DNA from: a virus | Lineage: Duplodnaviria; Heunggongvirae; Uroviricota; Caudoviricetes | Strand: one strand, 5' to 3' | Virus record (IMG/VR): IMGVR_UViG_3300027710_000010 | Coordinates: 53,763-117,762 of that record | Length of the DNA: 64,000 nucleotides | In this document: positions 1-64,000 of the stretch, piece by piece | Layout of the letters: each line of letters starts with the position of its first letter | Numbering within the stretch: the stretch's first letter is position 1 | The notes under the pieces: generated by a model | Seen by the model: only the letters and a program-made list of their open reading frames with translations | What the model was told of the DNA's origin: nothing | Databases searched by the model: none | Made by a program: the position numbers and the translations under genes

Positions 1-120
1 TCGACCATTGCGTTATTCATATAACTCAAGTCGTCATTAAATCGTGCTCTTGTTTGTGGGCAGAACTTCATAATGTTCTTGTGCCCGAAGTGCAAGTCAC
101 TTGTTATCCATGTTTTCATT

Positions 121-318
121 TTATTCATCCGCAAACTCGCGGATCCATTCAAATTTTGTTTCGCTAGCCTTTACCCACTTAAAGTGTTCACGACGTCTGT
201 TGATCTTGTCAAAGTCGTAGCAGATAAAGATCCAGCCCTTGTCTTCAGAAAATTGTACAGAGTCGGCAACGCGGACGATTTGTACAATCTTGTCTTTGAA
301 TTTTGCTACAATCATCAT
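121..318 (-). CDS. hypothetical protein (minus-frame ORF preferred over the overlapping plus-frame ORF 73..366)
   Basis: 65 aa ORF on the same strand as neighbouring genes; no recognisable motifs. Confidence 0.3.
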   Translation of the reverse strand: MMIVAKFKDKIVQIVRVADSVQFSEDKGWIFICYDFDKINRRREHFKWVKASETKFEWIREFADE

Positions 319-582
319 ATTCGCTCCTGCCTTGTTTCTGTTTATGTGTATATTATACAGTCATAACGAAGAGTTGTCAACCAAAGTTAACAAACAAGTG
401 TTGCGTTAATACAACAGTCTAATGTACTGATTCTTTAGAGTCTACAGTACATTCTACTACCCAATTTGAAAATTGAGTAAATTTGTTAACCTCTACACCC
501 AAACCAACTGCTTCATTTACAAAATGTTTTAGAAGTGCATTATACAGTTCGTCGGGCATGGTATCTTTGTCAAAACGGATTT

Positions 583-1092
583 TCAATCTACACTCCTAAA
601 TGTACGCCAATCTTCAATGTTAGGCTTTTCGTCTGCGTCGTATGTCCAACCTAATGCCTTCATCATACGATGCTTGACTAACAGGTTAGGACTACGGAAG
701 CGGCCAGTGTCTTCAAAGCCCATCATAACACCTACCTCACAAACCGCACCCGACCGGCAAATGCCAGCATAGCAATGAACAACCACATTCATGCGATTGG
801 CCAAAGCGTATTGTAAAAGACCTACAAGTTGATTTGCTTGATCTTGGCTACACTTCATTGCTTCTTCCAGCACTTCGTCCTTTTCTTCTACATCAAGGAA
901 TTCAAAGTTGTGAACTTCTTTGAACTTGTGTGCAGGTGTAGGACGCCAGCTGGCTGGGTCAACAATGCTGATCAGCATACTGTTCTCACCGGCTTCGTGA
1001 TGAAATCTTTTTGGGATGTCATCTGCGGCAACGTTTTCAATCCAAGGCATTATCGTCTCCGTGTTGCACCAATGCGTGATGCTTTGTTCCAA
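583..1092 (-). CDS. protein tyrosine / dual-specificity phosphatase
   Basis: CX5R P-loop signature VVHCYAGICRSGA in the translation. Confidence 0.75.
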   Translation of the reverse strand: MEQSITHWCNTETIMPWIENVAADDIPKRFHHEAGENSMLISIVDPASWRPTPAHKFKEVHNFEFLDVEEKDEVLEEAMKCSQDQANQLVGLLQYALANRMNVVVHCYAGICRSGAVCEVGVMMGFEDTGRFRSPNLLVKHRMMKALGWTYDADEKPNIEDWRTFRSVD

Positions 1093-1271
1093 TCATAAGT
1101 GACACCATCTGGGCACTTGCCGTCTTTAATACTGTCAGCACCAAAGATGCCAACAACTTCCATTCCGTTACCAGTTATGATAACATATTCATTCATCACC
1201 TTAGCGGTGTGCATAGCTTCATCCAATGTCATTACATCGAATGTTGCCTTTGATCCTTTTACTTTATACAT
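1050..1271 (-). CDS. hypothetical small protein
   Basis: 73 aa ORF, compact with neighbours; start may be downstream of the overlap. Confidence 0.4.
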   Translation of the reverse strand: MYKVKGSKATFDVMTLDEAMHTAKVMNEYVIITGNGMEVVGIFGADSIKDGKCPDGVTYDWNKASRIGATRRR

Positions 1272-1345
1272 GTCGTTATTATAGCAGAGTCTGTTTAATC
1301 TGTCAATAGTTTATTTGTTGTATTTTTACAACGGAATTTTTTACC

Positions 1346-1373
1346 TAAAAAAATAGCACCCGAAGGTGCTATT
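1346..1373 (-). terminator. rho-independent terminator downstream of the 1389..2795 gene
   Basis: Hairpin TAGCACC-cgaa-GGTGCTA followed by a T-run on the minus strand. Confidence 0.6.
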
Positions 1374-1388
1374 CAAAAACGTTAGTTT

Positions 1389-2795
1389 TTAGATATCGTA
1401 GCGTGGGACCATTACAGTCTTAAGCATGATACCTTCTGGAGTGAATTGGTCCATATCCGCTGACAGCAAAGCTGTCATGATGCTTGGACTAAATCCGCTA
1501 ACTAGAGCGGCCCCAGTCTTGTCTGCCTTAACAGGAGCGTTACCGCTCGCGTTCAAGTTCCAGAACACAATTTGTGGAACGGTGTAACCCGCATCCGCAT
1601 ACTTGCGTTCAATCATTTCCATTGCGCTGTCGTCGAAACGAGCGCATTGGTTGAACTGCATGTCTGACAAGATCAGCAACATGGCTGGCATGTCGCTTGC
1701 TGGTACTGAACCCTTAACCGCAACGCTTAGGATCTTGTCCATAGCGGCATGCAGGTTAGTGCTCATTTCCCAGTTGCTCTTGCTCATTTGCTCGACCTTT
1801 TGAACAATGTTACCCTTTAGGGTAACCAGTTCTGGCTTGCTGGAGAAAGTCAAGAATGTGTCCTTGAACGCACCCTTGTTCTTATCTGCCAAGTACAAGC
1901 CAAGGCTAACTGCAACGTCCAAACAACGAACAGTCGAACCTGGAACAGATGTTGTCATCGAACCAGATACGTCAACTAGAGGCAGGATACTTGCGTCACC
2001 TACGTAGTTAGGCAGAGCGTCCCATTGTGCGATCACATGGTCGGTTTCTGTCTTGTCCAGCTTGGTGTAGCTGTGAGCGATGCCCTTTAGGACATCATGT
2101 GGGTAGATTGCGGAGGCGTTAACCTTCACTGTCTTATCCCCTGCCACCAACTTGGCCACATACTCTGCAAACGCAGGAGTGTGACGGTTGAATGCCTTCT
2201 TGTAGTTGCGTGAAGCAACAGATGGCACGTGACTGAAGTTGATGTTATCCCAATCTCCTGCACACATTTGGGTTTCAACAACCTTTGTAAGTGCCACAAG
2301 GCTCTTACGGTATTGCTTAGGAGTCATTCCAAAGAAGGAACGAACTTCAGCGGCAACTTGACCCTTACGAGGAGTCCACTTTGCTGCCAGACCGTTCTTA
2401 GCACGTAGGGCATCGCCCAACATGGTATAAGCGGCAGTCTTCAATGCTGGTGAAGAGAAGACAAAGATGTCATCCCAACGTCCCACTTCTGGAACCTTAG
2501 CCAGCAAAGCCAAAGCGGCGTCTGGGTCACGCTTTTCTAGGTGTACTAGAATGTCGCGGAACAGTTGACGTTCACCTGCACCACCACGGACATCACGTGC
2601 CCATTGTGCGATGCGAAGTGCAACGTCTGGATTTTCTACATAAGCGGCGGTGAATTCGCCGGTGATGTTCTTACCACGGCTTGCGCCAATGTTATAGAAC
2701 AAGTCAACTGTAGCCTTAGCTGTTGACTTACGAGCCTTCATACCATTTGCGGTACGGGCTTCTTGATTTGCTACTGCGTTTACAAATGCGTTCAT
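1389..2795 (-). CDS. DUF2828/TROVE-like protein with C-terminal von Willebrand A domain
   Basis: 468 aa; MIDAS-like motif LVDVSGSM (DxSGS) in C-terminal half; resembles phage DUF2828 proteins. Confidence 0.65.
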   Translation of the reverse strand: MNAFVNAVANQEARTANGMKARKSTAKATVDLFYNIGASRGKNITGEFTAAYVENPDVALRIAQWARDVRGGAGERQLFRDILVHLEKRDPDAALALLAKVPEVGRWDDIFVFSSPALKTAAYTMLGDALRAKNGLAAKWTPRKGQVAAEVRSFFGMTPKQYRKSLVALTKVVETQMCAGDWDNINFSHVPSVASRNYKKAFNRHTPAFAEYVAKLVAGDKTVKVNASAIYPHDVLKGIAHSYTKLDKTETDHVIAQWDALPNYVGDASILPLVDVSGSMTTSVPGSTVRCLDVAVSLGLYLADKNKGAFKDTFLTFSSKPELVTLKGNIVQKVEQMSKSNWEMSTNLHAAMDKILSVAVKGSVPASDMPAMLLILSDMQFNQCARFDDSAMEMIERKYADAGYTVPQIVFWNLNASGNAPVKADKTGAALVSGFSPSIMTALLSADMDQFTPEGIMLKTVMVPRYDI

Positions 2796-3370
2796 TTTAT
2801 TTTACCTTTACAGAATGTGTTTTATTTTCAATATGCGTGAAATTTAAAGTTGCTGTTAACATTCTAAAACTTTAACAGGATGAGTGTGCCAATTTGTTTA
2901 TTTTCTGGTCTGGCCAATTATAGCACCCAGACCCTAACAACAATTCATGTTGTCTATTACATGTTTTTCTGTATGTAAATCATACCCGGTGCTTTGCCGG
3001 TCTATCTATTCCTTGAGCATCTATTTCTAGAACAGTATTTCTACTGTGCCCTACGGCTACCTTCTATAGCAATTACGTTAGTATTTTTAAATTGCTGTAG
3101 TCATCCTATGACTAAACAGGATCGTTGTTGACTGCTTTTATTTTACACAGGCCATCACTCTGTGCTCGTTGGTCTATTTCAATAGATACCTTCAACGTCT
3201 CCAGGCAAGCCCTTTGACTCCAGTAAACTACCATAGGGTCCAACAGTCCATAGTATGTATGAAGTTGCTGACACGATCCTAAAACTCTCTACAAGCATTA
3301 TTGCTTGCTATGTATCTATTATAGTACATTTACTACAACTTGTCTATTCATTTTGGTTAAATGAAATAAA

Positions 3371-4000
3371 TTATTTTTTAAAGGCTAACAAAGATACAAA
3401 TCCCCATTTGGCATCAACAACTTCGATTTGAACAAATCCAGCTTGCTTCAAAGTTTCGATGTACCATTCAATAGGATGTATAAACATAACACCTTGTAAT
3501 GAGTGTTCTTTAAGTTTTATATCTTCCCAACTAACGCCTTGGCTATGTTTCCATTGATAATATTTCTTTGATACGTAATCTGTGGTAATCATTTTATCGC
3601 TGATAAACACAAATCCGTTATCAATCGATGCGCCCATTTGATTAATAATATCTGTTTTGTTTTCGTTAAAATGCAACACCCAGTTAGCCATGATCGCTTT
3701 GAACTTTTGGGGAGGAAGGTTCGTTGAATATTTTGCAATATCAGTATCGCAAACATCAATCATATCCTGACTTGAATCCACACCTAGTAAATTTGTAAAT
3801 CCTGCACTGGCTAATTGTTGTAAGGTGTAGCCTGTTGCACAACCAAAGTCTACTATAGGATCATCAGAATTGCAAAAATCAACACAGCAATCAATGGATT
3901 GACTTACAACAGTATCGTAGTTAGGTATATGCTGCCTAACATGATCATGGTAAATTACAGCAACTTGTTTGTCAAACTGCCAAGTCATGTGGTACCTCAA
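3371..4000 (-). CDS. class I SAM-dependent methyltransferase
   Basis: Motif I VDFGCATGY and Rossmann-like pattern. Confidence 0.7.
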   Translation of the reverse strand: MRYHMTWQFDKQVAVIYHDHVRQHIPNYDTVVSQSIDCCVDFCNSDDPIVDFGCATGYTLQQLASAGFTNLLGVDSSQDMIDVCDTDIAKYSTNLPPQKFKAIMANWVLHFNENKTDIINQMGASIDNGFVFISDKMITTDYVSKKYYQWKHSQGVSWEDIKLKEHSLQGVMFIHPIEWYIETLKQAGFVQIEVVDAKWGFVSLLAFKK

Positions 4001-4727
4001 ATACTATTCTCAATTCACCGTCATGTGCAGGTATATTTCTGAAAATGTCAAACTCACAATCAAGTGCAACGATAGTTAATGGTAGTTTTAAAATTATTTC
4101 TTTTGTTTTAGCAATAATGCTACCCGGATCATATGGGTTACAATTATTTTCTTCATACCATTCCCAATCAGTATATCGCAATAATCCCCAAGCAGCCAAA
4201 CTAATATAGCCTCGGCCTCCTGGTTTAATAATTTTAGAAAAGTTCATAATTTGATCTGACATGTTTCTAAATGTGCAAGGTACACCATCTTTAAGTCCAA
4301 CATCCATGTTAATGGTAAATGCGGCTTCCAGTTGACGATAATGACGATCAACCCAGGTGTCATCGTAACGAGCAATTTCATCAGCAAAATCACTATTACT
4401 ATCAATTCCATGTATGTTGGGAATATAACGCCTCCATAAATTCCAACCACATCCAATATCATAAATTTTTGTAGGGTTAATTTCTTGTAAAAATTGCAAA
4501 TAATAAAACGTTACAATAGAAACCATGGTCATGGGTTTTTTAACTACTAAGTCATTCCTGCCTAACAATTCTCTGCAAGTAGTACTAAATTTATTTTTCA
4601 TAAAAATAATACTTGGCATATTGCTTGCCACACATGTTACAATGTCAAAATCTTTTTTGACTTGTTGGCCCATGTCTGTTTCTAGGAACTGGTTCTCAAA
4701 CTGTTTGTAATTTATACTGTTTATCAT
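3972..4727 (-). CDS. SAM-dependent methyltransferase-like protein
   Basis: Motif IYDIGCGWN; overlaps the downstream methyltransferase by 29 nt in typical phage fashion. Confidence 0.6.
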   Translation of the reverse strand: MINSINYKQFENQFLETDMGQQVKKDFDIVTCVASNMPSIIFMKNKFSTTCRELLGRNDLVVKKPMTMVSIVTFYYLQFLQEINPTKIYDIGCGWNLWRRYIPNIHGIDSNSDFADEIARYDDTWVDRHYRQLEAAFTINMDVGLKDGVPCTFRNMSDQIMNFSKIIKPGGRGYISLAAWGLLRYTDWEWYEENNCNPYDPGSIIAKTKEIILKLPLTIVALDCEFDIFRNIPAHDGELRIVFEVPHDLAV

Positions 4728-4980
4728 TAAATTATCTTTAGTAATTTTACTATCTTTCTACTATAACTTATCTATTCATTTTGGTTAAACAGGATACATT
4801 TTTTACGACTTTTGCTCTACCAATTGAGCTACATTTGGCTGCTTTTTAGGCTTGACCAAAAGGTAGGACTCGAACCTACGACACAAAGTTTGGATGTAAA
4901 AATTGCTGTTAGTATCCCTAATTGGGGCGACACGGTTAAGTGAAGCTTCCACCAGCTAGTCAAATGGACTAGCACACGTT

Positions 4981-5055
4981 TGGTACCTGGTCACGGTTTC
5001 GAACCGCGGACCCTCTCCGTGTAAAGGAGACGCTCTACCCCTGAGCTAACCAGGC
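4981..5055 (-). tRNA. tRNA-Val (anticodon TAC)
   Basis: Reverse complement GCCTGGTTAGCTCAGGGGTAGAGC...TCTCC-TTTACAC-GGAGA...GGTTCGAAACC; cloverleaf folds; CCA encoded. Confidence 0.8.
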
Positions 5056-5059
5056 AAAT

Positions 5060-5287
5060 TTAATTTACTTTGTTCAAGTAAACTAAAGGATTAACCTTGC
5101 CACTTTGTATTTCCAGCAGTGCTGAAACACAAGGGCTATGATATTCTTTTTCTGCTATGCTGTTACGCCTAATTTCTCTTGCCTTTACAGCCGCAATTAA
5201 AACTAGATTAAATCTATTTCCGCCTGCTTGTTCTACACAAGCTTCTGTGTCTAACTCTGGGCCACGACTAAGTGCTTTTACGGTCAT
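5060..5287 (-). CDS. rpoZ: RNA polymerase omega subunit (RpoZ)-like protein
   Basis: 75 aa; GGNRFNLVLIAAVKAREIRR matches the conserved omega core (GNRFDLVLVAARRARQ in E. coli). Confidence 0.55.
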   Translation of the reverse strand: MTVKALSRGPELDTEACVEQAGGNRFNLVLIAAVKAREIRRNSIAEKEYHSPCVSALLEIQSGKVNPLVYLNKVN

Positions 5288-5344
5288 TATTTTCTCTTTT
5301 TAAAAATTAATTATAACACATACTTAGCAATGTGTCAAATATAT

Positions 5345-5436
5345 TGGTACCAGCGGAGGGAATCAAACCCTCTCAAGAACGCTAATCTGGCGCTAAAAGG
5401 TTTATAAAACCTCTCTGACTGTCAAGTCTCGCTGGC
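5345..5436 (-). tRNA. atypical long-variable-arm tRNA-like gene (anticodon loop TTTATAA; anticodon unresolved, UAU or UUA possible)
   Basis: Acceptor GCCAGCG/CGCTGGT, T-arm GAGGG-TTTGATT-CCCTC, variable stem GCGC/GCGT, CCA encoded; D-arm non-canonical (GACT-TGAC-AGTC). Confidence 0.45.
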
Positions 5437-5441
5437 AATTT

Positions 5442-5516
5442 TGGAGCGGGGTAAGAGAATCGAACTCTCAGCATTAGCTTGGAAGGCTAAGGTATTACCA
5501 CTATACGAACCCCGCA
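5442..5516 (-). tRNA. tRNA-Gly (TCC)
   Basis: GCGGGGTTCGTATAGTGGTAATACC-TTAGC-CTTCCAA-GCTAA...GAGAG-TTCGATT-CTCTT-ACCCCGC-T-CCA; very similar to T4 tRNA-Gly. Confidence 0.85.
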
Positions 5517-5520
5517 TATC

Positions 5521-5814
5521 TTATTTGATGTCTTTACCTGCTAGATCAACTTTACCTGTTTCGTAAAGTTCTTTTCGCTGTGCAAATTCATCTTCTGTTA
5601 GTCCATGCCAGCCAATACATTTGCCAGTCGGACTTCGACCGCACCCGCATCGACCAATATCATCTACGTTTTCTTTTACTCTTACTTGCATATCGTCCTC
5701 TGGAATTAGTTTCTTCATATATGTCGGTACACGCTTGCCAAAAATACCTTCAAAATTAGCATCTGCTTGCGCCATTGAAATATTCGTTGGACGTTGTCTA
5801 CTGCCTTTACCCAT
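5521..5814 (-). CDS. hypothetical Cys-rich protein
   Basis: 97 aa; CGCGRSPTGKCIGWHG cluster suggests a metal-binding site. Confidence 0.45.
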   Translation of the reverse strand: MGKGSRQRPTNISMAQADANFEGIFGKRVPTYMKKLIPEDDMQVRVKENVDDIGRCGCGRSPTGKCIGWHGLTEDEFAQRKELYETGKVDLAGKDIK

Positions 5815-5833
5815 TTACTATCTCCTAACTAAC

Positions 5834-5908
5834 TTGGTGGAGGTTAAGAGAATCGAACTCTTACGAAGACCTTGCAAAGGTCCCAGGCTACCATTACATC
5901 AAACCCCC
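5834..5908 (-). tRNA. tRNA-Ala (TGC)
   Basis: GGGGGTT...GGACC-TTTGCAA-GGTCT...AAGAG-TTCGATT-CTCTT-AACCTCC-A-CCA (G3-U70 present). Confidence 0.75.
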
Positions 5909-5911
5909 AAA

Positions 5912-6064
5912 TTAACTTGCTACTATATGCGGAATATATGGAACTGCTCTTGGACCACCATACAGTTGTTCAAAAAGTTTTTTAGCTTCTTGCGGTGTAT
6001 CCGCATAGATTCTTTTCTTTTCTTCACCTTGTGGTGTTCTTACAGTTGCTTCATACATTGGCAT
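5912..6064 (-). CDS. hypothetical small protein (start trimmed to avoid tRNA overlap)
   Basis: ORF 5912..6121 overlaps tRNA-Pro; internal Met (MPMYEA) is the likelier start. Confidence 0.3.
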   Translation of the reverse strand: MPMYEATVRTPQGEEKKRIYADTPQEAKKLFEQLYGGPRAVPYIPHIVAS

Positions 6065-6077
6065 AAAATTTCCTAAT

Positions 6078-6155
6078 TGGTCGGAGTACAAAGATTCGAA
6101 CTTTGGACCCCCGCGTCCCAAACGCGGTGCGCTAACCAGACTGCGCTACACTCCG
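6078..6155 (-). tRNA. tRNA-Pro (TGG)
   Basis: Plus strand shows CCGCG-tcCCAaa-CGCGG anticodon arm (codon CCA), T-arm CAAAG-attcgaa-CTTTG, acceptor CGGAGTG/TACTCCG. Confidence 0.75.
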
Positions 6156-6163
6156 AATAAACT

Positions 6164-6239
<76 letters not shown>

Positions 6240-6257
6240 GATACATTACTTATAACA

Positions 6258-6331
6258 TGGTTGCGGGACCAGGAATCGAACCTGGGACTGTAGCTTATGA
6301 GACTACTGTTTTACCGCTTCACTATCCCGCG
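6258..6331 (-). tRNA. initiator-like tRNA-fMet (CAT)
   Basis: 5' CGCGGGA..., 3' ...TCCCGCAACCA giving a C1-A72 mismatch as in bacterial initiator tRNA; anticodon loop CTCATAA. Confidence 0.65.
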
Positions 6332-6344
6332 ATAACTTTATAGG

Positions 6345-6425
6345 TGCTCTCTGTTGGAATCGAACCAAACTGTTTAACTCCGTATCTTCCTGGCACTTTC
6401 GGTGTGTAGTCGACCTAGCACCTAA
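6345..6425 (-). pseudogene. tRNA-like fragment / degenerate tRNA
   Basis: T-arm-like TTGG-aatcgaa-CCAA but acceptor and anticodon arms do not fold. Confidence 0.3.
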
Positions 6426-6678
6426 CTCGTGTGATCCAGTGTAGTTAAACTTCAAAGAGCATTTATAAAGTGTCTAGCTACCTACACCACATAGGCCCTA
6501 GACTGAGCTGTTACTCTGTCCATAACATTTTCTTCTTCTGGAAAGGTTATCAATCCTTACCCTAGATAGTTTTCAGTATCCCTTAAATAGGGACTGTAAG
6601 GTCAGGTCCTAGTGTACCCCCTGGTCTATCGTTACAGGGACGCTATTTCGTTAACGTAGAAATAGTAAGACGAGTTTC

Positions 6679-6754
6679 TTGGCTCCCCAACGTGGGCTCG
6701 AACCACGGACCAATTGATTAACAGTCAACTACTCTACCACTGAGCTATTAGGGA
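6679..6754 (-). tRNA. tRNA-Asn (GTT)
   Basis: TCCCTAA-TA-GCTC-AGTGGTA-GAGT..GTTGA-CTGTTAA-TCAAT..CGTGG-TTCGAGC-CCACG; U1-A72 as in E. coli tRNA-Asn. Confidence 0.75.
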
Positions 6755-6761
6755 ATAAACT

Positions 6762-6986
6762 TTATTCTGCGCTTGGTGTTGCGCTGTTACTTGTTGTCGT
6801 ATAATTTGCAGTACCACGTGGACCATTTGATGGCTTAGGTGACTTCATTACAATCTTACTGCATAGTTCAGCATCAATACATGCACGTTTCCATGCGCCA
6901 CGTTGATGTGCATCTTTGAACTTGCCTGTTGCTAAACTTATTTTAAGAAGCGAACTCATTTTATAGTTGCTTGTTGGCTTTAACAT
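6762..6986 (-). CDS. hypothetical protein
   Basis: 74 aa ORF between tRNAs, same strand as array. Confidence 0.3.
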   Translation of the reverse strand: MLKPTSNYKMSSLLKISLATGKFKDAHQRGAWKRACIDAELCSKIVMKSPKPSNGPRGTANYTTTSNSATPSAE

Positions 6987-7005
6987 ATTTTTCCTTTTTT
7001 AAAAT

Positions 7006-7095
7006 TGGCGGAATGACTGAGACTCGAACTCAGAAACCCTCTTTCGAGAGTCGACGGATTAGCAATCCGCTCCAATACCATTATGGGACCATTCC
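7006..7095 (-). tRNA. tRNA-Ser (GCT), type II
   Basis: 90 nt; anticodon arm CGGA-ttAGCaa-TCCG (codon AGC); variable arm CTCT-ttcg-AGAG; T-arm CTGAG-actcgaa-CTCAG. Confidence 0.75.
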
Positions 7096-7104
7096 ATTTA
7101 ACAC

Positions 7105-7195
7105 TTGGCGGAAACGGTGAGATTCGAACTCACGGTGCCTTTCGACACGGCAGTTTTCAAGACTGCTACAATAAACCGGACTCTGTCACATTTCC
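7105..7195 (-). tRNA. tRNA-Ser (TGA), type II
   Basis: 91 nt; anticodon arm GCAGT-ttTCAag-ACTGC (codon TCA); long variable arm; T-arm GTGAG-attcgaa-CTCAC. Confidence 0.75.
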
Positions 7196-7201
7196 ATAAT
7201 T

Positions 7202-7285
7202 TGGTGGGCAAAGAGAGACTCGAACTCTCAATCCTTTCGGCGCTGGCTTCTAAGACCAGAGTGTATACCATTCCACCACTTGCCC
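7202..7285 (-). tRNA. tRNA-Leu (TAG), type II
   Basis: 84 nt; tRNA anticodon arm CTGGT-CTTAGAA-GCCAG; long variable arm; T-arm GAGAG-actcgaa-CTCTC. Confidence 0.75.
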
Positions 7286-7436
7286 AAATTCTTTCCATTG
7301 TTAAGTGCTATGTGCAAATTCTGAGATAGTCGCTAAACATACTCAATGCCGATGCAGTTATGTCAGGATCAGTCGCCGGCAGCTTTGACCCGGATAGTGT
7401 AAGCGTCCTTACACGATACCTTATAACACTTAACAA

Positions 7437-7511
7437 TGGAGACGCTACGGGGAATCGAACCCCGCTTGCCAGGATGAAAACCTAGTGTCCTAACCGATAG
7501 ACGATAGCGTC
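7437..7511 (-). tRNA. tRNA-Glu (TTC)
   Basis: GACGCTA-TC-GTCT-ATCGGTTA-GGAC-A-CTAGG-TTTTCAT-CCTGG..CGGGG-TTCGATT-CCCCG-TAGCGTC-T-CCA. Confidence 0.8.
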
Positions 7512-7609
7512 ATTGTTTCTCTTAAATTTTTAATGAACAGTGTTAGTATTGCTACTAACTAAGTCTCTATTATATAGCGACTTGTGTCACTTGTCAAGTA
7601 AATTTTGGC

Positions 7610-7978
7610 TTAAAGCAAAATTAAAATTAAAAACAAGTAACAAAATTGATGAGCCATTTGGTCTAATCCCAAGTGACTCCAAAATGCCTTAGTGGTAATA
7701 TCTCTATTGCCCCAATTCATTTTTGCCCAATCAATATGATAGTGTACAACACCATCTACCATTGCGGCAATAATTATCCATACTACATACAAATCACTAA
7801 CATAGAAGCTGGCAATCAGCAATGCTATCAAAGTTCCTATGGCTTGCTCTAAGCTGTGACTAATGCCAATAGGATTCCCATAAATGGCTTTGCCTTTTAC
7901 TTGAGCTTCTGTTTGTAAGACAAAGTCCACAATCCAATGTTTGATCTGTAACCAGGTTAAAATTATTAGTATTTCCAT
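7610..7978 (-). CDS. small integral membrane protein
   Basis: 122 aa, 3-4 predicted hydrophobic helices; embedded in the tRNA array. Confidence 0.5.
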   Translation of the reverse strand: MEILIILTWLQIKHWIVDFVLQTEAQVKGKAIYGNPIGISHSLEQAIGTLIALLIASFYVSDLYVVWIIIAAMVDGVVHYHIDWAKMNWGNRDITTKAFWSHLGLDQMAHQFCYLFLILILL

Positions 7979-8030
7979 ATGTATATTATATAACGTTCTG
8001 TATGTAATGTCAAGACATTTTTAAAATATT

Positions 8031-8105
8031 TTGGCCGGGCTTGTAGGAATCGAACCTACACCGTCGGTTTCGAAGACCGAAATGATATCCATTTCACTAA
8101 AGCCC
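8031..8105 (-). tRNA. tRNA-Arg (TCG)
   Basis: CGGGCTT-TA-GTGA-AATGGATA-TCAT-T-TCGGT-CTTCGAA-ACCGA..GTAGG-TTCGATT-CCTAC-AAGCCCG-G-CCA. Confidence 0.8.
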
Positions 8106-8278
8106 GAATAGGTTTTCCGAGCGACCAACTATCTTTCTCAAGGACTCGCTGGCTTGTCTCGTATGAGAGAGTTTAGCTTGACCTTGTGTTGCTACTGGTG
8201 TGTCATGCTCAAGAATAGGGCACTAGCGCACAAGGGACTCAATCTCTACGTCTATCTCAGAAACTTTTTGGTCTCGCC

Positions 8279-8353
8279 ACCAGGAATCGAACCTGGATCT
8301 ACTCTTTAGGAGAGAGCCGTTCTATCCATTGAACTACAGCGAGATGGTGCTCC
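8279..8353 (-). tRNA. tRNA-Arg (CCT)
   Basis: Plus strand anticodon arm CTCT-ttAGGag-AGAG (codon AGG); T-arm CCAGG-aatcgaa-CCTGG; acceptor pairs with G-U wobbles. Confidence 0.7.
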
Positions 8354-8663
8354 CAACTGGTAACGATCCAGTGTTTATACATTACCAATGTATTGTAATG
8401 CCTTTATACTATGAGAGCAGTATTAGAAAAGGACCACAGAGTTGCGGTTGGATGAGGCGACCAAAGTGTTATAGCACTCTCTCTATTTGTCTCGCCTAAC
8501 ATGGAGTTCTTTTGTCCTTAGTGTATTCGCTAATACCGTCAACACTTCATCCGGACAAAGTAAAAAGTCTATAACTCTAACCTAGTGTCGCTTCCGGCAA
8601 ACACTATCGTCCCTTTCGGTTACTTTTAGAACCTTAGTCCTTTACTAATACTGCCGATATAAT

Positions 8664-8747
8664 TGGTGCGGGTGGCCGGACTCGAACCGGCATGCCTTTC
8701 GACGAGAGATTTTAAGTCTCTTGTGTATACCATTTCACCACACCCGC
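8664..8747 (-). tRNA. tRNA-Leu (TAA), type II
   Basis: 84 nt; anticodon arm AGAGA-ttTTAag-TCTCT (codon TTA); T-arm GCCGG-actcgaa-CCGGC; acceptor GCGGGTG/CACCCGC. Confidence 0.8.
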
Positions 8748-8823
8748 ATTGCTTAACAGTCCTTATTATATAACAATAAGCAGTCATTGCCTACATAATT
8801 TGGTTAACTAGTTAAAATAATTT

Positions 8824-8899
8824 TGGTGCAACCTGCAGGGATCGAACCTGCTTCAACGGTGCTTCAAACCGCCGCTATGACCACATCAGCTAAAGTTGC
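8824..8899 (-). tRNA. tRNA-Phe (GAA)
   Basis: GCAACTT-TA-GCTG-ATGTGGTCA-TAGC-G-GCGGT-TTGAAGC-ACCGT..GCAGG-TTCGATC-CCTGC-AGGTTGC-A-CCA. Confidence 0.8.
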
Positions 8900-8983
8900 A
8901 TTAATTTACCATATAGAAACACACTCCCGGAGACGAATTACCTCCCCGTACAAAGTATTATGGCTTCGAATGTGTTTTTATAT

Positions 8984-9057
8984 GGTAGGGGCACAGGGAA
9001 TCGAACCCTGATAGACCGGTTAAAAGCCGGATATTCTAGCCGTTGAATTATACCCCC
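8984..9057 (-). tRNA. tRNA-Lys (TTT)
   Basis: GGGGGTA-TA-ATTC-AACGGCTA-GAAT-A-TCCGG-CTTTTAA-CCGGT..CAGGG-TTCGATT-CCCTG-TGCCCCT-A-CCA. Confidence 0.8.
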
Positions 9058-9060
9058 ATA

Positions 9061-9135
9061 TGGTCCATGCTCTGAGAATCGAACTCAGTTCCTCCGGTTA
9101 AGAGCCGGTTACTTCGCCACTAAAGTTTAGCATGG
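9061..9135 (-). tRNA. tRNA-Lys (CTT)
   Basis: CCATGCT-AA-ACTT-TAGTGGCG-AAGT-A-ACCGG-CTCTTAA-CCGGA..CTGAG-TTCGATT-CTCAG-AGCATGG-A-CCA. Confidence 0.8.
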
Positions 9136-9581
9136 GTGTTCGTATTAGAATTATCTTTTACGTGCCACCTTAGACCATACGGGGGATCTAAGGGACACTA
9201 AAGTTTAGCTGAGCTTCGCTTCATTGTGTTTCCTCTTTTGTTGAATTAGTACAAGTTGTTCGCCGCACAACTTGTAAAGCGGGGGTCTGTTGAATTTGTT
9301 AAAGTAGTTCCCCCATCGTTATAGGAACCATTCACCCGTGTAATAAACTCGAGCAGGACTCGGTACGTTACTTGGGATCCATCCAGATGATACTCACTGT
9401 ATACCGATCCCACCGAAGCGATCAGTCGGGCAACGAACCCGCATCCTTTTACTATATCAGTAGTTCGAACATACCTTTATAGCGTGACTTCTCTTGCTAA
9501 CACTCTAACAAAACTTGGAGCAGAACATTTCTGTTTTTATTCGTATACAGGAATATTACTCCATATACAAACTGCATAACT

Positions 9582-9703
9582 TGGTGTCGCAGCCGGGATT
9601 CGAACCCGGATCTCTTCCTTGACATGGAATGTTGTAAGTTGCTGACTGTATCCTTAACAGGATAACCTTTATATAAGCGTCCTAACCATTAGACGACTGC
9701 GAC
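9582..9703 (-). tRNA. tRNA-Asp (GTC)-like gene with ~48-nt insertion between D-arm and anticodon stem (intron-containing or pseudogene)
   Basis: 3' half canonical (anticodon loop ATGTCAA, T-arm CCGGG-TTCGAAT-CCCGG, CCA); 5' acceptor GTCGCAG and D-arm found ~48 nt farther than expected; the insertion carries the AACAGGAT motif. Confidence 0.4.
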
Positions 9704-9806
9704 AAAATTGGCGGAAGGATGGCGTAATCGAAACCCTGGGCATCACTGCCTCCACCTGTGTTCAAAACAGGGCCAGCATCCCCGGCTGGACAACCTTCCA
9801 TTGTTT

Positions 9807-9883
9807 GGTACCCAAGGTCGGACTCGAACCGACACGATTCTCCTTTTGAGAGAGACGCCTCATACCAATTGGGCTACTTGGGC
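9807..9883 (-). tRNA. tRNA with anticodon CAA (Leu) but short variable arm
   Basis: GCCCAAG-TA-GCC..(12-nt D-loop)..GGC-G-TCTCT-CTCAAAA-GGAGA-ATCGT-GTCGG-TTCGAGT-CCGAC-CTTGGGT-A-CCA; class I architecture is unusual for Leu. Confidence 0.55.
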
Positions 9884-9898
9884 ATAAAACTTATTAGG

Positions 9899-9969
9899 GG
9901 TGACTAACGGGAGTTGAACCCGTACTACCAGAGTCACAGTCTAGGTTGCTACCATTACAACATAGTCAC
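9899..9969 (-). tRNA. tRNA-His (GTG)
   Basis: GTGACTA-TG-TTGT-AATGGTA-GCAA-C-CTAGA-CTGTGAC-TCTGG..ACGGG-TTCAACT-CCCGT-TAGTCAC-C; no CCA encoded. Confidence 0.7.
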
Positions 9970-9981
9970 ACCTAATAAGTC

Positions 9982-10058
9982 TTGGTAGTTCCTACAAGAT
10001 TTGAACTTGTGACCTTCACCGTGTCGAGGTGTTGCTCTACCAACTGAGCTAAGGAACT
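9982..10058 (-). tRNA. tRNA-Val (GAC), anticodon loop with C33
   Basis: AGTTCCT-TA-GCTC-AGTTGGTA-GAGC-A-ACACC-TCGACAC-GGTGA..ACAAG-TTCAAAT-CTTGT-AGGAACT-A-CCA; position 33 is C rather than U. Confidence 0.6.
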
Positions 10059-10061
10059 AAA

Positions 10062-10133
10062 TGGTGCCTCTGAGTAGATTCGAACTACTATAACCTGGCT
10101 TAGAAGGCCTGGCACTGCTCCATCAGCAGAGGC
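10062..10133 (-). tRNA. tRNA-Arg (TCT) with irregular D-arm
   Basis: Anticodon loop CTTCTAA, T-arm AGTAG-TTCGAAT-CTACT, acceptor GCCTCTG/CAGAGGC perfect; D-arm does not fold canonically. Confidence 0.5.
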
Positions 10134-10257
10134 AAATTAAACAGGATAGATTTAACATAGTGCTACCGTTACACCAAACCTTTCGGCTACGGAGTCGAAC
10201 CGTTCCTTTTCTTTTCAAGAGAAGTGAGTTATAATGTTTGCTGTTACTATCCTAAAC
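10134..10257 (-). other. tRNA-like fragment flanked by ATCCTGTTT motif and TTTGCTGTTACTATCCTAAACTGG motif
   Basis: Isolated T-arm-like CGG-TTCGACT-CCG without a matching acceptor; same architecture as 4786-4925. Confidence 0.3.
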
Positions 10258-10334
10258 TGGTACCCGCGGAAGGATTCGAACCTCCGACTCCCACGTTCGT
10301 AGCGTAGTACTCTAGTCCACTGAGTTACGCGGGT
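10258..10334 (-). tRNA. tRNA-Arg (ACG)
   Basis: ACCCGCG-TA-ACTC-AGTGGACTA-GAGT-A-CTACG-CTACGAA-CGTGG-GAGTC-GGAGG-TTCGAAT-CCTTC-CGCGGGT-A-CCA. Confidence 0.8.
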
Positions 10335-10394
10335 ATAATAAAACAGGATGCCTTTTTTGATACGGCTTGAAAGCCGTTGCTCAACCGCTGAGCG

Positions 10395-10465
10395 AATCTG
10401 CCATAAGGCAAATGTTGGAATCGAACCAACGTGTCATAAATGACGTTGCTGTAAGCATCCTTAAC
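10395..10465 (-). pseudogene. tRNA-like fragment (T-arm only)
   Basis: GTTGG-aatcgaa-CCAAC T-arm but no foldable acceptor or anticodon arm. Confidence 0.3.
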
Positions 10466-10540
10466 TTGGCACCCGGACTAGGGATCGAACCTAGGCTAAC
10501 AGAGTCAAAGTCTGTTGTGCTACCATTACACAATCCGGGA
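10466..10540 (-). tRNA. tRNA-Gln (TTG)
   Basis: Plus strand anticodon arm ACAGA-gtCAAag-TCTGT (codon CAA); T-arm CTAGG-gatcgaa-CCTAG; CCA encoded; position 1-72 mismatched. Confidence 0.7.
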
Positions 10541-10547
10541 ATAAAAT

Positions 10548-10625
10548 TGGTCTCCATGGTAGGATTCGAACCTACAGCCTCCTGACTCCAGATCAGGCCG
10601 TCTACCAGATTGACATTACACAGAG
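10548..10625 (-). tRNA. tRNA, anticodon ambiguous (loop TCTGGAG: TGG-Pro with C33, or GGA)
   Basis: CTCTGTG.. CCTGA-TCTGGAG-TCAGG-AGGCT-GTAGG-TTCGAAT-CCTAC-CATGGAG-A-CCA; good stems but non-canonical loop register. Confidence 0.5.
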
Positions 10626-10817
10626 ATATTTCTCTTACCGGCCGGACTTACACCGGCAATATACTAGATACGTTAAATCTAGCCTTCCTAATGATACGTG
10701 CTTTCTTCACACGAATGACGATAAATTTAATGTAAGGCTATGCGAGCTCATCTGCATACTTAGGCTTTTTGTCTTCTCCTGCCCGGGCAGTTACGACTGT
10801 AGCGTCACCTTAAAACT

Positions 10818-10889
10818 TGGAGCGGGCTACAGGCATCGAACCTGCATCTTTCGGCTTGGAAGGCCAAACGTATTCCTCTAACAACCCGC
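10818..10889 (-). tRNA. tRNA-Gly (TCC)-like, second copy, irregular D-arm
   Basis: GCGGGTT... TTGGC-CTTCCAA-GCCGA..GCAGG-TTCGATG-CCTGT-AGCCCGC-T-CCA. Confidence 0.5.
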
Positions 10890-10896
10890 ATAAACT

Positions 10897-10971
10897 TGGT
10901 GGAGACCGAGGGAATCGAACCCTTCTAGTCAAGTATCTTGCAAGGATACTCCGTAACCCATTACTGCCCCC
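10897..10971 (-). tRNA. tRNA-Ala (TGC)-like, atypical (6-bp anticodon stem, 4-nt D-loop)
   Basis: GGGGGCA..GTAA-TGGG-TTAC..AGTATC-CTTGCAA-GATACT..AGGG-TTCGATT-CCCT-GGTCTCC-A-CCA. Confidence 0.45.
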
Positions 10972-10973
10972 AT

Positions 10974-11055
10974 TATAGAAACACACTTAAACAGTCCATA
11001 AGCGGTTACTCGCTGACTCCCTAGGTAACAGGGCGGATCTGTATGTGTTTCTATA
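10974..11055. repeat. 11-13 bp inverted repeat TATAGAAACACAC ... GTGTTTCTATA flanking ~60 nt
   Basis: Seen directly at 10974-10986 and 11045-11055 between two tRNA genes. Confidence 0.6.
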
Positions 11056-11056
11056 A

Positions 11057-11134
11057 TGGCTGTCCGACTAGGGATCGAACCTAGCTCATTCTTCGTTAAC
11101 AGCGAAGCGCCTACACCATGCTTGCTCTCGGACA
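11057..11134 (-). tRNA. tRNA-Asn (GTT), second copy
   Basis: TGTCCGA... CTTCG-CTGTTAA-CGAAG..CTAGG-TTCGATC-CCTAG-TCGGACA-G-CCA; U1-A72. Confidence 0.7.
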
Positions 11135-11144
11135 ATAAATTTTT

Positions 11145-11217
11145 GGTATCGCGTACGGGGATCGAACCCGCCTGAGTAAGTTGAAAGCCTACGGACCTCA
11201 CCAGAAGTCAAACGCGA
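11145..11217 (-). tRNA. tRNA-Glu (TTC), second copy
   Basis: ATCGCGT-TT-GACT-TCTGGTGA-GGTC-C-GTAGG-CTTTCAA-CTTAC-TCAG-GCGGG-TTCGATC-CCCGT-ACGCGAT-A-CCA. Confidence 0.7.
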
Positions 11218-11287
11218 TGTAATAAACAGGATGCTTATTTTTCAATTAAAAGTTGAATTTTTGAATTTGCTGTTCGCATCCTAAAAT

Positions 11288-11361
11288 TGGTGCCCCATGA
11301 CAGAATCGAACTGCCGTAACCTGATTACAAAACAGGTGTAATGCCATTATACTAATAGGGC
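11288..11361 (-). tRNA. tRNA-Thr (TGT), second copy
   Basis: Anticodon arm CCTG(A)-ttACAaa-(A)CAGG (codon ACA); T-arm ACAG-aatcgaa-CTGC; acceptor GCCCTAT/ATGGGGC; CCA. Confidence 0.65.
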
Positions 11362-11438
11362 GAAAAAAACAGGATAGCATCTTTTTAGATTTTCGTATAA
11401 AGAAAAGTTTTATTAAGTTTGCTGTTACTATCCTAAAC

Positions 11439-11512
11439 TGGAGCGGGTAGCGAGAATCGAACTCGCGAATAAACCTTGGCAAGGTTTCAGGTTACCATTA
11501 CATCATACCCGC
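11439..11512 (-). tRNA. tRNA-Gly (GCC)
   Basis: Anticodon arm AAACC-ttGGCaa-GGTTT (codon GGC); T-arm GCGAG-aatcgaa-CTCGC; acceptor GCGGGTA/TACCCGC; CCA. Confidence 0.8.
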
Positions 11513-11518
11513 ATTAAC

Positions 11519-11593
11519 TTGGCGTACCTCCAGAGACTCGAACTCCGACGAACAGTTTTGGAGACTGTCATGCTGCCATTACATTAGAGATAC
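11519..11593 (-). tRNA. tRNA-Trp (CCA)
   Basis: Anticodon arm ACAGT-ttTGGag-ACTGT (codon TGG); T-arm and acceptor (GTATCTC/GAGGTAC) fold; CCA. Confidence 0.7.
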
Positions 11594-11599
11594 ACTAAT

Positions 11600-11675
11600 T
11601 GGCGCCTCGTAGGGGTTTCGATCCCCTTGCCTCCGCAGTGACAGTGCGGTGCTCTCCCGATTGAGCTAACGAAGC
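11600..11675 (-). tRNA. tRNA-Asp (GTC)
   Basis: Anticodon arm CCGCA-gtGACag-TGCGG (codon GAC); D-arm GCTC-tcccgatt-GAGC; T-arm AGGGG-tttcgat-CCCCT; CCA. Confidence 0.8.
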
Positions 11676-11680
11676 ATAAT

Positions 11681-11754
11681 TGGTTCCTCCAACAAGAATC
11701 GAACTTGTAATGACCGGTTATCAGCCGATTGTTATACCATTTAACTATAGAGGA
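11681..11754 (-). tRNA. tRNA-Ile (GAT)
   Basis: tRNA anticodon arm ATCGG-CTGATAA-CCGGT; T-arm ACAAG-TTCGATT-CTTGT; acceptor TCCTCTA/TGGAGGA; CCA. Confidence 0.75.
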
Positions 11755-11759
11755 ATAAT

Positions 11760-11837
11760 TGGAGTACGGGGAGGGAGTCGAACCCTCGGTTTTACGATTT
11801 TGCAGACCGTTGCATTGGGCCTCTCTGCCACCCGTAC
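11760..11837 (-). tRNA. tRNA-Cys (GCA)
   Basis: GTACGGG-TG-GCA-(11-nt loop)-TGC-A-ACGGT-CTGCAAA-ATCGT..GAGGG-TTCGACT-CCCTC-CCCGTAC-T-CCA. Confidence 0.7.
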
Positions 11838-11843
11838 ATGTTT

Positions 11844-11919
11844 TGGTGGTAATGATTGGATTTGAACCAATAACACTCTCCGTATGAAGGAGGAAGACTA
11901 CCATTGTCCTACATTACCA
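11844..11919 (-). tRNA. tRNA-Met (CAT), elongator-type (or Ile2 if lysidinylated)
   Basis: GGTAATG-TA-GGAC-AATGGTA-GTCT-T-CCTCC-TTCATAC-GGAGA-GTGTT-ATTGG-TTCAAAT-CCAAT-CATTACC-A-CCA. Confidence 0.7.
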
Positions 11920-11924
11920 TAATT

Positions 11925-12008
11925 GGTGGAGTATCCTGGGATCGAACCAGGCGTGCCCGAAGGCGGCGGATTTACAGTCCACTGCATCACCATTGATGCT
12001 TCTACTCC
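11925..12008 (-). tRNA. tRNA-Tyr (GTA), type II
   Basis: 84 nt; anticodon arm GTGGA-CTGTAAA-TCCGC identical in loop to E. coli tRNA-Tyr; 3-bp D-stem, long variable arm; CCA. Confidence 0.75.
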
Positions 12009-12013
12009 ATGTT

Positions 12014-12088
12014 TGGCGCCGCCGACGGGAATCGAACCCGCCTTAGTTGGATAGACAATCCAGTGCCCTCCCAGAGGACTACAACGGC
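12014..12088 (-). tRNA. tRNA with atypical anticodon loop TTGTCTA (GTC with pyrimidine at 37); identity uncertain
   Basis: GCCGTTG-TA-GTCC-TCTGGGA-GGGC-A-CTGGA-TTGTCTA-TCCAA-CTAAG-GCGGG-TTCGATT-CCCGT-CGGCGGC-G-CCA. Confidence 0.45.
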
Positions 12089-12092
12089 AAAT

Positions 12093-12178
12093 TGGTGGAT
12101 GTGGTAAGATTCGAACTTACTACACTATGTGAACGAGGTTACAGCTCGCCGTGGCTCTCCAGCTCCGACCGCACATCC
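12093..12178 (-). tRNA. type II tRNA with anticodon GTA (second Tyr-like)
   Basis: 86 nt; anticodon arm GCGAG-CTGTAAC-CTCGT, variable arm CAC-ata-GTG, T-arm GTAAG-TTCGAAT-CTTAC, acceptor GGATGTG/CACATCC, CCA. Confidence 0.6.
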
Positions 12179-12610
12179 ATTAATTGTTAACACACTCTCC
12201 GCTATGCGTTTTGATGTTCGTCAAAGGAACAAAAGAGAATGTGTATATTAAAACACACTAACGACATAGGCAATTGGATCTCCCTGTCTAACCGAACCAA
12301 CTTCGGCAGTATGCTTTAATATAACTAGTATTTTTTTATCCACATAAGGATAAGCCATCCACTAGTCCGCCCGTTCACGACATGTTTAAAGTGTGTCGCC
12401 CGGGCCTCGTTCCCGTACTTTATTACACTGTGCGATTCAAACGACACCCTTGAGCGTCTCTCGCTTTACTAATACTGCATTGTGATACTGTCTAGCACGA
12501 CTTATCTTAGCATCAAGCAACTGTTTAAATTGCTCTTTGTTTAGAGTATGCTGTCTAGTAAACTCTGCTTCTCTAATCTTCTTATCTACCATTTTTCCTA
12601 AGCGGAAAAC

Positions 12611-12645
12611 AAAAAACCCTAGTTATTTCTAACTAGGGTCCTTTT
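12611..12645 (-). terminator. rho-independent terminator
   Basis: Hairpin CCCTAGTTA-tttc-TAACTAGGG with flanking A/T runs. Confidence 0.55.
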
Positions 12646-12837
12646 GAAATTGCTATGTAAGTGTTACGTTACATCGCGTCCTCCAAGGACCCTAATCTAG
12701 GTGTGCGATCTGATTCTAGACTAATAGTATTAATCGCTAACCAATAAGACGGCATTACGCCGCCACATTTGGCTATCGTATTAAACTGATGTTGTCTAAA
12801 AGTTGATTGCATTTGTTTTCTCTTCAAAATTGTTAGT

Positions 12838-13125
12838 AAGCACCATTACTTGCTAACATGTGTTTATTATAGTGTCTTTTACGACACTTGTCAACAACTT
12901 TCTGCATTTATTTTTGTTGTATTTCTACAACAACTACGAACACATTGCTTGCTAACTTGTCTCTATTATATAGCATTTCTGCTACCTTGTCAACACTTTT
13001 GGTAAACTTTCTTTGTTGTATTTTCACAACACTTACGGACTACCTTCTTTGCTAACTTGTCTCTATTATATAACAGTATGTAGCCTTTGTCAACATCTTT
13101 CTTGTTGTATTTGAACAACAAATTT
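12838..13125 (+). promoter_or_regulatory. three tandem ~95-bp repeats, each with a promoter-like element (ATTGCTTGCTAACTTGTCTCTATTATATA) and a hairpin TTGTTGTATTTnnACAACA; candidate tandem promoters for the plus-strand operon starting at 13283
   Basis: Direct repeats at 12838-12936, 12937-13035 and 13036-13125; TTGCTT/TATATA-like hexamers with ~16-bp spacing. Confidence 0.5.
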
Positions 13126-13282
13126 TGACAAAAGAACTTCTGTAACACAATGATTGTATTATAGTTTTATTTATATCTTTTGTCAAGAACCATATTGAAA
13201 TGTGGTATTTTTACGACATTCACGAATCGCCTGTACTACAAAAGCACCCCTATAAATAAAAACATTATACAAAGGATTAACA

Positions 13283-14053
13283 ATGCCGTCAATGAGCGAG
13301 TACACTTCCGAATGGAATACTTACAAACTTAAAACTGAAACTGATCGAGGTATTATCGAAATCAAGTGGAGTGATGCAGACACACTTGCTCAATGGTCAA
13401 ACATTCAAGCAGGATTGTATTTGCAGAACGAAGCATCATCTAGACAACTCTTTTACGAACACTTTACTAGATGGTATCAAATGTTTTGGAATCAACGATT
13501 CCGTCAGGGCATTTTTAATCTAGCCGACGATGCAGTTATTATGGACATTGGATCAGGAGTGGCCGTAATCGACTTGCTCCTTGCCAAATACTTGCCCAAG
13601 TCTAAATTCTACTTATTAGACAAAGAAGGGTTTGAATTTTATCCAGGGGTTTACTACGACCCCAAGTATCCCGAGTACCATAATTGGTCTCCAGTCATTG
13701 ATGCTATCAAGACCAACGGGTTTGATGCTGACAGATTTACAATTTTAAATCAAGATTCCACTTTCCCAGAACAGGTAGATTGCATCACTTCTTACTTGTC
13801 GTGGGGTTGGCATTATCCTAAAGATGTCTATTGGAACAAGGTAATGGCTAGTTTAAAAGTAGGCGGCATGCTAGTAATGGATATACGACCATTAGAGGAC
13901 AGAGATATCATTGCAGAAATTAGTGAAGATCTAAAAGCTGAACCAGTACTTCATCCTTTTGAAATCAAGTTGCCCAAACACGTAGATGCTAGACCATCAC
14001 CTGATCCCTCAAAACCATCCGGTCACAGAGCTATGTGGATTAGAAAGGGATAA
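13283..14053 (+). CDS. methyltransferase-like Rossmann-fold protein
   Basis: IMDIGSGVAVIDLL resembles SAM-MTase motif I; RBS AAAGGA 7 nt upstream. Confidence 0.5.
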   Translation: MPSMSEYTSEWNTYKLKTETDRGIIEIKWSDADTLAQWSNIQAGLYLQNEASSRQLFYEHFTRWYQMFWNQRFRQGIFNLADDAVIMDIGSGVAVIDLLLAKYLPKSKFYLLDKEGFEFYPGVYYDPKYPEYHNWSPVIDAIKTNGFDADRFTILNQDSTFPEQVDCITSYLSWGWHYPKDVYWNKVMASLKVGGMLVMDIRPLEDRDIIAEISEDLKAEPVLHPFEIKLPKHVDARPSPDPSKPSGHRAMWIRKG

Positions 14054-14055
14054 TC

Positions 14056-14691
14056 ATGTTTGAACCCGGTATCGCAAGGGATATTTTCCCTATTAAGATT
14101 TACGAAGCAGAGTTTCCAAACTTTGAGACAATTCAGGAGCGTATACAGACTGCAATTATGCCCTACTTTGATAACCCAGCTTCGGGTAATGAATACGTTA
14201 GTGGTGACGGAACTGCTATGATTATTCGTACGGGTAATGACTTGCACAAAGATCCGTTGTTTAAAGAAGTCACAGAGTTTATCGAGTTTCATGGAAGAGA
14301 GTACTGGAAACAAATTGTCTACACAACACGAGTTGATCCTTATATACTACAAATGTGGGCTAATGATATACCCCCTGGTGGATTTACTCCTGCACACAAT
14401 CATAATCCTGTTCCTATCGGTGGCGCTTTTTATATCAACGCTACTCCAGACAAGGGTAATTTATATTTAGAAGATCCTTTAGAAATGGTTCATGGTAAAG
14501 CTCCGCGTGACTATATGCATAAGCCTTATCTATACACAGAAACAATTACAGTAAAGCCTGGTAAACTTGTTATGTTCCCAGGCTGGATGAGACATCATAC
14601 TAGAAGTAATATGACACAAGAAAATCGTTATGTGCTAGGTTTTAATATAGGTGCTTGGCTAAACTTTATGCCGAAACCCACTGGCCAGTAA
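14056..14691 (+). CDS. putative 2OG-Fe(II) oxygenase-fold protein (paralog A)
   Basis: Shares motifs HNH..GGAFYINA..NLYLEDP and MFPGWMRHHTRSN with the convergent paralog at 14666..15289. Confidence 0.5.
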   Translation: MFEPGIARDIFPIKIYEAEFPNFETIQERIQTAIMPYFDNPASGNEYVSGDGTAMIIRTGNDLHKDPLFKEVTEFIEFHGREYWKQIVYTTRVDPYILQMWANDIPPGGFTPAHNHNPVPIGGAFYINATPDKGNLYLEDPLEMVHGKAPRDYMHKPYLYTETITVKPGKLVMFPGWMRHHTRSNMTQENRYVLGFNIGAWLNFMPKPTGQ

Positions 14692-15289
14692 GATAGCTAC
14701 CTGTAGATCCAAAGTTAACGCCTAGTATTAGGCGTTTTTCATTTGTGGTGTTTGGTTTCACATGATGTCTAATCCAACCAGGAAATAGTATAAAGTCGCC
14801 TGATTCAACTTCGACTTCATAATGTAAATGTTCCTGTGCCTTATAGTCCATCGGCTGCGAAGCAAGAATAGCATCTAATGGATTTTCTATTACTAAGTTT
14901 CCCATTGCTTTGTTAGCGTTCACATACAATACACCAGTCAATGGCATTGCGCCGTGTAAATGACTTCGTACCCATCCGCTATGAGGAGTCTCGTTTGCCC
15001 ATACCTGTATAACTTTAGGTTCCAGCAAGTCTGAGTATTTTAGTTCTTTCCAGTAAATCCTTGCGTGTTCTTCTGCGAACTCTATTAGTTCTTTTGTTTC
15101 TGGAAAAGATTGCAGGAACGAGTTCGTATGGTATGTACACAGTGTTCCGTCCTGCATGGACTCAACATTATTGTCTTTTGTTTGCTCAAACAATGCTGTT
15201 AACTTGGGGAACAAGTTATTTTTAACATCATCTACATTGTTATATTTTGTCTTATAGATTTTAATAGCAAACAAATCTAATGTATTCAT
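14666..15289 (-). CDS. putative 2OG-Fe(II) oxygenase-fold protein (paralog B)
   Basis: SHLHG..GVLYVNA..NLVIENP and LFPGWIRHHVKPN; paralogous to 14056..14691. Confidence 0.5.
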   Translation of the reverse strand: MNTLDLFAIKIYKTKYNNVDDVKNNLFPKLTALFEQTKDNNVESMQDGTLCTYHTNSFLQSFPETKELIEFAEEHARIYWKELKYSDLLEPKVIQVWANETPHSGWVRSHLHGAMPLTGVLYVNANKAMGNLVIENPLDAILASQPMDYKAQEHLHYEVEVESGDFILFPGWIRHHVKPNTTNEKRLILGVNFGSTGSYLTGQWVSA

Positions 15290-15849
15290 TCGTCTTGTTT
15301 CCTGGTTATGTCTGCATAACCATCTACTACATACGCATCAGGATTAAACCTTTTAATTAACGCTTCTTGCAATGGACCTACTGTGGGTCCTTTCCACATG
15401 CTGGCAACTGTTGTGGGCTCTCTTGTTTTCCAATGTTGGAATGCTACTAATGGAAATCCTATTTTTTCGGCTTCTAATCGTAATCCTGCGCCATGTGCTT
15501 CGCCATCTTTTAACGTGTTACTCATAATTGGAGTCTTAGTATTACCTAAACGCATTTTGATAACTTCTACTCCAGGATGTTCATGTGTAGGGACTTTTGG
15601 ATGAGGGTGGATTAGATACATTTCTACTTGAAATCTTCCGTGTCTAAAAATTGAAACCGCACTCGCATCGTCTGACAAGAACACTTCTGGATTTGGCGGA
15701 AACACAATTGGCATGCCATTTTCCATCCACCAGTCTGCAAACTCTTTTACATTGTTCCATGTTTTTGGAATTTCTAAATTTAGATGCGGATTTATCGATG
15801 GAAAGAATGACATGTTTAAATCTGGTCGATGAAAAACTATTTCACTCAT
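15286..15849 (-). CDS. cupin-domain protein (paralog 1)
   Basis: Cupin motif THEHPGVEVIKMRLG (HxHxxxE). Confidence 0.55.
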   Translation of the reverse strand: MSEIVFHRPDLNMSFFPSINPHLNLEIPKTWNNVKEFADWWMENGMPIVFPPNPEVFLSDDASAVSIFRHGRFQVEMYLIHPHPKVPTHEHPGVEVIKMRLGNTKTPIMSNTLKDGEAHGAGLRLEAEKIGFPLVAFQHWKTREPTTVASMWKGPTVGPLQEALIKRFNPDAYVVDGYADITRKQDE

Positions 15850-16343
15850 TTTGTTTGTCCTGTTGTAATTAAAGAGTTGTGTGTATCACCAGTCGTGTCA
15901 CCATGCCAGTGCGCCGCAACACTTGTAGGCTGGACATTATCTGGCCATTGTTCTATACTTAAAAATGCAAAGCCTTTGCCATAAGTCGTTAGCCCATGAG
16001 AATCTTTTGGGTTAAGACGGATTGACTGCTTGAACAGTATACTAGTGCCATCATTGTTAACTTTATTAAAATACGGTTTTGGGTCAGCTACTTCTTTACC
16101 GTTCACTGTAGTATTGCCTTCTCCTGTTAGAAACATTACAATACTTTCGACCCCAGGGTGACTATGCTCTGGAGTTACAGAATTAGGGTCACCTATGTAA
16201 AGTTCTGCTTGAAACTGTCCTTCCCTATATAGCACAACTGCACTGGCATTATCGGTCCTAAAAACTGCATTTTCCTGTGGCGGTCTAACAGGAAAATTAT
16301 TCTCTTCGTACCACTTAGCAAATTGTTCTACATTTTTCCACAT
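15846..16343 (-). CDS. cupin-domain protein (paralog 2)
   Basis: EHSHPGVESIVMFLTGEG; tandem paralog of the upstream cupin. Confidence 0.55.
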   Translation of the reverse strand: MWKNVEQFAKWYEENNFPVRPPQENAVFRTDNASAVVLYREGQFQAELYIGDPNSVTPEHSHPGVESIVMFLTGEGNTTVNGKEVADPKPYFNKVNNDGTSILFKQSIRLNPKDSHGLTTYGKGFAFLSIEQWPDNVQPTSVAAHWHGDTTGDTHNSLITTGQTK

Positions 16344-16365
16344 GCTGTATTTAGTGCAATATACA

Positions 16366-16944
16366 CTAGGTTATTCGTTTGATATCGTTCCAGTCTAAAT
16401 CAGACACGTCAACTAGAATGTCTTGAATTGCCAGTGTTGATTTAAATTCTAAGAGTGTATACATTAGCTTTGCTAGTTCAATAGGTTGCATTTTTTTAGA
16501 ATCAAATATCTTCGCCATATCAGTATCTACTAGACCAATAGTAAAATTCATAATATGAGGCCTTGCTTTAAAAATCCTATCATTAATTATTCTTGACTGT
16601 TCAGCTTTATCTTGAACATATTCTTCCATGTATGCGGGAACATTTTTTATTAGTATAGATTTACTATTAATATTAATTATAGTATTTGTAGTACCTTCCC
16701 ATAATTGTATAGTGTCCAATAACAACTGTTTTTGTGCATTCGGTGCGTAGGCGTTGTTTATAAAAACATCACATGTCTTTAGAACGTTATTAATATGCTT
16801 ACGTGTTGCTTCATCATTGATGTCGTGTCCGTTTGATCTACTGAATCCAAATACTGTATGTCCTTGTGCTGTAAAATATTCAGTTAGGGCTTTACCTATT
16901 CCATTAGTATGACCAGTAATTGCTATGTTCATAACGACTTCCAA
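16366..16944 (-). CDS. short-chain dehydrogenase/reductase (SDR) family protein
   Basis: N-terminal IAITGHTNGIGKAL matches the TGxxxGxG NAD(P)-binding motif. Confidence 0.6.
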   Translation of the reverse strand: MEVVMNIAITGHTNGIGKALTEYFTAQGHTVFGFSRSNGHDINDEATRKHINNVLKTCDVFINNAYAPNAQKQLLLDTIQLWEGTTNTIININSKSILIKNVPAYMEEYVQDKAEQSRIINDRIFKARPHIMNFTIGLVDTDMAKIFDSKKMQPIELAKLMYTLLEFKSTLAIQDILVDVSDLDWNDIKRIT

Positions 16945-18485
16945 TTTAATTTTTTTAAAATATATTCTTGAACTAATATATTGCTTTCTCTTGGATAATT
17001 TTCTAAGACGTTAATATCGTCATCCATCAACTGTTGTAGAGTCTTGTCACTGTAATATTCAAATGGCTTGTTATAAACTAATTCAAGATCTCCGACATTC
17101 CACATTACTGGACCGTAATTTGATGCATATCTATTCTTATAAAAATTAGCAACAATTTTCATAGTGTCCATGATATTCCATTCATCATTTTCCCAGCTTA
17201 TACCAGTATTCTCTATCAAACTCTCCCCTACACCATACTGTGTTGGTATCTGTTTAAATAGGTCCTTAATAGCTGGATACATATCAAAAGCAGTTTCTCG
17301 ATAGTTATATTTTTTCCAGTCAGTGGTTAATTTAGAAAAGTTATCCCCACCGTTTGGTTTAGGAATATACATTGGAAATAATATTAAATTTTCTGTTTTC
17401 CAGTTAGTCTCAAACCACGTTAATGATTTTTCTAGACTCTCTTTAGTTTCATAGGGTAACCCTGCAATTAAACTAACTTGCCCTTTGTATATACCATTCT
17501 TTTTAAAATAGTCCCTTGCTTCCAATAAACCAGGTAGTAGTTTATCAGGGTGCATACCTTTACCGATTGTTTTTAAACTTTCTGGGTTAGTTGATTCTAC
17601 ACCGTAGTGATGTCCTACAAATCCCATGTCTAACATAATATCCCAGTCTTGTTTTCGTGATACTAATAAGTCTGCCCTAGCAAATCCAAAGAATCTAGGT
17701 TTAAATGAAAGTTTTTTGATTGCAGTTTGAAACTTTTGCAATTTTTCTGTATAGTCGTTGACTGTTTCATCTGCAATAACATATCGTGTAACACCAAACC
17801 GATCATATGTGTCCTGCAATTCTTCTCGTAAATCTTCTGCGTCTCTACTGTGATCTTCCTTAACACCTAATACAGGAAAGTTACAAAAACTACAATTGAA
17901 TATACAACCACGACCAAACTCTACTACTAGAGTTTCATTAGCTAAAATAAAATCTCTATCCTCATAACATATTCTTAATTTTTTCATAGGAAAACTTGGA
18001 TAGTCGGTATTGCCTTTGATTACCCTTCTTCCATTTATTCCTAATTGATATTTTACTTTTTCACCACCAGTAATATGTTTGAGCAATGCTTCTATTGCTC
18101 GTTCTCCAAACCCATCTACATACCAATCTGCTTCAATACGATAGTTGTTGCTGATTTGTCCGCCTGCAATAATTTTTATATTAGGATACGTATCTCTTAC
18201 CCACTTAAAGTATAATTCTAATTTAGGCGACCAAATTGGAAAAGTACTACCGAACCCAATAAAAACAGTTTTGTTGCTAACTCTTGAGTTGGTAAATTCT
18301 TGTAACTGTTCTAAACTCCAGCCCATTACAAAGTCTAATACTTCTATGTCCCAATTTTGCTCTCTAAGATAAGTTGCGATCCTATGTGCTCCGCCTGTCC
18401 TCTTGTATACTGCGTGTACATTAGACAATGAACTAAAACCTGTTAAAATTAATCCGTGCATAGTTGTATTATAGTACGCCAGCAA
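16929..18485 (-). CDS. B12-binding-domain radical SAM enzyme
   Basis: CxxxCxxC motif GRGCIFNCSFCNFP mid-protein; ~180-aa N-terminal domain typical of cobalamin-binding class B radical SAM proteins; paralogous to 21144..22571. Confidence 0.7.
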   Translation of the reverse strand: MLAYYNTTMHGLILTGFSSLSNVHAVYKRTGGAHRIATYLREQNWDIEVLDFVMGWSLEQLQEFTNSRVSNKTVFIGFGSTFPIWSPKLELYFKWVRDTYPNIKIIAGGQISNNYRIEADWYVDGFGERAIEALLKHITGGEKVKYQLGINGRRVIKGNTDYPSFPMKKLRICYEDRDFILANETLVVEFGRGCIFNCSFCNFPVLGVKEDHSRDAEDLREELQDTYDRFGVTRYVIADETVNDYTEKLQKFQTAIKKLSFKPRFFGFARADLLVSRKQDWDIMLDMGFVGHHYGVESTNPESLKTIGKGMHPDKLLPGLLEARDYFKKNGIYKGQVSLIAGLPYETKESLEKSLTWFETNWKTENLILFPMYIPKPNGGDNFSKLTTDWKKYNYRETAFDMYPAIKDLFKQIPTQYGVGESLIENTGISWENDEWNIMDTMKIVANFYKNRYASNYGPVMWNVGDLELVYNKPFEYYSDKTLQQLMDDDINVLENYPRESNILVQEYILKKLNWKSL

Positions 18486-19119
18486 TAATGACTACGTTTG
18501 ATTTTAAATGATATTGATCAACTTTATGTACTTTAAAAGCTAATCCGCAAGAATCTAATTGTTCTTTGATTTCTTCTACTGTAAAACATGCTCGTAAACT
18601 ATTTTCAAAATCTAATCTAAAAATGTCGTCCAAGTAGGGCTCTTTAAATTTAATTATTTCTTGTAGTTCTTCTTCAGTATCAGGTCTAATAAAATCTAGT
18701 ATAAAAACATCTTTCGGGGCTATCCTTTTAATGGATTCCCAAAACTGTAAAGGATCGTGAAAGTGATGTAAGGTCAAAGAAGAAATTACCCTATCATAGT
18801 ATTGTGTAACATCTGTGATTGATTTTTGTTCAAATTTAATATTATCGTGATTTCTAGTCAGTGATAACATTTCAGAACTATTGTCTATTCCTACAATTTT
18901 GGTAGTAGGATGTATTACAGCTATTTCTTCAGTTAAGTCTCCAGGGCCGCAGCCAAGATCAACCATAGTTTCTGGGACTTGTTTTTTGACTGACACATAG
19001 GCCAATTTAAATAGATGTTTAATTTGGTCCCTATCATTTTTATAGTATGACTGCACTTGCAAAGGATCTATCATTAATTCTGGTTCAACGATTCTTTTCA
19101 TGATATATTTATTAACCAT
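18469..19119 (-). CDS. class I SAM-dependent methyltransferase
   Basis: Motif I MVDLGCGPGDLT. Confidence 0.7.
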   Translation of the reverse strand: MVNKYIMKRIVEPELMIDPLQVQSYYKNDRDQIKHLFKLAYVSVKKQVPETMVDLGCGPGDLTEEIAVIHPTTKIVGIDNSSEMLSLTRNHDNIKFEQKSITDVTQYYDRVISSLTLHHFHDPLQFWESIKRIAPKDVFILDFIRPDTEEELQEIIKFKEPYLDDIFRLDFENSLRACFTVEEIKEQLDSCGLAFKVHKVDQYHLKSNVVIIAGVL

Positions 19120-19140
19120 ATCATTGATGATATATAATTT

Positions 19141-19992
19141 ATGAATCAGTCTTATACGTTAAGTCCTAGCAACTTCGAATTTGTGATTGAAGATCACTTT
19201 CCAAAATTGCCTAGCAATAAAAAGGTTGGGGTGTTTTTGTCTGGCGGAATGGAATCGAGTTTGATTAGTTTGATAGCCAGCAAGCATTATGGCAAAGATC
19301 GTGTTATCTTCTTTTATTCTGATAATATATTTTCCTCTAACGATCCTGCTAGAAACGTCTACATTCACACTAATATAAATCGAGCTGCCAAACTGCTTGA
19401 TATAACTCCCACTTACTTGGATTTTAATTATACTGCTCACGTTGATAATCGCAAACAATCTATACAGGATAAAATGCAAAGTTTAAAAACAGATTATGCT
19501 GTTGATTTTGTAATGTTTGGCTTTACTAAATTATTTTTCGACGTAGAAATTTTTAAACAGCAGGACATGACTATTGAAAAAATCAAAGAAATTGCCTACG
19601 CTGATCCTATTAAATACAAATCTACTATTGAAGAATTTCATTTAGACACTGGACGATATACTGAGCATTTATTAGACATAGATATTCCAGCCGAAGTATA
19701 CCCGTTGCTCAGGCAAACTTCAGGATTTATTAAGAGTCCTTTTAATCAGTTGAATAAAAGTGAAGTTGTTGACCTTTACAGGCAACTAGGATTACTAGAC
19801 AAGTTATACGGCACGAGCTCTTGTATTAGAGATAGTTTGACTGTTACTGGCAAGCATTGCGGTGCTTGTTTTAATTGTCAGCAAAGGTGGGATGCATTTA
19901 AAATATTGGGTGATATTGAAGACTTAACTGAGTACAATTCCGACAATATTAAACATTATAGAGAACAATTAGAACATGCTATTCATTCATAA
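19141..19992 (+). CDS. QueC-like PP-loop ATP pyrophosphatase
   Basis: SGGMES P-loop (SGGxDS family) and C-terminal Zn-site-like CGACFNC resembling QueC CGHCAAC. Confidence 0.6.
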   Translation: MNQSYTLSPSNFEFVIEDHFPKLPSNKKVGVFLSGGMESSLISLIASKHYGKDRVIFFYSDNIFSSNDPARNVYIHTNINRAAKLLDITPTYLDFNYTAHVDNRKQSIQDKMQSLKTDYAVDFVMFGFTKLFFDVEIFKQQDMTIEKIKEIAYADPIKYKSTIEEFHLDTGRYTEHLLDIDIPAEVYPLLRQTSGFIKSPFNQLNKSEVVDLYRQLGLLDKLYGTSSCIRDSLTVTGKHCGACFNCQQRWDAFKILGDIEDLTEYNSDNIKHYREQLEHAIHS

Positions 19993-21142
19993 AACAGTTA
20001 GTCTATGTGACCATTGTTATAAACACATACCCGCGGTTGTCTACGAAAAAGATGACAAAATCATGATGACTAAGCGTTGTCCTGAACACGGTGAACTTAC
20101 AAGCATTGTTGAAATTGATACTGAATTTTATTACAGACTGCACCATGATAGAGACATTGACTCTTTTAATCAAATTTTATTTGAAGCCAGTGATAGGTGT
20201 CAGCTAAGTTGTCCTCATTGTTATCACCTACCAGACAACAAGATTACTGATAGGCCTATTGCAGAGATCATAGAGCAATTAAGGCAATTTCCTAAAGATA
20301 GTGCGCCTATGTTAGCAGGTGCTGAAGCTACTCTTAGACCTGACTTTATTGAGCTGTGTGAAGAAATTAACACACTGGGATTTAAAAAATTCGAGCTTTT
20401 GTCTAACGGTTTGCGTTTTGCTAATGAGGAATGGACTAAACAAGTTTACGATGCTGGGTTAAAGACCATGTGCTTGGGACTGAACCATCCCAGTTATCAA
20501 GGTGAGTCAGTTCATGCTAAACAACTTGTTGGCTTGCAAAATATGATTGATATAGGCTATGACATTGGCTATGTTGGCTACACTATTGAGGATTACGATC
20601 ATTTAGAGTTTATTTTAAACGAGATCAAGTCTATCCATCATCCTAAAATTAATCACTACAGGATAAGATGTGGTAGTTTTATCGGGCGTAGCAGTGACAT
20701 TCAACGAGGTTATCTAAGTACACTAGTACGATTAGTCAAAGAACAACTTGGTGGCAATGTAACGGCTTATTCTTCGGATGACAATCCATACCATGTTATG
20801 TTACAATGGAATGATATACTACTGAGATTAATCCAGTGGCCGGATGTTACAAATATCGACTTAGAGGAACTTGCGACAGGACCGTGGTGTCAATTTTATG
20901 ATGGCCCAGTTACTAATTTTGTACATCAAGTTATTACTAGAGACGCTTATAAGAATATGAGTTTGCCAAAACTTGATACTGTCCCTGAAAAATACCAATA
21001 TAGAACGATGTCTGGTAGTCACACGGCCTACTGGAAAAACAACTGGCAAGGCCCTATAGAATTTGAATCGTTTGACTGGAATCTAGATAGTATTGGGGTT
21101 AAATTAGCCTCCGCAATCATACCTATAAAAGTAAGGAACTAA
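19976..21142 (+). CDS. radical SAM enzyme with N-terminal Cys-rich region
   Basis: CQLSCPHCY (Cx3Cx2C) plus upstream CDHC...CPEH cysteines. Confidence 0.6.
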   Translation: MLFIHKTVSLCDHCYKHIPAVVYEKDDKIMMTKRCPEHGELTSIVEIDTEFYYRLHHDRDIDSFNQILFEASDRCQLSCPHCYHLPDNKITDRPIAEIIEQLRQFPKDSAPMLAGAEATLRPDFIELCEEINTLGFKKFELLSNGLRFANEEWTKQVYDAGLKTMCLGLNHPSYQGESVHAKQLVGLQNMIDIGYDIGYVGYTIEDYDHLEFILNEIKSIHHPKINHYRIRCGSFIGRSSDIQRGYLSTLVRLVKEQLGGNVTAYSSDDNPYHVMLQWNDILLRLIQWPDVTNIDLEELATGPWCQFYDGPVTNFVHQVITRDAYKNMSLPKLDTVPEKYQYRTMSGSHTAYWKNNWQGPIEFESFDWNLDSIGVKLASAIIPIKVRN

Positions 21143-21143
21143 T

Positions 21144-22571
21144 ATGTCTGGAACTAACGTAATTTTTCTAACCTCAGTCATGACTCACTGGCTTGAAAGA
21201 AGTATTGGTGCATACCAACTTTCCAATTTTATAAAGAATCATGGTTACACAACTCAAGTGATAGATTTTATTCACTTACTGCCCAAAGATGTATTAATGA
21301 TGCTTCTTAAAAAATTTACTAGCGACAAAACTCAAGTATTAGCAGTGAGTACAACCTTTATATCTGAAGATGCCTATATCGGGGCTAACGCTATTAACAA
21401 GCAAAAGAAACCCGGAGTTATGTTTGAAAGTTTATCAACATGCTTAATAGAATATAAAAAACTTTTCCCCCATGTGAAAATAATTGCCGGAGGAGCTAAA
21501 GCAATGAGGTTTTATAATACTGGATTGTTTGACTACTGTTTTACAGGTTACGGTGAATTGGCATTACTAAACTTCTTAAAAGCAGGATCAAATAGGACTG
21601 GTAAAATTATTGAAGGCGATCTTTATCTTGCTAAATTTAAAGCTCATGAAATCGATCACAAATTTTCCGACAATGATGTTATTTTCTCCAACGAAACTTT
21701 GCCTATTGAAATAAGTCGAGGTTGTATATTTAAATGCAAATTTTGTGCGTATCCATTAAATGGCAAGAGTAAACTAGATCACGTTAGGGATACACACTTA
21801 ATAAGAGATGAGTTGATCAGCAATTATGAAAAGTGGGGGATCACAAATTATATCATAAGCGACGATACATTTAACGATAGTAATGATAAATTAAAAACTC
21901 TACATGATATGATTGTAGATCTGCCTTTTAAAATTAACTTTGTGTGTTATCTTCGTCTAGACTTACTTTATCATTTTAGGGATTCACAATTAGAGATGTT
22001 AGAAAACATGGGGTTAAAATCTTGTCACTTTGGTGTTGAAAGTTTTAATCCGACAACGGCAAAATTTATTGGTAAGGGCATGAGTGAAAATAAAACTAAA
22101 GATTTTTTATTATTTTTAAAAGATCGATGGAAGGATAAAATTAGTTTCATGTGTACGTTTATTACTGGGTTACCATTTGAAACAAAAGAAAGTTGTATAG
22201 AAACTGGTAAGTGGTGCAACGATAACAATATAACATTTTGGATGATGCCATTGTTTATAGATCCTGATAGAACATACAAAAGTGACATAGACATCAACTA
22301 TGAAAAATATGGATATAAGTTAGAGGATGACTTATCGTGGACTACTGAGTATATGACAATGGATGAGGCTATTCAAATTGCAAGTGAGTTTACTTCGGAT
22401 CCTAGTAAACACAAAATTTCTGCTTGGAATATGTTTGCATTACTATCACTAGGCGTATATACTGCTGACGAACTGTATCATTTATCTTATTCAGATTTAG
22501 ATAAAGATCAAGGCAGGACACTGATGCAGAAAAAGATGACTCAATATGTACAAAGGTTAATGACAGTGTGA
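21144..22571 (+). CDS. B12-binding-domain radical SAM enzyme (paralog)
   Basis: SRGCIFKCKFCAYP; overall co-linear with 16929..18485. Confidence 0.7.
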   Translation: MSGTNVIFLTSVMTHWLERSIGAYQLSNFIKNHGYTTQVIDFIHLLPKDVLMMLLKKFTSDKTQVLAVSTTFISEDAYIGANAINKQKKPGVMFESLSTCLIEYKKLFPHVKIIAGGAKAMRFYNTGLFDYCFTGYGELALLNFLKAGSNRTGKIIEGDLYLAKFKAHEIDHKFSDNDVIFSNETLPIEISRGCIFKCKFCAYPLNGKSKLDHVRDTHLIRDELISNYEKWGITNYIISDDTFNDSNDKLKTLHDMIVDLPFKINFVCYLRLDLLYHFRDSQLEMLENMGLKSCHFGVESFNPTTAKFIGKGMSENKTKDFLLFLKDRWKDKISFMCTFITGLPFETKESCIETGKWCNDNNITFWMMPLFIDPDRTYKSDIDINYEKYGYKLEDDLSWTTEYMTMDEAIQIASEFTSDPSKHKISAWNMFALLSLGVYTADELYHLSYSDLDKDQGRTLMQKKMTQYVQRLMTV

Positions 22572-23143
22572 ATAACTTTATTACAAAAATAAATTTTACT
22601 GCAGATGTTGAAAAAATGAACGCTGACTTAGACAGCGTATTAAAGCATTTTCATTGGACATTGCCTGCTAGCCCTATCCATAATCAAATAGGCATTAGGC
22701 ATAGACCTGACGCTGACAATATTTGGCTTGATAGCTCGGGCAGTTTATACAATAAAGAGCTAGGAAGATTTACAGGACAAGAAGGCGACTTTTCAGAATG
22801 GAATCCGCACTTACCAGAGTATACACGTACAGTTATTGAACAATTGATGACTTCTGAAAATATTAAAATAGGCCGTGCTAGGTATATGTTAGCACCCCCT
22901 CGACGTGGCCTCACTGTACACAGGGACTTTGAACAACGCTATCATTTTGTTTTACGCACAAATCCAAATGCATTTTTTGGCGAACGGGTTACAGAAGATG
23001 ATGTAACTGCTAAATGCTATCATGTTCCTGCAGATGGATCATTTTATAAAGTAGATACGTTACGTGATCACTTTATATACAACGGCGGCACTGAAGATAG
23101 GATACACTTAGTATTAAATGTGAATGGAAATCAAAATGGATGA
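22568..23143 (+). CDS. Asp/Asn beta-hydroxylase-like 2OG-Fe(II) oxygenase
   Basis: HRD ... H facial-triad arrangement (LTVHRDFE ... RIHLVLNV). Confidence 0.45.
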   Translation: MNNFITKINFTADVEKMNADLDSVLKHFHWTLPASPIHNQIGIRHRPDADNIWLDSSGSLYNKELGRFTGQEGDFSEWNPHLPEYTRTVIEQLMTSENIKIGRARYMLAPPRRGLTVHRDFEQRYHFVLRTNPNAFFGERVTEDDVTAKCYHVPADGSFYKVDTLRDHFIYNGGTEDRIHLVLNVNGNQNG

Positions 23144-23711
23144 ATACAAAGTTATAAACAGATCTACACCAGAGTGGGAAGAGATTTATAAGATTGCTCA
23201 AGAAGATAAAACTCATGATCTATGGGAGAACTATCAGTCTATTAAGTTAGACGAATATGAACATATGATTGTAAATGTGCGTGATTCTAAACCAGCAGCA
23301 TTTCACGGCATTTTTAATCACGGACGATGGCCTGAGAATTACAGTAGGATATGTAATAGAGCATATATAAACCCATACTTTAGAGATCTAGGACAAGGTC
23401 TGGAAATAACCAGTAACAACATCAAATTTGTATTGGACAATTATTCTAAATGGGGTAAGGAAGTGTTATTCATTTCCAGGGGTGTTCAGTACGACAATGT
23501 TGAAGTCAGTTGGCGAAAATTTAAAAAATTTGTGCAATATCTTAAGGATACAACTGGGTATACTGACTTAACCTATGATGATCGTTTATATAAATGTTGT
23601 AGATCTGGGTGTAAAGAATGCTACCAATTTGCTGTATGGTACAATCCGTTGGGAGTAAGTAATAACATATCAAGTATCAGCATGTCTACGTGGTCCAAGT
23701 TACCTAAATGA
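23124..23711 (+). CDS. hypothetical protein
   Basis: 195 aa ORF in operon context; no motifs recognised. Confidence 0.5.
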   Translation: MEIKMDEYKVINRSTPEWEEIYKIAQEDKTHDLWENYQSIKLDEYEHMIVNVRDSKPAAFHGIFNHGRWPENYSRICNRAYINPYFRDLGQGLEITSNNIKFVLDNYSKWGKEVLFISRGVQYDNVEVSWRKFKKFVQYLKDTTGYTDLTYDDRLYKCCRSGCKECYQFAVWYNPLGVSNNISSISMSTWSKLPK

Positions 23712-23742
23712 TAAATATTGATATTAAACAGAGAGAATTTTA

Positions 23743-24477
23743 ATGGATTCTGCAACAATTAAGCAAACACTAGTAGACGAGGTCGCATATTGGGACTCCG
23801 TCAGCATCAATGCGTTTTACAAAAACGCCGCGTATAACCCAACACTGGGCTATCTCACAGTGAAGTCATTTGAAAACGGATATATTGCCGTTAACCCAAC
23901 AACTGTAACTTACTATGATACGGTCTTTGGCATTGAATATAGAATTGCTAAAAACTATAATGAAAACGACTGGGCTTGTATGCAAGGATTATATGCATTA
24001 AGTTTGGATGATGCTAGAGGGTTTAAAATTTGCCAACCGTTGGAATCAAGTTTGGCTACTGTTAATGGTGAACAATGGATGTTTACTGCAATTCAGCATC
24101 CAGATGCTGAATTTGGAAAACCCTGGGTTAATAAAATCCCGGTAGCTGGTTCAAGTATCATTGTTCGATACGCTGAAAAAGCAGTGGATTTTCTTCGTGC
24201 AGTTAAACAGGTCAGCGGCACACATGGCATGGGATTAGCACCAGCAAAGGCTGCAAATTTAAGTGAATTTTGGAATAACGGAACAGGTTGGTATTGGAGA
24301 CGAGTCGATAACTGGTCAGTACCGTTTAATGATGCTGTTAAAAACACATTAAGCGACACTAAATCCTCATTCAATTATTTGGCTGCTAAAGGCAAACCAG
24401 AAGTACTTAGTGCAATAACACACTTAAATGATAAAGATACATACTTGGAAAACTTATGGCTACCATTAACACAATAA
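23743..24477 (+). CDS. hypothetical protein
   Basis: 244 aa ORF; no motifs recognised. Confidence 0.5.
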   Translation: MDSATIKQTLVDEVAYWDSVSINAFYKNAAYNPTLGYLTVKSFENGYIAVNPTTVTYYDTVFGIEYRIAKNYNENDWACMQGLYALSLDDARGFKICQPLESSLATVNGEQWMFTAIQHPDAEFGKPWVNKIPVAGSSIIVRYAEKAVDFLRAVKQVSGTHGMGLAPAKAANLSEFWNNGTGWYWRRVDNWSVPFNDAVKNTLSDTKSSFNYLAAKGKPEVLSAITHLNDKDTYLENLWLPLTQ

Positions 24478-24641
24478 CATTCGAAGTCATTTCTAATAAT
24501 GGAGTAGTCAGCATTGACGTGCCCGACTTCTTAATAGAAGAGTTTGGGCGAACATTAGTTTGGCCGGAAATGCCACATCATGTAAAAATGATTTCGCCAC
24601 TAGACGCTACAAAATCAATTACGACAAATTTTGCTTCTTAA
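24456..24641 (+). CDS. hypothetical small protein
   Basis: 61 aa ORF overlapping the upstream stop; weak. Confidence 0.3.
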   Translation: MATINTITFEVISNNGVVSIDVPDFLIEEFGRTLVWPEMPHHVKMISPLDATKSITTNFAS

Positions 24642-25343
24642 AACTTCTCTAGCAGAAGGTTTAACACTTAAAAATAACTGGTAAGTATCATCGGCCCCGG
24701 TATATGCATCGTGTACTAGGGTCGTATTTATGATGTAAAGTCTGCCTGGCTCTATACCATCAACGTCCTTCATTTGCCCTGAATCTTCATCATAAAATCT
24801 TACATGAAGATCATCAGCGTTCACACATGCCCATAACCTAAACCACAAGGAAGGTATAATCGTATCAATGTGCGGATAAAATTCTGCACCTGCATTCCAT
24901 TTAAAGATGTTTGATCGACACCAATGGTTGTCCAACACTCTCATGGGACTCAGTGATGGCATATTCATAACTGGTGTTGGGGTAGTAAAGTCCAAGTCTA
25001 AAAATGGTGTGTTGGGGTGTTGCTTATTCCAAGCCATCATTGATCCATTGACTGGATCGTTATTGTGTAATACCCCGTGCTCGTTGACTAGAGCTAGGCC
25101 GTACCTTGGCAAGTGTGTATGTGTAGTTCCCCACTGTTCAAAATAGTTATTATATGATTGTATATCAGTCATAAACTGTTTACAATCTATTTTTATATCA
25201 AGAGGGGTTAACGGTTGGGGATGAAACTTTTTATATTCGTCATTGTCTATTACATCAGTAAATGACTTGCATCTTTCTAATGCACCCGACTTTGTGAATA
25301 CCTCAATAGTTTCTGAAATTACTTTATTAGCATCTACTTTCAT
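24615..25343 (-). CDS. Asp/Asn hydroxylase-like 2OG-Fe(II) oxygenase-fold protein
   Basis: FYPHIDTII ... LVHDAY (HxD...H arrangement). Confidence 0.45.
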   Translation of the reverse strand: MKVDANKVISETIEVFTKSGALERCKSFTDVIDNDEYKKFHPQPLTPLDIKIDCKQFMTDIQSYNNYFEQWGTTHTHLPRYGLALVNEHGVLHNNDPVNGSMMAWNKQHPNTPFLDLDFTTPTPVMNMPSLSPMRVLDNHWCRSNIFKWNAGAEFYPHIDTIIPSLWFRLWACVNADDLHVRFYDEDSGQMKDVDGIEPGRLYIINTTLVHDAYTGADDTYQLFLSVKPSAREVLRSKICRN

Positions 25344-25801
25344 AGTTTGTATTTTATACGGGTTACTAACTGTTCGTAAGTTTCATCAAATATAGATATC
25401 TTTAACATGATGCGTTCATTAGGCCCATTAAACACCGCATGTGGTACTGTTGTGTTCAGCAAGGCTTGTTGATAGACGTACTCGATATCTTCAATGGTAA
25501 TTGGCGCAGGTGTATCTGTCAGTATTAAATTAATTGAGCATTGTGTTCCGTTATCAACATGCTCTGGTATTTCTGCAAATGGCTCTAACCAATAAAATCT
25601 TGGTCGCCCTTCAACTTCAAAGTCTGCCATTACTCTTTCAATATGTTCGTCAGTGTAATGCCCAATGTGCCATCGGTCTAATCGTAGTTCTGGATACCTA
25701 GAATCTTTATAAGGTTCAGACTGCAACTTTGCTATTGCGGCTGATTCTAATAAGACTCTGGTATCCAGAGGATAGTTTAACAGTGTCAAATATTCCTTCA
25801 T
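25340..25801 (-). CDS. hypothetical protein
   Basis: 153 aa ORF, translationally coupled to neighbours. Confidence 0.5.
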   Translation of the reverse strand: MKEYLTLLNYPLDTRVLLESAAIAKLQSEPYKDSRYPELRLDRWHIGHYTDEHIERVMADFEVEGRPRFYWLEPFAEIPEHVDNGTQCSINLILTDTPAPITIEDIEYVYQQALLNTTVPHAVFNGPNERIMLKISIFDETYEQLVTRIKYKL

Positions 25802-25812
25802 GGAATATTTAA

Positions 25813-26346
25813 TTAACTATTCAATACCCTTGCTACGGAAGTGATTACTGCGGCAATACGTCCAATATCACGAAGTTGTTCTACAGTGTAGCCTTCCTTC
25901 TTCAATGTTTCGTAGTGCGCCTTGACGCAAAAATGACACTTGCCAACGATACTTGCGGCCAAACTGTATGCTTCAAAACGTGCCTTAGTAGTTCCGCCGT
26001 GGCTAGCAATAGCATTCATACGCAACTGAGCCGGCAGACCAGTTAGTGCAGGATCATCGGCCATCTCAATGTAGGGATACCATATGTTATTCTGTGCCAT
26101 GATTGCGGCTGCTGTCAGTGCGGCGTCACGTTCTTTAACTTCATCTAGTTCATCAGTTTGACTAATCATACTTGCTGAAATAAAAGTAACAAGTTTACCG
26201 TTACCAGTTGCCATTGCGGCTGCTAATGCACAGCCATTTGCTTCAATCTCTTTAAGCGTACTGCGCTTAATTACCGCATCCAGATTTAGTTTAGTGTCCT
26301 TGGCATATTCTGGTAAGCCTTCTTTAATTTGATCAATCCAACTCAT
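25813..26346 (-). CDS. AhpD-like / carboxymuconolactone decarboxylase family protein
   Basis: GKCHFCVKAH (CxxCxxxH) signature. Confidence 0.5.
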   Translation of the reverse strand: MSWIDQIKEGLPEYAKDTKLNLDAVIKRSTLKEIEANGCALAAAMATGNGKLVTFISASMISQTDELDEVKERDAALTAAAIMAQNNIWYPYIEMADDPALTGLPAQLRMNAIASHGGTTKARFEAYSLAASIVGKCHFCVKAHYETLKKEGYTVEQLRDIGRIAAVITSVARVLNS

Positions 26347-26765
26347 TTCTTATCTCCTTGTGTTTCTTTAGCAATTGATTTGTATCCATTATATGTAGGG
26401 TGTACATTATCAGGACTACGTGCATGGTTGCGTGAATCAATGACGTTGTCGTTGTATTTTTTTGCAACCATCAATACTGCATTTCTTTTTGGTTCTTTAA
26501 TGTTAGGTAAGATCCAGTATACTCTATCTGCCTTGACTAACTGCCTAAGCGTGTCCAATTCTTCATATGTATTGATACTTGCATAATCATTCGAGCCCAA
26601 GCTGATAATCACATTTTTTGCTGTGGTGTTACCTTGCGTGTGCAATATATGACGATTAACATAGTCATAACTGTTGATACCGCTCTTGGCATAAGTCACA
26701 CATTCTTTACGAACTTGTCCTACGCCTACTGCTAAACTATCACCCATAATTAAACATTCTAACAT
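26343..26765 (-). CDS. SGNH/GDSL hydrolase family protein
   Basis: N-terminal GDSL motif (IMGDSLAVG) and SLGSNDY block. Confidence 0.6.
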   Translation of the reverse strand: MLECLIMGDSLAVGVGQVRKECVTYAKSGINSYDYVNRHILHTQGNTTAKNVIISLGSNDYASINTYEELDTLRQLVKADRVYWILPNIKEPKRNAVLMVAKKYNDNVIDSRNHARSPDNVHPTYNGYKSIAKETQGDKK

Positions 26766-26766
26766 A

Positions 26767-27387
26767 TCAATATTTCCCTGATGCTAGTACAATTTGACAA
26801 ATGTGTTCTAGTCGTTCAATATGTTCAAACGCACGCCATGGACTTGTGTCAATAGCAACTACACCGTGTCCTTTAATTCCCACAATGTCGTAAGCAACAT
26901 TGCCGTAATCATCTAATTCGAGATTTTCATGACACTTGTCTGCAAGTTCTTGACTGATAGGGGGTACATCACCTACATTAGGCGCAACCTTAGTATAGCG
27001 GTTCAATTCTGGAAACGCATCGCTAATAGTACTTAGGTCAATACCGGCATGCATAGCGGCGATACAGTAAGTCGGATGTAGATGAACTACAACCCTAACA
27101 TCGTTGTTATGCTGTCCCATTGCTCGCTGTAAGCCAAAGTGCAGAGGAATCTCCCCACTTGGTTTTAGATTAGCACTAATATCAGTGTAGAAATCTTCTT
27201 GCCAGAGCAAACCGTGAATGCTGATCTTTTTAAATTGATCAGGTTGCATTGTCTGTTTACGGACGCCACTGGGAGTGATGTAAAAGTGATCACGGTCGTG
27301 ATGACGAATACTTACGTTGCCATCACGACTGGTAATCCAGTTGCGTCTATATGCTTCAACTAATGTATCGCATATAGTTTCTAACAT
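26767..27387 (-). CDS. class II aldolase/adducin family protein (start trimmed to internal Met)
   Basis: RDGNVSIRH ... ITPSGV motifs typical of the L-fuculose/L-ribulose-5-P epimerase family. Confidence 0.65.
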   Translation of the reverse strand: MLETICDTLVEAYRRNWITSRDGNVSIRHHDRDHFYITPSGVRKQTMQPDQFKKISIHGLLWQEDFYTDISANLKPSGEIPLHFGLQRAMGQHNNDVRVVVHLHPTYCIAAMHAGIDLSTISDAFPELNRYTKVAPNVGDVPPISQELADKCHENLELDDYGNVAYDIVGIKGHGVVAIDTSPWRAFEHIERLEHICQIVLASGKY

Positions 27388-27926
27388 TACAGAGTCTCGC
27401 CGCCAACTGTGCGGTTGCAAGCACACAGTTCACCAGTTTGCAATGCGTCAAGAATACGCAGAGTTTCTTCCGGGCTACGACCAACGTTCAAGTTATTGAC
27501 AGTCACATGTTGGATAACGTTCTCTGGGTCAACAATGAATGTGGCGCGGAGTGCGGCTCCTGCTGGTGCGTAGAATACACCCAACTGTTCAACCAAGCTC
27601 AACTCACCACGTTGCGTGTCGGCAAACTGGGTGTGAGTGATCTTCTTCAAATCAGCGTGTGCCATTTGCCATGCTATCTTACAGAACTCATTGTCTGTTG
27701 AGCCTGTTAGCAATACTGCATCGCGGTCAGCAAAGTCGCCTGTTAGTTTGTCGTATGCGACAATTTCAGTTGGGCAAACGAATGTGAAGTCTTTTGGATA
27801 GAACACGATTACTTTCCATTTGCCTTCAAAGCTCTGGTCTGTAATTGTGAAGTATGCATCTTCTGGTTGTCCTGGCTTAACGCCTGTGACTGCGAACGCT
27901 GTTAGTTTATCACCGATTGTTTTCAT
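27387..27926 (-). CDS. peroxiredoxin (AhpC/TSA family)
   Basis: DFTFVCPTEI peroxidatic Cys motif. Confidence 0.75.
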   Translation of the reverse strand: MKTIGDKLTAFAVTGVKPGQPEDAYFTITDQSFEGKWKVIVFYPKDFTFVCPTEIVAYDKLTGDFADRDAVLLTGSTDNEFCKIAWQMAHADLKKITHTQFADTQRGELSLVEQLGVFYAPAGAALRATFIVDPENVIQHVTVNNLNVGRSPEETLRILDALQTGELCACNRTVGGETL

Positions 27927-28063
27927 ATTTTTCTCCTGTGTGTAAAATGAAAATTAAGAACTTTCGTTCCTTGTATATATTGTACTTTTATTTAATCTAC
28001 AAATCAAGCATTTTAATAGATTTTAGCTATAATTATTTCAATAAGGCTTATAGGAAAAATCAA

Positions 28064-28474
28064 TTATGTTTTTCGATTTTTTGTTTCCTCTAGAACCTTT
28101 GCAATGTTTTTAATACGCTCCACATCTTCATATGTTGCGTTATTTTTAAAACGGTTACATCGTTCACAGATGATCCAAAAATTCTCAATGCTATCTTCTC
28201 CACCATAACTTTGTGGGATAATGTGATCAGTACTAGGAGTAGCGTAATCCTTTTTACCGTGATTATTTTTTCCTAGTCCATAATCTAATTCACTGCCACA
28301 GCAAGGACAATGTGTTTTACACAATGCTAGATAGGGCGCATAATCAACTCCCCAAGTAACACTGTTCACTTTTGCCCAAACTGGCCGCAGGTCATTTGTT
28401 TCACATACTACAGCAAAAAGATCTCTACTGTAGTATGTTTCTGGATTGTATTTTGGATACAAACTTTTATTCAT
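28064..28474 (-). CDS. HNH homing endonuclease
   Basis: CPCCG...HIIPQSYGG...CERCNRFKNN. Confidence 0.75.
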   Translation of the reverse strand: MNKSLYPKYNPETYYSRDLFAVVCETNDLRPVWAKVNSVTWGVDYAPYLALCKTHCPCCGSELDYGLGKNNHGKKDYATPSTDHIIPQSYGGEDSIENFWIICERCNRFKNNATYEDVERIKNIAKVLEETKNRKT

Positions 28475-29477
28475 CGTCTTCTTCTGTATCCTCTACCTTC
28501 ATAATAGGGATAGTGATGTCAAACGGCTTACTGGCAAGACTCTTGCCTTTTGCTTGTTCGTAAATTGCAATGATACCACTTGCTTGCTTTTCTCGAACAC
28601 CCATACCTTTGTAGTTAGTAGGATATGTGCGTTCAAATGCGTGGTTAATGCTCAAGTGCAGATCTTTGCCTGTTTCAAAACGTTGACTTGCTTCGTAAAA
28701 CAAATCTTTGAACACTGAATCAGAATATGCGTCTTCTGCAATTAGAATTTCTCGAGCTTTCAAGAATCCCATTACAGTGGGCTCTGCAATTTTATCATTA
28801 GGCCAGTATTCTCGATAACGGGCCAACACATAAGTCAACGGGCCGTTACCATAGCTTTCACTACATTCGTACAAGTGGCTAATGTGTGTAATGCAACCAG
28901 GAGCACGTTTCTTATATGCTGTTTCGCAGTTGGCATCAGTAACTGCCTTTTCAATGGCCAGTGATGCCTTATCACCCATTTTGCAGTTTTGCTTGTGGAT
29001 GAAGAATTTTGCCATTGGCTCGCTGTCTGTGTTCAATGCCAGCAACTGTCGGCTCTCTACGTTTACGTCTTCGGTCTCGACATAGAAGCAGGGAATTTCT
29101 GTTAGAAGACCATAATAGATCAACCATACAGTCATATGCTGTTGACCATCTGAGCCGTAGTAACGATCCTCTTTAGGATCATAACGACATTGCAAGGGTG
29201 TGACACAATTGATGTCCCACTTGCCGTGCAATTTTTTCATATGTTTAGGTTCTGGCCAACGCTGACGTTCATAGTTAATATAAATCTTATCAGCAGGCAC
29301 CCATGCAAATTTCAAAGTGTTCTTCACACTCTTGGCAATAGCTGTCATCTGCGCTGGGATTTTAATTCCAATTCGACGAGAGCAGGCTTTTGCTACATCT
29401 GTGATTGGAACACGTTTATCGGGAAGTCCGATACTGGGGTCAAACGGTGCAAGTGTAGCACCAATATTCTTACTCAT
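28467..29477 (-). CDS. hypothetical protein
   Basis: 336 aa, no recognisable motif. Confidence 0.5.
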   Translation of the reverse strand: MSKNIGATLAPFDPSIGLPDKRVPITDVAKACSRRIGIKIPAQMTAIAKSVKNTLKFAWVPADKIYINYERQRWPEPKHMKKLHGKWDINCVTPLQCRYDPKEDRYYGSDGQQHMTVWLIYYGLLTEIPCFYVETEDVNVESRQLLALNTDSEPMAKFFIHKQNCKMGDKASLAIEKAVTDANCETAYKKRAPGCITHISHLYECSESYGNGPLTYVLARYREYWPNDKIAEPTVMGFLKAREILIAEDAYSDSVFKDLFYEASQRFETGKDLHLSINHAFERTYPTNYKGMGVREKQASGIIAIYEQAKGKSLASKPFDITIPIMKVEDTEEDDE

Positions 29478-29586
29478 AATAACACCTTTTTCTATGTTTA
29501 CTGTTAGTTTTGGCTACGCCCCAACAGACCAAATAAAATGCTTATTCAGTAAAGTAATTATACTATCAAATATAAGGCAAGTCAAT

Positions 29587-29615
29587 AAAAAAGGCTGTAA
29601 AAACAGCCTTTTTGG
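29587..29615. terminator. bidirectional rho-independent terminator
   Basis: AAAAAAGGCTG-taaaaa-CAGCCTTTTT. Confidence 0.7.
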
Positions 29616-29634
29616 TAAACCTATTTAAAATGCA

Positions 29635-30459
29635 TTATGCAAAAATTTCCAATGCAGTTCCGCACTCGACACAGAACTTGGCGTGAGCTCGATTCTGTTT
29701 ACCGCAGGTTACACATTTTGGTTTGTGTTGTACTGTTACTGGTTTGGTAACAGGCTTATTGTCACCCAAGTCACCTACTAGTCTCAATACAATGTTGTGT
29801 ACAGTTGACTCCAGTGTGCCTACTGTGGTCTCTTGAAACTTTTGTGTACTCTTGCTACCCGGAACTGTGATTCCTACATCGTTCCAATCCATAGTAGCCA
29901 TACCATCATGTGATTCCATCTTGTTGATGATACCGTTGTCAGCGCAATACTTGTCTACTGCGGCACTCGCTGCCTGTGCAGTAACTTCACCGTTCTTACT
30001 AAGGTCAATACTACGCAACATACCACCTACATTGTAACTAGCAGTATTGGTAGTAGCATAAGTGCTACCACTTGCCGTAATCCAGCTGGTATTAAAAATA
30101 GGACGTGGAATTTCAAACTGATATTCAATACGAACAAGTCCGTCTTCTAGTTTGATACCACGTGGTCCATCTTCGATAGCAGTAGTACGTTCAATAAACT
30201 TGAACTTGTTACCTTCGGAGAGATTGCCGTTTTTAATCCAACGCTCTAAGTCGACAGTCCGACCCGGGTCAATGACCAGTCCGCCAGGAACGACATTCTC
30301 TCCGTCGATAAACACATTTACCACAGCACGGGTTGTATTGAGATTTTTAAGTAAGATGCTATATTCGCTGGCAAATGGAATATAGACTGTGTCCTTGAAT
30401 TCACGTAGGACTTTTGAGTTGGCTTTTATACTCGCAACGAGTTTTTGATTATACATCAT
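29635..30459 (-). CDS. hypothetical protein with C-terminal zinc ribbon
   Basis: C-terminal CVTCG...CVECG. Confidence 0.5.
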   Translation of the reverse strand: MMYNQKLVASIKANSKVLREFKDTVYIPFASEYSILLKNLNTTRAVVNVFIDGENVVPGGLVIDPGRTVDLERWIKNGNLSEGNKFKFIERTTAIEDGPRGIKLEDGLVRIEYQFEIPRPIFNTSWITASGSTYATTNTASYNVGGMLRSIDLSKNGEVTAQAASAAVDKYCADNGIINKMESHDGMATMDWNDVGITVPGSKSTQKFQETTVGTLESTVHNIVLRLVGDLGDNKPVTKPVTVQHKPKCVTCGKQNRAHAKFCVECGTALEIFA

Positions 30460-30537
30460 GGTTCTTCCTTTTTACGGTACACACTCTAAGTACCTAGTTA
30501 TTAAAGAGTGTTAGTTGTGGACCATCCACAAATTTAT

Positions 30538-30783
30538 TTATTCTACTGTTAGTCGCTTGATATCTTTTGGCTTTACTTTAATAAAAGTAGTGTGCCAGTT
30601 ATCTTTATCTTTAAGAGGAAGATCTAGAAATACAGTTACTAAACTACCTTGCTCTTCATTGACCATACCTTCACCGCCGCATGTGCCTACGAATGGAACT
30701 CCGTTGTATTTGCCAAACACTCGATCACCAAACGTCCATTTTGCTTTAGGACGATTCAATGCAAAGTATTCAGCTAGATTCAT
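30538..30783 (-). CDS. hypothetical protein
   Basis: 81 aa ORF coupled to the downstream gene. Confidence 0.4.
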   Translation of the reverse strand: MNLAEYFALNRPKAKWTFGDRVFGKYNGVPFVGTCGGEGMVNEEQGSLVTVFLDLPLKDKDNWHTTFIKVKPKDIKRLTVE

Positions 30784-31268
30784 TCTTCATCCTGATCGTT
30801 GTGTAATTGATTCTTGAAAAATTCAAGTTGGTCAATCAAATGCTGTACGCCTGGCTCATTCATAGTAAGTGTAGTATATCCCATTGTGAATGCCAAACGA
30901 TTGTCATCTGTAAGACCAAATGTGTAATACGTCTTAGGTTCCTTTTTTGGCGCAGGCGGTTCAACATAAGGAACTGCTTCAGGCTTTGGAAACTTAACGA
31001 CATTGTCGTATTCAGCTTCACGTTCTTTACGGCTTTTAAAAAAATCAAACATCAAAGGCTCCATGTTAAAATAACGAGCTACTGGCGGACACACTAGCGG
31101 TACACTAAGAGTTAGTATAAATCCTAGTGTGGCAATTTCAGTAAGGCCGGAATGTGTAAATGCCAAACATGTTCCGACCCAGAAATATACAAAGCCTGTC
31201 CAGAATAAGTAGTATCCACTACTACGTCCAAATAATTTCATAGTCCTATTTGTCTTCCAAACAAGCAA
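30780..31268 (-). CDS. membrane protein
   Basis: Two N-terminal hydrophobic helices. Confidence 0.5.
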   Translation of the reverse strand: MLVWKTNRTMKLFGRSSGYYLFWTGFVYFWVGTCLAFTHSGLTEIATLGFILTLSVPLVCPPVARYFNMEPLMFDFFKSRKEREAEYDNVVKFPKPEAVPYVEPPAPKKEPKTYYTFGLTDDNRLAFTMGYTTLTMNEPGVQHLIDQLEFFKNQLHNDQDEE

Positions 31269-31579
31269 TATACTTCAAACCATTTAGTAGGAGGATTCTC
31301 TAGGAAGTAAGGATTAACACGAAATGTTATTTCCCAATCCCTAGAGAATTGAAAGTGCCTGGATCCAAATCTAATGTTGAACCAGAGATTGCTCATTTGG
31401 TAACCTCAACACATGTGAACTTCATAACCTTAGTTGTTCCAGTAGCCATTCTTTCAGCAGTTTTGCCGGCTGCTACACATTCTTGTTGAGTTCGGAAACC
31501 AGGCACTGAAGTCAGCGCCATGGAATCCTTATCACTCATCATACCAACGTGTGCGAATAGTATTAGAGTCCAGAGCATA

Positions 31580-32416
31580 TTACTTGTTCATCATCAATGC
31601 GTTGAAGTTGCTAGGAACAACAATGGTCTGCACCTTGCCGTTCTTAATACCTTCGGAGATGTTTAACATGGCCTGTGCTTGCATGAATGCAATTGAGCTA
31701 CCACTGTTATTAGCCAATGCTGCCATACGACGCGATTCAGCTTCGGCAGTCTTGACTTCAACTTCTTTCTGCTTCAATTCGTTTTTACTGCGAACTAGCG
31801 CATTAGCACTTTCAACAACTGTATCGGCTGGCACAACATTACGAATCAGCACTTGGCTAATCATAATAGTACCGTCAAGTTTTTCTTCAGCCAAGTTGCG
31901 AACAATTTCGTCTTGAATAAACTTTTCCATCTCACCACGGTTGTCTGCCATGTCCAGTGCTTCATATTTACGTGCCGCTTTGTAGATAGCATTACGAGCA
32001 TTTTGAACAATGTAGTTATACATCACGTATGTATCGCCCTTGAACTCTGCGTGGAACGCTTTATTCTTAGTGCTATACAGCTCACTCACTTGCTGTGGGT
32101 TAATGTTATAAACAACCACAGCGTCAAAGTCTTTCATAGTTGAGTTGTCTTTGGCTACAGGTGTCATATTTTCTAGCGACACATTAACGTCTTTAATTGG
32201 GAATGTAAGAACGTCACCAATTAGTACTTGGTTAAACGTACCTGGAAGCAGTTCTCCACTTTGGACTTGTTTATCAAAGCCAACACGGACACCGACCTCA
32301 CCAGTTTCGATACGAGTACAACCTGTAGCAAAAACAGCGGCGGCAAGAACGGAGAGAGTAAAAATACGTTTCATTTTAGATAATACCTTGTGTGAAAAGA
32401 AAGAAGCAAATAACAA
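31580..32416 (-). CDS. SPFH/band-7 (prohibitin-like) domain lipoprotein
   Basis: Lipobox LAAAVFATGC; band-7 core and C-terminal coiled coil. Confidence 0.65.
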   Translation of the reverse strand: MLFASFFSHKVLSKMKRIFTLSVLAAAVFATGCTRIETGEVGVRVGFDKQVQSGELLPGTFNQVLIGDVLTFPIKDVNVSLENMTPVAKDNSTMKDFDAVVVYNINPQQVSELYSTKNKAFHAEFKGDTYVMYNYIVQNARNAIYKAARKYEALDMADNRGEMEKFIQDEIVRNLAEEKLDGTIMISQVLIRNVVPADTVVESANALVRSKNELKQKEVEVKTAEAESRRMAALANNSGSSIAFMQAQAMLNISEGIKNGKVQTIVVPSNFNALMMNK

Positions 32417-32643
32417 ACCCTAGTGCAAAATACAGTGGGCGAAGATAACGATCATTGATCATAAAAATCCTTAAAAGAGAATTACAAGTACAGTCATTAA
32501 CATTACTGTTGCCAGTGATACAAGTATACTATAACCTGCAGTCTTTGTCAAATTCCATTTGTCCTTACCGTTCAAATTTCTCCAAGCAGTTATGCCAAAG
32601 TGAATAAGAGCGGCAAGGATAGCAAATGCTAGCCAAAGTCTAA

Positions 32644-33648
32644 TCATGACTGACCTTTATTTGGGAAAGGCCAAGCACCAGATTGGATTGGCGCACTCGT
32701 ATAACGGTAACGTTCATTACCACTGTACAACCGGTCGTTGGTGCCTTTCTCAAAGCCTTCACGATAGTCCAATCGTTCACGACCAAACTTGTCGTCTACT
32801 GCATTGTAGCTGTTTTGCCATCCTGCTGAGTAGCCTGCGTAGAACGCACTATTACCCAACTTAGGCCCTGTGTATACAGGCTTGCTACCTACCGCAGTAG
32901 ACTGTACTGATTTTGTAAACGCATCTTCTGGACTCACGTTCAACTCACCAATAACTTCATATCGGCAAGCACGACCCTTAGCATCGTTGTAGTCACTTGG
33001 AATGCTTACAACATCACGTGGATTGATCTTAACAATCACTGTGCGAGCACCACCAAAACTAGCCAAGTAGCTCATAGCACAGAAGTGCAAGCCTGTTGAA
33101 CAAGTACGATCCTTGTTGTCGTCAACATCATGTCGTTCCATTTCAACAACTTGACCGATGCTGTTATCCATTGTACCCGAATGGCAATCTTTATAGTCTT
33201 CACGAACTTTCTTGTAAGCAAGGAAGTGACCGTCCGGAGTAATTGGCAAATTGCTCTTTTCCAAGAAGTTATACAGTTCAGTAACTGCTCGCTTGCTTGG
33301 GTTCTGATACAAGTTTTCCATAAAGTTGACCATGGGCTCAATAGGAAAGCCTTCTTGCAACATGGCAATCATACGCACTGACAAACCAGTGTTCAGTTCT
33401 TTACCTTTCCAGTATAGTGTTTCGCCTTGGATGCTAACATTGCCAGCACCGTAGTTCAACACAACCTTTTTAGGTTCAATAATGTCTGGGAGGGCGTCCC
33501 AATCTTCTGCTTTAATTGCGTCCAGCACTTTTTGGTAAGTGATGTGCGTCTTGCTAATGGTATGCGGTTTGTTGTCAATTACAACAACAATGTTACTACC
33601 TTGAATCAAAAATGGATAAGCCATTTTAAACACCTTTCTTTTGGTCAA
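32644..33648 (-). CDS. rIIB: rIIB-like protein
   Basis: Immediately downstream of rIIA-like gene, right size (334 aa), T4-type arrangement. Confidence 0.5.
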   Translation of the reverse strand: MTKRKVFKMAYPFLIQGSNIVVVIDNKPHTISKTHITYQKVLDAIKAEDWDALPDIIEPKKVVLNYGAGNVSIQGETLYWKGKELNTGLSVRMIAMLQEGFPIEPMVNFMENLYQNPSKRAVTELYNFLEKSNLPITPDGHFLAYKKVREDYKDCHSGTMDNSIGQVVEMERHDVDDNKDRTCSTGLHFCAMSYLASFGGARTVIVKINPRDVVSIPSDYNDAKGRACRYEVIGELNVSPEDAFTKSVQSTAVGSKPVYTGPKLGNSAFYAGYSAGWQNSYNAVDDKFGRERLDYREGFEKGTNDRLYSGNERYRYTSAPIQSGAWPFPNKGQS

Positions 33649-35791
33649 TCATCGAAATATATTCTGCAATAGCATGACTGTTATTGCAACCACCTAGACT
33701 GCTCAACAATGGATAGCGGCTGTAAATGGCAGTACTTTCACTTACAAGGCTTTTCTTCAACACTTCAATTTCAAAGTTAATGCTATAACGAGTACACATG
33801 CGATGCAAACTGTAATCGGTCAAGTCAACTTTTTCTGCTGTTGCCAACTTACTTACAGTCTTAACATAAGGACTGTTTGTATTATTGATTAGCTCCACAA
33901 TTTGTTTATTATACTGGATCAGCAAGCCTCTGTCAACACTGCTGTACGCCAAATTCAGTTTTTGTGCATCAGTCATTTTGGACAATGTTGAGATGACAAG
34001 TTCTTCTACGTTAACCCAATTTTTTTGAGTTTTGATAAAATCCAAATCACCTTTACGCACACCCAAAACATCAACCCGCAGTGTTTTAAATCCGCATCGC
34101 TTCAAATCTTCAATAAATTCCTTACCACTGAAGTTATTACCTGCTTTGCTGATTACATTGTAACCACTCAAAGGCAAATAGTAGTGTGTAGAGTTAGTGT
34201 CAAAGCCGTCAGCTTTGCCTGCATCACGCCATACCACTTCCTTAGCACGGTAATAACCACCGCGGCCACGTTCTTCCAAACGCAAAATGCTAACGTTCTT
34301 ACCACTGGCAGAACTTTGAGCACGTTCTTTCTGCAAAAGCGCACTCGCCAGCATGACCTTTGGAGGCGACTTGATAAACTTTAAAAACGCATCAAACTGT
34401 GCAGGCTTTGTTTTGTCCACAGGTTCCATAACAAATACATGCGAGCTGTAAGGCATGTCCTTACTGTCTGTATTACGCCAGTGAAACTTAGCACGTTCTG
34501 CCGCACCTACTTTAGTATCGTTCTTAATAAAGTATGCACTGTCGCTAACACTAATACGCCATGAATGAATAGACGCCTTAGTAGTTTGATCGTATTCGTG
34601 ATCAGACTTCATAGTGCTACAGGTATTGCTACCGCGGGCCTTTGTAAAGCCTCGGATTACAATGTTGTACTTTTTAGACAGCGTTGATTCCAAAATCTTA
34701 AATGGGATCAAACGACCTGTGTTGTAATGGTTAGGAGTTTGATCAAAGAACACATCTTTAGTGTCTGTGATAAATTTGATGGCCGCAGTGGACATCAAAG
34801 TGTCATCACGTTGCTTGTTCAACCAAATTGCACGTTCCCATTTGTTAGTGAACGTCTTTGCCTTTTCTGCAATGTGTACTGCCAACTGAGTATTCAGTGC
34901 TTCCAACTTTGCTTTGATTGCGGCAATAGTTTGTGGAATGTATGACAAGCCTTCACGTGACGCTTGAAAGTCTACTTCACCGATAGCAAAGTGAATTTCC
35001 AAACCACAACCCAACAAGCGAGACACGTCGCCCAAATCCTTATGGTTAGCTTGCGGCACTTCAATAGGGTAAGCAATATTGCCCATAATGGCAACACTAC
35101 GGCCTCCATCGTTATGCGAATGCACGCCTGGGATGATGTCGCGTTCTTTGTAAGACACGTCACGGAATTGAAAATCGCTAACACCGCAAACAACAGGGCG
35201 CAGTTTAAAATATTTGTAGACATGACGTGCTTCGTCGTGGAACTTACTAAAGTCCCAACGGTCGTTAACACTGAACTTAACTTCCACACCAGTGGGTTCG
35301 TCTGTAGTTTCAGTCATCATTTTAGCAATGGATGGCACACCTGCATCGTTAATGAACGCAGAGTAAATACCCTTAACACCGTTTTGGATAGCGGTAACAG
35401 TAAAGTTGTCTGTGTAGCTGAATGGGCTCTTACTGCCCAAACCCAACGCACCAATAAACTCGTTGCTATTAGTCTTAGTGGATTCAAAGTAAGTGGTGTA
35501 AATTTGTGTCACTTGTTCATGCGACAAGCCAGTACCGTAGTCACGGATGGCGAACCAAGGTTCCAATTGATTGGGCAAATGCACATCAAATGGTGTTTCG
35601 TGTTTGCCTGCGGCAGCATGACTGTCCACAGCATTACAACTCAGTTCGCGAACGATAGCACGGACCTTGTTAGCATACAAGCCCGAGCTCAAAATGTTAA
35701 ATGCTTTTGCCGAATTGCGAATTCGAAATTCACCAATTTCGCCAACATTGCTCAAAACTGCTTCGTTAACTGGAGCATTGTTCAAAATCAT
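33626..35791 (-). CDS. rIIA: rIIA-like protein (GHKL-ATPase-like N-terminus)
   Basis: ILSSGLYANKVRAIVRELSCNAVDSH and GLGSKSPFSYTD blocks match T4 RIIA; 721 aa versus T4 725 aa. Confidence 0.75.
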   Translation of the reverse strand: MILNNAPVNEAVLSNVGEIGEFRIRNSAKAFNILSSGLYANKVRAIVRELSCNAVDSHAAAGKHETPFDVHLPNQLEPWFAIRDYGTGLSHEQVTQIYTTYFESTKTNSNEFIGALGLGSKSPFSYTDNFTVTAIQNGVKGIYSAFINDAGVPSIAKMMTETTDEPTGVEVKFSVNDRWDFSKFHDEARHVYKYFKLRPVVCGVSDFQFRDVSYKERDIIPGVHSHNDGGRSVAIMGNIAYPIEVPQANHKDLGDVSRLLGCGLEIHFAIGEVDFQASREGLSYIPQTIAAIKAKLEALNTQLAVHIAEKAKTFTNKWERAIWLNKQRDDTLMSTAAIKFITDTKDVFFDQTPNHYNTGRLIPFKILESTLSKKYNIVIRGFTKARGSNTCSTMKSDHEYDQTTKASIHSWRISVSDSAYFIKNDTKVGAAERAKFHWRNTDSKDMPYSSHVFVMEPVDKTKPAQFDAFLKFIKSPPKVMLASALLQKERAQSSASGKNVSILRLEERGRGGYYRAKEVVWRDAGKADGFDTNSTHYYLPLSGYNVISKAGNNFSGKEFIEDLKRCGFKTLRVDVLGVRKGDLDFIKTQKNWVNVEELVISTLSKMTDAQKLNLAYSSVDRGLLIQYNKQIVELINNTNSPYVKTVSKLATAEKVDLTDYSLHRMCTRYSINFEIEVLKKSLVSESTAIYSRYPLLSSLGGCNNSHAIAEYISMIDQKKGV

Positions 35792-35873
35792 TGGAAACCT
35801 TTCTGTGTGTGTTTGTTTACGCTATGTATGTATTATAGCGCCATCTGCATTGAAAGTCAAGTCAGAATTGTAG

Positions 35874-35898
35874 AAAATGGGGCAGTTTGCCCCATTTT
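35874..35898. terminator. bidirectional rho-independent terminator
   Basis: AAAATGGGGCA-gttt-GCCCCATTTT. Confidence 0.7.
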
Positions 35899-35916
35899 GG
35901 TAAACCAAATTATGGT

Positions 35917-37017
35917 TTAAAACGCATCGTAGTAATGGAACTGCTTTTCTTTCACTTTGGTAAGTGTTAGTGCAACCCCGTTCTTATTCATAAAGATGAA
36001 TGTTCCGTTAGCAGGATCGATCTTTTGGATTTCACCTGGATGGAATTGTGTTTCTTCCCAATTCCAATCTGCTTCCTCGTCATTGTCGTCTCGGTCAGTC
36101 CATGGAAGACCTGCATCTGAGATTTTGAATGACAAGTGAATATTGCTTTGAAGTGGGTTGCCCTTCCATTCACGAGACTCCAAGTGCTTTTGGTCAATTG
36201 GAATACCTTTGAAGGTCAATTGAGTAGTGTACTTGTTGCCGTCGTCAAACTCTGGCTTGGCGTTCAACATCTTCAATGCTTGCTCCGGAGTTTCGTTGTA
36301 GCGGTTCATTTCTTCAACCAATGCCTTCAACATGTCAAAGTTGAACTGATTGAACAAGCTGGCAATAGAGCACAATTTGGTGATGTGTTCTTTAGCCTTC
36401 AAATTGTCTTCACAGTATTCAACAATGAATGCCATGTCTAACCCCTTGTAGTCGATCATGTAGTAGATACGACCTGGGCGGTTACGCATGTGTGAGTCAA
36501 CACGCCACTTGTCATTACAAGTCAACATGAACAGTTTCTTTGAAGGAAACACGCCATCCAACAAAGTTAGAATAGCTTCTTGCTCGTCGCTTGAGTAAAC
36601 TTTCTCGAACTCGTCAAACAACACAATGCATGGCTGGTCGATAGTCTGCATGAACGCATTAAACTTATCACCGTGAAATGGAGCATTGATAACAATAGTT
36701 GGAATGCCTGTCTTAGCACCTTCGATAGATACTGCCTTAGCCAGCAATGACTTGCCAGAACCTTTTTCACCTGTAAGCATTACACCAGTAGTAGCAGGAC
36801 GATCACCAAACGTATCTAGGATACGTCGGCAGTTAGTCATGTGGTCACCGTAAGTCTTGCCTTTGATCTCAAAGTCGCTGATATGCTCCAAGAACAATTC
36901 GCCCGACATGGGATTCTCTTTGATAATGTAGTTACCAGCAGGCAGTGCTTCGTGGAGGTCCAGTGCTTCTTTAGCAGACACTCGGAACTGATTACCTGAT
37001 TTCAAAAAATATGTCAT
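35917..37017 (-). CDS. AAA-family ATPase
   Basis: Walker A GEKGSGKS, Walker B IVLFDEFEK. Confidence 0.7.
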   Translation of the reverse strand: MTYFLKSGNQFRVSAKEALDLHEALPAGNYIIKENPMSGELFLEHISDFEIKGKTYGDHMTNCRRILDTFGDRPATTGVMLTGEKGSGKSLLAKAVSIEGAKTGIPTIVINAPFHGDKFNAFMQTIDQPCIVLFDEFEKVYSSDEQEAILTLLDGVFPSKKLFMLTCNDKWRVDSHMRNRPGRIYYMIDYKGLDMAFIVEYCEDNLKAKEHITKLCSIASLFNQFNFDMLKALVEEMNRYNETPEQALKMLNAKPEFDDGNKYTTQLTFKGIPIDQKHLESREWKGNPLQSNIHLSFKISDAGLPWTDRDDNDEEADWNWEETQFHPGEIQKIDPANGTFIFMNKNGVALTLTKVKEKQFHYYDAF

Positions 37018-37018
37018 T

Positions 37019-37222
37019 TTATTTCTTAGTTTCGATTGAAGATTTAAACAGTAGGCCGCACAAGATCATTAGTCCCCATGCCTGCCACCATCCAATTGCA
37101 TTAACTCCGGTAACTGCACCAACAAGGCAATAGTTCCAAAGTAGCATTACTGGTAAACTGACTAGCAGTCCAAAACACACAATGAGGCCAACTGCTCCAA
37201 AAAGTGCAAAAAGGATTTTCAT
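37019..37222 (-). CDS. small membrane protein
   Basis: 67 aa, two hydrophobic helices. Confidence 0.45.
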   Translation of the reverse strand: MKILFALFGAVGLIVCFGLLVSLPVMLLWNYCLVGAVTGVNAIGWWQAWGLMILCGLLFKSSIETKK

Positions 37223-37293
37223 ATAATACTCTGTTTGTTTGTATGTGTTAATTATAGCAGAGGTAAACGATATTGTCTACCCCTGCGTACAAT

Positions 37294-38688
37294 TTATTTG
37301 CGAGCGTTTGCTCGAACTTGCTCAAATGTAATTTCCTTCACAAGTCGACCATCACGGTATACTTCTTCCAAAGCATCAGTCCATTCCATACCTTTGTCAG
37401 TCCAACCTTTTGGTTGGGTAACAGCAGATTGAAATTCACCTCCGCTTGTCCAAAGTGTCACACGGCCTGCTTTTGACTTCTTGCCCGAGTCAGTAATTGG
37501 ATCTTTCTGTACGTCTACCCATTTACCGTTAATTTCCGCACTCGAGCATTTCATAGCAAAACGCTGTGTATCACGATCCAGTTGTTGCAACAGAGCACCG
37601 CCCATACCAAACGCAATGTTATCAGCACTCCAACCGTATGCTTGGAAGCTACCAAGGATACAACGGATAGTGTGTTCGTTAACGCCGTCACCTTGGATAA
37701 GGCGAACGTTGTTCAATACACGGAAGCCTTTATCGTTGGTAGTGTATCCAAACTTGTCTCCTAGGATCTGTACAAGTTTTCTACAAACAATTTCAGGATC
37801 ACCAGAGTCTGGACGGATGACAACAGTAGCGCCACTATCAATAACTTTCTGGCGAAGTTCTTCTCCCCAAAGTTTTTCGGTAGCGTTGTAGATATCATAA
37901 CTATCGCTAACCACTGCAAGAATACTACCAGGCTTAGCAAATTGAGTAAGCATATTGTCATAGGCGTTTACTTCGTTGTCTCGACCCCAACTGGTAATAG
38001 TACTGTGCTCGGCTGCTGGAATACTAAAGCCAGCAATACCAGCAGAGTAATATTCGCGAGCAAAAAGAATGCCACTAATAGTATCTGTTCCCATAAAGTT
38101 AACGAGGTGACTAGCGCCGCCGATACCAGCACTCTCCATGCTAGACACACCCCGAGCGCCAAAGTCGTGCAGTTTAAAATCAATAGTACTAGGGTCACCT
38201 GTTTTCTCCAATGCGTCAAGAATGACTTGTTTAATTTTCCAGCTCTGTGTGGCTACAGTAACTGGATACCAAACTGCACGAAGCAGAGCAGTTTCCAACC
38301 AAGTAGTTAACCAGAACGCCTTAGGATCAGTATTTTCAATTGTTGCCAAAACATTGCTAACAGGGACCACTGTGCCTTCAGGAACACTCTTAATAACGAC
38401 AGGAAGGTAACCTCCGTGTGCTGATAGAATGTACTCCCATCCTTCTCGGTTGAAGGGCTCTCCGTGAGCAGTAAGGATCTCATCTGCAATATCAATGTCG
38501 GCTTGAGTAATTGGCTCAAGTAGGTATTCCTTAATAAATGCTTGGAGTCCAAACATCACAGTAGAATCGTAGCGACCGCCACGTGACTCAATGTAGGAGT
38601 AGACTCCTGTAGTACCTACTGGGTACTGTTTGAACATGCTCACTTTGTATGAGTCAGTATTCAAAATAAGATTTTTTGCGAGTTTCAT
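37294..38688 (-). CDS. nadV: nicotinamide phosphoribosyltransferase (NAMPT/NadV)
   Basis: 464 aa; N-terminal NTDSYKVSMFKQYP block and overall length characteristic of NAMPT. Confidence 0.8.
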   Translation of the reverse strand: MKLAKNLILNTDSYKVSMFKQYPVGTTGVYSYIESRGGRYDSTVMFGLQAFIKEYLLEPITQADIDIADEILTAHGEPFNREGWEYILSAHGGYLPVVIKSVPEGTVVPVSNVLATIENTDPKAFWLTTWLETALLRAVWYPVTVATQSWKIKQVILDALEKTGDPSTIDFKLHDFGARGVSSMESAGIGGASHLVNFMGTDTISGILFAREYYSAGIAGFSIPAAEHSTITSWGRDNEVNAYDNMLTQFAKPGSILAVVSDSYDIYNATEKLWGEELRQKVIDSGATVVIRPDSGDPEIVCRKLVQILGDKFGYTTNDKGFRVLNNVRLIQGDGVNEHTIRCILGSFQAYGWSADNIAFGMGGALLQQLDRDTQRFAMKCSSAEINGKWVDVQKDPITDSGKKSKAGRVTLWTSGGEFQSAVTQPKGWTDKGMEWTDALEEVYRDGRLVKEITFEQVRANARK

Positions 38689-38961
38689 TGTAAAGTTCCT
38701 TTACGTATTATGCCAGGCGTCTATCGCTTGGACTTGTTGTTAGTATAACATAGACCCCATGTCTATGTCAACTAATTTGATTAATAACATTCCTTGTAAA
38801 TTGTATAACGAGGTTTTGGATACAATTCAGAAAAGTTTTGTTCTTTAATGTACTTGTTCATATCACCAGCATTGAAAAACATCTTGTTAAACACGGTTAT
38901 GTGCTTACCGTCAATTATTTCGGTTACTGTAAGATAATTGCTTTTTGCGACTCCGGCCATT

Positions 38962-39981
38962 TTATGCTCCTAAAAAGTGTTGGATAATTTCGTAATGATC
39001 TTCAAAACATTCTTCGCTCTTGACCTCAGCAATGGGAACCCAACGTGCTTTTTCTGCATCGTCGGAGCCTTTTACTTTGGGCAATTCGCCATCTGGCAAT
39101 TGAATAAAGAATGCGTGTGTAATAATGCGACCACGTGGACTACGGTCAATCGCATCAAATACCTTACTGCGTTGAATACTGCCGCGAAGTACTGGAGCTG
39201 GTACTTTGATTAGCGTTTCTTCACGCAATTCGCGGATCGCGGCATCTTCAACTGACTTGTCTGTGTTGGCGTTTACATATCCGCCTGGCAATGCCCACAA
39301 GCCCTTACCTGGTTCAGCACGGCGTTTGATAAGCAAGATGTGTCCGCTTTGGATCACAACTGCATCAGCTGTACTGAATATTGGAGGATAAGGCAAACTT
39401 GCGTATTGCTTCTTGTAGTTGATAACAAACTCGCGTTCGCGGATGATCTGTTCGTACTCTGCTGTTTCTTTGAACTTCATTAGGAAGTCAAAGGTAGATT
39501 CTGGAACAACGCCTTTGATAAAGCTCATATTGACATCACGCTTGAAGAACAAGTCTCGAATGTTAACGGCACTTAAAAACTCAATAAGCTCTACGTTTTC
39601 AAATCCCCATTGTGGGAACATATCTAAGTAGAATGAACTGTCATCTTTCTTGTGACCGATGATGCCAACCTTGTCGCCGGGCTTAGTGTGTTTGGCAACT
39701 AGTGCCTGTACACGAACTGCCCATGCTTGGTCGTTGTAAATTGTATCTGGATTTTCTTCAACGCTGATTAGCATTGAAAGTCCGCCTGCCGCATACTTAA
39801 TCATCTGTGCTCGTTCAGCACTTGTAAACGGGTTTTTGTAAGTGCGGGGTTGTGCGGCACTACCTGTAATAATCACCAGCTGTTCACAAAGTGCTGTGGC
39901 ACGTTTGATAATCTCTAAGTGAGCATTATGTATGGGTTGGAAGCGTCCAATAAGGACTAGGGTATCGTATTTTCTAGACAT
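38962..39981 (-). CDS. nadM: bifunctional NMN adenylyltransferase / Nudix ADP-ribose pyrophosphatase (NadM-Nudix, NatV-like)
   Basis: N-terminal LVLIGRFQPIHNAH (HxGH nucleotidyltransferase) plus C-terminal Nudix box AAIRELREETLI. Confidence 0.8.
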   Translation of the reverse strand: MSRKYDTLVLIGRFQPIHNAHLEIIKRATALCEQLVIITGSAAQPRTYKNPFTSAERAQMIKYAAGGLSMLISVEENPDTIYNDQAWAVRVQALVAKHTKPGDKVGIIGHKKDDSSFYLDMFPQWGFENVELIEFLSAVNIRDLFFKRDVNMSFIKGVVPESTFDFLMKFKETAEYEQIIREREFVINYKKQYASLPYPPIFSTADAVVIQSGHILLIKRRAEPGKGLWALPGGYVNANTDKSVEDAAIRELREETLIKVPAPVLRGSIQRSKVFDAIDRSPRGRIITHAFFIQLPDGELPKVKGSDDAEKARWVPIAEVKSEECFEDHYEIIQHFLGA

Positions 39982-40071
39982 TGAAAAATCCTTTCAATAA
40001 TGTCAACTTTGCGTCTATCGCATCGCTTTGTTTTATTTATGCTTTAATTATAACATCAAAGCATTCTTGGG

Positions 40072-40515
40072 TCAAGCTAATTTGGCTCTAATTTCCATAT
40101 AAAAAGCATGGTACTTTGCCATTCTAGCGATGTCCTTTTCAGTAACACCCTTGAGTCTTCGGATGTCTGTGTTATGACGCAGATCAGCCATTTTGACTCG
40201 CATAGCATCTTCGCTAGCAAAAACGCCTTCCTTATATTCTTCATAAGTTTGGCCAGGTTGCTTGGTAAGAGCACGGATGCCAGTGATAACTCTTTCGGTC
40301 ATACCAGCTTCACGTAAGTCTTTGTAAGTGACATTGGTGTCTTCAATAACATCATGTCCCAGTGCCATACACATCAATTCTTCGTCATCACTCTTTAGGT
40401 AGTGCATAACTTTGAGTGGGTGCAGGATGTAAGGATTGCCGCCTTTGTCAAATTGACCGTGATGGGCAGTGGTTGCAATGTGCAACATTTGTGCTAACAT
40501 TTCGCCTTTTCTCAT
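40072..40515 (-). CDS. HD-domain (p)ppGpp hydrolase-like protein (small alarmone hydrolase)
   Basis: HHGQFDKGGNPYILHPLKV matches the SpoT/RelA hydrolase HD motif; single-domain 147 aa. Confidence 0.65.
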   Translation of the reverse strand: MRKGEMLAQMLHIATTAHHGQFDKGGNPYILHPLKVMHYLKSDDEELMCMALGHDVIEDTNVTYKDLREAGMTERVITGIRALTKQPGQTYEEYKEGVFASEDAMRVKMADLRHNTDIRRLKGVTEKDIARMAKYHAFYMEIRAKLA

Positions 40516-40577
40516 CTTTTACTCCTATTACTTACTGTACTTACAGTATAACGCAAGTCCGCCAATCTGTCAACCAT

Positions 40578-40605
40578 AAAGAAACCCGCCGAAGCGGGTT
40601 TAATG
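40578..40605 (-). terminator. rho-independent terminator after the OM protein gene
   Basis: AAACCCGC-cgaa-GCGGGTTT plus T-run on minus strand. Confidence 0.7.
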
Positions 40606-40616
40606 TTTAATACTAA

Positions 40617-41339
40617 TTAGTTAAACGATTTGGTTACTGACACTACAAAAGTATCTTTGTAAAGACGTTGACCATTTATTGTATTAGCAGATTGGAATGT
40701 GCTTCCTTGATTGCTGTTTGTGTAATACTTACCAGCAATATTCCAACCTTGCAAGTCATATGCAACACCGACATTGTAGTCTGTATAGTTCAATGATGAG
40801 CTGTTTTCAACTAGTGTGCGGCCAACATGACCAACTGCCGACAATTTGCCAACTAGTGGAATTGTTGCGTCTGCCTGTAGGTAGTTAGAACCTTTACTGT
40901 TAGCAGTACCAAAGTAGTTGCTTAATGATTGACTAGCTTTAACACTAACCAACTCTTTGTAACCTACACCAACGTACAATTCGTTCGTGTCAAAGTTATT
41001 ACCACCTGTGGTAGTTGTAGCACGTGGATAGAAATAATTCATAGTACCAACGTCGATTGTAACGCCTTTATAAACTTCTTTCTTAAAGCCAGCGTATACA
41101 TCTGACTCAACGCCTGCGCCATTTGTATACATTTGACTTGAAACAGAACTGTTCCAGTTACCGACGTATAGCCCACTTGAGTGTGCGTAATCAATACCGC
41201 CTTGTACTGCTGGAGCATTTTGGGTTTGACTTACGCCACGGAAACGGTAGTCGGAGGTCAAGCCCAAATTGCCTGTAACCTGTGCTTGGGCAACAGAGAT
41301 ACCTGCTACCATCATCAATGCTAAAAATAGCTTTTTCAT
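40617..41339 (-). CDS. outer-membrane beta-barrel protein (TIGR02001-like)
   Basis: Signal peptide ending AQA; TSDYRFRGVSQT N-terminal block; alternating amphipathic strands; C-terminal F. Confidence 0.55.
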   Translation of the reverse strand: MKKLFLALMMVAGISVAQAQVTGNLGLTSDYRFRGVSQTQNAPAVQGGIDYAHSSGLYVGNWNSSVSSQMYTNGAGVESDVYAGFKKEVYKGVTIDVGTMNYFYPRATTTTGGNNFDTNELYVGVGYKELVSVKASQSLSNYFGTANSKGSNYLQADATIPLVGKLSAVGHVGRTLVENSSSLNYTDYNVGVAYDLQGWNIAGKYYTNSNQGSTFQSANTINGQRLYKDTFVVSVTKSFN

Positions 41340-41424
41340 ATTTGTATTTCCTTTTAATAAAGTGACTGTACGTCACTTGTACATTATATAGTATTGTTGA
41401 TTCTAGAGCAAGATTTTTATAGTC

Positions 41425-41450
41425 AAAAGAAACCCGCCGAAGCGGGTCCT
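41425..41450 (-). terminator. rho-independent terminator at 3' end of tmRNA coding piece
   Basis: GGACCCGC-ttcg-GCGGGTTTCTTTT on minus strand. Confidence 0.7.
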
Positions 41451-41850
41451 ACTATTTTGGATGACACGGTATAGTTACCGCGCAAGGGCTGTTTTTTAGG
41501 CAGCTAATTCGAAACGCTCAGCGTTTGCGGCGCGAGCCACAGAAGCTGGAACTTCGAAAAACTTGAAAGTAGATGTTTTTGCATTTACTAGATTTTGCTT
41601 GATTTAGAGTCATCGCCTACTCAGTTGCCGTCTTCAATATCTCACCCTGTCGAAACCATGGCAGGCCCATTAGTAAGTATGCTAACCGGTATACAAAGCC
41701 TTCTGTACACCACGGAGGAATAAATTCCTGCTTATCCGTTAAACTGTCGCTAACATACTTGCTGGTGGACCTGGCGGGAGTCGAACCCGCGTCCAAGATG
41801 CCTTTTCTCTAAAGGAATTACAACTATACCGCTATTATACGGCATAATAT
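41430..41850 (-). ncRNA. ssrA: tmRNA (ssrA), apparently circularly permuted two-piece form; tag reading frame 41531..41496 encodes (A)ANAERFELAA-stop
   Basis: Minus strand contains a tRNA-like acceptor/T-arm ending ...GCGGG-TTCGACT-CCCGC-CAGGTCC-A-CCA at 41763-41790. About 110 nt downstream lies a 5' acceptor strand GGGCCUGCCAUGGUUUCGACAGGG resembling the E. coli tmRNA 5' end, then GCC GCA AAC GCT GAG CGT TTC GAA TTA GCT GCC TAA, then a terminator. Confidence 0.7.
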
Positions 41851-41914
41851 TTATCCTGTCAAACTTTTTGGTTGTTAAAGCAATAAATACATACATAACA
41901 TTGGGAGCGAATCA

Positions 41915-42196
41915 ATGGGTGATATTTTTAAAATTATTGGCGACTTAGGTATGCCAGTAGCGGCAGCACTAGCAGGTGGGTACTTCGTGTACCTTACTAT
42001 CAAATTGTTATTACAAGGAGTACTTGGTTCAATCAAAGGTATGGCCGGTATTATCACAGCACTAGATAACCGTGTCAAAACCATGAACCACGACGTTGTA
42101 CGTATTGATACTATCGTATCGAATGCATTAGGGTTGCGCCCAGATGTAGAGCGAATTGCTCGTGCTGATGGTAAGAATGATGCAAGAAGGGATTAA
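41915..42196 (+). CDS. small membrane protein
   Basis: 93 aa, hydrophobic N-terminal half; first gene of a plus-strand block. Confidence 0.45.
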   Translation: MGDIFKIIGDLGMPVAAALAGGYFVYLTIKLLLQGVLGSIKGMAGIITALDNRVKTMNHDVVRIDTIVSNALGLRPDVERIARADGKNDARRD

Positions 42197-42198
42197 TT

Positions 42199-42408
42199 AT
42201 GTTGTACATTGATTACTCTTGGGACCTTAGTCCAAGTGGTATTAGATTAGATGAAGAACTTAACATAGACAAATTAGGCTGGAAGGCCGGGGATCTGTTC
42301 GAAGTTACAAACACCAACGGTCGAGCGATGTTAAGAAAAGTAGATCCTGTAGTAGCATTTGCTAAGGGATATAGAGTAAACTTTGGAGAAGAAAATGGAC
42401 GTAGTTGA
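42199..42408 (+). CDS. hypothetical small protein
   Basis: 69 aa ORF. Confidence 0.4.
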   Translation: MLYIDYSWDLSPSGIRLDEELNIDKLGWKAGDLFEVTNTNGRAMLRKVDPVVAFAKGYRVNFGEENGRS

Positions 42409-42718
42409 GTTAGTCAATAAGTATGGCTTTCCAATTGTCATGGCAGTTGGAATGGGCTTCATTATCAAGTACGTTTGGGAATGGGCTACAAAGGAAGTTA
42501 AACCAGTTATCTCAGAAGCCAATACAGTGCTGATTGCGCTAATTGATCGTATACGTATGTTAGACAATGACTTGATTCGATTGAATCAAAAAGTAAATAC
42601 AGTACTGCACTTGCGAGGCAAGACTATTGAATATGAACGTGTTGAAGCTGAGAAAGAAATTAATGAAGTTAAACAAAAGAAAGAAGATGATAAAACTGCT
42701 AGTGCAGGAGAGTCATAA
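42383..42718 (+). CDS. hypothetical membrane/coiled-coil protein
   Basis: 111 aa, one TM segment. Confidence 0.45.
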   Translation: MEKKMDVVELVNKYGFPIVMAVGMGFIIKYVWEWATKEVKPVISEANTVLIALIDRIRMLDNDLIRLNQKVNTVLHLRGKTIEYERVEAEKEINEVKQKKEDDKTASAGES

Positions 42719-42838
42719 AGAACACCTACCTTAGGACCGTACTTGTACGGAGGTGTGGCCGGCTGCTGGCTACAAATGTTGGGAGTCGTGCCCCGGAAGA
42801 CATTTGTAAAGTGAGCATTTTTTACGACTAAATATTCA

Positions 42839-43552
42839 ATGGATAAAATCATAGCAACGTTAGTGATGACGCACATCACAATAGTATGTGTAACATTATA
42901 CTTACACAGAAGTCAAGCACACAGGGGCATTGAGTTTCATCCCGTAATAAGTCACTTCATGAGACTTTGGTTATGGATGACTACAGGGATGACTACCAAG
43001 CAATGGGTAGCTATACATCGTAAGCATCATCAAAATACAGATGTAGAAGGTGATCCGCATAGTCCGCATGTGTTCGGAATTTGGCAACTAGTTTTTGGTG
43101 GTGTTAAATTTTATAATCTAGCAGGTAAAGATGCACACATGGTTATGAAATACGGCATGGGCACACCTAAAGACTGGATTGAACGCAAACTTTATACACC
43201 CCACCATCGCCTTGGCATTCTCTTAATGCTAGTCATAGACTTATTGTTCTTTGGGCCTTGGGGATTTTTAGTGTGGGGTGTTCAAATGATATGGATACCA
43301 TTCTGGGCCGCAGGATTTATTAACGGCATCGGACACTGGTGGGGTTATCGCAATGGCGAAACTAAGGACCGCAGTCACAACGTCAGTCCTTGGGGAATTT
43401 TAATTGGTGGAGAAGAACTACATAACAATCATCACCTAGATCCTGCTAACCCTAAACTAAGTCGTCGCTGGTTTGAGTTTGATATTGGCTGGATGTGGTT
43501 TAAGATTTTTGAATTGCTAAAGTTAGCTAAACTTAGAAACTCTTCGCAATAA
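42839..43552 (+). CDS. membrane fatty-acid desaturase family protein
   Basis: Histidine boxes HRKHH and HNNHH with hydrophobic spans. Confidence 0.7.
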   Translation: MDKIIATLVMTHITIVCVTLYLHRSQAHRGIEFHPVISHFMRLWLWMTTGMTTKQWVAIHRKHHQNTDVEGDPHSPHVFGIWQLVFGGVKFYNLAGKDAHMVMKYGMGTPKDWIERKLYTPHHRLGILLMLVIDLLFFGPWGFLVWGVQMIWIPFWAAGFINGIGHWWGYRNGETKDRSHNVSPWGILIGGEELHNNHHLDPANPKLSRRWFEFDIGWMWFKIFELLKLAKLRNSSQ

Positions 43553-44282
43553 ACTCTGCTTCGGGGATACGGGTATGTGTATTTTTACTACCTAACACAA
43601 CAACAATACGTCTTCCTATTTCAGTATCTAGCATCATAACAATACAACCTCCACTGGCTCTTATGTAGCCAGTTTTGCTGACTATGAAGTTATGACGTTT
43701 GCCAATAATAGGATTTGTGTTATTAAAAATAAACCACTGTTTCTTTAGTTTAATTTTAACTTGGCTTGTTTTACTAGTTTCAACAATTTCTGGATACTTT
43801 GCTGACTCTAAAACAATTTTAATTAATTCTTCAGCTGTGCTGACATTCATTACACTGAGTCCAGTTGGGTCTATATACTTTGTTTTTGTTAGCCCAAGTT
43901 GTTTGGCTTTTGCGTTCATAGCACGTATACATTCAACAGTTCCGCCGGGGTAATGCTCGCAAAGCATTAGAGAGGCGGTGTTATCGCTTTTAACCATTGC
44001 CAACTGTATTAGTTCTTTGCGTGTGTATGGTTTGATAAAATCATTTAAATCTTGATTTGCATCTAATACAACCATAACAGTCATCAATTTAGTAATACTG
44101 GCAATGCTACGCTGTTGCTCAGTATTTTCGCCTTGTATTATTTTGCCGTCGGCACTTGCCACCAACCACGATGTTGCTGTAATTGGCACAGGTTTGGCAT
44201 TGGAGGCGTTTGCTTGCCCAACATATAAAAGGGCAAAAAATGCCAATAGATATAAGATTCTATACATTTGTCTAGTATACAC
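43533..44282 (-). CDS. D-alanyl-D-alanine carboxypeptidase/endopeptidase (peptidase S11)
   Basis: Signal peptide; SITKLMT (SxxK), SDN and C-terminal KTG-like block. Confidence 0.7.
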   Translation of the reverse strand: MYTRQMYRILYLLAFFALLYVGQANASNAKPVPITATSWLVASADGKIIQGENTEQQRSIASITKLMTVMVVLDANQDLNDFIKPYTRKELIQLAMVKSDNTASLMLCEHYPGGTVECIRAMNAKAKQLGLTKTKYIDPTGLSVMNVSTAEELIKIVLESAKYPEIVETSKTSQVKIKLKKQWFIFNNTNPIIGKRHNFIVSKTGYIRASGGCIVMMLDTEIGRRIVVVLGSKNTHTRIPEAEFIAKSF

Positions 44283-44303
44283 TCTGTTATTGGCATTGTA
44301 AAG

Positions 44304-46358
44304 TTATTTTTCGTGTGCAACAAATTCACCGTTCCAGTTGTCGCCCAAATCTTGGTGTTTCATAAACTCGCAACGTTCAATCCAAATCTTATAGTACTTG
44401 TCCATTTGTCCGCCAAAGTTACCCTTTAGCTTTTTACACATAGCGGCAGCTTCGTCAAACTTTTTAGCTTTGTATAAGTCATGCATTACTTCGTGTGCTA
44501 TCTTATCTCTAGTGTAATCAACACCACGAGTACGTAACACAGTATAAATTAAGTCTGCTACTGTCTTGCCTTTTGGTTGCAAGTTGTCTAGCAACAAGTA
44601 GAAGAAATCATCTTTAGTTCTGTTGTATGTTTCTGCCCCAACAATGGCCAATACACCGTACGCTTTACAACGTGCTTCTAAACGTGCCGCAGTACTAACC
44701 ATGTCACCTAGAATGTCATAGCTGTGACGTTCTGTTGAACCCATCTCACCGATAAAGCCAATACCTGTGTTACAACCCCAACCCATTGCGGCTGGCGGTA
44801 AACCTTGTGCTTCCATTAGCTTGGTATATTCGTCTACAGCATCCAACATTTCTAATCCTACCTTAACGATAGTACGAGCATGATTAGGATCTTCAATAGG
44901 AGCACCGTGTATGTGCATTGACGCATCACCTACATACTTGATAACCATGCCCTTGTTATCTAACATTGGCTGACTGATAGCATCCATGTATCCGTTCATG
45001 TACTTGCCTAGCCCAGCGACGTCATCTCCATAGTGTTCGCCAATTGGTGTAAAGCCACGTAGGTCACTAAACATAACACTTACGTCTTTTCGCACACCAC
45101 GCTTGATTAAGTCTGGATCTTTTTGTAACAGCTCTACTACTTCTTTTGAACAGTATCCAGCAAACTGTTTCTTAATAGCTTGCTTCTGTAAGAACTCGCT
45201 TACAAACTTAACGCCATAAGTATGCAGAGCGACAAGAATAAGACCAAACGAGATTGCTGTCGCGTCTGATAAGATGAGCCAGCTATTGAAAGCGTACATA
45301 GTACCAGGAATGATGGCACCAACAATAACCACAGTAGCACAAATGCCAACATAAGTCCACCTCGATAAGAAAATTAATAAAATGCCAAATGCTAGTAATG
45401 CTAAAACTTCAACTCCCTCGGCATAGTCGGGACGTTGTATAACTACTCCATTAACCATTGTGCCTATTGCGGCTGCTTGTACATCCTGTGGCCATACAGC
45501 GCCCTTGCTTGTTGGCACTGGATTGGCAATACCTGCGGCTGTTGGTCCTACGATAACAATAGCGCCCCCAAAATCTTTAGGTAGCTCCATTAGACTTACC
45601 TGTTTATTTTCTTGGCTCCAGTCAATCCATACACGACCCAACGCATCAGTAGTAATTGGACCAAATTTAGGAATTCGCATTTTTTCAACACCACCAGCGA
45701 ATAGCTTAATCTGTGTTGTTGAATCTCCTGCTACTACACGAAGTGTCTCCATAGCAAGGCTTGGATAGATATCTCCGTTAACTGTAATGACTAATGGTAG
45801 TCGGCGATTAACACCGTCAATTTCTTCTTTAGTATGAGTTGTGCCAACTCCTATGGCATTATTTTCCAACATTGGCACATTGGCAATTAGACCACCGTAC
45901 GGAGTAATGCTGTCTACAAATTCTGAATTGATAACTGCTGTTCCAGGCTTGCGTGGACTGTTCTTAGTTTTACCCTCGTAAGGTGTTGATGAAAGAACTA
46001 CAGGATATTGTTTTAGGGCATTTGCGAGAACAGCATCGCCACCAGTACGATCAGACTCAGCCATGATAACATTGAGCACAACAAGCCCAGCGCCACGATC
46101 GTACAAATCTTTAATAATCTTAGCATACTCTGCCCTCGGTAATGGCCATTGGCCATACTTATCTAAACTAGCTTCGTCTATGTTAACTGTATAGATATTA
46201 TTTTCTGTAGGTGCTTTGCTAGTAATTAGTGTATCAAAATAACGTAGCCTTACACTTTCAACAAATGTAGGATCTGCAACACGTATGCTCAATACTAACG
46301 CTAGTGTTAGTAGTGCAGTCCAAGGGCTTAACAATGTTTTCTTAAATTCTATTTTCAT
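44304..46358 (-). CDS. CHASE2 sensor domain-containing adenylate/guanylate cyclase
   Basis: N-terminal TM plus periplasmic CHASE2-like domain, 3 TM helices, class III cyclase core (FSDLRGFT). Confidence 0.7.
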   Translation of the reverse strand: MKIEFKKTLLSPWTALLTLALVLSIRVADPTFVESVRLRYFDTLITSKAPTENNIYTVNIDEASLDKYGQWPLPRAEYAKIIKDLYDRGAGLVVLNVIMAESDRTGGDAVLANALKQYPVVLSSTPYEGKTKNSPRKPGTAVINSEFVDSITPYGGLIANVPMLENNAIGVGTTHTKEEIDGVNRRLPLVITVNGDIYPSLAMETLRVVAGDSTTQIKLFAGGVEKMRIPKFGPITTDALGRVWIDWSQENKQVSLMELPKDFGGAIVIVGPTAAGIANPVPTSKGAVWPQDVQAAAIGTMVNGVVIQRPDYAEGVEVLALLAFGILLIFLSRWTYVGICATVVIVGAIIPGTMYAFNSWLILSDATAISFGLILVALHTYGVKFVSEFLQKQAIKKQFAGYCSKEVVELLQKDPDLIKRGVRKDVSVMFSDLRGFTPIGEHYGDDVAGLGKYMNGYMDAISQPMLDNKGMVIKYVGDASMHIHGAPIEDPNHARTIVKVGLEMLDAVDEYTKLMEAQGLPPAAMGWGCNTGIGFIGEMGSTERHSYDILGDMVSTAARLEARCKAYGVLAIVGAETYNRTKDDFFYLLLDNLQPKGKTVADLIYTVLRTRGVDYTRDKIAHEVMHDLYKAKKFDEAAAMCKKLKGNFGGQMDKYYKIWIERCEFMKHQDLGDNWNGEFVAHEK

Positions 46359-46822
46359 GATGGTCTTCTTACCTCTACATCGTGCAGGGAACCGTCTTCT
46401 TGTGTCCAATTTGGCAACAGCTTACTAAAAATTCGACCATATACTCCTGATCTACCACTAGACCCTTGTATATCATATTCTATCACTCGAATTTTGTCGT
46501 TGTATTTTACTATAAAATCTTTTATTATATCAGTGATTGCTGATATAACTTGTGCCGCATTACCAGTTCCGAGCATGTTAACTTTTCCGTTGCCGGTGAA
46601 ACTGATCTCCCAATAACCGCTGTAGTCGACTTCTTCGTTTTCGGCGTCGTCATCATAACCTATTTCATCGCGGTCCGCATCTACGTGATCGTATTCTGAA
46701 TTGCTGGCCCTGAAGTCGTACTCCACACCACCCACAAAAAATTCAGCGTTGGCGTAGCGTTCTCCGCGTGAGGTCCATTTCCACGGAACTGAAGTCGCCG
46801 CCATTATTTCGTCGATTCTCAT
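46355..46822 (-). CDS. hypothetical acidic protein
   Basis: 155 aa. Confidence 0.45.
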   Translation of the reverse strand: MRIDEIMAATSVPWKWTSRGERYANAEFFVGGVEYDFRASNSEYDHVDADRDEIGYDDDAENEEVDYSGYWEISFTGNGKVNMLGTGNAAQVISAITDIIKDFIVKYNDKIRVIEYDIQGSSGRSGVYGRIFSKLLPNWTQEDGSLHDVEVRRPS

Positions 46823-47373
46823 TCTCGTCTGTCCGTTTCAGGACCCTTTGGCATATGATCCTTGCCGTAGCTAATCTTACTACCTAGTATTGCTTCCAAT
46901 GCAACATGTAACGCTGGTCCTGACAAATGTTTACGTAGCCAACGTTCTGCTAAATTATTGATAACCTTTTCATTAGCATGTACACGCCCACCGCCTTTAA
47001 TCTTATCATGTACATAAGCATGGCAAGCTTCGTGTACAGCAACGGCAACATCCTTGGCTGCTTTACTTTCTAAATTTGGTACATTGATACTTCCGCCTGG
47101 ACCAGATTCTTCAGTATCTCTAAACATGGGTGGTTCATTACTCTGGTAAACATAATACATGCCAGGCTGTAATTCATTATCGTCGTCTGTTACTCTGTTA
47201 CTGCCTAGGATATTTCTGATAGCATCATAGCAAGTCCAAAGTGTTGGAGCAGGTGCGCCGCCGACTTGTGTTGTTGGCAGCATGGGTTTGTCTTCAGGAT
47301 CGAAGTCCCCATACCGTTGTTTTAATTCGGCATCGCCGGCTTCTGCTTCAGATAGTATTTCGTGTATTTTCAT
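46819..47373 (-). CDS. putative zinc metallopeptidase-like protein
   Basis: HEACH (HExxH) motif. Confidence 0.4.
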   Translation of the reverse strand: MKIHEILSEAEAGDAELKQRYGDFDPEDKPMLPTTQVGGAPAPTLWTCYDAIRNILGSNRVTDDDNELQPGMYYVYQSNEPPMFRDTEESGPGGSINVPNLESKAAKDVAVAVHEACHAYVHDKIKGGGRVHANEKVINNLAERWLRKHLSGPALHVALEAILGSKISYGKDHMPKGPETDRRE

Positions 47374-47390
47374 ATAAATTATTTATCGTA

Positions 47391-47414
47391 AAAAAAGCCT
47401 GCCGAAGCAGGCTT
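47391..47414 (-). terminator. rho-independent terminator
   Basis: AAGCCTGC-cgaa-GCAGGCTT with T-run on minus strand. Confidence 0.7.
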
Positions 47415-47429
47415 GATAAGCGGTGTATA

Positions 47430-49988
47430 TTAGAATCTGTAAACTACACCTGCTGTAAACACATTAGAACCACCTTGCTTAGTTTGAAGTCTATCAGCAC
47501 GAATGTTAAATGTTAGGTCGTCTTTCTCTTGTTGCATTCCTACACCAATTTGATTAACACCATCTGTATGGTGCAATGCTGTAGCATTGAACATGTCGTA
47601 TTTGGCTACTAACCCAACAGTTCCAAAACCGTAGTTGTCATTAACAACACCAATTTTATTGGATACTGTTGTGCCGGGTAACACTTCTATTGCGCCATTG
47701 TAGCCAGCAACTTTACGAGTTCCGTATGTTGCGCCAATTACTGGACGAACGATTTCTTCAGGATCTAATGCCGGACCTACTGCACGTAATGTAATGGAAC
47801 TATCTCTTCCTGACGTCTTACCTGACACGTTAGGTAACGAGCGATTAATTGGCTGCGTCGCTAATAATCTATTATCGCCGGATGTATTGACAGTTACTGT
47901 AGGAGTTGCACTGGCATTGTAGTCAGTCATACTGTGCTGTATAGTACTGCTTAAATCAAATCCGCCAACATCTTTCTTAGACAATGTTGCACCTAATTGA
48001 ACAGTATCTGCCTTAACATTGCTGTTATTGCCAGATAAGTATGTGTCGAGTTTATTAACACCAAAGCCTAATGTCATATCGCCTTCGATGTCTTTACTAT
48101 GTCCAACTCCAAACAAATTGGTGTAACCTGCATAGCCATCGTTCTGGTGATCATAACGTTTGTAGACAACTGTCTTACCAAACTCAGTACCTCTAGACAT
48201 CATGCTGTGTAGTTTGTTTACTGTTTGAACTTGGTCAGTTCTTAAGTTAACTGACACTGCGTATTTGGCATCACGTCCTACGCTGTCACCTGTTACTACA
48301 TCATAGTCACCTGTAACTGTTGATGATTCATCGGCTGTAGCACTAGCATCAGCATAAACACTTCCAGGAGCAAAACTATCTGCTGTAGTTGTGGATACAA
48401 CTCTACCGTAAGTAAAACGTGTAGGTGTAGTTACAGTGTATAGTTCATTGGCTTTAATAACTCCTGCGGCATTTACAGTTATTGATTTACCGTTGTTTAT
48501 TGTTGTTGGAGTTGACTTGGTGTTAATTAAGCTACCTGCATCAATTCCATTAGACACACGTTGTATCTCACCAATAACTTCAGATCCTATTTTTGTATCT
48601 AACACACCCTTAGTTACAGTTCTAGTAAAATCTTCAACCTTAATTACATTGTAAGTTTCATCAACAGTGGATGTTGTATTAACTGTGCTGGTTGTATCTG
48701 TATAGCTACTAGTAGGAGCAAAGTCGTCTGTAGTTACAGTAGTAGTTGACCTTGCGTAAGTAAACAACGTTGGGGTTGTTGATGTTCTAGTGATCAGTCC
48801 TGAAGTAGTTGCAGATCCTGTACGAATAGAGTAATCAGCATTTGGTGTCACTGTAGGAGTAGCCAATGTTACTGTGCCAACATCCACATGTGTTCTGGCA
48901 GCACTGTTAGGCGCCACAGAAGTTGCTACATCGTTATGCGTAGTGTCTACAATGTTTGAATAATATTCTGATACAGTGATAGGAGATCCAGCTGCCGAAG
49001 TTGTAGAGTTATCGCTGTATGTAGTAATTACCGTAGTTGGAGTAGTAGTTAATCGTCCAACACTAGTGTTTGCTACATTGTTAAATGTTCTTGTTAAGAA
49101 GTCGCCAGCAATCAAAGCAGAAGATGTTACTACACTGCCGCCTGTACTATCTAAGAAAGATGAAGTACCATTTGTTGTTGAGGTACTGACCACAGTCACT
49201 GCTGGAGGAGTAGGCGTTACTGATCCACCACTTGTGTCTGGCGCACTAGTTCCTGGGTTAGGAGCAACAGCACCAAAGGATGTTCCATTCAATGAAGTCG
49301 TTCCAACTACTTCGTCAACATACAGTACAGGACTTAATGCTGTGTCATCTAAGTTGAACACACCAAAACCTAATAAGTAGTTGCCAGTCTCAGTTACTGA
49401 ATAAGTGGCAGTTTGCCAGCCAGTTGAGCCGTAGCTACCTGTTGAGTAGTCTCCTGTACCTGGGTTGGTAAATCCTAACAAAGCGTACTGACTTGTATAG
49501 TTGTTCAATACCGCTGTGGTAGACGGACTATCTATCTTTACCAGTGTAGCAATTGATCCGTCATTGAACGGGACGTAATCTGTTGAGATATATTGCCATG
49601 CCAGTGAAAATGTTTGTCCTGCTGTTAATGCAACAGTCTTACTGGCCCACGATGCTGTAGTAGGATTGCCTTGGCCGTTGCCCGTTGTTTGCGCCTGTGT
49701 AGTAAGTGTTGTTTGTATACCAGTGGCACTAGACGACGTTAGACTTAGGGCACTGGTCATATCGCTAAATGACCCGGTAGCTATTGACAACTTACCCATG
49801 TAGCTACCGTAGGGATTAATTGTCCATGTATTTGACCCAGCTTGTAAAGTTTGAGAACCAACAGCACTAAGACCGTTGCCGCTCCAGCTTCCGATATTTC
49901 CATCTTCAAAGCCAATGTTCTGCGCCATTGCAGACTGTGCCAACATCATAGCCACAAATGTAGCTAAGATTTTTTTCTTAAATTTCAT
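47430..49988 (-). CDS. large Ser/Thr-rich outer-membrane protein (autotransporter-like)
   Basis: Signal peptide; hundreds of residues of T/S/N/G-rich repeats; C-terminal amphipathic beta-strands ending AGVVYRF. Confidence 0.55.
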   Translation of the reverse strand: MKFKKKILATFVAMMLAQSAMAQNIGFEDGNIGSWSGNGLSAVGSQTLQAGSNTWTINPYGSYMGKLSIATGSFSDMTSALSLTSSSATGIQTTLTTQAQTTGNGQGNPTTASWASKTVALTAGQTFSLAWQYISTDYVPFNDGSIATLVKIDSPSTTAVLNNYTSQYALLGFTNPGTGDYSTGSYGSTGWQTATYSVTETGNYLLGFGVFNLDDTALSPVLYVDEVVGTTSLNGTSFGAVAPNPGTSAPDTSGGSVTPTPPAVTVVSTSTTNGTSSFLDSTGGSVVTSSALIAGDFLTRTFNNVANTSVGRLTTTPTTVITTYSDNSTTSAAGSPITVSEYYSNIVDTTHNDVATSVAPNSAARTHVDVGTVTLATPTVTPNADYSIRTGSATTSGLITRTSTTPTLFTYARSTTTVTTDDFAPTSSYTDTTSTVNTTSTVDETYNVIKVEDFTRTVTKGVLDTKIGSEVIGEIQRVSNGIDAGSLINTKSTPTTINNGKSITVNAAGVIKANELYTVTTPTRFTYGRVVSTTTADSFAPGSVYADASATADESSTVTGDYDVVTGDSVGRDAKYAVSVNLRTDQVQTVNKLHSMMSRGTEFGKTVVYKRYDHQNDGYAGYTNLFGVGHSKDIEGDMTLGFGVNKLDTYLSGNNSNVKADTVQLGATLSKKDVGGFDLSSTIQHSMTDYNASATPTVTVNTSGDNRLLATQPINRSLPNVSGKTSGRDSSITLRAVGPALDPEEIVRPVIGATYGTRKVAGYNGAIEVLPGTTVSNKIGVVNDNYGFGTVGLVAKYDMFNATALHHTDGVNQIGVGMQQEKDDLTFNIRADRLQTKQGGSNVFTAGVVYRF

Positions 49989-50010
49989 AGTTTTCGCTCC
50001 TATTTGAAAA

Positions 50011-51108
50011 TTAATTTTGAGTGATAGTAATCATACTAGTCGCTCCTTTGTTTATGTTTTGTATAATAGTCTGACCATCTTGAATAATTGTTAGTGTAGC
50101 ACTCCTATTCGTGTCAAATGTCACTGTTGCATTGTGACTCGCTGCCTTATACAATGTTACCTGACTAGCATCATCATTATAATAATACATCAACCCTAGG
50201 GGCTTATTGTAACTGTATCCGGGTAGTATTGGGTCGTCTAATTCATTTGATAGAAATGATCTATTTTGTTTGTCCAAATCACTTTCTGTGTAAAATTCTA
50301 ATAGATCAGCGTTTAAATCATTTCGATCTAATGCTTTATTATCATCAAGTTTGTTTTCTTCTAGTCCATTAAATTTCAATAGATCAATATTCAGTTCGTT
50401 AAAATCTAACCCAGCACGATCTCGTTTAGTGTTGACACTATCGTCATTTACTTCTGGCGGTTTGCTAACAATTAACAAGTTATTAATGTTGGCTTGATCT
50501 ATTTTAACCACTGCAGGCTCGCTTGGTCGGGTATACGCACTATTAACTAATGTTGCTTGGTACGGCACGTCCAATAACACTATTCCGGCTAATGTGCTAA
50601 CTTCAATAGCGCCAGTGACACATGCGCCTTTGTCATCACAACTAGGCAATAGCATGACAAGACTTCGACCTAACTCGTCTACAGTCATACTAAAATCAGT
50701 GCCCCGTACTGCGATAGTTGCTGTTGGAGTTTTTATTGCGACTTGTTGAGGATTGTTTTTAGCAATCTGACCACTAGCATAACGAGCAGTACCCAGCGCC
50801 ATATTAATAGCTAACTTGCCTGTACCTTTTTTTGGGTCATAGACAAAATCATCAATAATCAACTTACTCTGTTCTGTAATTTTAACAGTAGTTGCATCAT
50901 CAAAAGTAATTGTTGCCTTAGCCTTTGCTGTGCTAATAGCATCGTTCATTTCTACGCCCGTGTTGATGCTCGAGGATAAACTTTTCTTATCTCGTACGAT
51001 CTCTGTTGGGCCCGACTGCTCAGTAACCTTGCCCACACCTGCAAACCCGTTAATCGGTTTGAGTAACAGAAATATTATTATTAGAGCCGTTACTGTTGAT
51101 AGATGCAT
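50011..51108 (-). CDS. FecR-domain protein
   Basis: N-terminal TM; AIKTPTATIAVRGTDFSMTV block typical of the FecR domain. Confidence 0.5.
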   Translation of the reverse strand: MHLSTVTALIIIFLLLKPINGFAGVGKVTEQSGPTEIVRDKKSLSSSINTGVEMNDAISTAKAKATITFDDATTVKITEQSKLIIDDFVYDPKKGTGKLAINMALGTARYASGQIAKNNPQQVAIKTPTATIAVRGTDFSMTVDELGRSLVMLLPSCDDKGACVTGAIEVSTLAGIVLLDVPYQATLVNSAYTRPSEPAVVKIDQANINNLLIVSKPPEVNDDSVNTKRDRAGLDFNELNIDLLKFNGLEENKLDDNKALDRNDLNADLLEFYTESDLDKQNRSFLSNELDDPILPGYSYNKPLGLMYYYNDDASQVTLYKAASHNATVTFDTNRSATLTIIQDGQTIIQNINKGATSMITITQN

Positions 51109-51703
51109 TCTTAGCCATGCCGCCAGTTTGTAATAATGTAACCAAATTTGGTGTACCTGGAGTTCCACCACCTGCTACTGTGATATCAGCTGTATGCATA
51201 CCTGCACCGCTTGTAGTATGCGATACGTTATTATTACTACCTGCAATATTGATAACACTAGACAACACATTACCGGCTAACATCTGCGTGACATTATTAT
51301 TGTTACCAGTTACATTATTAGTAATAGTATCAGCAATACATGTTTCGCATTTGATAAGTTGGTTGTTTCCAGACCCGTCAGCTGACACGTTAACAATAGT
51401 TCCTGTACCTTTAGTCATGCTGTCCAGCACTAAACTAAGAGTGTTGCTTGCACCAATTTGAGTTACCGTAACGACGTTGAAGTCGCCTTTAATCATTGCC
51501 GGAGTTGTTGAACTTGTTTTTGCAACGTCTCCGTTGACTAGGTTTCCTGCGCCCGTTTGTGTTATACTTACAGTAGCATTATCGCCCACCTGTTCTACGT
51601 ACACATCATTGGCCCATGCTCCCGATGACAACATTCCAGTTGCCATTAGTATTGCGAATACTTTTCTCGACAATCCGCCACCGCCTTTTATTCTTTTAAT
51701 CAT
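51050..51703 (-). CDS. curlin-repeat-like secreted protein
   Basis: Signal peptide then imperfect repeats (ATVSITQTGAGN, NVVTVTQIGASN, NISVTQTD) resembling CsgA/CsgB repeats. Confidence 0.5.
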   Translation of the reverse strand: MIKRIKGGGGLSRKVFAILMATGMLSSGAWANDVYVEQVGDNATVSITQTGAGNLVNGDVAKTSSTTPAMIKGDFNVVTVTQIGASNTLSLVLDSMTKGTGTIVNVSADGSGNNQLIKCETCIADTITNNVTGNNNNVTQMLAGNVLSSVINIAGSNNNVSHTTSGAGMHTADITVAGGGTPGTPNLVTLLQTGGMAKNASINSNGSNNNISVTQTD

Positions 51704-51743
51704 TTTACTTCGCTCCTTGATACATCGCTAGATTGTATCGTTG

Positions 51744-52562
51744 TTAGTTTACTTCTTGATCTATTAAAGGTGCCACCTTTTTAAATCTCCAAATACCCTT
51801 CTTCTCGCCTTGTATTATCATATCATATACTGCCTGTTCGATAGCTACTCGAACAGCATATGTTGTTGGTTCATTTAATGCCATACCATTTTCTAATTCT
51901 AATGCTTTAGTTCCCGCATCCACAAACCTTAATACACCAACGTTGTGCTGTGTGCTGTAAATAGTTTTACTCACAGCGTTCGACAGTAGGATCTCTCCAC
52001 TATTCACGCTTATCAGTCTCAAACTAATCACAACTTCATCAACACGGTACTGCTGACTTCCACCGATGCCTAAAAATCTAGCACCGTTACCTCCACTGCG
52101 AATATTGCTGTCATAGCCAATAATCCCACCTTCAATCATTATACCTGCCACTGTCATTGGTTTAAGTTGCTTCGCATCCTTACCTTCGTATACTTCACGT
52201 TGGTTACGGATCAACTGTCGTTCTTTAATAAGATTATCTAATCCTACACGCTCTACTACTTTAAACCAATTCTTACTGTCCTGCAAGCTCTTGATTAAGA
52301 ATACTTCAGACCCCTGTGTTACTGCTTTACTAAACAATGCTAACTTGTCGTTTGGCTTCATTTGTCCAGTTTTATCTTGGAATCCGTAAACTGCAATAGT
52401 CATCGGAGGCCCATCCAAATCTGGTATCACCTCAGTTAAGCTCTGTCGCGGTTTTAACACTACAGGCCCCTCTTTTTTCGCCATGTCCATATGTACTGCG
52501 GCGCATCCGGAGAGCATTATTGTAAAAAATATTGCTAGTATAAGTCTCATATTAGAATGCAA
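51744..52562 (-). CDS. csgG: CsgG-family secretion channel lipoprotein
   Basis: Lipobox LSGC; TIAVYGFQDKTGQ, IMIEGGIIGYDSN, GGNGARFLGIGGS blocks align with E. coli CsgG. Confidence 0.8.
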   Translation of the reverse strand: MHSNMRLILAIFFTIMLSGCAAVHMDMAKKEGPVVLKPRQSLTEVIPDLDGPPMTIAVYGFQDKTGQMKPNDKLALFSKAVTQGSEVFLIKSLQDSKNWFKVVERVGLDNLIKERQLIRNQREVYEGKDAKQLKPMTVAGIMIEGGIIGYDSNIRSGGNGARFLGIGGSQQYRVDEVVISLRLISVNSGEILLSNAVSKTIYSTQHNVGVLRFVDAGTKALELENGMALNEPTTYAVRVAIEQAVYDMIIQGEKKGIWRFKKVAPLIDQEVN

Positions 52563-52992
52563 AGCTCGCTATAGGTACAATTATTTCAGTGGTGCCAGTG
52601 GGTGCAACGATAACCAACTTTACTTGCCCTAATGTGGTATCTTTAGACCATGTTATTGTTGTACCTTGAAACTCCATAGTTCCAGTATTACCGCTAGTTT
52701 CGGCAAACAACTGATCTGCTAATTGCTTAGATAATTGTGCGTAGATACGTGCTTCTACGTTGACTAGAAATTTAGCTAAGTTGGTACTCTTGGCGGCAGT
52801 TTCTGCTTTGGCAATTGCCGCCGCCTCTTCTGATTTTATCTCTTTCTTCTTGTTTTCTTCCAACTGATGGATCGACAAGACGTGAGCCGAGAACCCATTG
52901 CCTGGTATAAAGGCTGGGCTTTGGAAGTTATGTAATAGTTCAGCTGCCGACACACACGTAGGCAACAGTACTAGTAATAATAGTTTTTTCAT
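52552..52992 (-). CDS. csgF: CsgF-like curli assembly protein
   Basis: Signal peptide then NFQSPAFIPGNGFSA resembling the CsgF FxNPxFGGNP N-terminus; adjacent to csgG. Confidence 0.55.
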   Translation of the reverse strand: MKKLLLLVLLPTCVSAAELLHNFQSPAFIPGNGFSAHVLSIHQLEENKKKEIKSEEAAAIAKAETAAKSTNLAKFLVNVEARIYAQLSKQLADQLFAETSGNTGTMEFQGTTITWSKDTTLGQVKLVIVAPTGTTEIIVPIASFAF

Positions 52993-53067
52993 GGTTTTCG
53001 CTCCCAGAAGACTTATTTCTCTACAAAGTATTTAATCTATAACAAACTTTAATAACATTAGCAGATT

Positions 53068-53095
53068 AAAAAAGGACTCCTAAGAGTCCTTTTAT
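53068..53095. terminator. bidirectional rho-independent terminator
   Basis: AAAAAAGGACTC-ctaa-GAGTCCTTTT. Confidence 0.7.
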
Positions 53096-53114
53096 GTATA
53101 AAAATGTTGTTTTA

Positions 53115-54932
53115 TTATTGTTTTGGTAGCACTGTTGCCAAGTATGCAGGTGATGCACTTTGTTGGCTATCGTTAAAGTTAAAGCCTGAAGTTATTTTAA
53201 TATCTCCGCTGGCTAGTTTACCTAATAGATCTTTACCGTGGCGTGCAATGCTGTAATCCAATGATCTAGTGTTTAAGAACAGTATAGATTCAACACCGTT
53301 TTCTCTATTATAGCTTTCGTACGCTAAACGTGTGTAGGCCAGCATCATAGCATCAACATCAATAGTGCCATCATCATACAGTGTATTCCATACGATGTCT
53401 TCCAATTTAACACCCTTAAATCTATTACCTTTGCTGTCAGTGTAGCTTTGTTCAACTTCAGACAAGTTAGTAATCAACGCATTAAACGTATCTGCAAACA
53501 AATCGTAAGTCAATTCGGGAGTACTATATACTAGAATTTCCTCATTTAACTTGTTAAGGCCTTGCTTGTTAAAGTTATATTTCGCGGCTTCTTTAACACC
53601 TTTTTTAGTCTTGTTAAATGTGTTAGCACTGAAGTTAGCACTTGTGGTTTCAACAGCATCACCCTTCTTGGTAAAGCTGGTCCATTTCATGTTCTTTGGT
53701 GCACCTTTTTTAACAATCCGTTCAATGCCAGCTTTCCATACAGGCCATGCCGCTGGTCCTTTAAGGATCTTGTCACTGTTTAGTCTACCACCAGAATCTG
53801 CACCGGCTTTGATTTCAAATTCTTCGCCGCCTACTTCTAAGTCGCCCTTGTCTTTTGCCTTGTTACTTGGACTTCCCATCATACATAGTGCCATTTCTCC
53901 AGGACCAACAGCGCCACTAGTTTTGCCTGGGCTCCAAGAGAATACTTTTTGTTTTGCAAACAAATCAAGCATAGGTTGCCATTCTTGATTTACGTGATCT
54001 CGTACATTGCCCCTATCCGAGCTTACTAGTGATAGCATGTCAATAACATCGCCATCTAAACAGGCCTGTAAGAAGTTCTGTATTTCCTTCTTATCTATTT
54101 GCTGATTTTGTTTGCTGATATCTAGCACCATTGAGAACAGGGATTGTCTAAATGTTGTGGTAAAGTTTCTAGCATTATCATGCAACGATTTTGCTCTGGC
54201 GCTTAATGCATCATATTCGTCTGGCTTAATTGCAACGTAGTCTTGTACTTTGTTTCCTAGAGCAACTAACAAGTCGTTTACTGTTTGAATAAACTCCTCT
54301 GCGGCTCTTAACTTCTCTGTGGTGATTTTAAGTTCTGAAGCAACATCTTTAAGTTTCTTAAGAGTTGCAACCATCTCATCTAAATTCTTTGTAAGGTCTG
54401 CTGTAATACGTTTTTTAATCTCAGCAGGCATTTTTAAAGAATCATAATATGTAATATTTTGCCTTGTTTCTTCAATAGCTGCCTGTAACCTTGCCGCACG
54501 TTCCTCAGTGCCAACAATTGGTTCATCTACTGCTAGTTCTTCAGCTTCTTGAATTGCTGGTTCTTCTTCGGCAGGCTCTTCAGTAGGCTCTTCAACAGGT
54601 TGTGGCTCAACTAACTCTTCTGGCGAAGCTTCTGGTGCTACTGGTTCTAATTCAGGTTGTTGAGCAATTTCATCTTCTGATGGTGCGTCATCAACTACTG
54701 CTTCTTCTGCCTTACCAGTTGCAAGTAAATCACTGACAAACTGTGCAATCCTGGCATTAGTAGATTCTAATTTATCTGCAAGTTTATCTAAAATCCCAGC
54801 TTTTTCTTCAGGAACTTGACTAGCAATAGTGCTAATAAGATCCAGCTGATTAATAGCTTTTACGGCAGATAAGTCAGTTACGTTACTAGTATCTGTTTCA
54901 ATTAATAATGGTTTAAACTCGGTATATCTCAT
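53115..54932 (-). CDS. hypothetical large acidic protein
   Basis: 605 aa with acidic, Glu/Pro-rich central region. Confidence 0.5.
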   Translation of the reverse strand: MRYTEFKPLLIETDTSNVTDLSAVKAINQLDLISTIASQVPEEKAGILDKLADKLESTNARIAQFVSDLLATGKAEEAVVDDAPSEDEIAQQPELEPVAPEASPEELVEPQPVEEPTEEPAEEEPAIQEAEELAVDEPIVGTEERAARLQAAIEETRQNITYYDSLKMPAEIKKRITADLTKNLDEMVATLKKLKDVASELKITTEKLRAAEEFIQTVNDLLVALGNKVQDYVAIKPDEYDALSARAKSLHDNARNFTTTFRQSLFSMVLDISKQNQQIDKKEIQNFLQACLDGDVIDMLSLVSSDRGNVRDHVNQEWQPMLDLFAKQKVFSWSPGKTSGAVGPGEMALCMMGSPSNKAKDKGDLEVGGEEFEIKAGADSGGRLNSDKILKGPAAWPVWKAGIERIVKKGAPKNMKWTSFTKKGDAVETTSANFSANTFNKTKKGVKEAAKYNFNKQGLNKLNEEILVYSTPELTYDLFADTFNALITNLSEVEQSYTDSKGNRFKGVKLEDIVWNTLYDDGTIDVDAMMLAYTRLAYESYNRENGVESILFLNTRSLDYSIARHGKDLLGKLASGDIKITSGFNFNDSQQSASPAYLATVLPKQ

Positions 54933-54942
54933 AGTCTAGTAT

Positions 54943-55626
54943 TTAGTGTATTTCAGGGAACAAGCAATCCTGAATGAACACTGCTACATCGTCGTCGTTT
55001 AGCCCTAAACTGGACATGACTTTAGGAGTATGCGGGTTTTGTTTTTGATTCTGTGCGTAGTAATTCTGTGCATCTTTGGTATTGACCGCTTGACCTTTAG
55101 ATTCGTCTACACATTCCAAATAATGATTTATTACAATGTGTGCCAATGATTCAAGTTGCTTTAGTTCGTCACCATCACTAACATTACCTGCGGCAATCAT
55201 TCCTGGACTAAAGATACGTTCTGCCCAATCTGGAAGTTTACGTTTCTTGTTCCATTCATACCTTTCAGCTTCTTCACCAAAGTATTGGATCATTGGATGA
55301 TTAGCATCACCTGCAGGACTATAGTCAATAAAGCATCCAGTAATTTTGTTTCTACCTGCTACTACATCAAAACCAAAGATAGGAGCAGGATTATCTAAAT
55401 GCGGGAAAATGCAACAATGCATCATCCATAATCCCTTAGTCTCACGAGCATCTACAACATCAATGTGTGCTCGGCGATATCGACTGCTGGCCCAAACTTT
55501 GTTGACCCAGCCAGGTTGATTGAATCGATCCATACCAGGTTCATGAATTATACTGCCAGTTGCATAAAACTGTGACTCAAAATATTGCTCAATTTTAATT
55601 AGCGTGTCCCAAACATTACTCTCCAT
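54943..55626 (-). CDS. ferredoxin-dependent bilin reductase (PcyA/PebS-like)
   Basis: HIDVVDARETKGLWMMHCCIFPH block typical of the FDBR family; adjacent to heme oxygenase. Confidence 0.65.
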   Translation of the reverse strand: MESNVWDTLIKIEQYFESQFYATGSIIHEPGMDRFNQPGWVNKVWASSRYRRAHIDVVDARETKGLWMMHCCIFPHLDNPAPIFGFDVVAGRNKITGCFIDYSPAGDANHPMIQYFGEEAERYEWNKKRKLPDWAERIFSPGMIAAGNVSDGDELKQLESLAHIVINHYLECVDESKGQAVNTKDAQNYYAQNQKQNPHTPKVMSSLGLNDDDVAVFIQDCLFPEIH

Positions 55627-56161
55627 GGTACAAGTCTCGCATCATCTTAATAGCATACTCAAATGCCACACGAGCCTCATCACCTAAGTCGTCTGTAAGT
55701 GTTACACGAATGGCCATCTTCATAGCATCGGCGTTCTCAAAGTCGTAGAACTTGCCACTGCTGATATGTGCTACCTGCTTCTTAATGATTTGACCACCGA
55801 ATAGGTCGCCCATATGGCGGCAGTATAAATGCGCCTTAACAAGATGTTTGCGTTGTTCATCATTACCTAGTTTGTGTAAGTATGCTTGGTACTCAAGTGT
55901 TGCAGGAGTTAGGTAACAGTAACTACCATCATCCAACTCTAGGAAGTCTGCAAGTATTCCCTTGAGGCGAGGTAGTGCTGGCATTGTGACAAGGAATCCT
56001 TGACGCTGACAATACCATTCAATGGGGTCATAAATTGCAAGTAAGTTATACAGATAGTTCCTGTAGTCTTCCTTACCGATCTTGCCGCTAAGTAACATCT
56101 TAGCGAACGTTGTTTTCTCTGCTTCGTGATGTAGATCTTGTGTAATCTCTCGTAAGCTCAT
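55616..56161 (-). CDS. heme oxygenase
   Basis: LREITQDLHHEAEKTTFAKMLLSGKIGKEDYRNYL resembles the HO-1 proximal helix. Confidence 0.65.
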   Translation of the reverse strand: MSLREITQDLHHEAEKTTFAKMLLSGKIGKEDYRNYLYNLLAIYDPIEWYCQRQGFLVTMPALPRLKGILADFLELDDGSYCYLTPATLEYQAYLHKLGNDEQRKHLVKAHLYCRHMGDLFGGQIIKKQVAHISSGKFYDFENADAMKMAIRVTLTDDLGDEARVAFEYAIKMMRDLYHGE

Positions 56162-56460
56162 TCTTCTTCCAATTTAATTTGTAATGGAAAGCCACTTGCA
56201 CGAGCAAGTTGTGTTGACTCTACTGCTTTTGCTTCAGCAATTTCAAAACCATAGGTTCCAGCCACACCACTGCCGTCTTCATGAATTTGCGAAGTGATAT
56301 TTCTAGCTACATCATCTGTATGCTTAAACACTTCAGTAAGTATACTGATTACAAAATCCATCGGGGTATGGTCATCATTTAGTAGGATAACTTTCCATTT
56401 TTTAGGCTCTTGTATTTTTTGTTTAATTTTTTCGTCTAATTTAATATCTGCTGTGGTCAT
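56158..56460 (-). CDS. clpS: ATP-dependent Clp protease adaptor ClpS (start trimmed to second Met)
   Basis: KVILLNDDHTPMDFVISIL core. Confidence 0.7.
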   Translation of the reverse strand: MTTADIKLDEKIKQKIQEPKKWKVILLNDDHTPMDFVISILTEVFKHTDDVARNITSQIHEDGSGVAGTYGFEIAEAKAVESTQLARASGFPLQIKLEEE

Positions 56461-56475
56461 AGTTCTCTCCAGAAG

Positions 56476-56495
56476 TAGGGGAAGTTTCCTTCCCC
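56476..56495 (-). terminator. hairpin terminator after the sHSP gene
   Basis: AGGGGAAG-tttc-CTTCCCCT. Confidence 0.5.
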
Positions 56496-56503
56496 TTATT
56501 ATA

Positions 56504-56944
56504 TTACTTAACCTCGACGATGTCAATCAAGCGTGGTTTCTTATCCTCAGGGATAATTCGCTCAATAGCAATCGACAAAATGCCGTCTTTAATTTCGGCA
56601 CCCTTAACTATCATGTGTTCAGCCAATGTAAACTGACGGACAAAATCACGGCTGCTCAATCCCCTGTGCAGGTATTGACGCTGTGCTGGTTCATCAGATG
56701 GTTGACTTACCCCCTTGATAGTAAGTTGCTCTTGGTCAACTTCAACAGTGATTTCATCTTTCTTGAAGCCTGCTACTGCTACTTCAACAGAGTAATGATC
56801 ATCATCTGTTTTTACTACATTGTAGGGTGGATAGTTTGTGTTAAGTTGATTTGCGAATCTGCTCTCAAATGTGTCAAACATTTGATCAAATCCTACAAGT
56901 GCTCTGTTTAGAGCTTGTGTGTCGAATCGTGTTAATGCGTTCAT
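56504..56944 (-). CDS. small heat-shock protein (Hsp20/alpha-crystallin)
   Basis: YNVVKTDDDHYSVEVAVAGFKKDEITVEV alpha-crystallin domain. Confidence 0.75.
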   Translation of the reverse strand: MNALTRFDTQALNRALVGFDQMFDTFESRFANQLNTNYPPYNVVKTDDDHYSVEVAVAGFKKDEITVEVDQEQLTIKGVSQPSDEPAQRQYLHRGLSSRDFVRQFTLAEHMIVKGAEIKDGILSIAIERIIPEDKKPRLIDIVEVK

Positions 56945-57031
56945 AGTTTTCTCCTTTAGTAAGCAAGAACGTGTTGGGCAACTCGCCCATTAAATGCAAC
57001 CCCAACCGGGCATTGCATGAAATTATTTATG

Positions 57032-57316
57032 TCAGATTTCTTCTAAATTCTTAATTGTGGACCACTTTTTTAGCTTTTCAATTTTAGCCTTAGTAGCTAT
57101 TTCCAATGCATCTTGAGTTATAATGCCCATCTTTTCCAAAATGCATATCATAGCAAGCATGTCGCCCAACTCTTCTTCCAAGTGTTCGCGGTTAGTTTTT
57201 GGTTTGCCGGGCTTATAGTTGTTTAAGCCAAAGCGACTGATTTTACTAACTGCTTGGATTACTTCTGCACATTCTTCCTGCAGAATATCCATCACTTCTT
57301 TAACGTCTGAATTCAT
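57032..57316 (-). CDS. MazG-like nucleotide pyrophosphohydrolase domain protein
   Basis: EECAEV ... EEELGD acidic metal-binding helices. Confidence 0.6.
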   Translation of the reverse strand: MNSDVKEVMDILQEECAEVIQAVSKISRFGLNNYKPGKPKTNREHLEEELGDMLAMICILEKMGIITQDALEIATKAKIEKLKKWSTIKNLEEI

Positions 57317-57843
57317 TCAAACTTCCTTCTCATTTTCTTGAACATTGTTTGAACTCCAATGGCCTGTCGTCGAGCATCTTCTAAAGCATGATGCTTATAT
57401 GCTTGTGGCATTTCTGGATCCATGCCTAAGTCAAACAGGGTACGTGTATCTCGAACATCCCAGAAGTTCCACGGGAATGGTTTGCCCATCTTTCGAAAGT
57501 AATGTTCTAGGATGATAATATCAAATGTTGAACCGTGACTCCAAAAACGACTGGATCCCACACAGAACTTGTAAAACTTTTCTAATGCTTCTTTACAGTC
57601 CACACGATTGTCTGGATTGAATGCTTCGTCCTGTGCGGCTTTATCTTGATCCGCCCACCATTTGATTGTGTTGTCGTCCACATAGGGATCAGCGAAAGTG
57701 CATGTATCTACATCAATGCGTAGATAAAGTTCGTCGTATACCTCATAGCCATTTGGGTTGAATGTCACTGCGCCCAGAGTAAGAATCTGAGCGTTTGGGG
57801 TGGTAGCTAAAGTTTCCAAGTCTACCATTAAATGCTTTGCCAT
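57313..57843 (-). CDS. DEDD-family 3'-5' exonuclease
   Basis: MVDLETL Exo I motif, later H..D block. Confidence 0.55.
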   Translation of the reverse strand: MAKHLMVDLETLATTPNAQILTLGAVTFNPNGYEVYDELYLRIDVDTCTFADPYVDDNTIKWWADQDKAAQDEAFNPDNRVDCKEALEKFYKFCVGSSRFWSHGSTFDIIILEHYFRKMGKPFPWNFWDVRDTRTLFDLGMDPEMPQAYKHHALEDARRQAIGVQTMFKKMRRKFE

Positions 57844-57908
57844 TATAGCCTTTCGTGTTATGTTTAAACTATTATAGCATAGTTGCAACAATAATCAAAC
57901 CATATTGG

Positions 57909-58121
57909 TTAATAAAGTTTTTTAGGTAATTGCTCTTTTTCCAACTTTTTCTTATAACGCTGGACTGCGGCTGCTTTTTTGCGTTTGCGTTTAGTTGTTG
58001 GTTTTTCGTAGAACTCTTTTTTACGTAGTGATTCTAACACTCCGTTATCTTCTACTTTCTTTTTGAATCTGCGTAAAGCTCTAATCGCATCTTCACCTTC
58101 TCGTACATATACTTTTGTCAT
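57909..58121 (-). CDS. rpsU: ribosomal protein bS21
   Basis: [54 protein letters not shown] aligns with bacterial S21. Confidence 0.85.
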
Positions 58122-58537
58122 TGTTCCTCTTCTTCCTCGTCATCGTCGAGTTCATCGTTGTCTGTTAATTGAGCTACGATTGCATCTAAGTTGTAAATCC
58201 TATTTTTACTAATAAGTCCATACGGAGTTATTTCGTCACTAGTTATATAGTGTGTATTAGGTTGTGCTAACAAAAAAGTAGTAAACAGTTTAGTAGTCGG
58301 ATCACAGTTATCAATATCGACGATTGTAATATCGGCCTGCATTGCTACACTCAACAACCAGCTAATATCAGTTTCATTTTCATCATAGATAAAAACATTA
58401 AGTTCATCTATGTTATGACTTAAAATTGTTTGAAATTGTTGTTTGACATTCAAAGAAGGTTTGACCAATAAGTAACTCAAATTTAAATTGAACAACTTAT
58501 CAGGCGGTGTAATAACGTTTATTTTTCCTAAGTTCAT
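58118..58537 (-). CDS. hypothetical protein with acidic C-terminus
   Basis: 139 aa, ends DDDEEEEEQ. Confidence 0.45.
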
Positions 58538-59973
58538 TTGTTAGCTTTATTTTTAATTCGTTGCCAGATGGATTCTTCAGATTGCTCGCTGTTTTGGACG
58601 TAGGTCACTGTCGAGTCTTCTTCACCTGTTGATCTTTCTGTTTGACTATGTAAGTCATTTTTTTTTTGGTCATTGGGTTCAATGACTTCAGTGAGATCTG
58701 GTCTGTTGCGTGGAAAGTCGGGATCAGGCGTTAGCTTGTTTACCTCGGTTTGCAACTCAGGAAAAATTTGGTAAGTTGATGCGATCTCTTCCTTTCTTTC
58801 CTGTGTTGTGTCTTCCCACGGCAATGTATTGATGATGCCAAGTTGTTTTAGTTTTTCATGATGCTTAATAGTATCATCAGGGTTCTCAGCCTTCCATTGG
58901 GACTTTGCTGATTTTTCCTTTTCTACTTCTTTCTCGGCCTCTTCGATCATTTTGTTCCATTGTTCTAGTGGTATATCTTCTACCACTTCTACAGGCTTTT
59001 CCTCTGTTGCTGTTATATCACCTCCTAGTGCAGTCAACGGTGTTTCGCTTGGAACTTCTTCTGTGTGTGTTTGTTCATATCCATAGTTATCCTTAGGATG
59101 TTCACCATGGTCAATAAATTTTTTGATAGCTACTTCTTCAGGAGCAGGTTCCGCAATTTCTTCTGCTGTTGGCTTTTCTCCGACATCTGCAACATACGGA
59201 TCTGGAGTATGTTCTTCATCCTCTTTCTTCCAACCAAATGTCATTTGTGCAGCCAACAACATGATAACTGCTAATGGATCAAACACTACAATGATTGTAA
59301 TAATAACCCAGGTAACTGCTTTTTCTAAAACAGTCTCATCAGTCTCGCCGTATACAAATGCCGCAATATATTTTAACGGACCAACTTCTGCTTCCACCTT
59401 ACGTACTTCAGCGGCAATGGGTGCCCGTTCTTCACTAAGCTGTGTAATTGTTTTCTGTTCGGCTGTAATCTCAGAAAGTAATCTAGTGCGTTCTTTGGCC
59501 TGCCCTCTACGTAGCGCAACTGCCTTGTCCGCACCTTTTTCATCTTGACTTCGACCCATAACTTGGTCCACAGCCTCATCCATTTGTTTGAGTGCTTTGC
59601 GGTTAGCATCGATGTTTTCCTTTGCTGTCTTAATCTTCTCGTCGTAAATTGAAATCTTTGATATTACATCGCCCGACACTAAACTTTGATCGCTGTGTGC
59701 TTTTGATAAAAATCCAAAGATGCCCATTGATGTAATAAGCATTAACACAATTACCGCAGTAGTCATGTAAATTTTCATTAATCTCGGAGCACGGCTCCAG
59801 TTTGCTTTTAACCAACTAGCGCAGACAAGTTTAGCAACTTCTAGTGTAGTACCCATCACTATGATAGGAATAACAGCCGCAGAGAAAATAGCAGCCAAAC
59901 CTACTACGGAATAGTAGATTGCGACTGCTGAAATTGTTAAACCAGTTAGTAGTAGTAAGAACGCTAAAGCCAT
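58534..59973 (-). CDS. membrane-anchored coiled-coil protein
   Basis: 3-4 N-terminal TM helices, long charged coiled-coil middle and acidic C-terminal region. Confidence 0.5.
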   Translation of the reverse strand: MALAFLLLLTGLTISAVAIYYSVVGLAAIFSAAVIPIIVMGTTLEVAKLVCASWLKANWSRAPRLMKIYMTTAVIVLMLITSMGIFGFLSKAHSDQSLVSGDVISKISIYDEKIKTAKENIDANRKALKQMDEAVDQVMGRSQDEKGADKAVALRRGQAKERTRLLSEITAEQKTITQLSEERAPIAAEVRKVEAEVGPLKYIAAFVYGETDETVLEKAVTWVIITIIVVFDPLAVIMLLAAQMTFGWKKEDEEHTPDPYVADVGEKPTAEEIAEPAPEEVAIKKFIDHGEHPKDNYGYEQTHTEEVPSETPLTALGGDITATEEKPVEVVEDIPLEQWNKMIEEAEKEVEKEKSAKSQWKAENPDDTIKHHEKLKQLGIINTLPWEDTTQERKEEIASTYQIFPELQTEVNKLTPDPDFPRNRPDLTEVIEPNDQKKNDLHSQTERSTGEEDSTVTYVQNSEQSEESIWQRIKNKANK

Positions 59974-59976
59974 AAT

Positions 59977-60420
59977 TTATTTATCAGCAAAAACCCATGT
60001 ATTTGTGTTAGTTTTATAACAAGCCCATTCTTCAAATGAACGCTGATCTGATTTTAACGTAATTACACTGTAAAGTCTACGGCACATATCACCATTTAAG
60101 GTAGTAGTTACCATCACTTGTACTTGACCGGTATGATATCCATCATATGAATACCATGTAGTTACTTCACCGTTGTCTAATCTGTTTAGCGCATGGAAGA
60201 CAGCTTGTTGATGTTTAAGACTGTCTTCTTTATTCAGCCGACTAAACATGCTTCGGTAGATATTGAAGATCAGTGTTGGTGCGTTAGTTCCGTAAATTTC
60301 AGTTTGATATACTGGCTTATCCCAACTATTGGCATAGGCTGTATTACTAATGAATATTACGGCCGTCAATAACTTCCCAAGTACCATCATACTTTTGGCA
60401 AGCATATCCTCTCCCTTCAA
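59977..60420 (-). CDS. secreted hypothetical protein
   Basis: Signal peptide. Confidence 0.45.
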   Translation of the reverse strand: MKGEDMLAKSMMVLGKLLTAVIFISNTAYANSWDKPVYQTEIYGTNAPTLIFNIYRSMFSRLNKEDSLKHQQAVFHALNRLDNGEVTTWYSYDGYHTGQVQVMVTTTLNGDMCRRLYSVITLKSDQRSFEEWACYKTNTNTWVFADK

Positions 60421-60670
60421 TTATACGACCGCTTGGCAGTTGATGCCTATACGGTGATTCAAAACATTGTTTTGCCACACCCATTTTTTTAATGCCAATT
60501 TGTTCAATAGGGTCATCATTGCACCTGACCACTGTTTCACTAGACACGGTGTCCTTGCCCTGCTTACGTATCTCTTGGCTGGTATGGCAGTATTGTTTGT
60601 GTTGCTTTGGAGGAGCACTACTGCACCCCACCAAAGACAATACTGCTAGGCCTAAGATGATTGCTTTCAT
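60347..60670 (-). CDS. lipoprotein
   Basis: Lipobox LSLVGC. Confidence 0.45.
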   Translation of the reverse strand: MKAIILGLAVLSLVGCSSAPPKQHKQYCHTSQEIRKQGKDTVSSETVVRCNDDPIEQIGIKKMGVAKQCFESPYRHQLPSGRIIEGRGYACQKYDGTWEVIDGRNIH

Positions 60671-60671
60671 C

Positions 60672-61139
60672 TCAGTTACCTTTTGATTCTTTAATCAATT
60701 GATCAAATGTAGCCTTAGGCATTTTTAGACGTACAAAAGTATAATGACGTTCGCCCATAGTAAACTGACCTTGCTCACGTTGCAAGTGTTCACGAATCGC
60801 TGTGTCACTTACCTTGTAAGAAATTACAGTACGGGTTGACTTCTTGTCATCAACAAACTTAATTTCAGTTTCGCTGTTTACTTTTGAGTTAATGCGTTTT
60901 GCAAAGTTGTTCATTGCAATAGCATACATCTGTTCTTCAGCCGCTTGTGCATAACGACTTTCGCCTGCACCACAAGCATAGACCATATCTTTGCTCCACC
61001 AGAACCAACCTTCAACTCCTGATTGAGCACAGTCTTGATACCAGCTAGGCTGTGCATACGTTTTACGGTCCTCGACGGTCTTCATACCTGAACAGGCAGT
61101 AAGCGCCGCAACGATTGGAATAAGGATTAGTTTTTTCAT
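60672..61139 (-). CDS. lipoprotein
   Basis: Lipobox AALTACS. Confidence 0.5.
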   Translation of the reverse strand: MKKLILIPIVAALTACSGMKTVEDRKTYAQPSWYQDCAQSGVEGWFWWSKDMVYACGAGESRYAQAAEEQMYAIAMNNFAKRINSKVNSETEIKFVDDKKSTRTVISYKVSDTAIREHLQREQGQFTMGERHYTFVRLKMPKATFDQLIKESKGN

Positions 61140-61339
61140 TTTGCCAACTCCTGACTTTGAGTTTTAACGGTGTCAACACCTTTATCAAGCATCTTAGCGA
61201 TGCCACCAAAACCTACTGTTGCCAGGACCAATCCAAAAATAGTGCCTGCGATAAAGCCTCTCATATCATGCCTTTCTGTGTGTGTTAATAGTAAAGCCTC
61301 TACAGTACATAGTATACTATAGAGGCCAGTGTTTGTCAA
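61136..61339 (-). CDS. small membrane protein
   Basis: 67 aa, two TM helices. Confidence 0.4.
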   Translation of the reverse strand: MTNTGLYSILCTVEALLLTHTERHDMRGFIAGTIFGLVLATVGFGGIAKMLDKGVDTVKTQSQELAK

Positions 61340-61357
61340 ACGTTTTGGTTAAATCAA

Positions 61358-61711
61358 TTATTTGAAAAAGATCAACGCCAGTAAAACTGCTTGGATAATA
61401 AAGCCAACTCCAATTGTCGCTACATTAAGCATATCTTTGGCAATGATTGATCGAGCAAACAGTAAAGTCAATCCTCCCCAAATCAAAAGGATGATGTCAA
61501 TTCCGGGTAACTTATCAGTTAGTCCCATTCCTACTGCCAAAAATGTTGGAATTGTTGCGGCATGTAATACTATGTTAGCAAGCCAGCCTAAAGTTTCAGT
61601 AGAAATATGAGCAAACTTATCTTTGATCAGATCAACAACTGATTTTACGAATTGATTAATTTTTTCCATTTTTTGGATCCCTATAAAATATGTGACGACC
61701 AATTTTACCAA
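61358..61711 (-). CDS. membrane protein (holin-like candidate adjacent to lysin)
   Basis: 117 aa, 3 TM helices, next to SleB-like hydrolase. Confidence 0.4.
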   Translation of the reverse strand: MVKLVVTYFIGIQKMEKINQFVKSVVDLIKDKFAHISTETLGWLANIVLHAATIPTFLAVGMGLTDKLPGIDIILLIWGGLTLLFARSIIAKDMLNVATIGVGFIIQAVLLALIFFK

Positions 61712-62213
61712 TCTTCTCTTTACCCCAACGTGGGTTTACGTAGTCCCCATGAAAATACAATGCATCCTTCATTATGTCAAGCCTAAAGTTTTCAAGCAAA
61801 ACTTTTTTGGCTACAGCCATACTTTCATCGTACATTTCCCGCGAACGAATTGGTGGACGTCCGCCGTTTTCACAATACCAACTAAATTGGCAAACTACTT
61901 TTTCCATGAATACATTTTTTTGGTAAACAACTCCGCATATATCGGATGGGAATTTTCCGCTTTCTGCACGATTCATTGTTACTTGTGCAACCGCTACCTT
62001 ACCCTCAAACGGCTCGCCGCCTGCTTCGTGGTAAATATTTTTTGCTAGACAATCTAGTTGTCTTTCGCGGTCTCTAATTGATACAACATCTTTGGAACTA
62101 ACAAATTGTTGATCCTTTAGTTTATCAATTTTACTTACGGTAATCTGAGATACTGCTGTACCCACAATTAAGATACCGACTATCAAGGCAATAAGCCTAA
62201 TTACTTTTTCCAT
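61656..62213 (-). CDS. SleB-family cell-wall hydrolase (endolysin candidate)
   Basis: N-terminal TM/signal anchor; LAKNIYHEAGGEP...VAQVTMNRA...YHG block of the Hydrolase_2 family. Confidence 0.6.
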   Translation of the reverse strand: MEKVIRLIALIVGILIVGTAVSQITVSKIDKLKDQQFVSSKDVVSIRDRERQLDCLAKNIYHEAGGEPFEGKVAVAQVTMNRAESGKFPSDICGVVYQKNVFMEKVVCQFSWYCENGGRPPIRSREMYDESMAVAKKVLLENFRLDIMKDALYFHGDYVNPRWGKEKIGKIGRHIFYRDPKNGKN

Positions 62214-62510
62214 AGTGTTCTCCTTTCACTTGGTGTTGCAAAATGCAACATTACATTAAGGGAGATGACCGACTACTTGGCTTCCAACCCTAAGCAGATA
62301 CTGTCTTCTCTCCATCAGCCACTGTAAGTTCATAACACTTACAGTACCTTTGGCAAGCCTGGCATTCCCGGAACTTCGGGTTTCTTCATTGGCCAAGACT
62401 CGCGGATTTGATAGCAACTTACACTCACAAATCAAATCTACTATCTTAGTTTCTTTCGAAACGATACTTTATATAGCTTTCAAAGTTCAATATAGGACTA
62501 AAACGGTCCA

Positions 62511-62894
62511 TTATCGACGCATTCTGGCTATATCTTGTGCTTCTTCATCTGAAAATATTGGTACTGCATTTGATTTATGCATTGTACCAATACCTTTAAT
62601 CATAGTACCTGTGTAGACCTTATCTGGTGCTTTAACACAAGGACCACCAGTAAACGGTAAGCTACCAATTTTAGGTGTTTCTCTATGATAGGATGGAGCT
62701 GTCTTTAACGTACCAGACTCCATCGCTCGCTTACGTTTACGTTCTTCTTGTTCAATGCCGTGACGCTTCATAAGATCCTTCCAACTTTCATCAAGTTGTT
62801 CAGCCTTACGTTTGTGCTCGGCGCTTGCCCATTTCTTTTTACCTTTTTTCTTACCTGTTGTAGTAAGTGAAGGATGATGTAAATGCATTGTCAT
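62511..62894 (-). CDS. hypothetical basic protein
   Basis: 127 aa, Lys/Arg-rich. Confidence 0.4.
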   Translation of the reverse strand: MTMHLHHPSLTTTGKKKGKKKWASAEHKRKAEQLDESWKDLMKRHGIEQEERKRKRAMESGTLKTAPSYHRETPKIGSLPFTGGPCVKAPDKVYTGTMIKGIGTMHKSNAVPIFSDEEAQDIARMRR

Positions 62895-62961
62895 ACGTGT
62901 ATTATACGACGACTTCTGTTAAAAGTCTAGATATTTTGGCTACACATATGACTAACCAAAA

Positions 62962-63162
62962 TTACTTGCCTGATGCTTCTTTTCGAGCGTTCTTAACGGC
63001 TGTTACATCATTTCGTACTTCTTTACAAAGTTTTGAAATTTCTTGCAAATGCTTACGTACACGGGTACCTGCCGCACCTACTTCTTTGTCGTAAAACTTT
63101 TCAAAATCGCCCTCTGCTTCTTCTAAAAGTTTTGCGAATTCTTGGAATCTATTTGTTGCCAT
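62962..63162 (-). CDS. small Lys-rich alpha-helical (possibly nucleoid-associated) protein
   Basis: 66 aa, charged helical. Confidence 0.35.
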   Translation of the reverse strand: MATNRFQEFAKLLEEAEGDFEKFYDKEVGAAGTRVRKHLQEISKLCKEVRNDVTAVKNARKEASGK

Positions 63163-63229
63163 GTTAATCTCCTATGTTATATTAGTTAGCTTCAGTACCT
63201 AGCCATGCCTGTGATACTGAATATGTGTG

Positions 63230-63730
63230 TTACTGTGTTAAGGTCTGTTCCAACCATTGTTTACAATCAGTCCAGTTTTTATAAATGTGGCTCTTGCCAC
63301 CTGCACTTCGCCATTCATTACAGTTACTATGTCGGTCATCAATCAAAATATCGTCGGGACTTTGACAATAACGATATTTGTCGTGACTAAATGGTCCAAA
63401 GAAAACTGGGATTCCTGGGAAATGTTCGTTAGCCCACCAAACTTTGTCTTGTGCGGCGTATGGCACACTGTAATCATGTGGTAGTGCTGTTAAGAAATAC
63501 AACCCCACATTTTCATGTGTTGTTGCATATTGTGTACACCATTGAACTAGTTCTTTGGCTCCATCTTTTAAAGGCAGTGTGCGGTAAAATCTACTGTCTG
63601 CCTTTAATCGATTCCAATCGGATTGCGGGATGCGTTCACCAACGGAGTGATCCCAGCGCATTTTTAGGAATTCTTGAGCGTGGGCAATCCAATCTGCTAC
63701 CACGTCGTCCATGTCTAAATAAATGTTCAT
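63230..63730 (-). CDS. HAD-family 5'(3')-deoxyribonucleotidase
   Basis: N-terminal IYLDMDDVVADW (DxDx[T/V]) motif. Confidence 0.65.
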   Translation of the reverse strand: MNIYLDMDDVVADWIAHAQEFLKMRWDHSVGERIPQSDWNRLKADSRFYRTLPLKDGAKELVQWCTQYATTHENVGLYFLTALPHDYSVPYAAQDKVWWANEHFPGIPVFFGPFSHDKYRYCQSPDDILIDDRHSNCNEWRSAGGKSHIYKNWTDCKQWLEQTLTQ

Positions 63731-63771
63731 GATGTAATTATACTATCATGCATTAAAAAGTCAAGTGTTTG

Positions 63772-64000
63772 TTATGGTTGAACTACGTTCTCAACCAAGT
63801 AATCATACCAAAATTGCCCAGTTGTAAATTCGCCAGGATTAGTTACAATAATAACATCGCCCGGTTCGCCACCTATGCTTTTGAAATATTCTTCTCGAAA
63901 TATTTCCCTCCAAGTAGTCGGGTTTTCTTCTCGGAACTGAATTGCGGCTAAGGTCACCTTATCAGGTATTACTACTAACGAGCCACCGTTGACACCGCCG
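63772..64000 (-). CDS. hypothetical protein (C-terminal part; extends beyond window)
   Basis: Open minus-strand frame running off the right edge. Confidence 0.3.
   Translation of the reverse strand, partial: GGVNGGSLVVIPDKVTLAAIQFREENPTTWREIFREEYFKSIGGEPGDVIIVTNPGEFTTGQFWYDYLVENVVQP

What the first reader, a model, noticed from the sequence alone, without database searches (positions are those of the whole stretch)
5060..5287. RNA polymerase omega (RpoZ)-like gene embedded in the tRNA array
The 75-aa product carries GGNRFNLVLIAAVKAREIRR, matching the conserved core of bacterial omega (GNRFDLVLVAARRARQ). A phage-encoded omega homolog is unusual and suggests modulation of host RNAP assembly or stability during infection. 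Its placement among tRNAs hints at co-expression with the translation module.
Basis: partly seen in the sequence, partly recalled or inferred. Interest (0 to 1): 0.7.

Follow-up and report, generated by a model that had tools for sequence, protein, structure and literature searches.

The report
Phage-encoded RNA polymerase omega subunit
A large T4-like phage, along with hundreds of uncultivated relatives, carries its own diverged copy of omega, the smallest subunit of bacterial RNA polymerase, wedged between tRNA genes behind a perfect early promoter; this suggests these viruses swap a core subunit of the host's transcription machine, a strategy I found neither in deposited phage genomes nor in the literature.

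Summary
A 75-codon ORF lies on the minus strand at 5060-5287, between tRNA-Ile(UAU) and tRNA-Val(UAC). It passes both curated omega models (Pfam PF01192, 29.5 vs 26 bits; TIGR00690, 27.3 vs 23.6). A family profile hits only omega chains in the PDB (E = 9e-10). The AlphaFold model (pLDDT 84) matches only omega chains (TM up to 0.70). The gene is real: there are 173 homologs, 265 IMG/VR viral contigs (up to 356 kb) and at least 129 clusters at 50% identity. All CDSs are intact and median dN/dS is 0.20. None of 50,697 deposited phage genomes holds a genuine member, and no paper was found. The phage clade is separate from the retrieved cellular omegas (42-47% identity). It lacks the N-terminal MAR motif (0/67 vs 77/79 cellular) and the C-terminal tail, and it has its own conserved residues (S7, R8, C17, Y70). 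In 80 of 84 loci it sits within 500 bp of tRNAs, against 0 of 79 cellular loci. Here it has its own perfect TTGACA-17-TATAAT promoter. Most likely it replaces host omega on beta-prime early in infection. What that changes is inferred only; a remodelled ppGpp site 1 is my leading guess.

The parts
5060..5287 (-). Phage omega (RpoZ-like) CDS, 75 aa; stop codon at 5060-5062
   Evidence: ORF list. PF01192 29.5 bits vs GA 26. TIGR00690 27.3 vs 23.6. Family profile vs PDB omega E = 9.4e-10. AF2 model pLDDT 83.8, and the top 28 Foldseek hits are all omega chains. Median dN/dS 0.20.
5310..5338 (-). Perfect sigma-70 promoter TTGACA-17 nt-TATAAT with an extended -10 TG. The -10 hexamer ends 22 nt before the ATG, and the discriminator is AT-only.
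   Evidence: 12/12 match. It is one of 12 perfect sites in the window, all on the minus strand, with 0.02 expected by chance. In the two closest relatives the hexamers are invariant while the spacer has diverged. The discriminator has 0/8 GC.
5293..5298 (-). Weak Shine-Dalgarno-like AAGAGA 5-10 nt upstream of the ATG; the closest relatives have GGAG at this position
   Evidence: Read from the sequence and from the alignment with L169 and L170.
5345..5436 (-). Upstream flanking tRNA, an unusually long (92 nt) tRNA called Ile(tat)
   Evidence: ARAGORN. The same tRNA lies upstream of omega in L169 and L170 and in 9 viral loci.
4981..5055 (-). Downstream flanking tRNA-Val(tac), starting 4 nt after the omega stop codon. 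With no terminator in between, co-transcription is inferred.
   Evidence: ARAGORN and Rfam. No terminator-like site lies between them. The same tight spacing (2-8 nt) is typical of the family.
4981..12178 (-). Same-strand array of 37 tRNA genes with small ORFs squeezed in between; this is the setting in which the omega gene is conserved
   Evidence: In 84/84 related loci omega lies with tRNAs, and in 80/84 within 500 bp.

Best explanation
The ORF encodes a genuine but diverged homolog of the bacterial RNA polymerase omega subunit, carried by a lineage of large T4-like phages. SHOWN: it is coding and under purifying selection. It keeps both conserved omega blocks: GGNRFxLVLIAAxRAREI, equivalent to E. 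coli G14-Q29, and ALLEIQxG, equivalent to A50-G57. It is predicted to have the omega fold. It is preceded by a perfect sigma-70 promoter and sits tightly between tRNAs. INFERRED: host sigma-70 holoenzyme transcribes it immediately after infection. Its message is released from the tRNA-containing transcript by tRNA processing. The protein then takes omega's seat on host beta-prime, replacing or out-competing host omega, so that the host core enzyme becomes a phage-adapted one. The parts that differ from cellular omega are where the new property should lie. The first is the N-terminus, which in proteobacterial omega (residues 2-5 of the MAR start) forms half of ppGpp site 1. Here it is replaced by a 5-20 residue extension carrying a near-invariant Ser-Arg, followed by P/T-E/Q-I/V-D opposite E. 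coli A2-R3-V4-T5. The second is a conserved Cys in place of E. coli Ala9. The third is Leu in place of Arg52. The fourth is the loss of the acidic C-terminal tail in favour of a YLxKV end. My preferred specific reading is that the swap remodels or abolishes alarmone (ppGpp) site 1 while keeping omega's stabilising, processivity-promoting latch on beta-prime. That would keep RNAP productive on the long, untranslated, highly structured tRNA and early transcripts in starved or defence-alarmed hosts.
For: Homology: (all 23 profile hits are omega chains). Fold. Real gene: 173 homologs, 265 IMG/VR contigs, 129 clusters at 50% identity, 67 unique intact CDSs with median dN/dS 0.20 and 98% of pairs below 0.5. 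Distinct clade: the best cellular relatives reach 42-47% identity, and the split from the cellular set has 197/200 bootstrap support. N-terminus: 0/67 phage sequences vs 77/79 cellular ones start with MAR; median length is 75 vs 91 aa. S7, R8, D13, C17, Q61 and Y70 are conserved across 129 representatives, with E/Q opposite R3 and L opposite R52. Omega residues 2-5 coordinate the ppGpp phosphates (PMC7676912), and MAR predicts site 1 (PMC6912228). Use of host RNAP: 12 perfect sigma-70 promoters, all on the coding strand, with hexamers conserved and spacers free to vary. Feasibility of acting in trans: plasmid-expressed omega variants out-compete chromosomal omega and change RNAP behaviour (PMC7700224). 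Omega supports processivity and resistance to Rho (PMC13192885). Conserved tRNA embedding: 80/84 phage loci vs 0/79 cellular loci.
Against: No binding to beta-prime has been shown or modelled. The host is unknown; a beta-type permuted tmRNA is the only clue, whereas the nearest retrieved cellular omegas are gammaproteobacterial. The phage's own promoters have AT-rich discriminators (0-4 GC of 8), so at initiation they should already be largely insensitive to ppGpp/DksA, which removes the simplest motive for disabling site 1. The near-invariant Arg8 could functionally replace Arg3, in which case site 1 would be kept rather than lost; MAFFT once aligned LSR with MAR. Loss of omega has only mild phenotypes in E. 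coli (PMC13192885). Other ppGpp-related genes (HD_4, TraR/DksA-like) accompany omega in few loci (2 and 10 of 82), and the window's HD_4-like ORF is below threshold. Omega is less conserved than its neighbours (about 56% median identity vs 71-87%).
Confidence: 0.5

Rival explanations
1. Plain dosage supplement. The phage omega does exactly what host omega does: it latches beta-prime and stabilises assembly and elongation. It is made early simply to saturate omega-free or damaged core enzyme when transcription demand peaks on the tRNA array and early genes. No new regulatory property is involved.
For: Both conserved omega blocks and the fold are retained. Omega-less RNAP is less processive and more Rho-sensitive. 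The gene sits in a heavily promoted, untranslated 7 kb tRNA array.
Against: The family has its own strongly conserved residues that cellular omegas lack (S7, R8, C17, Q61, Y70). It has also lost MAR and the C-terminal tail. That argues for a property different from host omega's. A simple supplement would be expected to resemble the host's omega closely, but the best cellular match is only 42-47% identical.
Confidence: 0.2
2. Subunit poison or switch factor. The phage omega binds beta-prime more tightly than host omega and lowers sigma-70 holoenzyme formation or initiation, contributing to host shut-off or easing the hand-over to phage late sigma factors.
For: Dominant-lethal E. coli omega mutants act this way: they bind the core more tightly, reduce sigma binding fivefold, block initiation and leave elongation intact (PMC7700224). 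The phage protein is a compact, well-predicted helical bundle without the disordered tail, and the more structured omega variants were the toxic ones.
Against: The phage itself relies on many perfect sigma-70 promoters, including those of the tRNA array and the tmRNA, so weakening sigma-70 initiation early would be self-harming. No late-sigma genes are visible in this window.
Confidence: 0.1
3. Docking adaptor, or a subunit of a phage-specific polymerase. The phage omega either provides a private surface on RNAP for a phage-encoded regulator, as the GTA activator GafA uses host omega, or belongs to a phage-encoded multisubunit RNAP.
For: Omega can be a direct target of a phage-like element's activator (PMC9638019 abstract). 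Family-specific conserved surface residues exist. The window holds three large ORFs with no detectable homology (852, 605 and 479 aa).
Against: No partner has been identified. The large ORFs show no similarity to any RNAP subunit or solved structure. The abundance of sigma-70 consensus promoters points to host RNAP.
Confidence: 0.12
4. Not a phage function at all: a recently captured host gene drifting to loss, a chance ORF in a tRNA spacer, or a bacterial contig mistaken for phage.
For: The 'phage' records in the deposited collection that match rpoZ appear to be bacterial DNA: H21 is a gmk-rpoZ-spoT operon, and H24 is an unverified, unannotated record. So such artefacts do occur.
Against: The window has rIIA, NadV/NatV and phage-only PHROG families, and it lacks the gmk-rpoZ-spoT context. 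There are 265 viral contigs and 129 diverged clusters, all CDSs are intact, and dN/dS is 0.20. No cellular genome among 185,579 species representatives holds a close relative.
Confidence: 0.02

Closest known systems
Bacterial RNAP omega subunit, RpoZ (E. coli omega, 91 aa; Pfam PF01192, TIGR00690)
   Same: Passes both curated models. Keeps the GNRF-x-LVL-x-AA-x-RAR block and the AL-x-EI-x-x-G block. Has the same helical fold.
   Different: Encoded by a phage inside a tRNA array instead of the gmk-rpoZ-spoT context. Has no N-terminal MAR and instead carries an extension with conserved Ser-Arg. Has Cys for Ala9 and Leu for Arg52. Lacks the acidic C-terminal tail (75 vs 91 aa). At most 47% identity to any cellular omega retrieved.
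Dominant-lethal ('structured') omega mutants of E. coli (subunit poisoning)
   Same: An omega variant supplied in trans that can displace resident omega and change RNAP properties (PMC7700224). This is the precedent for how a phage omega could act.
   Different: Those are laboratory point or silent mutants that cripple initiation. The phage protein is a natural, anciently diverged clade under purifying selection, and its effect has not been tested.
Phage-encoded modifiers of host RNAP (T4 AsiA, MotA, gp33/gp55, Alt/ModA; T7 Gp2; phage sigma factors), from general knowledge
   Same: The same strategic aim: early-expressed small proteins that re-programme host RNAP.
   Different: Those are novel binders, enzymes or sigma-type specificity factors. 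None is a homolog of a core subunit. Here the phage would substitute a core subunit itself.
GafA-omega interaction in the Rhodobacter gene transfer agent (PMC9638019)
   Same: Shows that omega can be the contact point through which a phage-like element controls RNAP.
   Different: GafA uses the host's own omega; here the element brings its own. No GafA-like partner was identified.
RPB6/RpoK homologs of archaea, eukaryotes and giant viruses (from general knowledge)
   Same: The same superfamily (PF01192). Large DNA viruses that encode their own multisubunit RNAP carry an RPB6-type subunit.
   Different: The sequence is of the bacterial rpoZ type (TIGR00690). No viral beta/beta-prime is evident, and the promoters are of the sigma-70 type, so the partner is most likely the host enzyme.

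Membership tests
Bacterial RNAP omega (RpoZ; PF01192 / TIGR00690) | Sequence match above the curated family thresholds | tested here: met
   PF01192 29.5 bits vs 26. TIGR00690 equivalog 27.3 vs 23.6. Family profile vs PDB: 23 hits, all omega, best E = 9.4e-10.
Bacterial RNAP omega (RpoZ; PF01192 / TIGR00690) | Conserved core motifs (GNRF/Y-x-L-V/I-x-x-A-x-x-R-A-R; A-L-x-E-I-x-x-G) | tested here: met
   G23 N24 R25 F26 L28 V29 L30 A32 R37 and A56 L57 E59 I60 G63 align with E. coli G14-R28 and A50-G57.
Bacterial RNAP omega (RpoZ; PF01192 / TIGR00690) | Omega fold (small helical bundle as seen on beta-prime) | tested here: met
   AF2 model has pLDDT 83.8 and four helices. The top 28 Foldseek PDB hits are all omega chains, with TM up to 0.70 and rmsd 2.1 A over 68 columns. 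E-values are weak because the protein is small.
Bacterial RNAP omega (RpoZ; PF01192 / TIGR00690) | Physical association with beta-prime in the core enzyme | not testable with these tools
   Only single chains from this window or from the search results can be modelled, so no multimer prediction or experiment was possible.
Proteobacterial ppGpp-responsive omega (site 1 type) | N-terminal Met-Ala-Arg (MAR) motif; residues 2-5 coordinate the ppGpp phosphates | tested here: not met
   0/67 phage sequences vs 77/79 closest cellular omegas start with MAR. Only 1 of 129 wider representatives does. P/T-E/Q-I/V-D lies opposite A2-R3-V4-T5, and the conserved S7-R8 lies further N-terminal. The definition of the feature comes from PMC7676912 and PMC6912228.
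Proteobacterial chromosomal rpoZ locus | Genomic context gmk-rpoZ-spoT; not adjacent to tRNAs | tested here: not met
   The window gene is flanked by tRNAs. 80/84 phage loci have a tRNA within 500 bp, against 0/79 cellular loci. A canonical operon is seen in the bacterial record H21.
T4-like phage early gene | Driven by a strong sigma-70-type promoter recognised by unmodified host RNAP | tested here: met
   A 12/12 consensus with extended -10 lies 22 nt upstream of the ATG. There are 12 such sites vs 0.02 expected. The hexamers are conserved while the spacer diverges in relatives. Actual timing of expression was not tested.

The most novel reading that the evidence does not exclude
A widespread lineage of large phages re-programmes the host transcription machine by substituting one of its core subunits. 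The phage omega displaces host omega on beta-prime and, through its remodelled N-terminus, rewires or removes the alarmone (ppGpp) site 1, or creates a private docking site for phage factors. This would be the first known case of a virus replacing a core subunit of cellular RNA polymerase, rather than adding a binder, a sigma factor or a covalent modification.
Probability: 0.35. Interest if true: 0.85.

Novelty: new variant of a known kind. Interest (0 to 1): 0.66.

Why it matters
Omega is the least understood core subunit of bacterial RNAP, and its deletion phenotypes are mild and disputed. Here is a natural clade of omega variants that phages have kept under selection across hundreds of diverged genomes, with changes concentrated at the ppGpp site 1 end and the C-terminus. 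That offers a natural experiment on what omega is for, and a new candidate mode of host take-over by core-subunit substitution. It is directly testable with existing E. coli reconstitution, ppGpp-binding, termination and sigma-competition assays. There is also a practical point: studies that use rpoZ as a bacterial marker gene in metagenomes (for example 10.1101/2022.11.11.516076) may be counting phage copies. Finally, the tight tRNA-ORF-tRNA packing (a 14-28 nt leader and 2-8 nt after the stop codon) suggests that tRNA processing punctuates these messages.

Tried and rejected
- PHROGs gave no family for the protein.
- tblastn against 50,697 phage records gave only weak hits. The one checked in detail (H21) is a bacterial gmk-rpoZ-spoT locus; H24 is an unverified record without annotation.
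- Megablast of the surrounding region found only tRNA-length matches, so there is no close cultured relative.
It was redone with A2.
- An NJ bootstrap in pure Python timed out. I replaced it with UPGMA on p-distances, which is cruder.
- I looked for a 'stringent-response toolkit' around omega. The HD_4-like ORF at 40075-40515 is below the Pfam threshold (22.4 vs 27.2). TraR/DksA-like and HD_4 genes accompany omega in only 10 and 2 of 82 loci. I therefore dropped co-occurrence as support.
- I tested whether the phage promoters look ppGpp-sensitive. They do not: the discriminators are AT-rich. This weakens the simplest ppGpp motive, and I list it as evidence against.
- I checked whether three large orphan ORFs could be subunits of a phage RNAP. 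They have no similarity to anything in Pfam, PHROGs or the PDB, so this is unresolved rather than excluded.
- Further PHROG scans of 20 more ORFs found no recognisable transcription factor.
- The genome-collection scan used the pattern GNRF[ND]LVL[IV], which favours gammaproteobacterial omegas. The apparent gamma affinity of the phage clade is therefore not a reliable statement of its origin.

Full report
**1. The observation**

The window contains a 75-codon ORF on the minus strand. Its ATG is at 5287 and its stop codon at 5060-5062. The product is MTVKALSRGPELDTEACVEQAGGNRFNLVLIAAVKAREIRRNSIAEKEYHSPCVSALLEIQSGKVNPLVYLNKVN.

It lies inside a same-strand array of 37 tRNA genes spanning 4981-12178. 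tRNA-Ile(tat) (5345-5436) ends 57 nt upstream. tRNA-Val(tac) (4981-5055) begins 4 nt after the stop codon (Rfam agrees).

**2. It is an omega homolog**

- The protein passes Pfam RNA_pol_Rpb6 (29.5 bits, gathering threshold 26).
- It passes the NCBIfam equivalog TIGR00690 rpoZ (27.3 bits vs 23.6).
- With the single sequence, all 22 PDB matches are bacterial omega chains, the best at E = 1.3e-4.
- With a profile of 67 family members, all 23 matches are omega chains, the best at E = 9.4e-10.
- An AlphaFold2 model built on the family alignment is confident (mean pLDDT 83.8, pTM 0.71) and has four helices.
- The top 28 Foldseek hits against the PDB are all omega chains of bacterial RNAPs. The best TM-score is 0.70, with rmsd 2.1 A over 68 columns. 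E-values are modest, as expected for a protein this small.

**3. The window is phage**

The window encodes:
- rIIA (33626-35791);
- a NadV-type nicotinamide phosphoribosyltransferase (37294-38688);
- an NMNAT-Nudix protein (38962-39981);
- a Ro-like RNA-binding protein (1389-2795);
- several radical-SAM enzymes and many phage-only PHROG families;
- a permuted, betaproteobacterial-type tmRNA.

The best rIIA matches are T4-like Aeromonas, Citrobacter and RB43-type phages at only 35-37% identity. Megablast finds no close cultured relative.

Twelve perfect TTGACA-N17-TATAAT sites occur in the window, all on the minus (coding) strand, where 0.02 are expected by chance. This indicates that the phage uses host sigma-70 holoenzyme heavily.

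**4. The gene is real, widespread in uncultivated phages and absent from cultured ones**

- The large protein collection returns 173 homologs of 74-98 aa at 46-92% identity, almost all carrying PF01192.
- IMG/VR holds 265 viral contigs with a relative, some on contigs of 282-356 kb.
- An exhaustive search of 1.84 billion cluster representatives finds 129 clusters at 50% identity with E <= 1e-3.
- Contexts on long contigs are syntenic and phage-like. They carry a Ro-like protein, a DSP-type phosphatase, a metallophosphoesterase, an AAA_33 kinase, an IF1-like protein, PTH2, RF fragments and T4 RNA ligase.
- The phosphatase accompanies omega in 73 of 82 loci and the metallophosphoesterase in 72 of 82.
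- Across 67 unique CDSs from these loci every reading frame is intact. Median Nei-Gojobori dN/dS is 0.20 over 393 pairs, and 98% of pairs are below 0.5.

By contrast, tblastn against 50,697 deposited phage records gives only eight weak hits. The annotated one (H21) is a canonical bacterial gmk-rpoZ-spoT operon in a mislabelled record. Another (H24) is an 'UNVERIFIED' record without annotation that gives the same match as the Salmonella and E. coli records.

Five full-text searches found no paper describing a phage-encoded omega. A 2026 survey of rpoZ distribution does not mention phages. JGI's automatic annotation does label these proteins as omega, so the sequences are in databases but appear unstudied.

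**5. How the phage clade differs from cellular omega**

A scan of one genome per species (185,579 species) found no cellular relative above about 47% identity. The best are Aeromonadaceae, Vibrionaceae and Alteromonadales. The search pattern favoured that type of omega, so the origin remains unresolved.

Phage and cellular sequences separate at the top split of a distance tree in 197 of 200 bootstraps (UPGMA, with only gammaproteobacterial cellular sequences).

| Feature | Phage family | Closest cellular omegas |
|---|---|---|
| Starts with Met-Ala-Arg (MAR) | 0 of 67 | 77 of 79 |
| Median length | 75 aa | 91 aa |
| tRNA within 500 bp | 80 of 84 loci | 0 of 79 loci |

Only 1 of the 129 wider representatives starts with MAR.

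Across those 129 representatives, the family-specific conserved positions are S7 (102/125), R8 (104/125), D13 (107/128), C17 (112/127), Q61 (101/128) and Y70 (84/110). The shared omega core (G23-R37, A56-G63) is retained.

In colinear alignments, E. coli A2-R3-V4-T5 lie opposite P/T-E/Q-I/V-D. The conserved Ser-Arg lies in an extension N-terminal of where E. coli omega begins, and E. coli R52 lies opposite Leu.

According to PMC7676912, omega residues 2-5 coordinate the phosphates of ppGpp at site 1. According to PMC6912228, the MAR motif predicts site 1 across the Proteobacteria.

**6. Expression anatomy**

Immediately upstream (5338-5310) lies a 12/12 consensus promoter with an extended -10 TG. 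Its discriminator is AT-only. It leaves a leader of roughly 15 nt, inferred from the usual spacing between the -10 hexamer and the start site, containing a weak AAGAG Shine-Dalgarno.

In the two closest relatives (92% and 80% protein identity) the order tRNA-Gly, tRNA-Ile(tat), promoter, omega, tRNA-Val(tac) is reproduced. The two promoter hexamers are invariant while the 17-nt spacer differs freely, and the SD is GGAG.

Family-wide there are two architectures:
- a tRNA 3' end, then a 14-28 nt leader with an AAGG-type SD, then the ORF, then 2-8 nt, then a tRNA, with no room for a promoter;
- the same with a TATAAT promoter inserted upstream (20 of 84 loci, including this window).

The identities of the flanking tRNAs vary (Met/Pro, Ile/Val, Arg/Val, Met/Gly and others), yet the gene stays inside the array.

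Other small ORFs in this window's array show the same tight packing (5521-5814, 5912-6061, 6762-6986, 7610-7978).

I infer, but have not shown, co-transcription with tRNAs and release of the message by tRNA-processing nucleases.

**7. Mechanism**

What is shown is a conserved, selected omega-type protein with an early-type promoter in a phage that depends on host sigma-70 RNAP. The most economical inference is that it occupies omega's seat on host beta-prime.

Action in trans is feasible. Plasmid-expressed E. coli omega variants out-compete chromosomal omega and alter RNAP, a phenomenon called subunit poisoning (PMC7700224).

Because the differences from cellular omega cluster at the N-terminus (the omega half of ppGpp site 1) and the C-terminus, I favour a modified-subunit model. 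In it, the stabilising latch that supports processivity and Rho resistance is kept (PMC13192885), and alarmone control through site 1 is remodelled or lost.

This last step is weakly supported:
- the phage promoters already have AT-rich discriminators;
- Arg8 might substitute for Arg3;
- HD_4 and TraR-like genes are only occasional neighbours.

Rivals are a plain dosage supplement, a sigma-70-weakening poison or switch, and an adaptor for a phage factor or a subunit of a phage polymerase. An artefact or passenger-gene explanation is effectively excluded.

**8. Verdict**

It is one member of a large, previously undescribed phage clade of omega homologs that is conserved inside tRNA arrays. It belongs to the omega family by sequence and fold. 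It fails the features that define the ppGpp-responsive proteobacterial subtype and the chromosomal locus. I rate it a new variant of a known kind, of fairly high interest, with its mechanism untested.

Noticed in passing
window 4785-4910 (-), with 1389-2795 (-): A full-length but sub-threshold match to the Y RNA-like family YrlA (RF02553, 33 bits vs GA 69, E = 3.5e-4). It lies 70 nt downstream of tRNA-Val and about 2 kb upstream of a Ro-like RNA-binding protein gene (DUF2828/DUF7788, phrog_850). This is probably a phage Ro/Y-RNA module at the end of the tRNA array.
   Followed up: partly
window 12866-13186 (-), plus an 11/12 site at 13264-13292: Four perfect TTGACA-17-TATAAT promoters spaced about 100 bp apart in tandem, just upstream of the first tRNA of the array (12178). 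Three of them are followed by a similar GTTAGCAA... sequence. This amounts to a promoter battery for the tRNA array.
   Followed up: partly
window 41428-41876 (-): A permuted (two-piece) tmRNA of the betaproteobacterial type (RF01850 104 bits vs 84; RF04321 122.8 bits). It overlaps a perfect promoter at 41834-41862 and has an unusually long predicted tag. It is the only clue to the host lineage.
   Followed up: partly
window 5345-5436 (-); also L169 973-1064 and L170 6434-6525: The tRNA directly upstream of omega is 92 nt long, carries anticodon UAU, and scores weakly as tRNA-Sec-like in Rfam (30.6 bits). It is conserved in the closest relatives. This is an unusual long-arm tRNA for an Ile(AUA) reader.
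   Followed up: no
window 9585-9703, 9713-9799, 11147-11219, 11927-12008 (-): Extra tRNA-like elements that ARAGORN did not call. One tRNA match spans 119 nt (an insert or intron?). There are two sub-threshold tRNA-Sec-like hits and one weak tRNA.
   Followed up: no
window 5521-5814, 5912-6061, 6762-6986, 7610-7978 (-): Other small ORFs are squeezed between tRNAs with the same spacing as omega (about 20 nt upstream, 3-7 nt downstream). The 74-aa ORF at 6762-6986 has homologs in 37 of 82 related loci, and 7610-7978 is DUF3307. The rest have no family.
   Followed up: partly
window 47430-49988, 53115-54932, 58534-59973 (-): Three large ORFs (852, 605 and 479 aa) with no hit in Pfam, PHROGs or the PDB sequence search.
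   Followed up: partly
window 44304-46409, 50011-51171, 54943-55626, 40617-41339, 43533-44282 (-): Unusual auxiliary genes for a phage: a CHASE2-sensor adenylate/guanylate cyclase, a FecR-like protein, a match to phrog_7278 (ferredoxin oxidoreductase, auxiliary-gene category), a Gcw_chp protein and a D-Ala-D-Ala carboxypeptidase.
   Followed up: no
window 586-1092 (-) and related loci: A dual-specificity-phosphatase-like gene is the most faithful companion of omega (73 of 82 loci, 71% median identity), together with a metallophosphoesterase (72 of 82) that lies beyond the left edge of this window. Omega itself is less conserved than these neighbours: window vs L005 gives omega about 58%, DSP 94% and Ro-like 82%.
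   Followed up: partly
proteins P0125, P0129, P0131 and similar: Several database 'omega' proteins of 105-127 aa begin with peptides such as GSSPTWGT. These look like read-through translations of the upstream tRNA gene, so gene callers have over-extended the ORF into the tRNA. Such lengths in databases are artefacts.
   Followed up: no

Follow-up and report, generated by a model that had tools for sequence, protein, structure and literature searches.

Which codon is read by the RNA encoded at positions 5345-5436 of the 64,000-nucleotide stretch of Caudoviricetes phage DNA analysed here (hereafter the window), and whether this RNA serves in translation at all, are the questions raised by a tRNA-like gene that combines a long extra arm with a reduced D arm. 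Huge phages carrying suppressor tRNAs are known, and a sequence-only reading of the locus had offered two registers for the anticodon: UAU, which reads AUA, and UUA, which would make the gene an ochre suppressor linked to stop-codon recoding. The fold, register, codon context, extra arm, and distribution of the gene are considered here in turn.

Results

A tRNA gene of non-canonical build

The RNA encoded at 5345-5436 on the minus strand, GCCAGCGAGACUUGACAGUCAGAGAGGUUUUAUAAACCUUUUAGCGCCAGAUUAGCGUUCUUGAGAGGGUUUGAUUCCCUCCGCUGGUACCA, comprises 89 nt up to the discriminator A73 followed by an encoded CCA (5345-5347). ARAGORN called a 92-nt tRNA-Ile(tat) at these positions, and the minimum-free-energy fold (-34.2 kcal/mol, z = -4.3), which none of 200 shuffles equalled, reproduced the cloverleaf, with its stems and encoded CCA, that the sequence-only reading had drawn for a type-II tRNA-like gene (Table 1). 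The acceptor stem GCCAGCG/CGCUGGU is topped by a G1.U72 wobble pair and followed by A73 at 5348. The non-standard D arm with a 4-nt loop is present as that reading had described it, preceded by a single connector nucleotide; the canonical two-nt U8-N9 connector, 7-11-nt D loop with A14, and R15:Y48 pair are all absent from the window gene. In the window allele, the elbow pair consists of D-loop A15 (5422) and T-loop U72 (5365), and the 5-nt linker that joins the extra arm to the T stem, as read from the sequence, has the same length as a class-I variable loop. The encoded CCA is undistinctive, being present on nearly all tRNAs of the window's array.

Table 1. Position in the window of the tRNA gene and its structural parts
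Feature	Position	Strand	Remarks
Whole gene, 92-nt long-arm tRNA with anticodon UAU	5345..5436	minus	ARAGORN, fold, covariation
Acceptor stem, 5' strand (RNA 1-7)	5430..5436	minus	Partner strand 5349-5355 (RNA 82-88)
Reduced D arm GACU-UGAC-AGUC (RNA 9-20)	5417..5428	minus	Single connector A8 (5429) before the D arm
Anticodon arm (RNA 22-42)	5395..5415	minus	7-bp stem, loop UUUAUAA; anticodon UAU at 5404-5406
Extra (variable) arm AGCGC-CAGAUUA-GCGUU (RNA 43-59)	5378..5394	minus	7-nt loop at 5383-5389, GAU central
Linker CUUGA between extra arm and T stem (RNA 60-64)	5373..5377	minus	UUGA invariant in the family
T arm GAGGG-UUUGAUU-CCCUC (RNA 65-81)	5356..5372	minus	5-bp stem; U at position 56 in the window allele

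An alignment of 81 distinct homologues from 164 loci was assembled from strict and looser scans of viral contigs and from loci fetched via a neighbouring protein. The first viral-contig scan recovered 13 loci carrying the identical 92 nt with both flanks unrelated, and altogether 16 fetched loci held this identical sequence between completely different flanks. Across the 81 homologues, 99.6% of cells of the cloverleaf were paired and 19 of the 29 pairs showed changes on both sides. The covariation score was 0.389, compared to 0.111 in shuffles, none of 500 of which reached the observed value, and to 0.045-0.074 in slid controls with partners moved by 1-3 columns. All seven acceptor pairs changed on both sides, with 100% of their cells paired, and four of the five T-stem pairs covaried. 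Pair 1:72 was G.U in 76 homologues, A-U in four, and C-G in one, and A73 was invariant. The anticodon stem covaried at its inner pairs 25:39, 26:38, 27:37, and 28:36, while its outer three pairs (G.U, A-U, G.U) never varied, and the extra-arm stem changed on both sides at pairs 44:58, 45:57, and 46:56. A single A8 preceded the D arm in 80 of 81 homologues, and the 4-nt D loop had the form N-G-R-N; the D stem and the AGAG that follows it were invariant, but most search patterns required those letters.

Pair 65:81 was a covarying Watson-Crick pair (G-C in 65 homologues, U-A in 8, C-G in 7, and A-U in 1), indicating a 7/5 acceptor/T branch and not an 8/4 branch, in which A8 would face C81. An 8/4 or bulged tRNA-Sec-like fold, taken from the Rfam alignment, was thus rejected on the covariation of 65:81 and on a Sec score below threshold. 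So was an assignment to tRNA-Sec (RF01852), the best Rfam match of the window gene, which scored 30.6 bits against a gathering threshold of 47 and would demand the anticodon UCA instead of UAU and an 8/5 instead of a 7/5 branch. Columns 15:72, corresponding to the elbow pair G19:C56, were G:C in 78 homologues, A:U in three, and mixed in none. The odd T loop (U56) and the odd D loop (A19) therefore form a compensated pair, and the retention of this D-loop/T-loop pair indicates that the molecule folds as an L. When loci were chosen through a protein and not through the tRNA, the gene was the most conserved tRNA of the array, with a mean pairwise identity of 0.948 compared to 0.71-0.92 for the others. 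The locus is thus confirmed as a real tRNA gene of non-canonical build, and its homologues show an L-shaped UAU tRNA under strong purifying selection.

Anticodon register

The anticodon loop read Y-U-UAU-A-N in 81 of 81 homologues; U33, U34-A35-U36, and A37 were invariant, and positions 32 (U/C) and 38 (A/C/U/G) varied. The covariation of the inner anticodon-stem pairs, together with the invariant U33-UAU-A37, sets the register to UAU. Of the two registers proposed from the sequence, the one reading AUA was thus retained and the ochre register was discarded.

The reading as an ochre (UUA) suppressor, tied to the recoding of stop codons in a huge phage, has in its favour the known suppressor tRNAs of such phages and a UUUAUAA loop that holds UUA when read one base off register. 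This off-register reading conflicts with the stem boundaries set by covariation, and ARAGORN assigned the gene a sense identity, tRNA-Ile(UAU). Furthermore, the window is filled with long, tightly packed standard-code ORFs: those of 100 aa or more take up 82% of its length, the remainder being mostly the tRNA array, and adjoining ORFs meet without a gap or share a few bases. A 468-aa ORF of the window matches homologues from several GenBank phages over its full extent (residues 1-467 or 1-468). Among 62 chosen ORFs, the stop codon was TAA in 38, TGA in 22, and TAG in 2; an ochre suppressor would act on the predominant stop and thus do this phage harm. The suggested link to recoding thus does not hold for a genome whose standard-code ORFs are intact and whose commonest stop is TAA, and we consider a suppressor function extremely improbable.

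Meaning of AUA and the decoding slot of the gene

AUA occurs in the window at 13.8 per 1000 codons and makes up 20% of the Ile codons. Its meaning was examined by counting same-column replacements in codon alignments of 24 families, into which the ORFs of the window and of 102 related loci had been clustered. In the 236 ATA columns, the replacements were I at 0.37, V at 0.21, L at 0.12, M at 0.04, and T at 0.04; the corresponding values were I 0.35, V 0.24, and L 0.12 in the 503 ATT columns and I 0.47, V 0.19, and L 0.10 in the 334 ATC columns. Leu codons (259-374 columns) were replaced by L at 0.51-0.61, and Ser codons (210-376 columns) by S at 0.33-0.34. Smaller runs of the test gave the same outcome. 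AUA is thus an Ile codon in this phage clade.

According to ARAGORN, the array comprises 37 tRNAs at 4981-12178, all on the same (minus) strand as the window gene, and covers every other codon box. It includes a tRNA-Ile(GAU) at 11681-11754 and two CAU tRNAs. The CAU tRNA at 6258-6331 shows the C1xA72 mismatch of initiators, its nearest counterpart being T5 tRNA-fMet; that at 11844-11918 shares its anticodon arm with the T5 elongator tRNA-Met, and neither resembles T5 tRNA-Ile2(CAU). Because the array contains no tRNA-Ile2(CAU), the window gene fills its only empty decoding slot and is the sole encoded AUA reader. Several tRNA-like genes of aberrant form are likewise found in the array, and the window encodes a tmRNA at 41405-41855.

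A GAU loop in the extra arm

The sequence-only reading had called a UAU anticodon atypical for a long-arm tRNA, a remark that proved justified. The loop of the extra arm, with GAU at its centre, was CAGAUUA in 80 of the 81 homologues, and a scan without a loop requirement still returned CAGAUUA in all sequences but one. When unique long tRNAs in all fetched loci were counted, the motif AGAU(A/U)A was found in 86 of 87 UAU long tRNAs. It was found in 0 of 70 Leu(UAA), 0 of 72 Ser(GCU), 0 of 71 Ser(UGA), 2 of 46 Leu(UAG), 0 of 43 Tyr, and 0 of 10 Leu(CAA) tRNAs, that is, in 2 of 312 Leu/Ser/Tyr long-arm tRNAs altogether. In the Leu and Ser tRNAs encoded in the window, the extra arm is closed by a GAAA tetraloop. 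An assignment of the gene to the class-II Leu/Ser/Tyr tRNAs was accordingly rejected, since, apart from the long arm that it shares with them, it has the anticodon UAU and a motif that 310 of 312 of them lack.

The extra-arm loop, C-A-GAU-U/A-A, was compared with the anticodon loop of the phages' own tRNA-Ile(GAU), Y-U-GAU-A-A. The extra arm holds the Ile determinants GAU, the equivalent of A38, and, in 80 of 81 homologues, C:G at the stem pair equivalent to 29:41. The equivalent of position 33 is A and not U33, and in the window subfamily the equivalent of position 37 is U and not A37, so that the loop cannot carry t6A. The class-II extra arm is normally not located where the anticodon lies, and the length of the extra-arm stem, which ranges from 3 to 6 bp across scaffolds, argues against rigid geometric docking in the IleRS anticodon pocket. 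By inspection, no consistent complementarity was found between the extra-arm loop and the anticodon, D, or T loops.

A superfamily of phage tRNAs

On its sequence features, the window gene is a member of a phage superfamily defined by the UAU anticodon and a 7-nt extra-arm loop N-A-GAU-(U/A)-A. Jumbo phages are among its carriers. The hairpin of this superfamily, 3-6 covarying bp closed by the N-A-G-A-U-(U/A)-A loop, occurs on at least six scaffolds. In sibling phages of the same clade, the window-type scaffold is replaced by long-arm UAU tRNAs with a normal D arm, whose extra-arm loops are CAGAUAA, CAGAUUA, or UAGAUAA. The window phage itself had no close cultured relative by megablast, and members in isolates were found by BLAST with the sibling sequences and the window gene. 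The freshwater cyanophage S-SRM01 (Synechococcus) carries an unannotated member, which is missing from the 11 tRNAs that its authors found with tRNAscan-SE 2.0. The members in the Vibrio phages henriette 12B8 and the Achelous group are annotated as tRNA-Ile, and those in Pectobacterium Wc4 and PhiM1, Klebsiella KP13-26, and E. coli Drexlerviridae such as Opt-719 and EC3a (KY398841, tRNA at about 4753-4850) are mostly unannotated. ARAGORN missed or miscalled five of the seven isolate copies that were re-scanned.

In Achelous, the member directly follows tRNA-Ile(GAU) and, minus its 17-nt hairpin, is 76% identical to it; this phage has initiator-like and elongator-like Met tRNAs and is without Ile2(CAU). 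Its relative T5 shows the reverse arrangement: a search of the T5 tRNA region for a UAU/GAU-hairpin tRNA found none, and T5 uses tRNA-Ile2(CAU), whereas Achelous has the hairpin tRNA and no Ile2(CAU). Small E. coli T1-like phages have just two tRNAs, an Arg tRNA (UCU or CCU) and the GAU-hairpin tRNA(UAU). AGA and AUA are classic rare codons of E. coli, and we match this tRNA pair with these two codons. In six cyanophage-type loci, the GAU-hairpin tRNA is accompanied by a tRNA(UAU) of class I.

The family is viral in essence: in the genomes scanned, it occurs on only three contigs, all of them metagenome-derived. A first genome scan for host copies found none, a search of 5,426 complete E. coli genomes returned no copy, and a second genome scan gave 46 stretches, of which only these three (L218, L234, and L247) hold the gene and the rest are chance-like; an origin from a host was accordingly rejected. 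Within 4 kb of the tRNA, no protein family co-occurring across the subfamilies was found. A description of this natural phage tRNA family was not found in full-text searches of the literature outside subscription journals.

Discussion

In our view, the window gene probably encodes a functional elongator tRNA that acts as the phage's AUA/Ile decoder, independently of the lysidine-modified tRNA-Ile2 of the host, and the IleRS of the host would load this UAU tRNA with isoleucine. Determinants of Ile identity are A73, G34, A35, U36, A37, and A38, along with C29-G41, C4-G69, and U12-A23, these three pairs being minor determinants in E. coli (PMC9976931). Among the prerequisites for Ile identity, UAU and A73 are invariant in the gene, and U36-A37 is present as a putative context for t6A. 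The pairs C4-G69, U12-A23, and C29-G41 are mostly absent from the true stems, and A38 of the true loop is variable. An isotype assignment from D-arm similarity was dropped, as D arms are generic in this clade. Several points count against an Ile decoder. The IleRS of E. coli is inefficient on tRNAs with a UAU anticodon (PMC3575796), and related allo-tRNA(UAU) species were translationally inactive in E. coli (PMC5389517). The codon test gives the meaning of AUA and not its reader, and host tRNA-Ile2 could read AUA. In addition, the six loci with an additional class-I tRNA(UAU) mean that the GAU-hairpin tRNA is not always the sole AUA decoder.

The IleRS of bacteria that carry tilS rejects U34; that of E. 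coli favours LAU over UAU by a factor of 360 in kcat/Km, for which Trp905 is responsible (PMC3575796). A synthetic pseudo-anticodon in the extra arm can raise aminoacylation, engineered tRNAs being the only demonstrated case of this principle (PMC7590224). Because an E. coli-type IleRS discriminates approximately 360-fold against U34, we propose the following role for the extra arm. The N-A-GAU-(U/A)-A loop may be the functional hallmark that makes the UAU tRNA usable, in that IleRS would meet in it, as a pseudo-anticodon, the GAU that ordinary tRNA-Ile displays; in this way the AUA-reading tRNA would be charged by an unadapted host enzyme, with no need for lysidine or TilS. That the extra arm is such a natural pseudo-anticodon, showing GAU to the synthetase and UAU to the ribosome, is a tentative proposal, which we consider possible, if rather on the unlikely side. 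The equivalents of A33 and, in the window subfamily, U37, the variable length of the extra-arm stem, and the usual placement of a class-II extra arm all speak against it.

LeuRS and SerRS ignore the anticodon, and a class-II tRNA charged by either enzyme would act as a mis-sense recoder that puts Leu or Ser at AUA. Such a function would agree with the long extra arm and with the presence of A73, the principal determinant for LeuRS (PMC9976931), with the nev-tRNA-Ile(UAU), which takes only Leu (PMC3333845), with the allo-tRNAs that put Ser at Leu codons (PMC5389517), and with a best Rfam match to tRNA-Sec, a SerRS substrate. However, the ATA columns match the AUU/AUC profile, with Leu replacements at 0.12 compared to 0.12 and 0.10 and no excess of Leu or Ser, and recoding of a codon that makes up 1.4% of all codons would harm the phage's own proteins. 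The invariant A73 differs from the G73 of tRNA-Ser, and the gene, with its single connector and 4-nt D loop, is devoid of U8:A14 and R15:Y48, tertiary features to which bacterial LeuRS identity is ascribed (PMC9976931). The likeness of the Achelous member, minus its hairpin, to the adjoining tRNA-Ile(GAU) and the near-absence of the extra-arm motif from the Leu, Ser, and Tyr tRNAs of the same loci also speak against recoding, which we regard as very unlikely.

A somewhat less remote alternative, though still an unlikely one, is that the gene encodes a non-translational tRNA-like RNA, such as a decoy or inhibitor of a host tRNA-targeting defence or enzyme, an IleRS sponge, or a regulatory RNA, for which the extra-arm loop would be the binding site. 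The extreme sequence conservation across the whole molecule, loop included, the additional class-I tRNA(UAU) in some phages, and the aberrant tRNA-like genes of the window's array would fit such a role, as would the finding that most tested allo-tRNA(UAU) species are inactive in translation and linked to toxin-antitoxin systems (PMC5389517). Nevertheless, the features needed for the ribosome and EF-Tu are all kept, i.e., the 12-bp 7/5 branch, the elbow pair, U33, the 7-nt loop, A37, and A73-CCA, and positions 32 and 38 vary as they do in working anticodon loops while UAU never does. Furthermore, the gene fills the single decoding gap of the array, the family supplies one of only two tRNAs in small E. 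coli phages, where it is found alongside tRNA-Arg(UCU), and no protein family accompanies it as a partner from lineage to lineage.

The proposed AUA/Ile decoder has partial counterparts among known systems. The tRNA-Ile2(UAU) of Mycoplasma mobile shares UAU, A37, and A73 and reads AUA without lysidine or TilS (PMC3575796). That tRNA is an ordinary class-I molecule served by an adapted IleRS (Arg865), whereas the phage tRNA, with its reduced D arm and its long, GAU-looped extra arm, would have to make do with unadapted host enzymes. T5 tRNA-Ile2(CAU) (NC_005859 37086-37163) is likewise a phage AUA decoder inside a large tRNA array, but it has a class-I structure and a CAU anticodon that needs host TilS. 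Allo-tRNA(UAU) (Mukai 2017, PMC5389517) is similar in its tRNA-Sec resemblance, long extra arm, D tetraloop, UAU anticodon, and lengthened anticodon stem. The allo-tRNAs differ in their branch, which is 8/4 or 9/3, and in their discriminator, which is G73 or U73; they occur in Acidobacteria and other bacteria and are toxin-antitoxin-linked (PMC5389517). The window gene, in contrast, has a 7/5 branch and an invariant A73 and sits in phage tRNA arrays; identification with allo-tRNA was rejected on the 7/5 branch set by 65:81 and on A73 instead of G/U73, the D tetraloop being present on a stem of just 4 bp.

The nematode nev-tRNA-Ile(UAU) (Hamashima 2012, PMC3333845) is also a class-II tRNA with a UAU anticodon, but it is eukaryotic, derives from tRNA-Leu(UAA), is charged with Leu, and is weakly expressed, and its extra arm of 15-16 nt has no reported GAU loop (PMC3333845). 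Judged by codon evolution, the window gene is not a Leu acceptor of this kind. The synthetic tRNAs of Mukai 2020 (PMC7590224) carry a pseudo-anticodon in the extra arm, a mimic of the anticodon arm that recruits the synthetase apart from the decoding anticodon; these differ in having an engineered GUG loop and, as partner, a HisRS fusion that bears an additional anticodon-binding domain. Full-text searches of the literature outside subscription journals gave no example of a natural pseudo-anticodon that works with a host synthetase left unmodified.

The function of the window gene is probably ordinary, as AUA decoders are expected in phages, and its architecture represents a widespread new variant. 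The GAU loop recurs on unrelated scaffolds as a hallmark, always together with the UAU anticodon. If the loop recruits IleRS, it would represent a viral solution to the long-standing AUA problem, namely that IleRS rejects U34 and a C34 tRNA depends on TilS. This would introduce a new principle of tRNA identity, since for the first time a natural tRNA would owe its identity to an anticodon mimic lying beyond the anticodon arm, and would provide a ready-made design for sense-codon reassignment. Members of the family are available in culturable E. coli T1-like phages. Standard annotation often misses the family, and phage tRNA counts and codon-adaptation analyses systematically omit the gene. Some members already carry a plain tRNA-Ile annotation.

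GAU-hairpin tRNA(UAU) genes in other phages

Long-arm tRNA(UAU) genes of the GAU-hairpin form, in which the extra arm is a hairpin with the 7-nt loop N-A-GAU-(U/A)-A, were also found in other phages. Six cyanophage-type viral contigs (L151, L177, L195, L205, L210 and L213) each carried two tRNA(UAU) genes, one of this long-arm form and a separate class-I gene of 73-75 nt. The T1-like coliphages EC3a (KY398841; L284) and Opt-719 (OL539451; L285), with genomes of 44-48 kb, each contained an unannotated GAU-hairpin tRNA(UAU) directly after their sole annotated tRNA, a tRNA-Arg (UCU or CCU); ARAGORN missed the gene in one of the two and reported it as 'tRNA-???' in the other. The annotation of the T5 tRNA region (NC_005859, 28000-40000; L288) lists seven 'stable RNAs with unknown functions', of which three were tRNA-like, and the UAU/GAU-hairpin signature was present in none of the seven.

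Genes within and beside the tRNA array

Five further tRNA or tRNA-like genes, none called by ARAGORN, were located in the window (see the table). In the 119-nt hit the acceptor, D and T arms were all normal and the loop carried GUC (Asp), but approximately 45 additional nucleotides separated the D arm from the anticodon arm.

Features of the window other than the tRNAs called by ARAGORN
Feature	Position	Strand	Details
468-aa DUF2828/DUF7788 protein	1389-2795	-	2 kb from YrlA-like element
209-aa CmoA-like ORF	3371-4000	-	full-length match, 67 bits; below family cut-off (193)
251-aa ORF	3972-4727	-	no family match; overlaps 209-aa ORF
Y-RNA-like element (YrlA, RF02553)	4785-4910	-	33 bits; sub-threshold (69)
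75-aa ORF, RNA polymerase omega subunit (rpoZ)	5060-5287	-	NCBIfam, 27.3 bits; passes cut-off (23.6)
119-nt tRNA hit	9585-9703	-	RF00005, 46.8 bits
tRNA-like	9713-9799	-	long arm, UGA loop
tRNA-like	10897-10971	-	UGC loop, G3:U70, CCA
tRNA-like	11147-11219	-	UUC loop, D stem 6 bp, D loop 4 nt
tRNA-like	11927-12008	-	GUA loop, D stem 6 bp, D loop 4 nt
tmRNA gene, permuted	41405-41855	-	tag peptide AKTSTFKFFEVPASVARAANAERFELAA

The rpoZ-type ORF lies immediately downstream of the UAU tRNA gene (5345-5436), and its homologues were found in 22 related loci. CmoA is a carboxy-SAM synthase serving the cmo5U34 modification of tRNA. The CmoA-like ORF and the 251-aa ORF may constitute a phage tRNA wobble-modification pair adjoining the array.

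The YrlA-like element contains segments resembling a T arm and a D arm in permuted order, and 2 kb separates it from the DUF2828/DUF7788 protein. In RefSeq, homologues of that protein carry the name 'RNA-binding protein'. The element and this protein may together represent a phage Ro60-like/Y RNA module.

Auxiliary genes

The window carries auxiliary genes within 16929-22571, 37294-39981, 44304-46409 and 50011-51171. Three of them encode radical-SAM proteins, NAMPT and a cytidylyltransferase/Nudix protein make up an NAD salvage pair, and the others encode a CHASE2-adenylate/guanylate cyclase and a protein with a FecR domain.

Follow-up and report, generated by a model that had tools for sequence, protein, structure and literature searches.

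A probable NARP2-type NAD+ salvage gene pair with a shared two-hairpin leader in an uncultured large T4-like phage

The window, that is, the whole 64-kb stretch of DNA analysed here, covers part of a genome of about 300 kb and belongs to an uncultured large T4-like phage. The phage context is confirmed by rIIA and rIIB, which are located directly downstream of the gene pair described below, by the presence of 37 tRNAs and one tmRNA, and by T4-type Gp23 and a prohead protease encoded on a related contig. A megablast search with positions 36000-41500 revealed no close DNA relatives among deposited phages. The first-pass annotation, which was made from the sequence alone, had placed a two-gene pair at 37294-39981, and both minus-strand ORFs were found at exactly these coordinates. 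Both genes share one strand, with NadM encoded 273 bp ahead of NadV, and the following features are found at the locus:

40047..40075, minus strand: near-consensus sigma-70-type promoter upstream of NadM, TTGACC-17-TATAAT
40002..40029, minus strand: NadM leader hairpin with the invariant G-AUAGA-C apical loop; 31.5 bits with model R1 (training sequence)
39979..39999, minus strand: NadM Shine-Dalgarno hairpin, UAUUGAAA-GGAUU-UUUCAAUG, with GGA in the loop and the AUG in the 3' arm
38962..39981, minus strand: NadM-type NMN adenylyltransferase/Nudix protein, 339 aa, ATG start
38781..38960, minus strand: intergenic 59-aa ORF between NadM and NadV
38742..38771, minus strand: near-consensus sigma-70-type promoter upstream of NadV, TTGACA-18-TATACT, with a TG extended -10
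38708..38735, minus strand: NadV leader hairpin with the invariant G-AUAGA-C apical loop; 33.9 bits with model R1 (training sequence)
38690..38704, minus strand: NadV Shine-Dalgarno hairpin, GUAAAG-GAA-CUUUAC, one base ahead of the AUG
37294..38688, minus strand: NadV/Nampt-type nicotinamide phosphoribosyltransferase, 464 aa, ATG start

The linkage of the two genes is conserved: in 65 of 81 related phage loci from metagenomes, NadM is followed at a distance of up to 3 kb by a NadV of the same orientation, and the gap between the genes ranges from 42 to 2815 bp among the relatives. The 59-aa ORF has no match in Pfam, NCBIfam, PHROG or PADLOC and was rejected as a member of the module, as a homologue is present in one of the 81 loci; it is probably a variable insert outside of the pathway. 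An HD hydrolase encoded at 40072-40515 was also rejected as a third member, since it adjoins NadM in five of the 81 relatives. Two further ORFs of the window gave no match in an exact-protein look-up, and a PADLOC scan assigned no defence-system identity to the pair, the single match being a weak, generic Nudix. Other host-like metabolic and stress genes crowd the window (heme oxygenase, bilin reductase, HSP20, ClpS, AhpC and fatty-acid desaturase).

The Pfam families matched are NAPRTase (1.9e-62) and NAMPT_N (5.1e-27) for the 464-aa protein, and CTP_transf_like (4.5e-14) and NUDIX (7.7e-22) for the 339-aa protein; every match exceeds the gathering score. The three domains predicted in the first-pass annotation, which had read the pair as NAMPT plus a bifunctional NMNAT/Nudix protein, were therefore all recovered by Pfam, and NCBIfam searches agree: the 464-aa protein reaches 645 bits with PRK09198 (cut-off 405), and NadM reaches 365.4 bits with PRK05379.1-5, 'bifunctional NMN adenylyltransferase/Nudix' (cut-off 354), and 393.4 bits with PRK05379.1-2, slightly below its cut-off of 397. 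The best PHROGs are phrog_448, nicotinamide phosphoribosyl transferase (4.9e-163), and phrog_395 (3.5e-77), respectively, and the family scores of both proteins lie far beyond chance. Judged by these matches, NadM is a predicted full-length two-domain protein above a curated equivalog cut-off, with an NMN adenylyltransferase domain at residues ~1-180 and a Nudix ADP-ribose pyrophosphatase domain at residues ~200-339. Both genes are under purifying selection in comparison with the related locus L009, with a dN/dS of 0.14 for NadV and a pN of 0.109 versus a pS of 0.774 for NadM.

The active site of NadV is conserved as well. All 16 catalytic and substrate residues that were checked are identical to those of human NAMPT, whose numbering in the reference sequence used is consistent with the PDB ranges (human numbering: Y18, H191, F193, R196, D219, H247, R311, D313, G353, D354, G383, G384, R392, K400, K415 and K423). 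H247 is the autophosphorylated catalytic histidine of the human enzyme, and D219 is the aspartate responsible for nicotinamide specificity.

Seven promoter matches of at least 11/12 are located between 35.5 and 42.5 kb, all of them on the coding strand, while 0.21 are expected from shuffled sequences. Downstream of their promoters, NadM and NadV carry the same leader, which consists of the AUAGA hairpin followed by the Shine-Dalgarno hairpin. The exact 11-mer GCGATAGACGC occurs within the 64 kb in the NadV leader hairpin and at 40011-40021 only, and model R1 matched solely the two leaders, with a next best score of 12.1 bits; the model also detects a leader outside the training set, that of NadV in Synechococcus phage B23. 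Among related leaders, 54 of 81 for NadM and 61 of 67 for NadV contain the AUAGA hairpin, and in 21 further NadM loci tested, it precedes an inserted upstream ORF. In IMG/VR, NadV follows 100 of the 106 matches to the NadV-type leader pattern. In relatives, including B23, the hairpin is found almost only at the heads of NadM or NadV units; since the related loci were picked via NadM or via the NadV leader, their flanks provide a limited background for judging this specificity.

Both hairpins are supported by base pairing across the relatives. At pair 12-20 of the AUAGA hairpin, CG (32), AU (27), GC (10), UA (2), UG (2) and GU (1) were observed and none of the 74 sequences is unpaired; the covariation score is 0.457, compared to at most 0.162 for slid controls, and the core pairs include 11 G-U wobbles and zero A-C. 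RNAalifold recovered just the 3-bp core of the AUAGA hairpin from the mixed alignment of NadM and NadV leaders, since the two leader classes do not have their Shine-Dalgarno hairpins in register. The Shine-Dalgarno hairpin was thus assessed sequence by sequence; it was recovered in all 74 aligned leaders, its complementary arms forming 30 or more different pairs, and the GGA is located entirely inside the loop in 43 of them. A pseudoknot in which the AUAGA loop would pair with the start region (in NadM, the GUCUA that follows the AU) was considered and dropped, as NadV offers no equivalent in its start region and the invariant loop gives no covariation. Rfam searches of 38660-40110 remained without a match up to E = 10, and those of 35500-43000 had none at the leaders up to E = 1; the leader hairpin matches none of its families, including the NAD+ riboswitches, and a literature search for GAUAGAC/GATAGAC found nothing. 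The conserved RNA hairpin of both leaders is apparently undescribed so far.

The leader hairpin may control NadM and NadV together, and we put forward, as a tentative idea, that the AUAGA and Shine-Dalgarno hairpins constitute a dedicated cis-regulatory RNA of phage NAD+ salvage genes, which has not been described before. The AUAGA leader could be bound by a protein; it could also bind NAD+, NMN, ADP-ribose or nicotinamide, but this is less likely. It is well conceivable, if not what we would expect, that the hairpin is no regulator and acts as a 5' stabilising stem-loop, or that it is part of a recombination-prone cassette that is inherited with the genes. Indeed, the NadV hairpin begins about at the predicted 5' end of the transcript, and the leader together with ATGTC also precedes inserted ORFs of different families (108 aa and 118 aa) in relatives, which is what a mobile cassette would produce. 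T4-type phages shuffle genes via PeSL promoter/stem-loop cassettes (PMC4122927), and the locus shares with them near-consensus sigma-70 promoters and stem-loops in a plastic accessory region (PMC2839356, PMC4122927), including terminator-then-promoter units ahead of the HD gene and ahead of rIIA, as well as the insertion of different ORFs behind one leader. However, a stabiliser does not need an invariant seven-base loop beside a freely changing stem, and neither a stabiliser nor a cassette fits well with the presence of the AUAGA hairpin in promoterless NadM-NadV spacers of 42-51 nt and its absence from the other 22 strong promoters of the window. In contrast to PeSL cassettes, the AUAGA hairpin follows the promoter and belongs to the transcribed leader, its loop is invariant, and it is restricted to the NAD genes rather than spread over the region.

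The pair very probably represents a two-enzyme phage NAD+ salvage module of the NARP2 type with a shared two-hairpin leader. NARP2 is the name given to the Nampt and Nmnat pair of phage KVP40, which overcomes NAD+-depleting defences, as the first-pass annotation had correctly stated, and whose demonstrated chemistry leads from PRPP and nicotinamide via NMN to NAD+ (10.1101/2024.02.11.579819). In the window phage, the 464-aa Nampt would convert nicotinamide and PRPP to NMN, and the N-terminal domain of the 339-aa NadM would use NMN and ATP to form NAD+. The first-pass annotation had proposed that both nicotinamide and, via the Nudix domain, ADP-ribose are converted back to NAD+; the former agrees with the demonstrated NARP2 chemistry, whereas the latter lies outside of it. 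The C-terminal Nudix domain probably cleaves ADP-ribose to AMP and ribose-5-phosphate, and a return of ribose-5-phosphate to PRPP would need the host Prs. Each gene has its own predicted strong sigma-70-type promoter of the early type, and we therefore propose that the pathway is active from the start of infection. NAD+ levels would thereby be kept up and NAD+-depleting defences with TIR, SIR2, SEFIR or RES effectors would be blunted, while the two-hairpin leader on both mRNAs would most likely mediate joint post-transcriptional control.

Other pathways of this kind fit the locus less well. Adps/PRPS, Pribosyltran and the two NARP3 families (PnuC and NadR) were not found among the ORFs scanned in the 64 kb of the ~300-kb genome; NadM itself scores 26.9 bits with the NadR NMNAT model (cut-off 341). 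NARP1 shares the transferase fold and the catalytic histidine with the window pair; however, the pair lacks an adjacent Adps and the aromatic residues of the selectivity helix, and the partner is NadM, whereas Bacillus phage Eyuki encodes the PRPS-like gp75 next to its Namat.

The counter-defence role might also be incidental, and the pair could be a general metabolic booster that supplies a large phage with NAD+ for replicating its DNA and for its nucleotide metabolism; we regard this as possible but doubtful. NARP2 of KVP40 raises NAD+ also in defence-free cells (10.1101/2024.02.11.579819), the window is full of host-like metabolic and stress genes, and medium and jumbo phages show an enrichment of NadV/NadM (PMC9503650). 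On the other hand, the same enzymes overcome Thoeris, DSR and SIR2-HerA, and the aRES defence is also overcome by NARP2. Both roles are compatible with each other, and the sequence does not separate them.

NadM carries the motifs GRFQPIHNAH, LSAVNIR and RELREET, and its two ATP motifs deviate from the classical signatures. The first motif is HNAH in place of HxGH (general signature (H/T)xGH), with both histidines kept and Gly replaced by Ala, and the second is LSAVNIR in place of ISSTxxR, with Ser and Arg kept and Thr replaced by Val. These changes could mean that the adenylyltransferase is crippled and that NadM serves mainly as a Nudix enzyme clearing ADP-ribose or related nucleotides, with the host NadD or NadR completing NAD+ synthesis. 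This is improbable, as both motif variants have become fixed in the clade: among the best 120 clusters of a metagenome search with 7731 NadM matches at E <= 1e-20, which are 85-100% identical, HxAH is found in 119 and the LSAVNIR-type change in all 120. Moreover, purifying selection on the full-length protein is strong, and both histidines and the arginine are retained. B23 has HNAH too, yet its second motif is LSSTDIR; the Thr is also kept in PG216, RsoM2USA, Synechocystis and Francisella, and human NMNAT1 presumably carries TNMH at the first motif, whereas the Thr-to-Val change is not known to have a precedent. The ATP motifs of NadM thus appear unusual, yet clade-conserved. The Nudix core RELREET (REx2EE) is intact in the window protein as well as in all of the 120 best clusters, and the N-terminal part of the Nudix box contains a two-residue insertion relative to Synechocystis.

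Namat and Nampt share PF04095 and the catalytic core, so that domain matches alone cannot tell them apart, and the scan covered 64 kb of the ~300-kb genome; nevertheless, the view that the transferase is a NARP1-type Namat, which acts on ADPR-pyrophosphate and nicotinamide with Adps encoded elsewhere, is highly implausible and was rejected on the basis of the structure scores (599 bits with Xanthomonas Nampt, 7yqo, and 438 bits with human NAMPT versus 238-268 bits with phage Namat structures) and of the selectivity-helix residues, defined as F392 and Y396 in Namat (PMC12774641), which are Ala and Gln in the window protein, as in Nampt. The alignment with Xanthomonas Nampt shows no gap in the equivalent of the Namat selectivity loop, NadM adjoins, no PRPS-like gene is found within ten genes of the transferase or in the window, and no phage with both NARP1 and NARP2 has been found (10.1101/2024.02.11.579819). 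By these comparisons, the phosphoribosyltransferase is predicted to be of the true Nampt type without the two marker aromatics of Namat, and the NARP2-type reading of the pair is supported, with no Adps/PRPS gene in the window. The clade was assigned against Xanthomonas and human Nampt and the Namat structures, so the likeness to the assayed NARP2 Nampt of KVP40 is indirect.

The window pair shares with KVP40 NARP2 the two enzyme families, the architecture with a Nudix domain fused to the adenylyltransferase (Osterman et al. 2024), the Nampt-type transferase, the absence of a nearby Adps and the setting in a large T4-like phage. Neither nadV nor natV was found in KVP40 1-22000 and 195000-244834, and NadM of the KVP40-like phage PG216 was taken as a stand-in for KVP40 NadM. 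PG216 is distant (36.6% identity to the window NadM over 325 aa) and lacks a NadV in the 3 kb around its NadM, while the window genes adjoin, NadM then NadV; the AUAGA hairpin is present on both window genes but went undetected ahead of NadM in PG216, and HNAH and LSAVNIR set the window NadM apart from the KVP40 type. In cultured phages, Synechococcus phage B23/B3 has the closest NadM (gp46, 54% identity) and one of the closest NadV proteins (gp49, 56%). B23 resembles the window in gene order with small ORFs in between, in HNAH and in the AUAGA-loop and Shine-Dalgarno hairpins on both genes; it differs in the Thr of LSSTDIR and in its NadM hairpin, which is closed by A-U instead of G-C. Bacterial NadV-NadM proteins match over the full length (Synechocystis slr0787 NadM, 2qjo, 288 bits; Francisella NadM, 2qjt, 227 bits; Xanthomonas Nampt as above) and, as the closest solved relatives of the window pair together with human NAMPT, are characterised enzymes. 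The Nudix core is conserved between them and the window pair, as are the catalytic residues of Nampt; the window pair differs in its phage setting with early-type promoters and in the G-to-A and T-to-V changes of the ATP motifs. The first-pass statement that such pairs are known from KVP40-like vibriophages is true of KVP40 but too narrow, as a NadM homologue is present in 485 phage records with many hosts.

The gene pair adds one more phage lineage, which is abundant in metagenomes, to a pathway already present in about 1% of sequenced phages, and the fixed HNAH and LSAVNIR motifs provide a natural test of how far classical nucleotidyltransferase signatures can change. NARP2 was reported to be metabolically wasteful and somewhat toxic on expression (10.1101/2024.02.11.579819). 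If the leader is regulatory, translation of this costly pathway could become coordinated or conditional. The leader is a small RNA element with strong covariation and is a mark of exactly the two NARP2 genes, and as it is also present in the cultured phage B23, the question of how phages control NARP2 is directly testable.

The first-pass annotation had assigned a NadV and NadM pair to positions 37294-39981, and two minus-strand ORFs lie at exactly these limits, with the following features around them:

37294..38688, minus strand: NadV, nicotinamide phosphoribosyltransferase, 464 aa (Pfam, NCBIfam, PHROGs)
38742-38771, minus strand: NadV promoter, near-consensus sigma-70-type, TTGACA-18-TATACT
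38781..38960, minus strand: 59-aa ORF between NadM and NadV, no family match
38962..39981, minus strand: NadM, bifunctional NMN adenylyltransferase/Nudix, 339 aa (Pfam, NCBIfam, PHROGs)
upstream of NadM, minus strand: NadM promoter, near-consensus sigma-70-type, TTGACC-17-TATAAT

The domains named in the annotation for a Pfam check are all present: the 464-aa ORF matches NAMPT_N (5.1e-27) and NAPRTase (1.9e-62), and the 339-aa ORF matches the cytidylyltransferase family CTP_transf_like (4.5e-14) and NUDIX (7.7e-22). In NCBIfam, PRK09198 reaches 645 bits on the 464-aa ORF (cut-off 405) and PRK05379.1-5, the bifunctional NMN adenylyltransferase/Nudix model, 365.4 bits on the 339-aa ORF (cut-off 354), and PHROGs is concordant (phrog_448 for NadV, phrog_395 for NadM). 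The 59-aa ORF has no match in Pfam, NCBIfam, PHROGs or PADLOC.

Namat, the transferase of the NARP1 pathway, and Nampt, that of NARP2, fall in one Pfam family (10.1101/2024.02.11.579819; PMC12774641), so the two had to be distinguished for NadV. NadV aligns with Xanthomonas Nampt 7yqo at 599 bits and with human NAMPT at about 438 bits, but its scores against Namat structures from phages (9w5x, 9w5w, 9ke8) are only 238-268 bits; for the Namat of Bacillus phage Eyuki, which adjoins a PRPS-like Adps, this ranking is reversed. All 16 catalytic or substrate residues of human NAMPT that were checked, including H247 and D219, are identical in NadV; the numbering used for the human sequence is consistent with PDB ranges. 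The loop matching the Namat selectivity loop aligns without gaps with the short Xanthomonas form. Structure 9w5x was numbered from the printed alignment, and A362, S391, F392, Y396, R399 and D400 agree with PMC12774641, in which F392 and Y396 are the aromatic residues of the Namat selectivity helix; in the alignment to 9w5x, NadV has Ala and Gln at these positions, and its local sequence, GMGGALLQQLDRD, is as in Xanthomonas and human Nampt. The structure scores, the Eyuki contrast, the Ala/Gln positions, the gap-free loop and the 16 residues point to a NadV of the Nampt type and make a Namat identity very unlikely.

Families for PRPS/Adps, NadR, PnuC, Macro and NADAR were not found among the scanned window ORFs. 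Since a Nampt-clade transferase and an Nmnat homologue occur in one phage without Adps in the scanned ORFs, the pair, judged by sequence, fits the operational definition of NARP2, and the proposed reading as a phage NAD+ salvage pair of this type holds. The demonstrated NARP2 pathway, that of Vibrio phage KVP40, starts at PRPP (10.1101/2024.02.11.579819); a Nudix route from ADP-ribose is plausible and would require host Prs.

NadM aligns end to end with the NadM proteins of Synechocystis (288 bits, 44.6% identity) and Francisella (227 bits), and its Nudix core RELREET is intact and unchanged in the best 120 relatives. Both ATP motifs of its adenylyltransferase domain deviate from the classical forms: in the first, GRFQPIHNAH, Ala replaces the Gly of HxGH, and in the second, LSAVNIR, Val replaces the Thr of ISSTxxR. 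The clade has fixed both variants, with HxAH in 119 and LSAV[ND]IR in all of the best 120 relatives; the His, Ser and Arg residues are retained, and selection is strong. In the cultured Synechococcus phage B23, NadM also has HNAH, but its second motif retains Thr.

In 65 of 81 related metagenomic phage loci, NadV lies no more than 3 kb behind NadM and in the same orientation, and the spacing among these loci, 42 to 2815 bp, is occupied by varying small ORFs. Against the related locus L009, located on a 343-kb contig, NadV has a dN/dS of 0.14 and NadM a pN of 0.109 at saturated synonymous sites (pS 0.774). As module members, the 59-aa ORF (homologue in 1/81 loci) and the HD hydrolase gene (adjoining NadM in 5/81) were dropped. 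The latter, directly upstream of NadM (40072-40515, minus strand), has its own terminator-plus-promoter unit, and purifying selection on it is very strong (dN/dS 0.03). Its product is a 147-aa HD-domain protein, to which the (p)ppApp hydrolase 7smg is the closest solved structure (90.7 bits), with further matches to RelA/SpoT hydrolase domains and to phrog_990; a small alarmone hydrolase of the phage is its probable identity. Downstream of NadV lies an AAA ATPase gene (35917-37017, minus strand; phrog_2376, 8.9e-90), and this gene is found again within 3 kb of NadM in 33/81 relatives.

The source genome is that of an uncultured large T4-like phage, for which no close DNA relative was found among deposited phages. 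Metagenomic contigs 59 kb and 38.6 kb long carry an identical NadV, with a size class of 0.2-1 Mb also recorded, and an identical NadM is present on a contig of 299,582 bp; on one related contig, genes for T4-type Gp23 and prohead protease lie close to the pair. The best 120 clusters of the NadM protein search are all 85-100% identical, so the lineage is common in metagenomes. The window contains rIIA and rIIB immediately downstream of the pair, 37 tRNA genes in one array (4981-12178, minus strand), a tmRNA (41405-41855, minus strand; permuted tmRNA model 122.8 bits, Betaproteobacteria model 104 bits) and many host-like accessory genes. Just upstream of the tRNA array, five tandem near-perfect sigma-70 promoters, four scoring 12/12 and one 11/12, are spaced about 100 bp apart (12866-13264, minus strand). 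A low-GC island (14056-24477, GC 0.33-0.36) encodes three radical-SAM proteins (one with an HMPTM zinc ribbon), a methyltransferase, a QueC/PP-loop ATPase-like protein, an Asp/Arg hydroxylase-like protein and two 2OG-Fe(II) oxygenases, and resembles a gene cluster for the modification of small molecules or nucleosides. Further accessory genes encode a putative TorF/Gcw_chp porin (40617-41339, minus strand), a fatty-acid desaturase (42839-43552, plus strand), a D-Ala-D-Ala carboxypeptidase-like peptidase S11 (43533-44282, minus strand), a nucleotide cyclase that carries a fused CHASE2 sensor and has a weak match to the Pycsar cyclase PycC (44304-46409, minus strand; 1.7e-11), and the curli secretion proteins CsgG (7.8e-54) and CsgF (1.3e-11) beside a weak curlin-repeat and a FecR-domain ORF (50011-52992, minus strand). 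A ferredoxin-dependent bilin reductase, heme oxygenase, ClpS and HSP20 follow consecutively (54943-56944, minus strand), a set typical of cyanophage accessory genes. This set, taken with the fact that B23 is the nearest cultured phage for both NadM and the leader motif, hints that the host is cyanobacterial or a similar freshwater organism. A DUF2828/DUF7788 protein and a dual-specificity-phosphatase-like ORF (583-2795, minus strand) lie about 35 kb from the pair, whereas in L009 (5816-11225) such ORFs flank the HD-NadM-NadV block, which indicates rearrangement of the accessory region.

Sigma-70 sites scoring at least 11/12 number seven between 35.5 and 42.5 kb, all on the coding strand (shuffles 0.21), and the window as a whole has 24, every one of them on the minus strand. 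The near-consensus promoters and the analogy with T4 early promoters suggest that host RNA polymerase would transcribe the pair early. The NadV promoter spacer contains an inverted repeat (ATAGAC..GTCTAT), and in relatives its arms, compared by eye only, vary yet stay complementary, e.g., GACATTAA..TTAATGT and GACACAG..CTGTGT.

Both genes share a leader, in which the 11-mer GCGATAGACGC occurs once each, its only two copies in 64 kb. Its first hairpin has an invariant G-AUAGA-C loop in relatives, with flanks that vary but remain complementary. In an alignment of 74 leaders, pair 12-20 is never unpaired (CG 32, AU 27, GC 10, UA 2, UG 2, GU 1) and 71 of the leaders pair at 11-21, using five pair types. 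Covariation scores 0.457, compared to 0.138 for shuffles (0/500 reach 0.457) and at most 0.162 for slid controls, and RNAalifold recovered the core helix independently. The core pairs include 11 G-U wobbles and no A-C, which points to a sense-strand RNA. The second, AU-rich hairpin holds the Shine-Dalgarno GGA in or beside its loop and ends at the AUG or one base 5' of it, and the 74 leaders show no fewer than 30 distinct pairs of complementary arms.

A covariance model of the first hairpin, run on the window with filters off, recognises the two leaders alone: they score 33.9 and 31.5 bits, and no other site exceeds 12.1 bits. In relatives, 150/151 matches are on the gene strand, heading NadM or NadV units; where NadM lacks a direct hairpin, the element precedes a small inserted ORF (108-aa or 118-aa family) 5' of NadM. 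The model also detects the B23 NadV leader (23.9 bits), which was outside the training set, and the B23 NadM leader has CCAGAAA-AUAGA-UUUCUGG and a Shine-Dalgarno hairpin. The hairpin was undetected in both leaders of Ralstonia phage RsoM2USA and in the NadM leader of the KVP40-like phage PG216. The NadV-type pattern gave 106 matches in IMG/VR, 100 of them directly 5' of NadV; in one other, the contig breaks off after MKLAK, and the remaining five are unstructured chance matches. In 1.51 Mb of clade sequence, 262/316 stem-flanked GATAGAC sites precede NadM or NadV and another 39 precede inserted ORFs heading the NadM unit. Because related loci were chosen through NadM or the leader itself, the cleanest evidence for specificity comes from the 64-kb window and the locus flanks.

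Most likely, the leader is a putative element for coordinated post-transcriptional control of NadM and NadV. The main rival explanation is a hairpin that stabilises the 5' end passively or that is inherited as a cassette. In many relatives (e.g., L022, L024, L047, L085), one of two small ORF families, 118 aa (starting MSKATTFTIKK...) or 108 aa (bearing the motif HTDGCGWHYE), separates the NadM-type leader from NadM, at about 350-600 nt upstream of NadM. The leader and an ATGTC start are kept in front of these ORFs, which suggests that the genes entered by recombination at the leader. The hairpin is also kept where NadM stop and NadV start are 42-51 nt apart in a promoterless gap. In the PeSL cassettes of T4-type phages, unlike the AUAGA hairpin, the stem-loop lies upstream of the promoter (PMC4122927). 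No Rfam family matches the leader hairpin, and a full-text literature search for the loop sequence returned nothing.

Among medium and jumbo phages, 22-33% carry NadV, and NadM is never present without NadV (PMC9503650); in the phage collection, 485 records have a NadM homologue and 2020 a Nampt/Namat homologue. As a gene pair, NadM-NadV is ordinary, a NARP2-type pair being already known, and the real novelty is confined to the NAD-gene-specific leader RNA and the fixed NadM motif variants.
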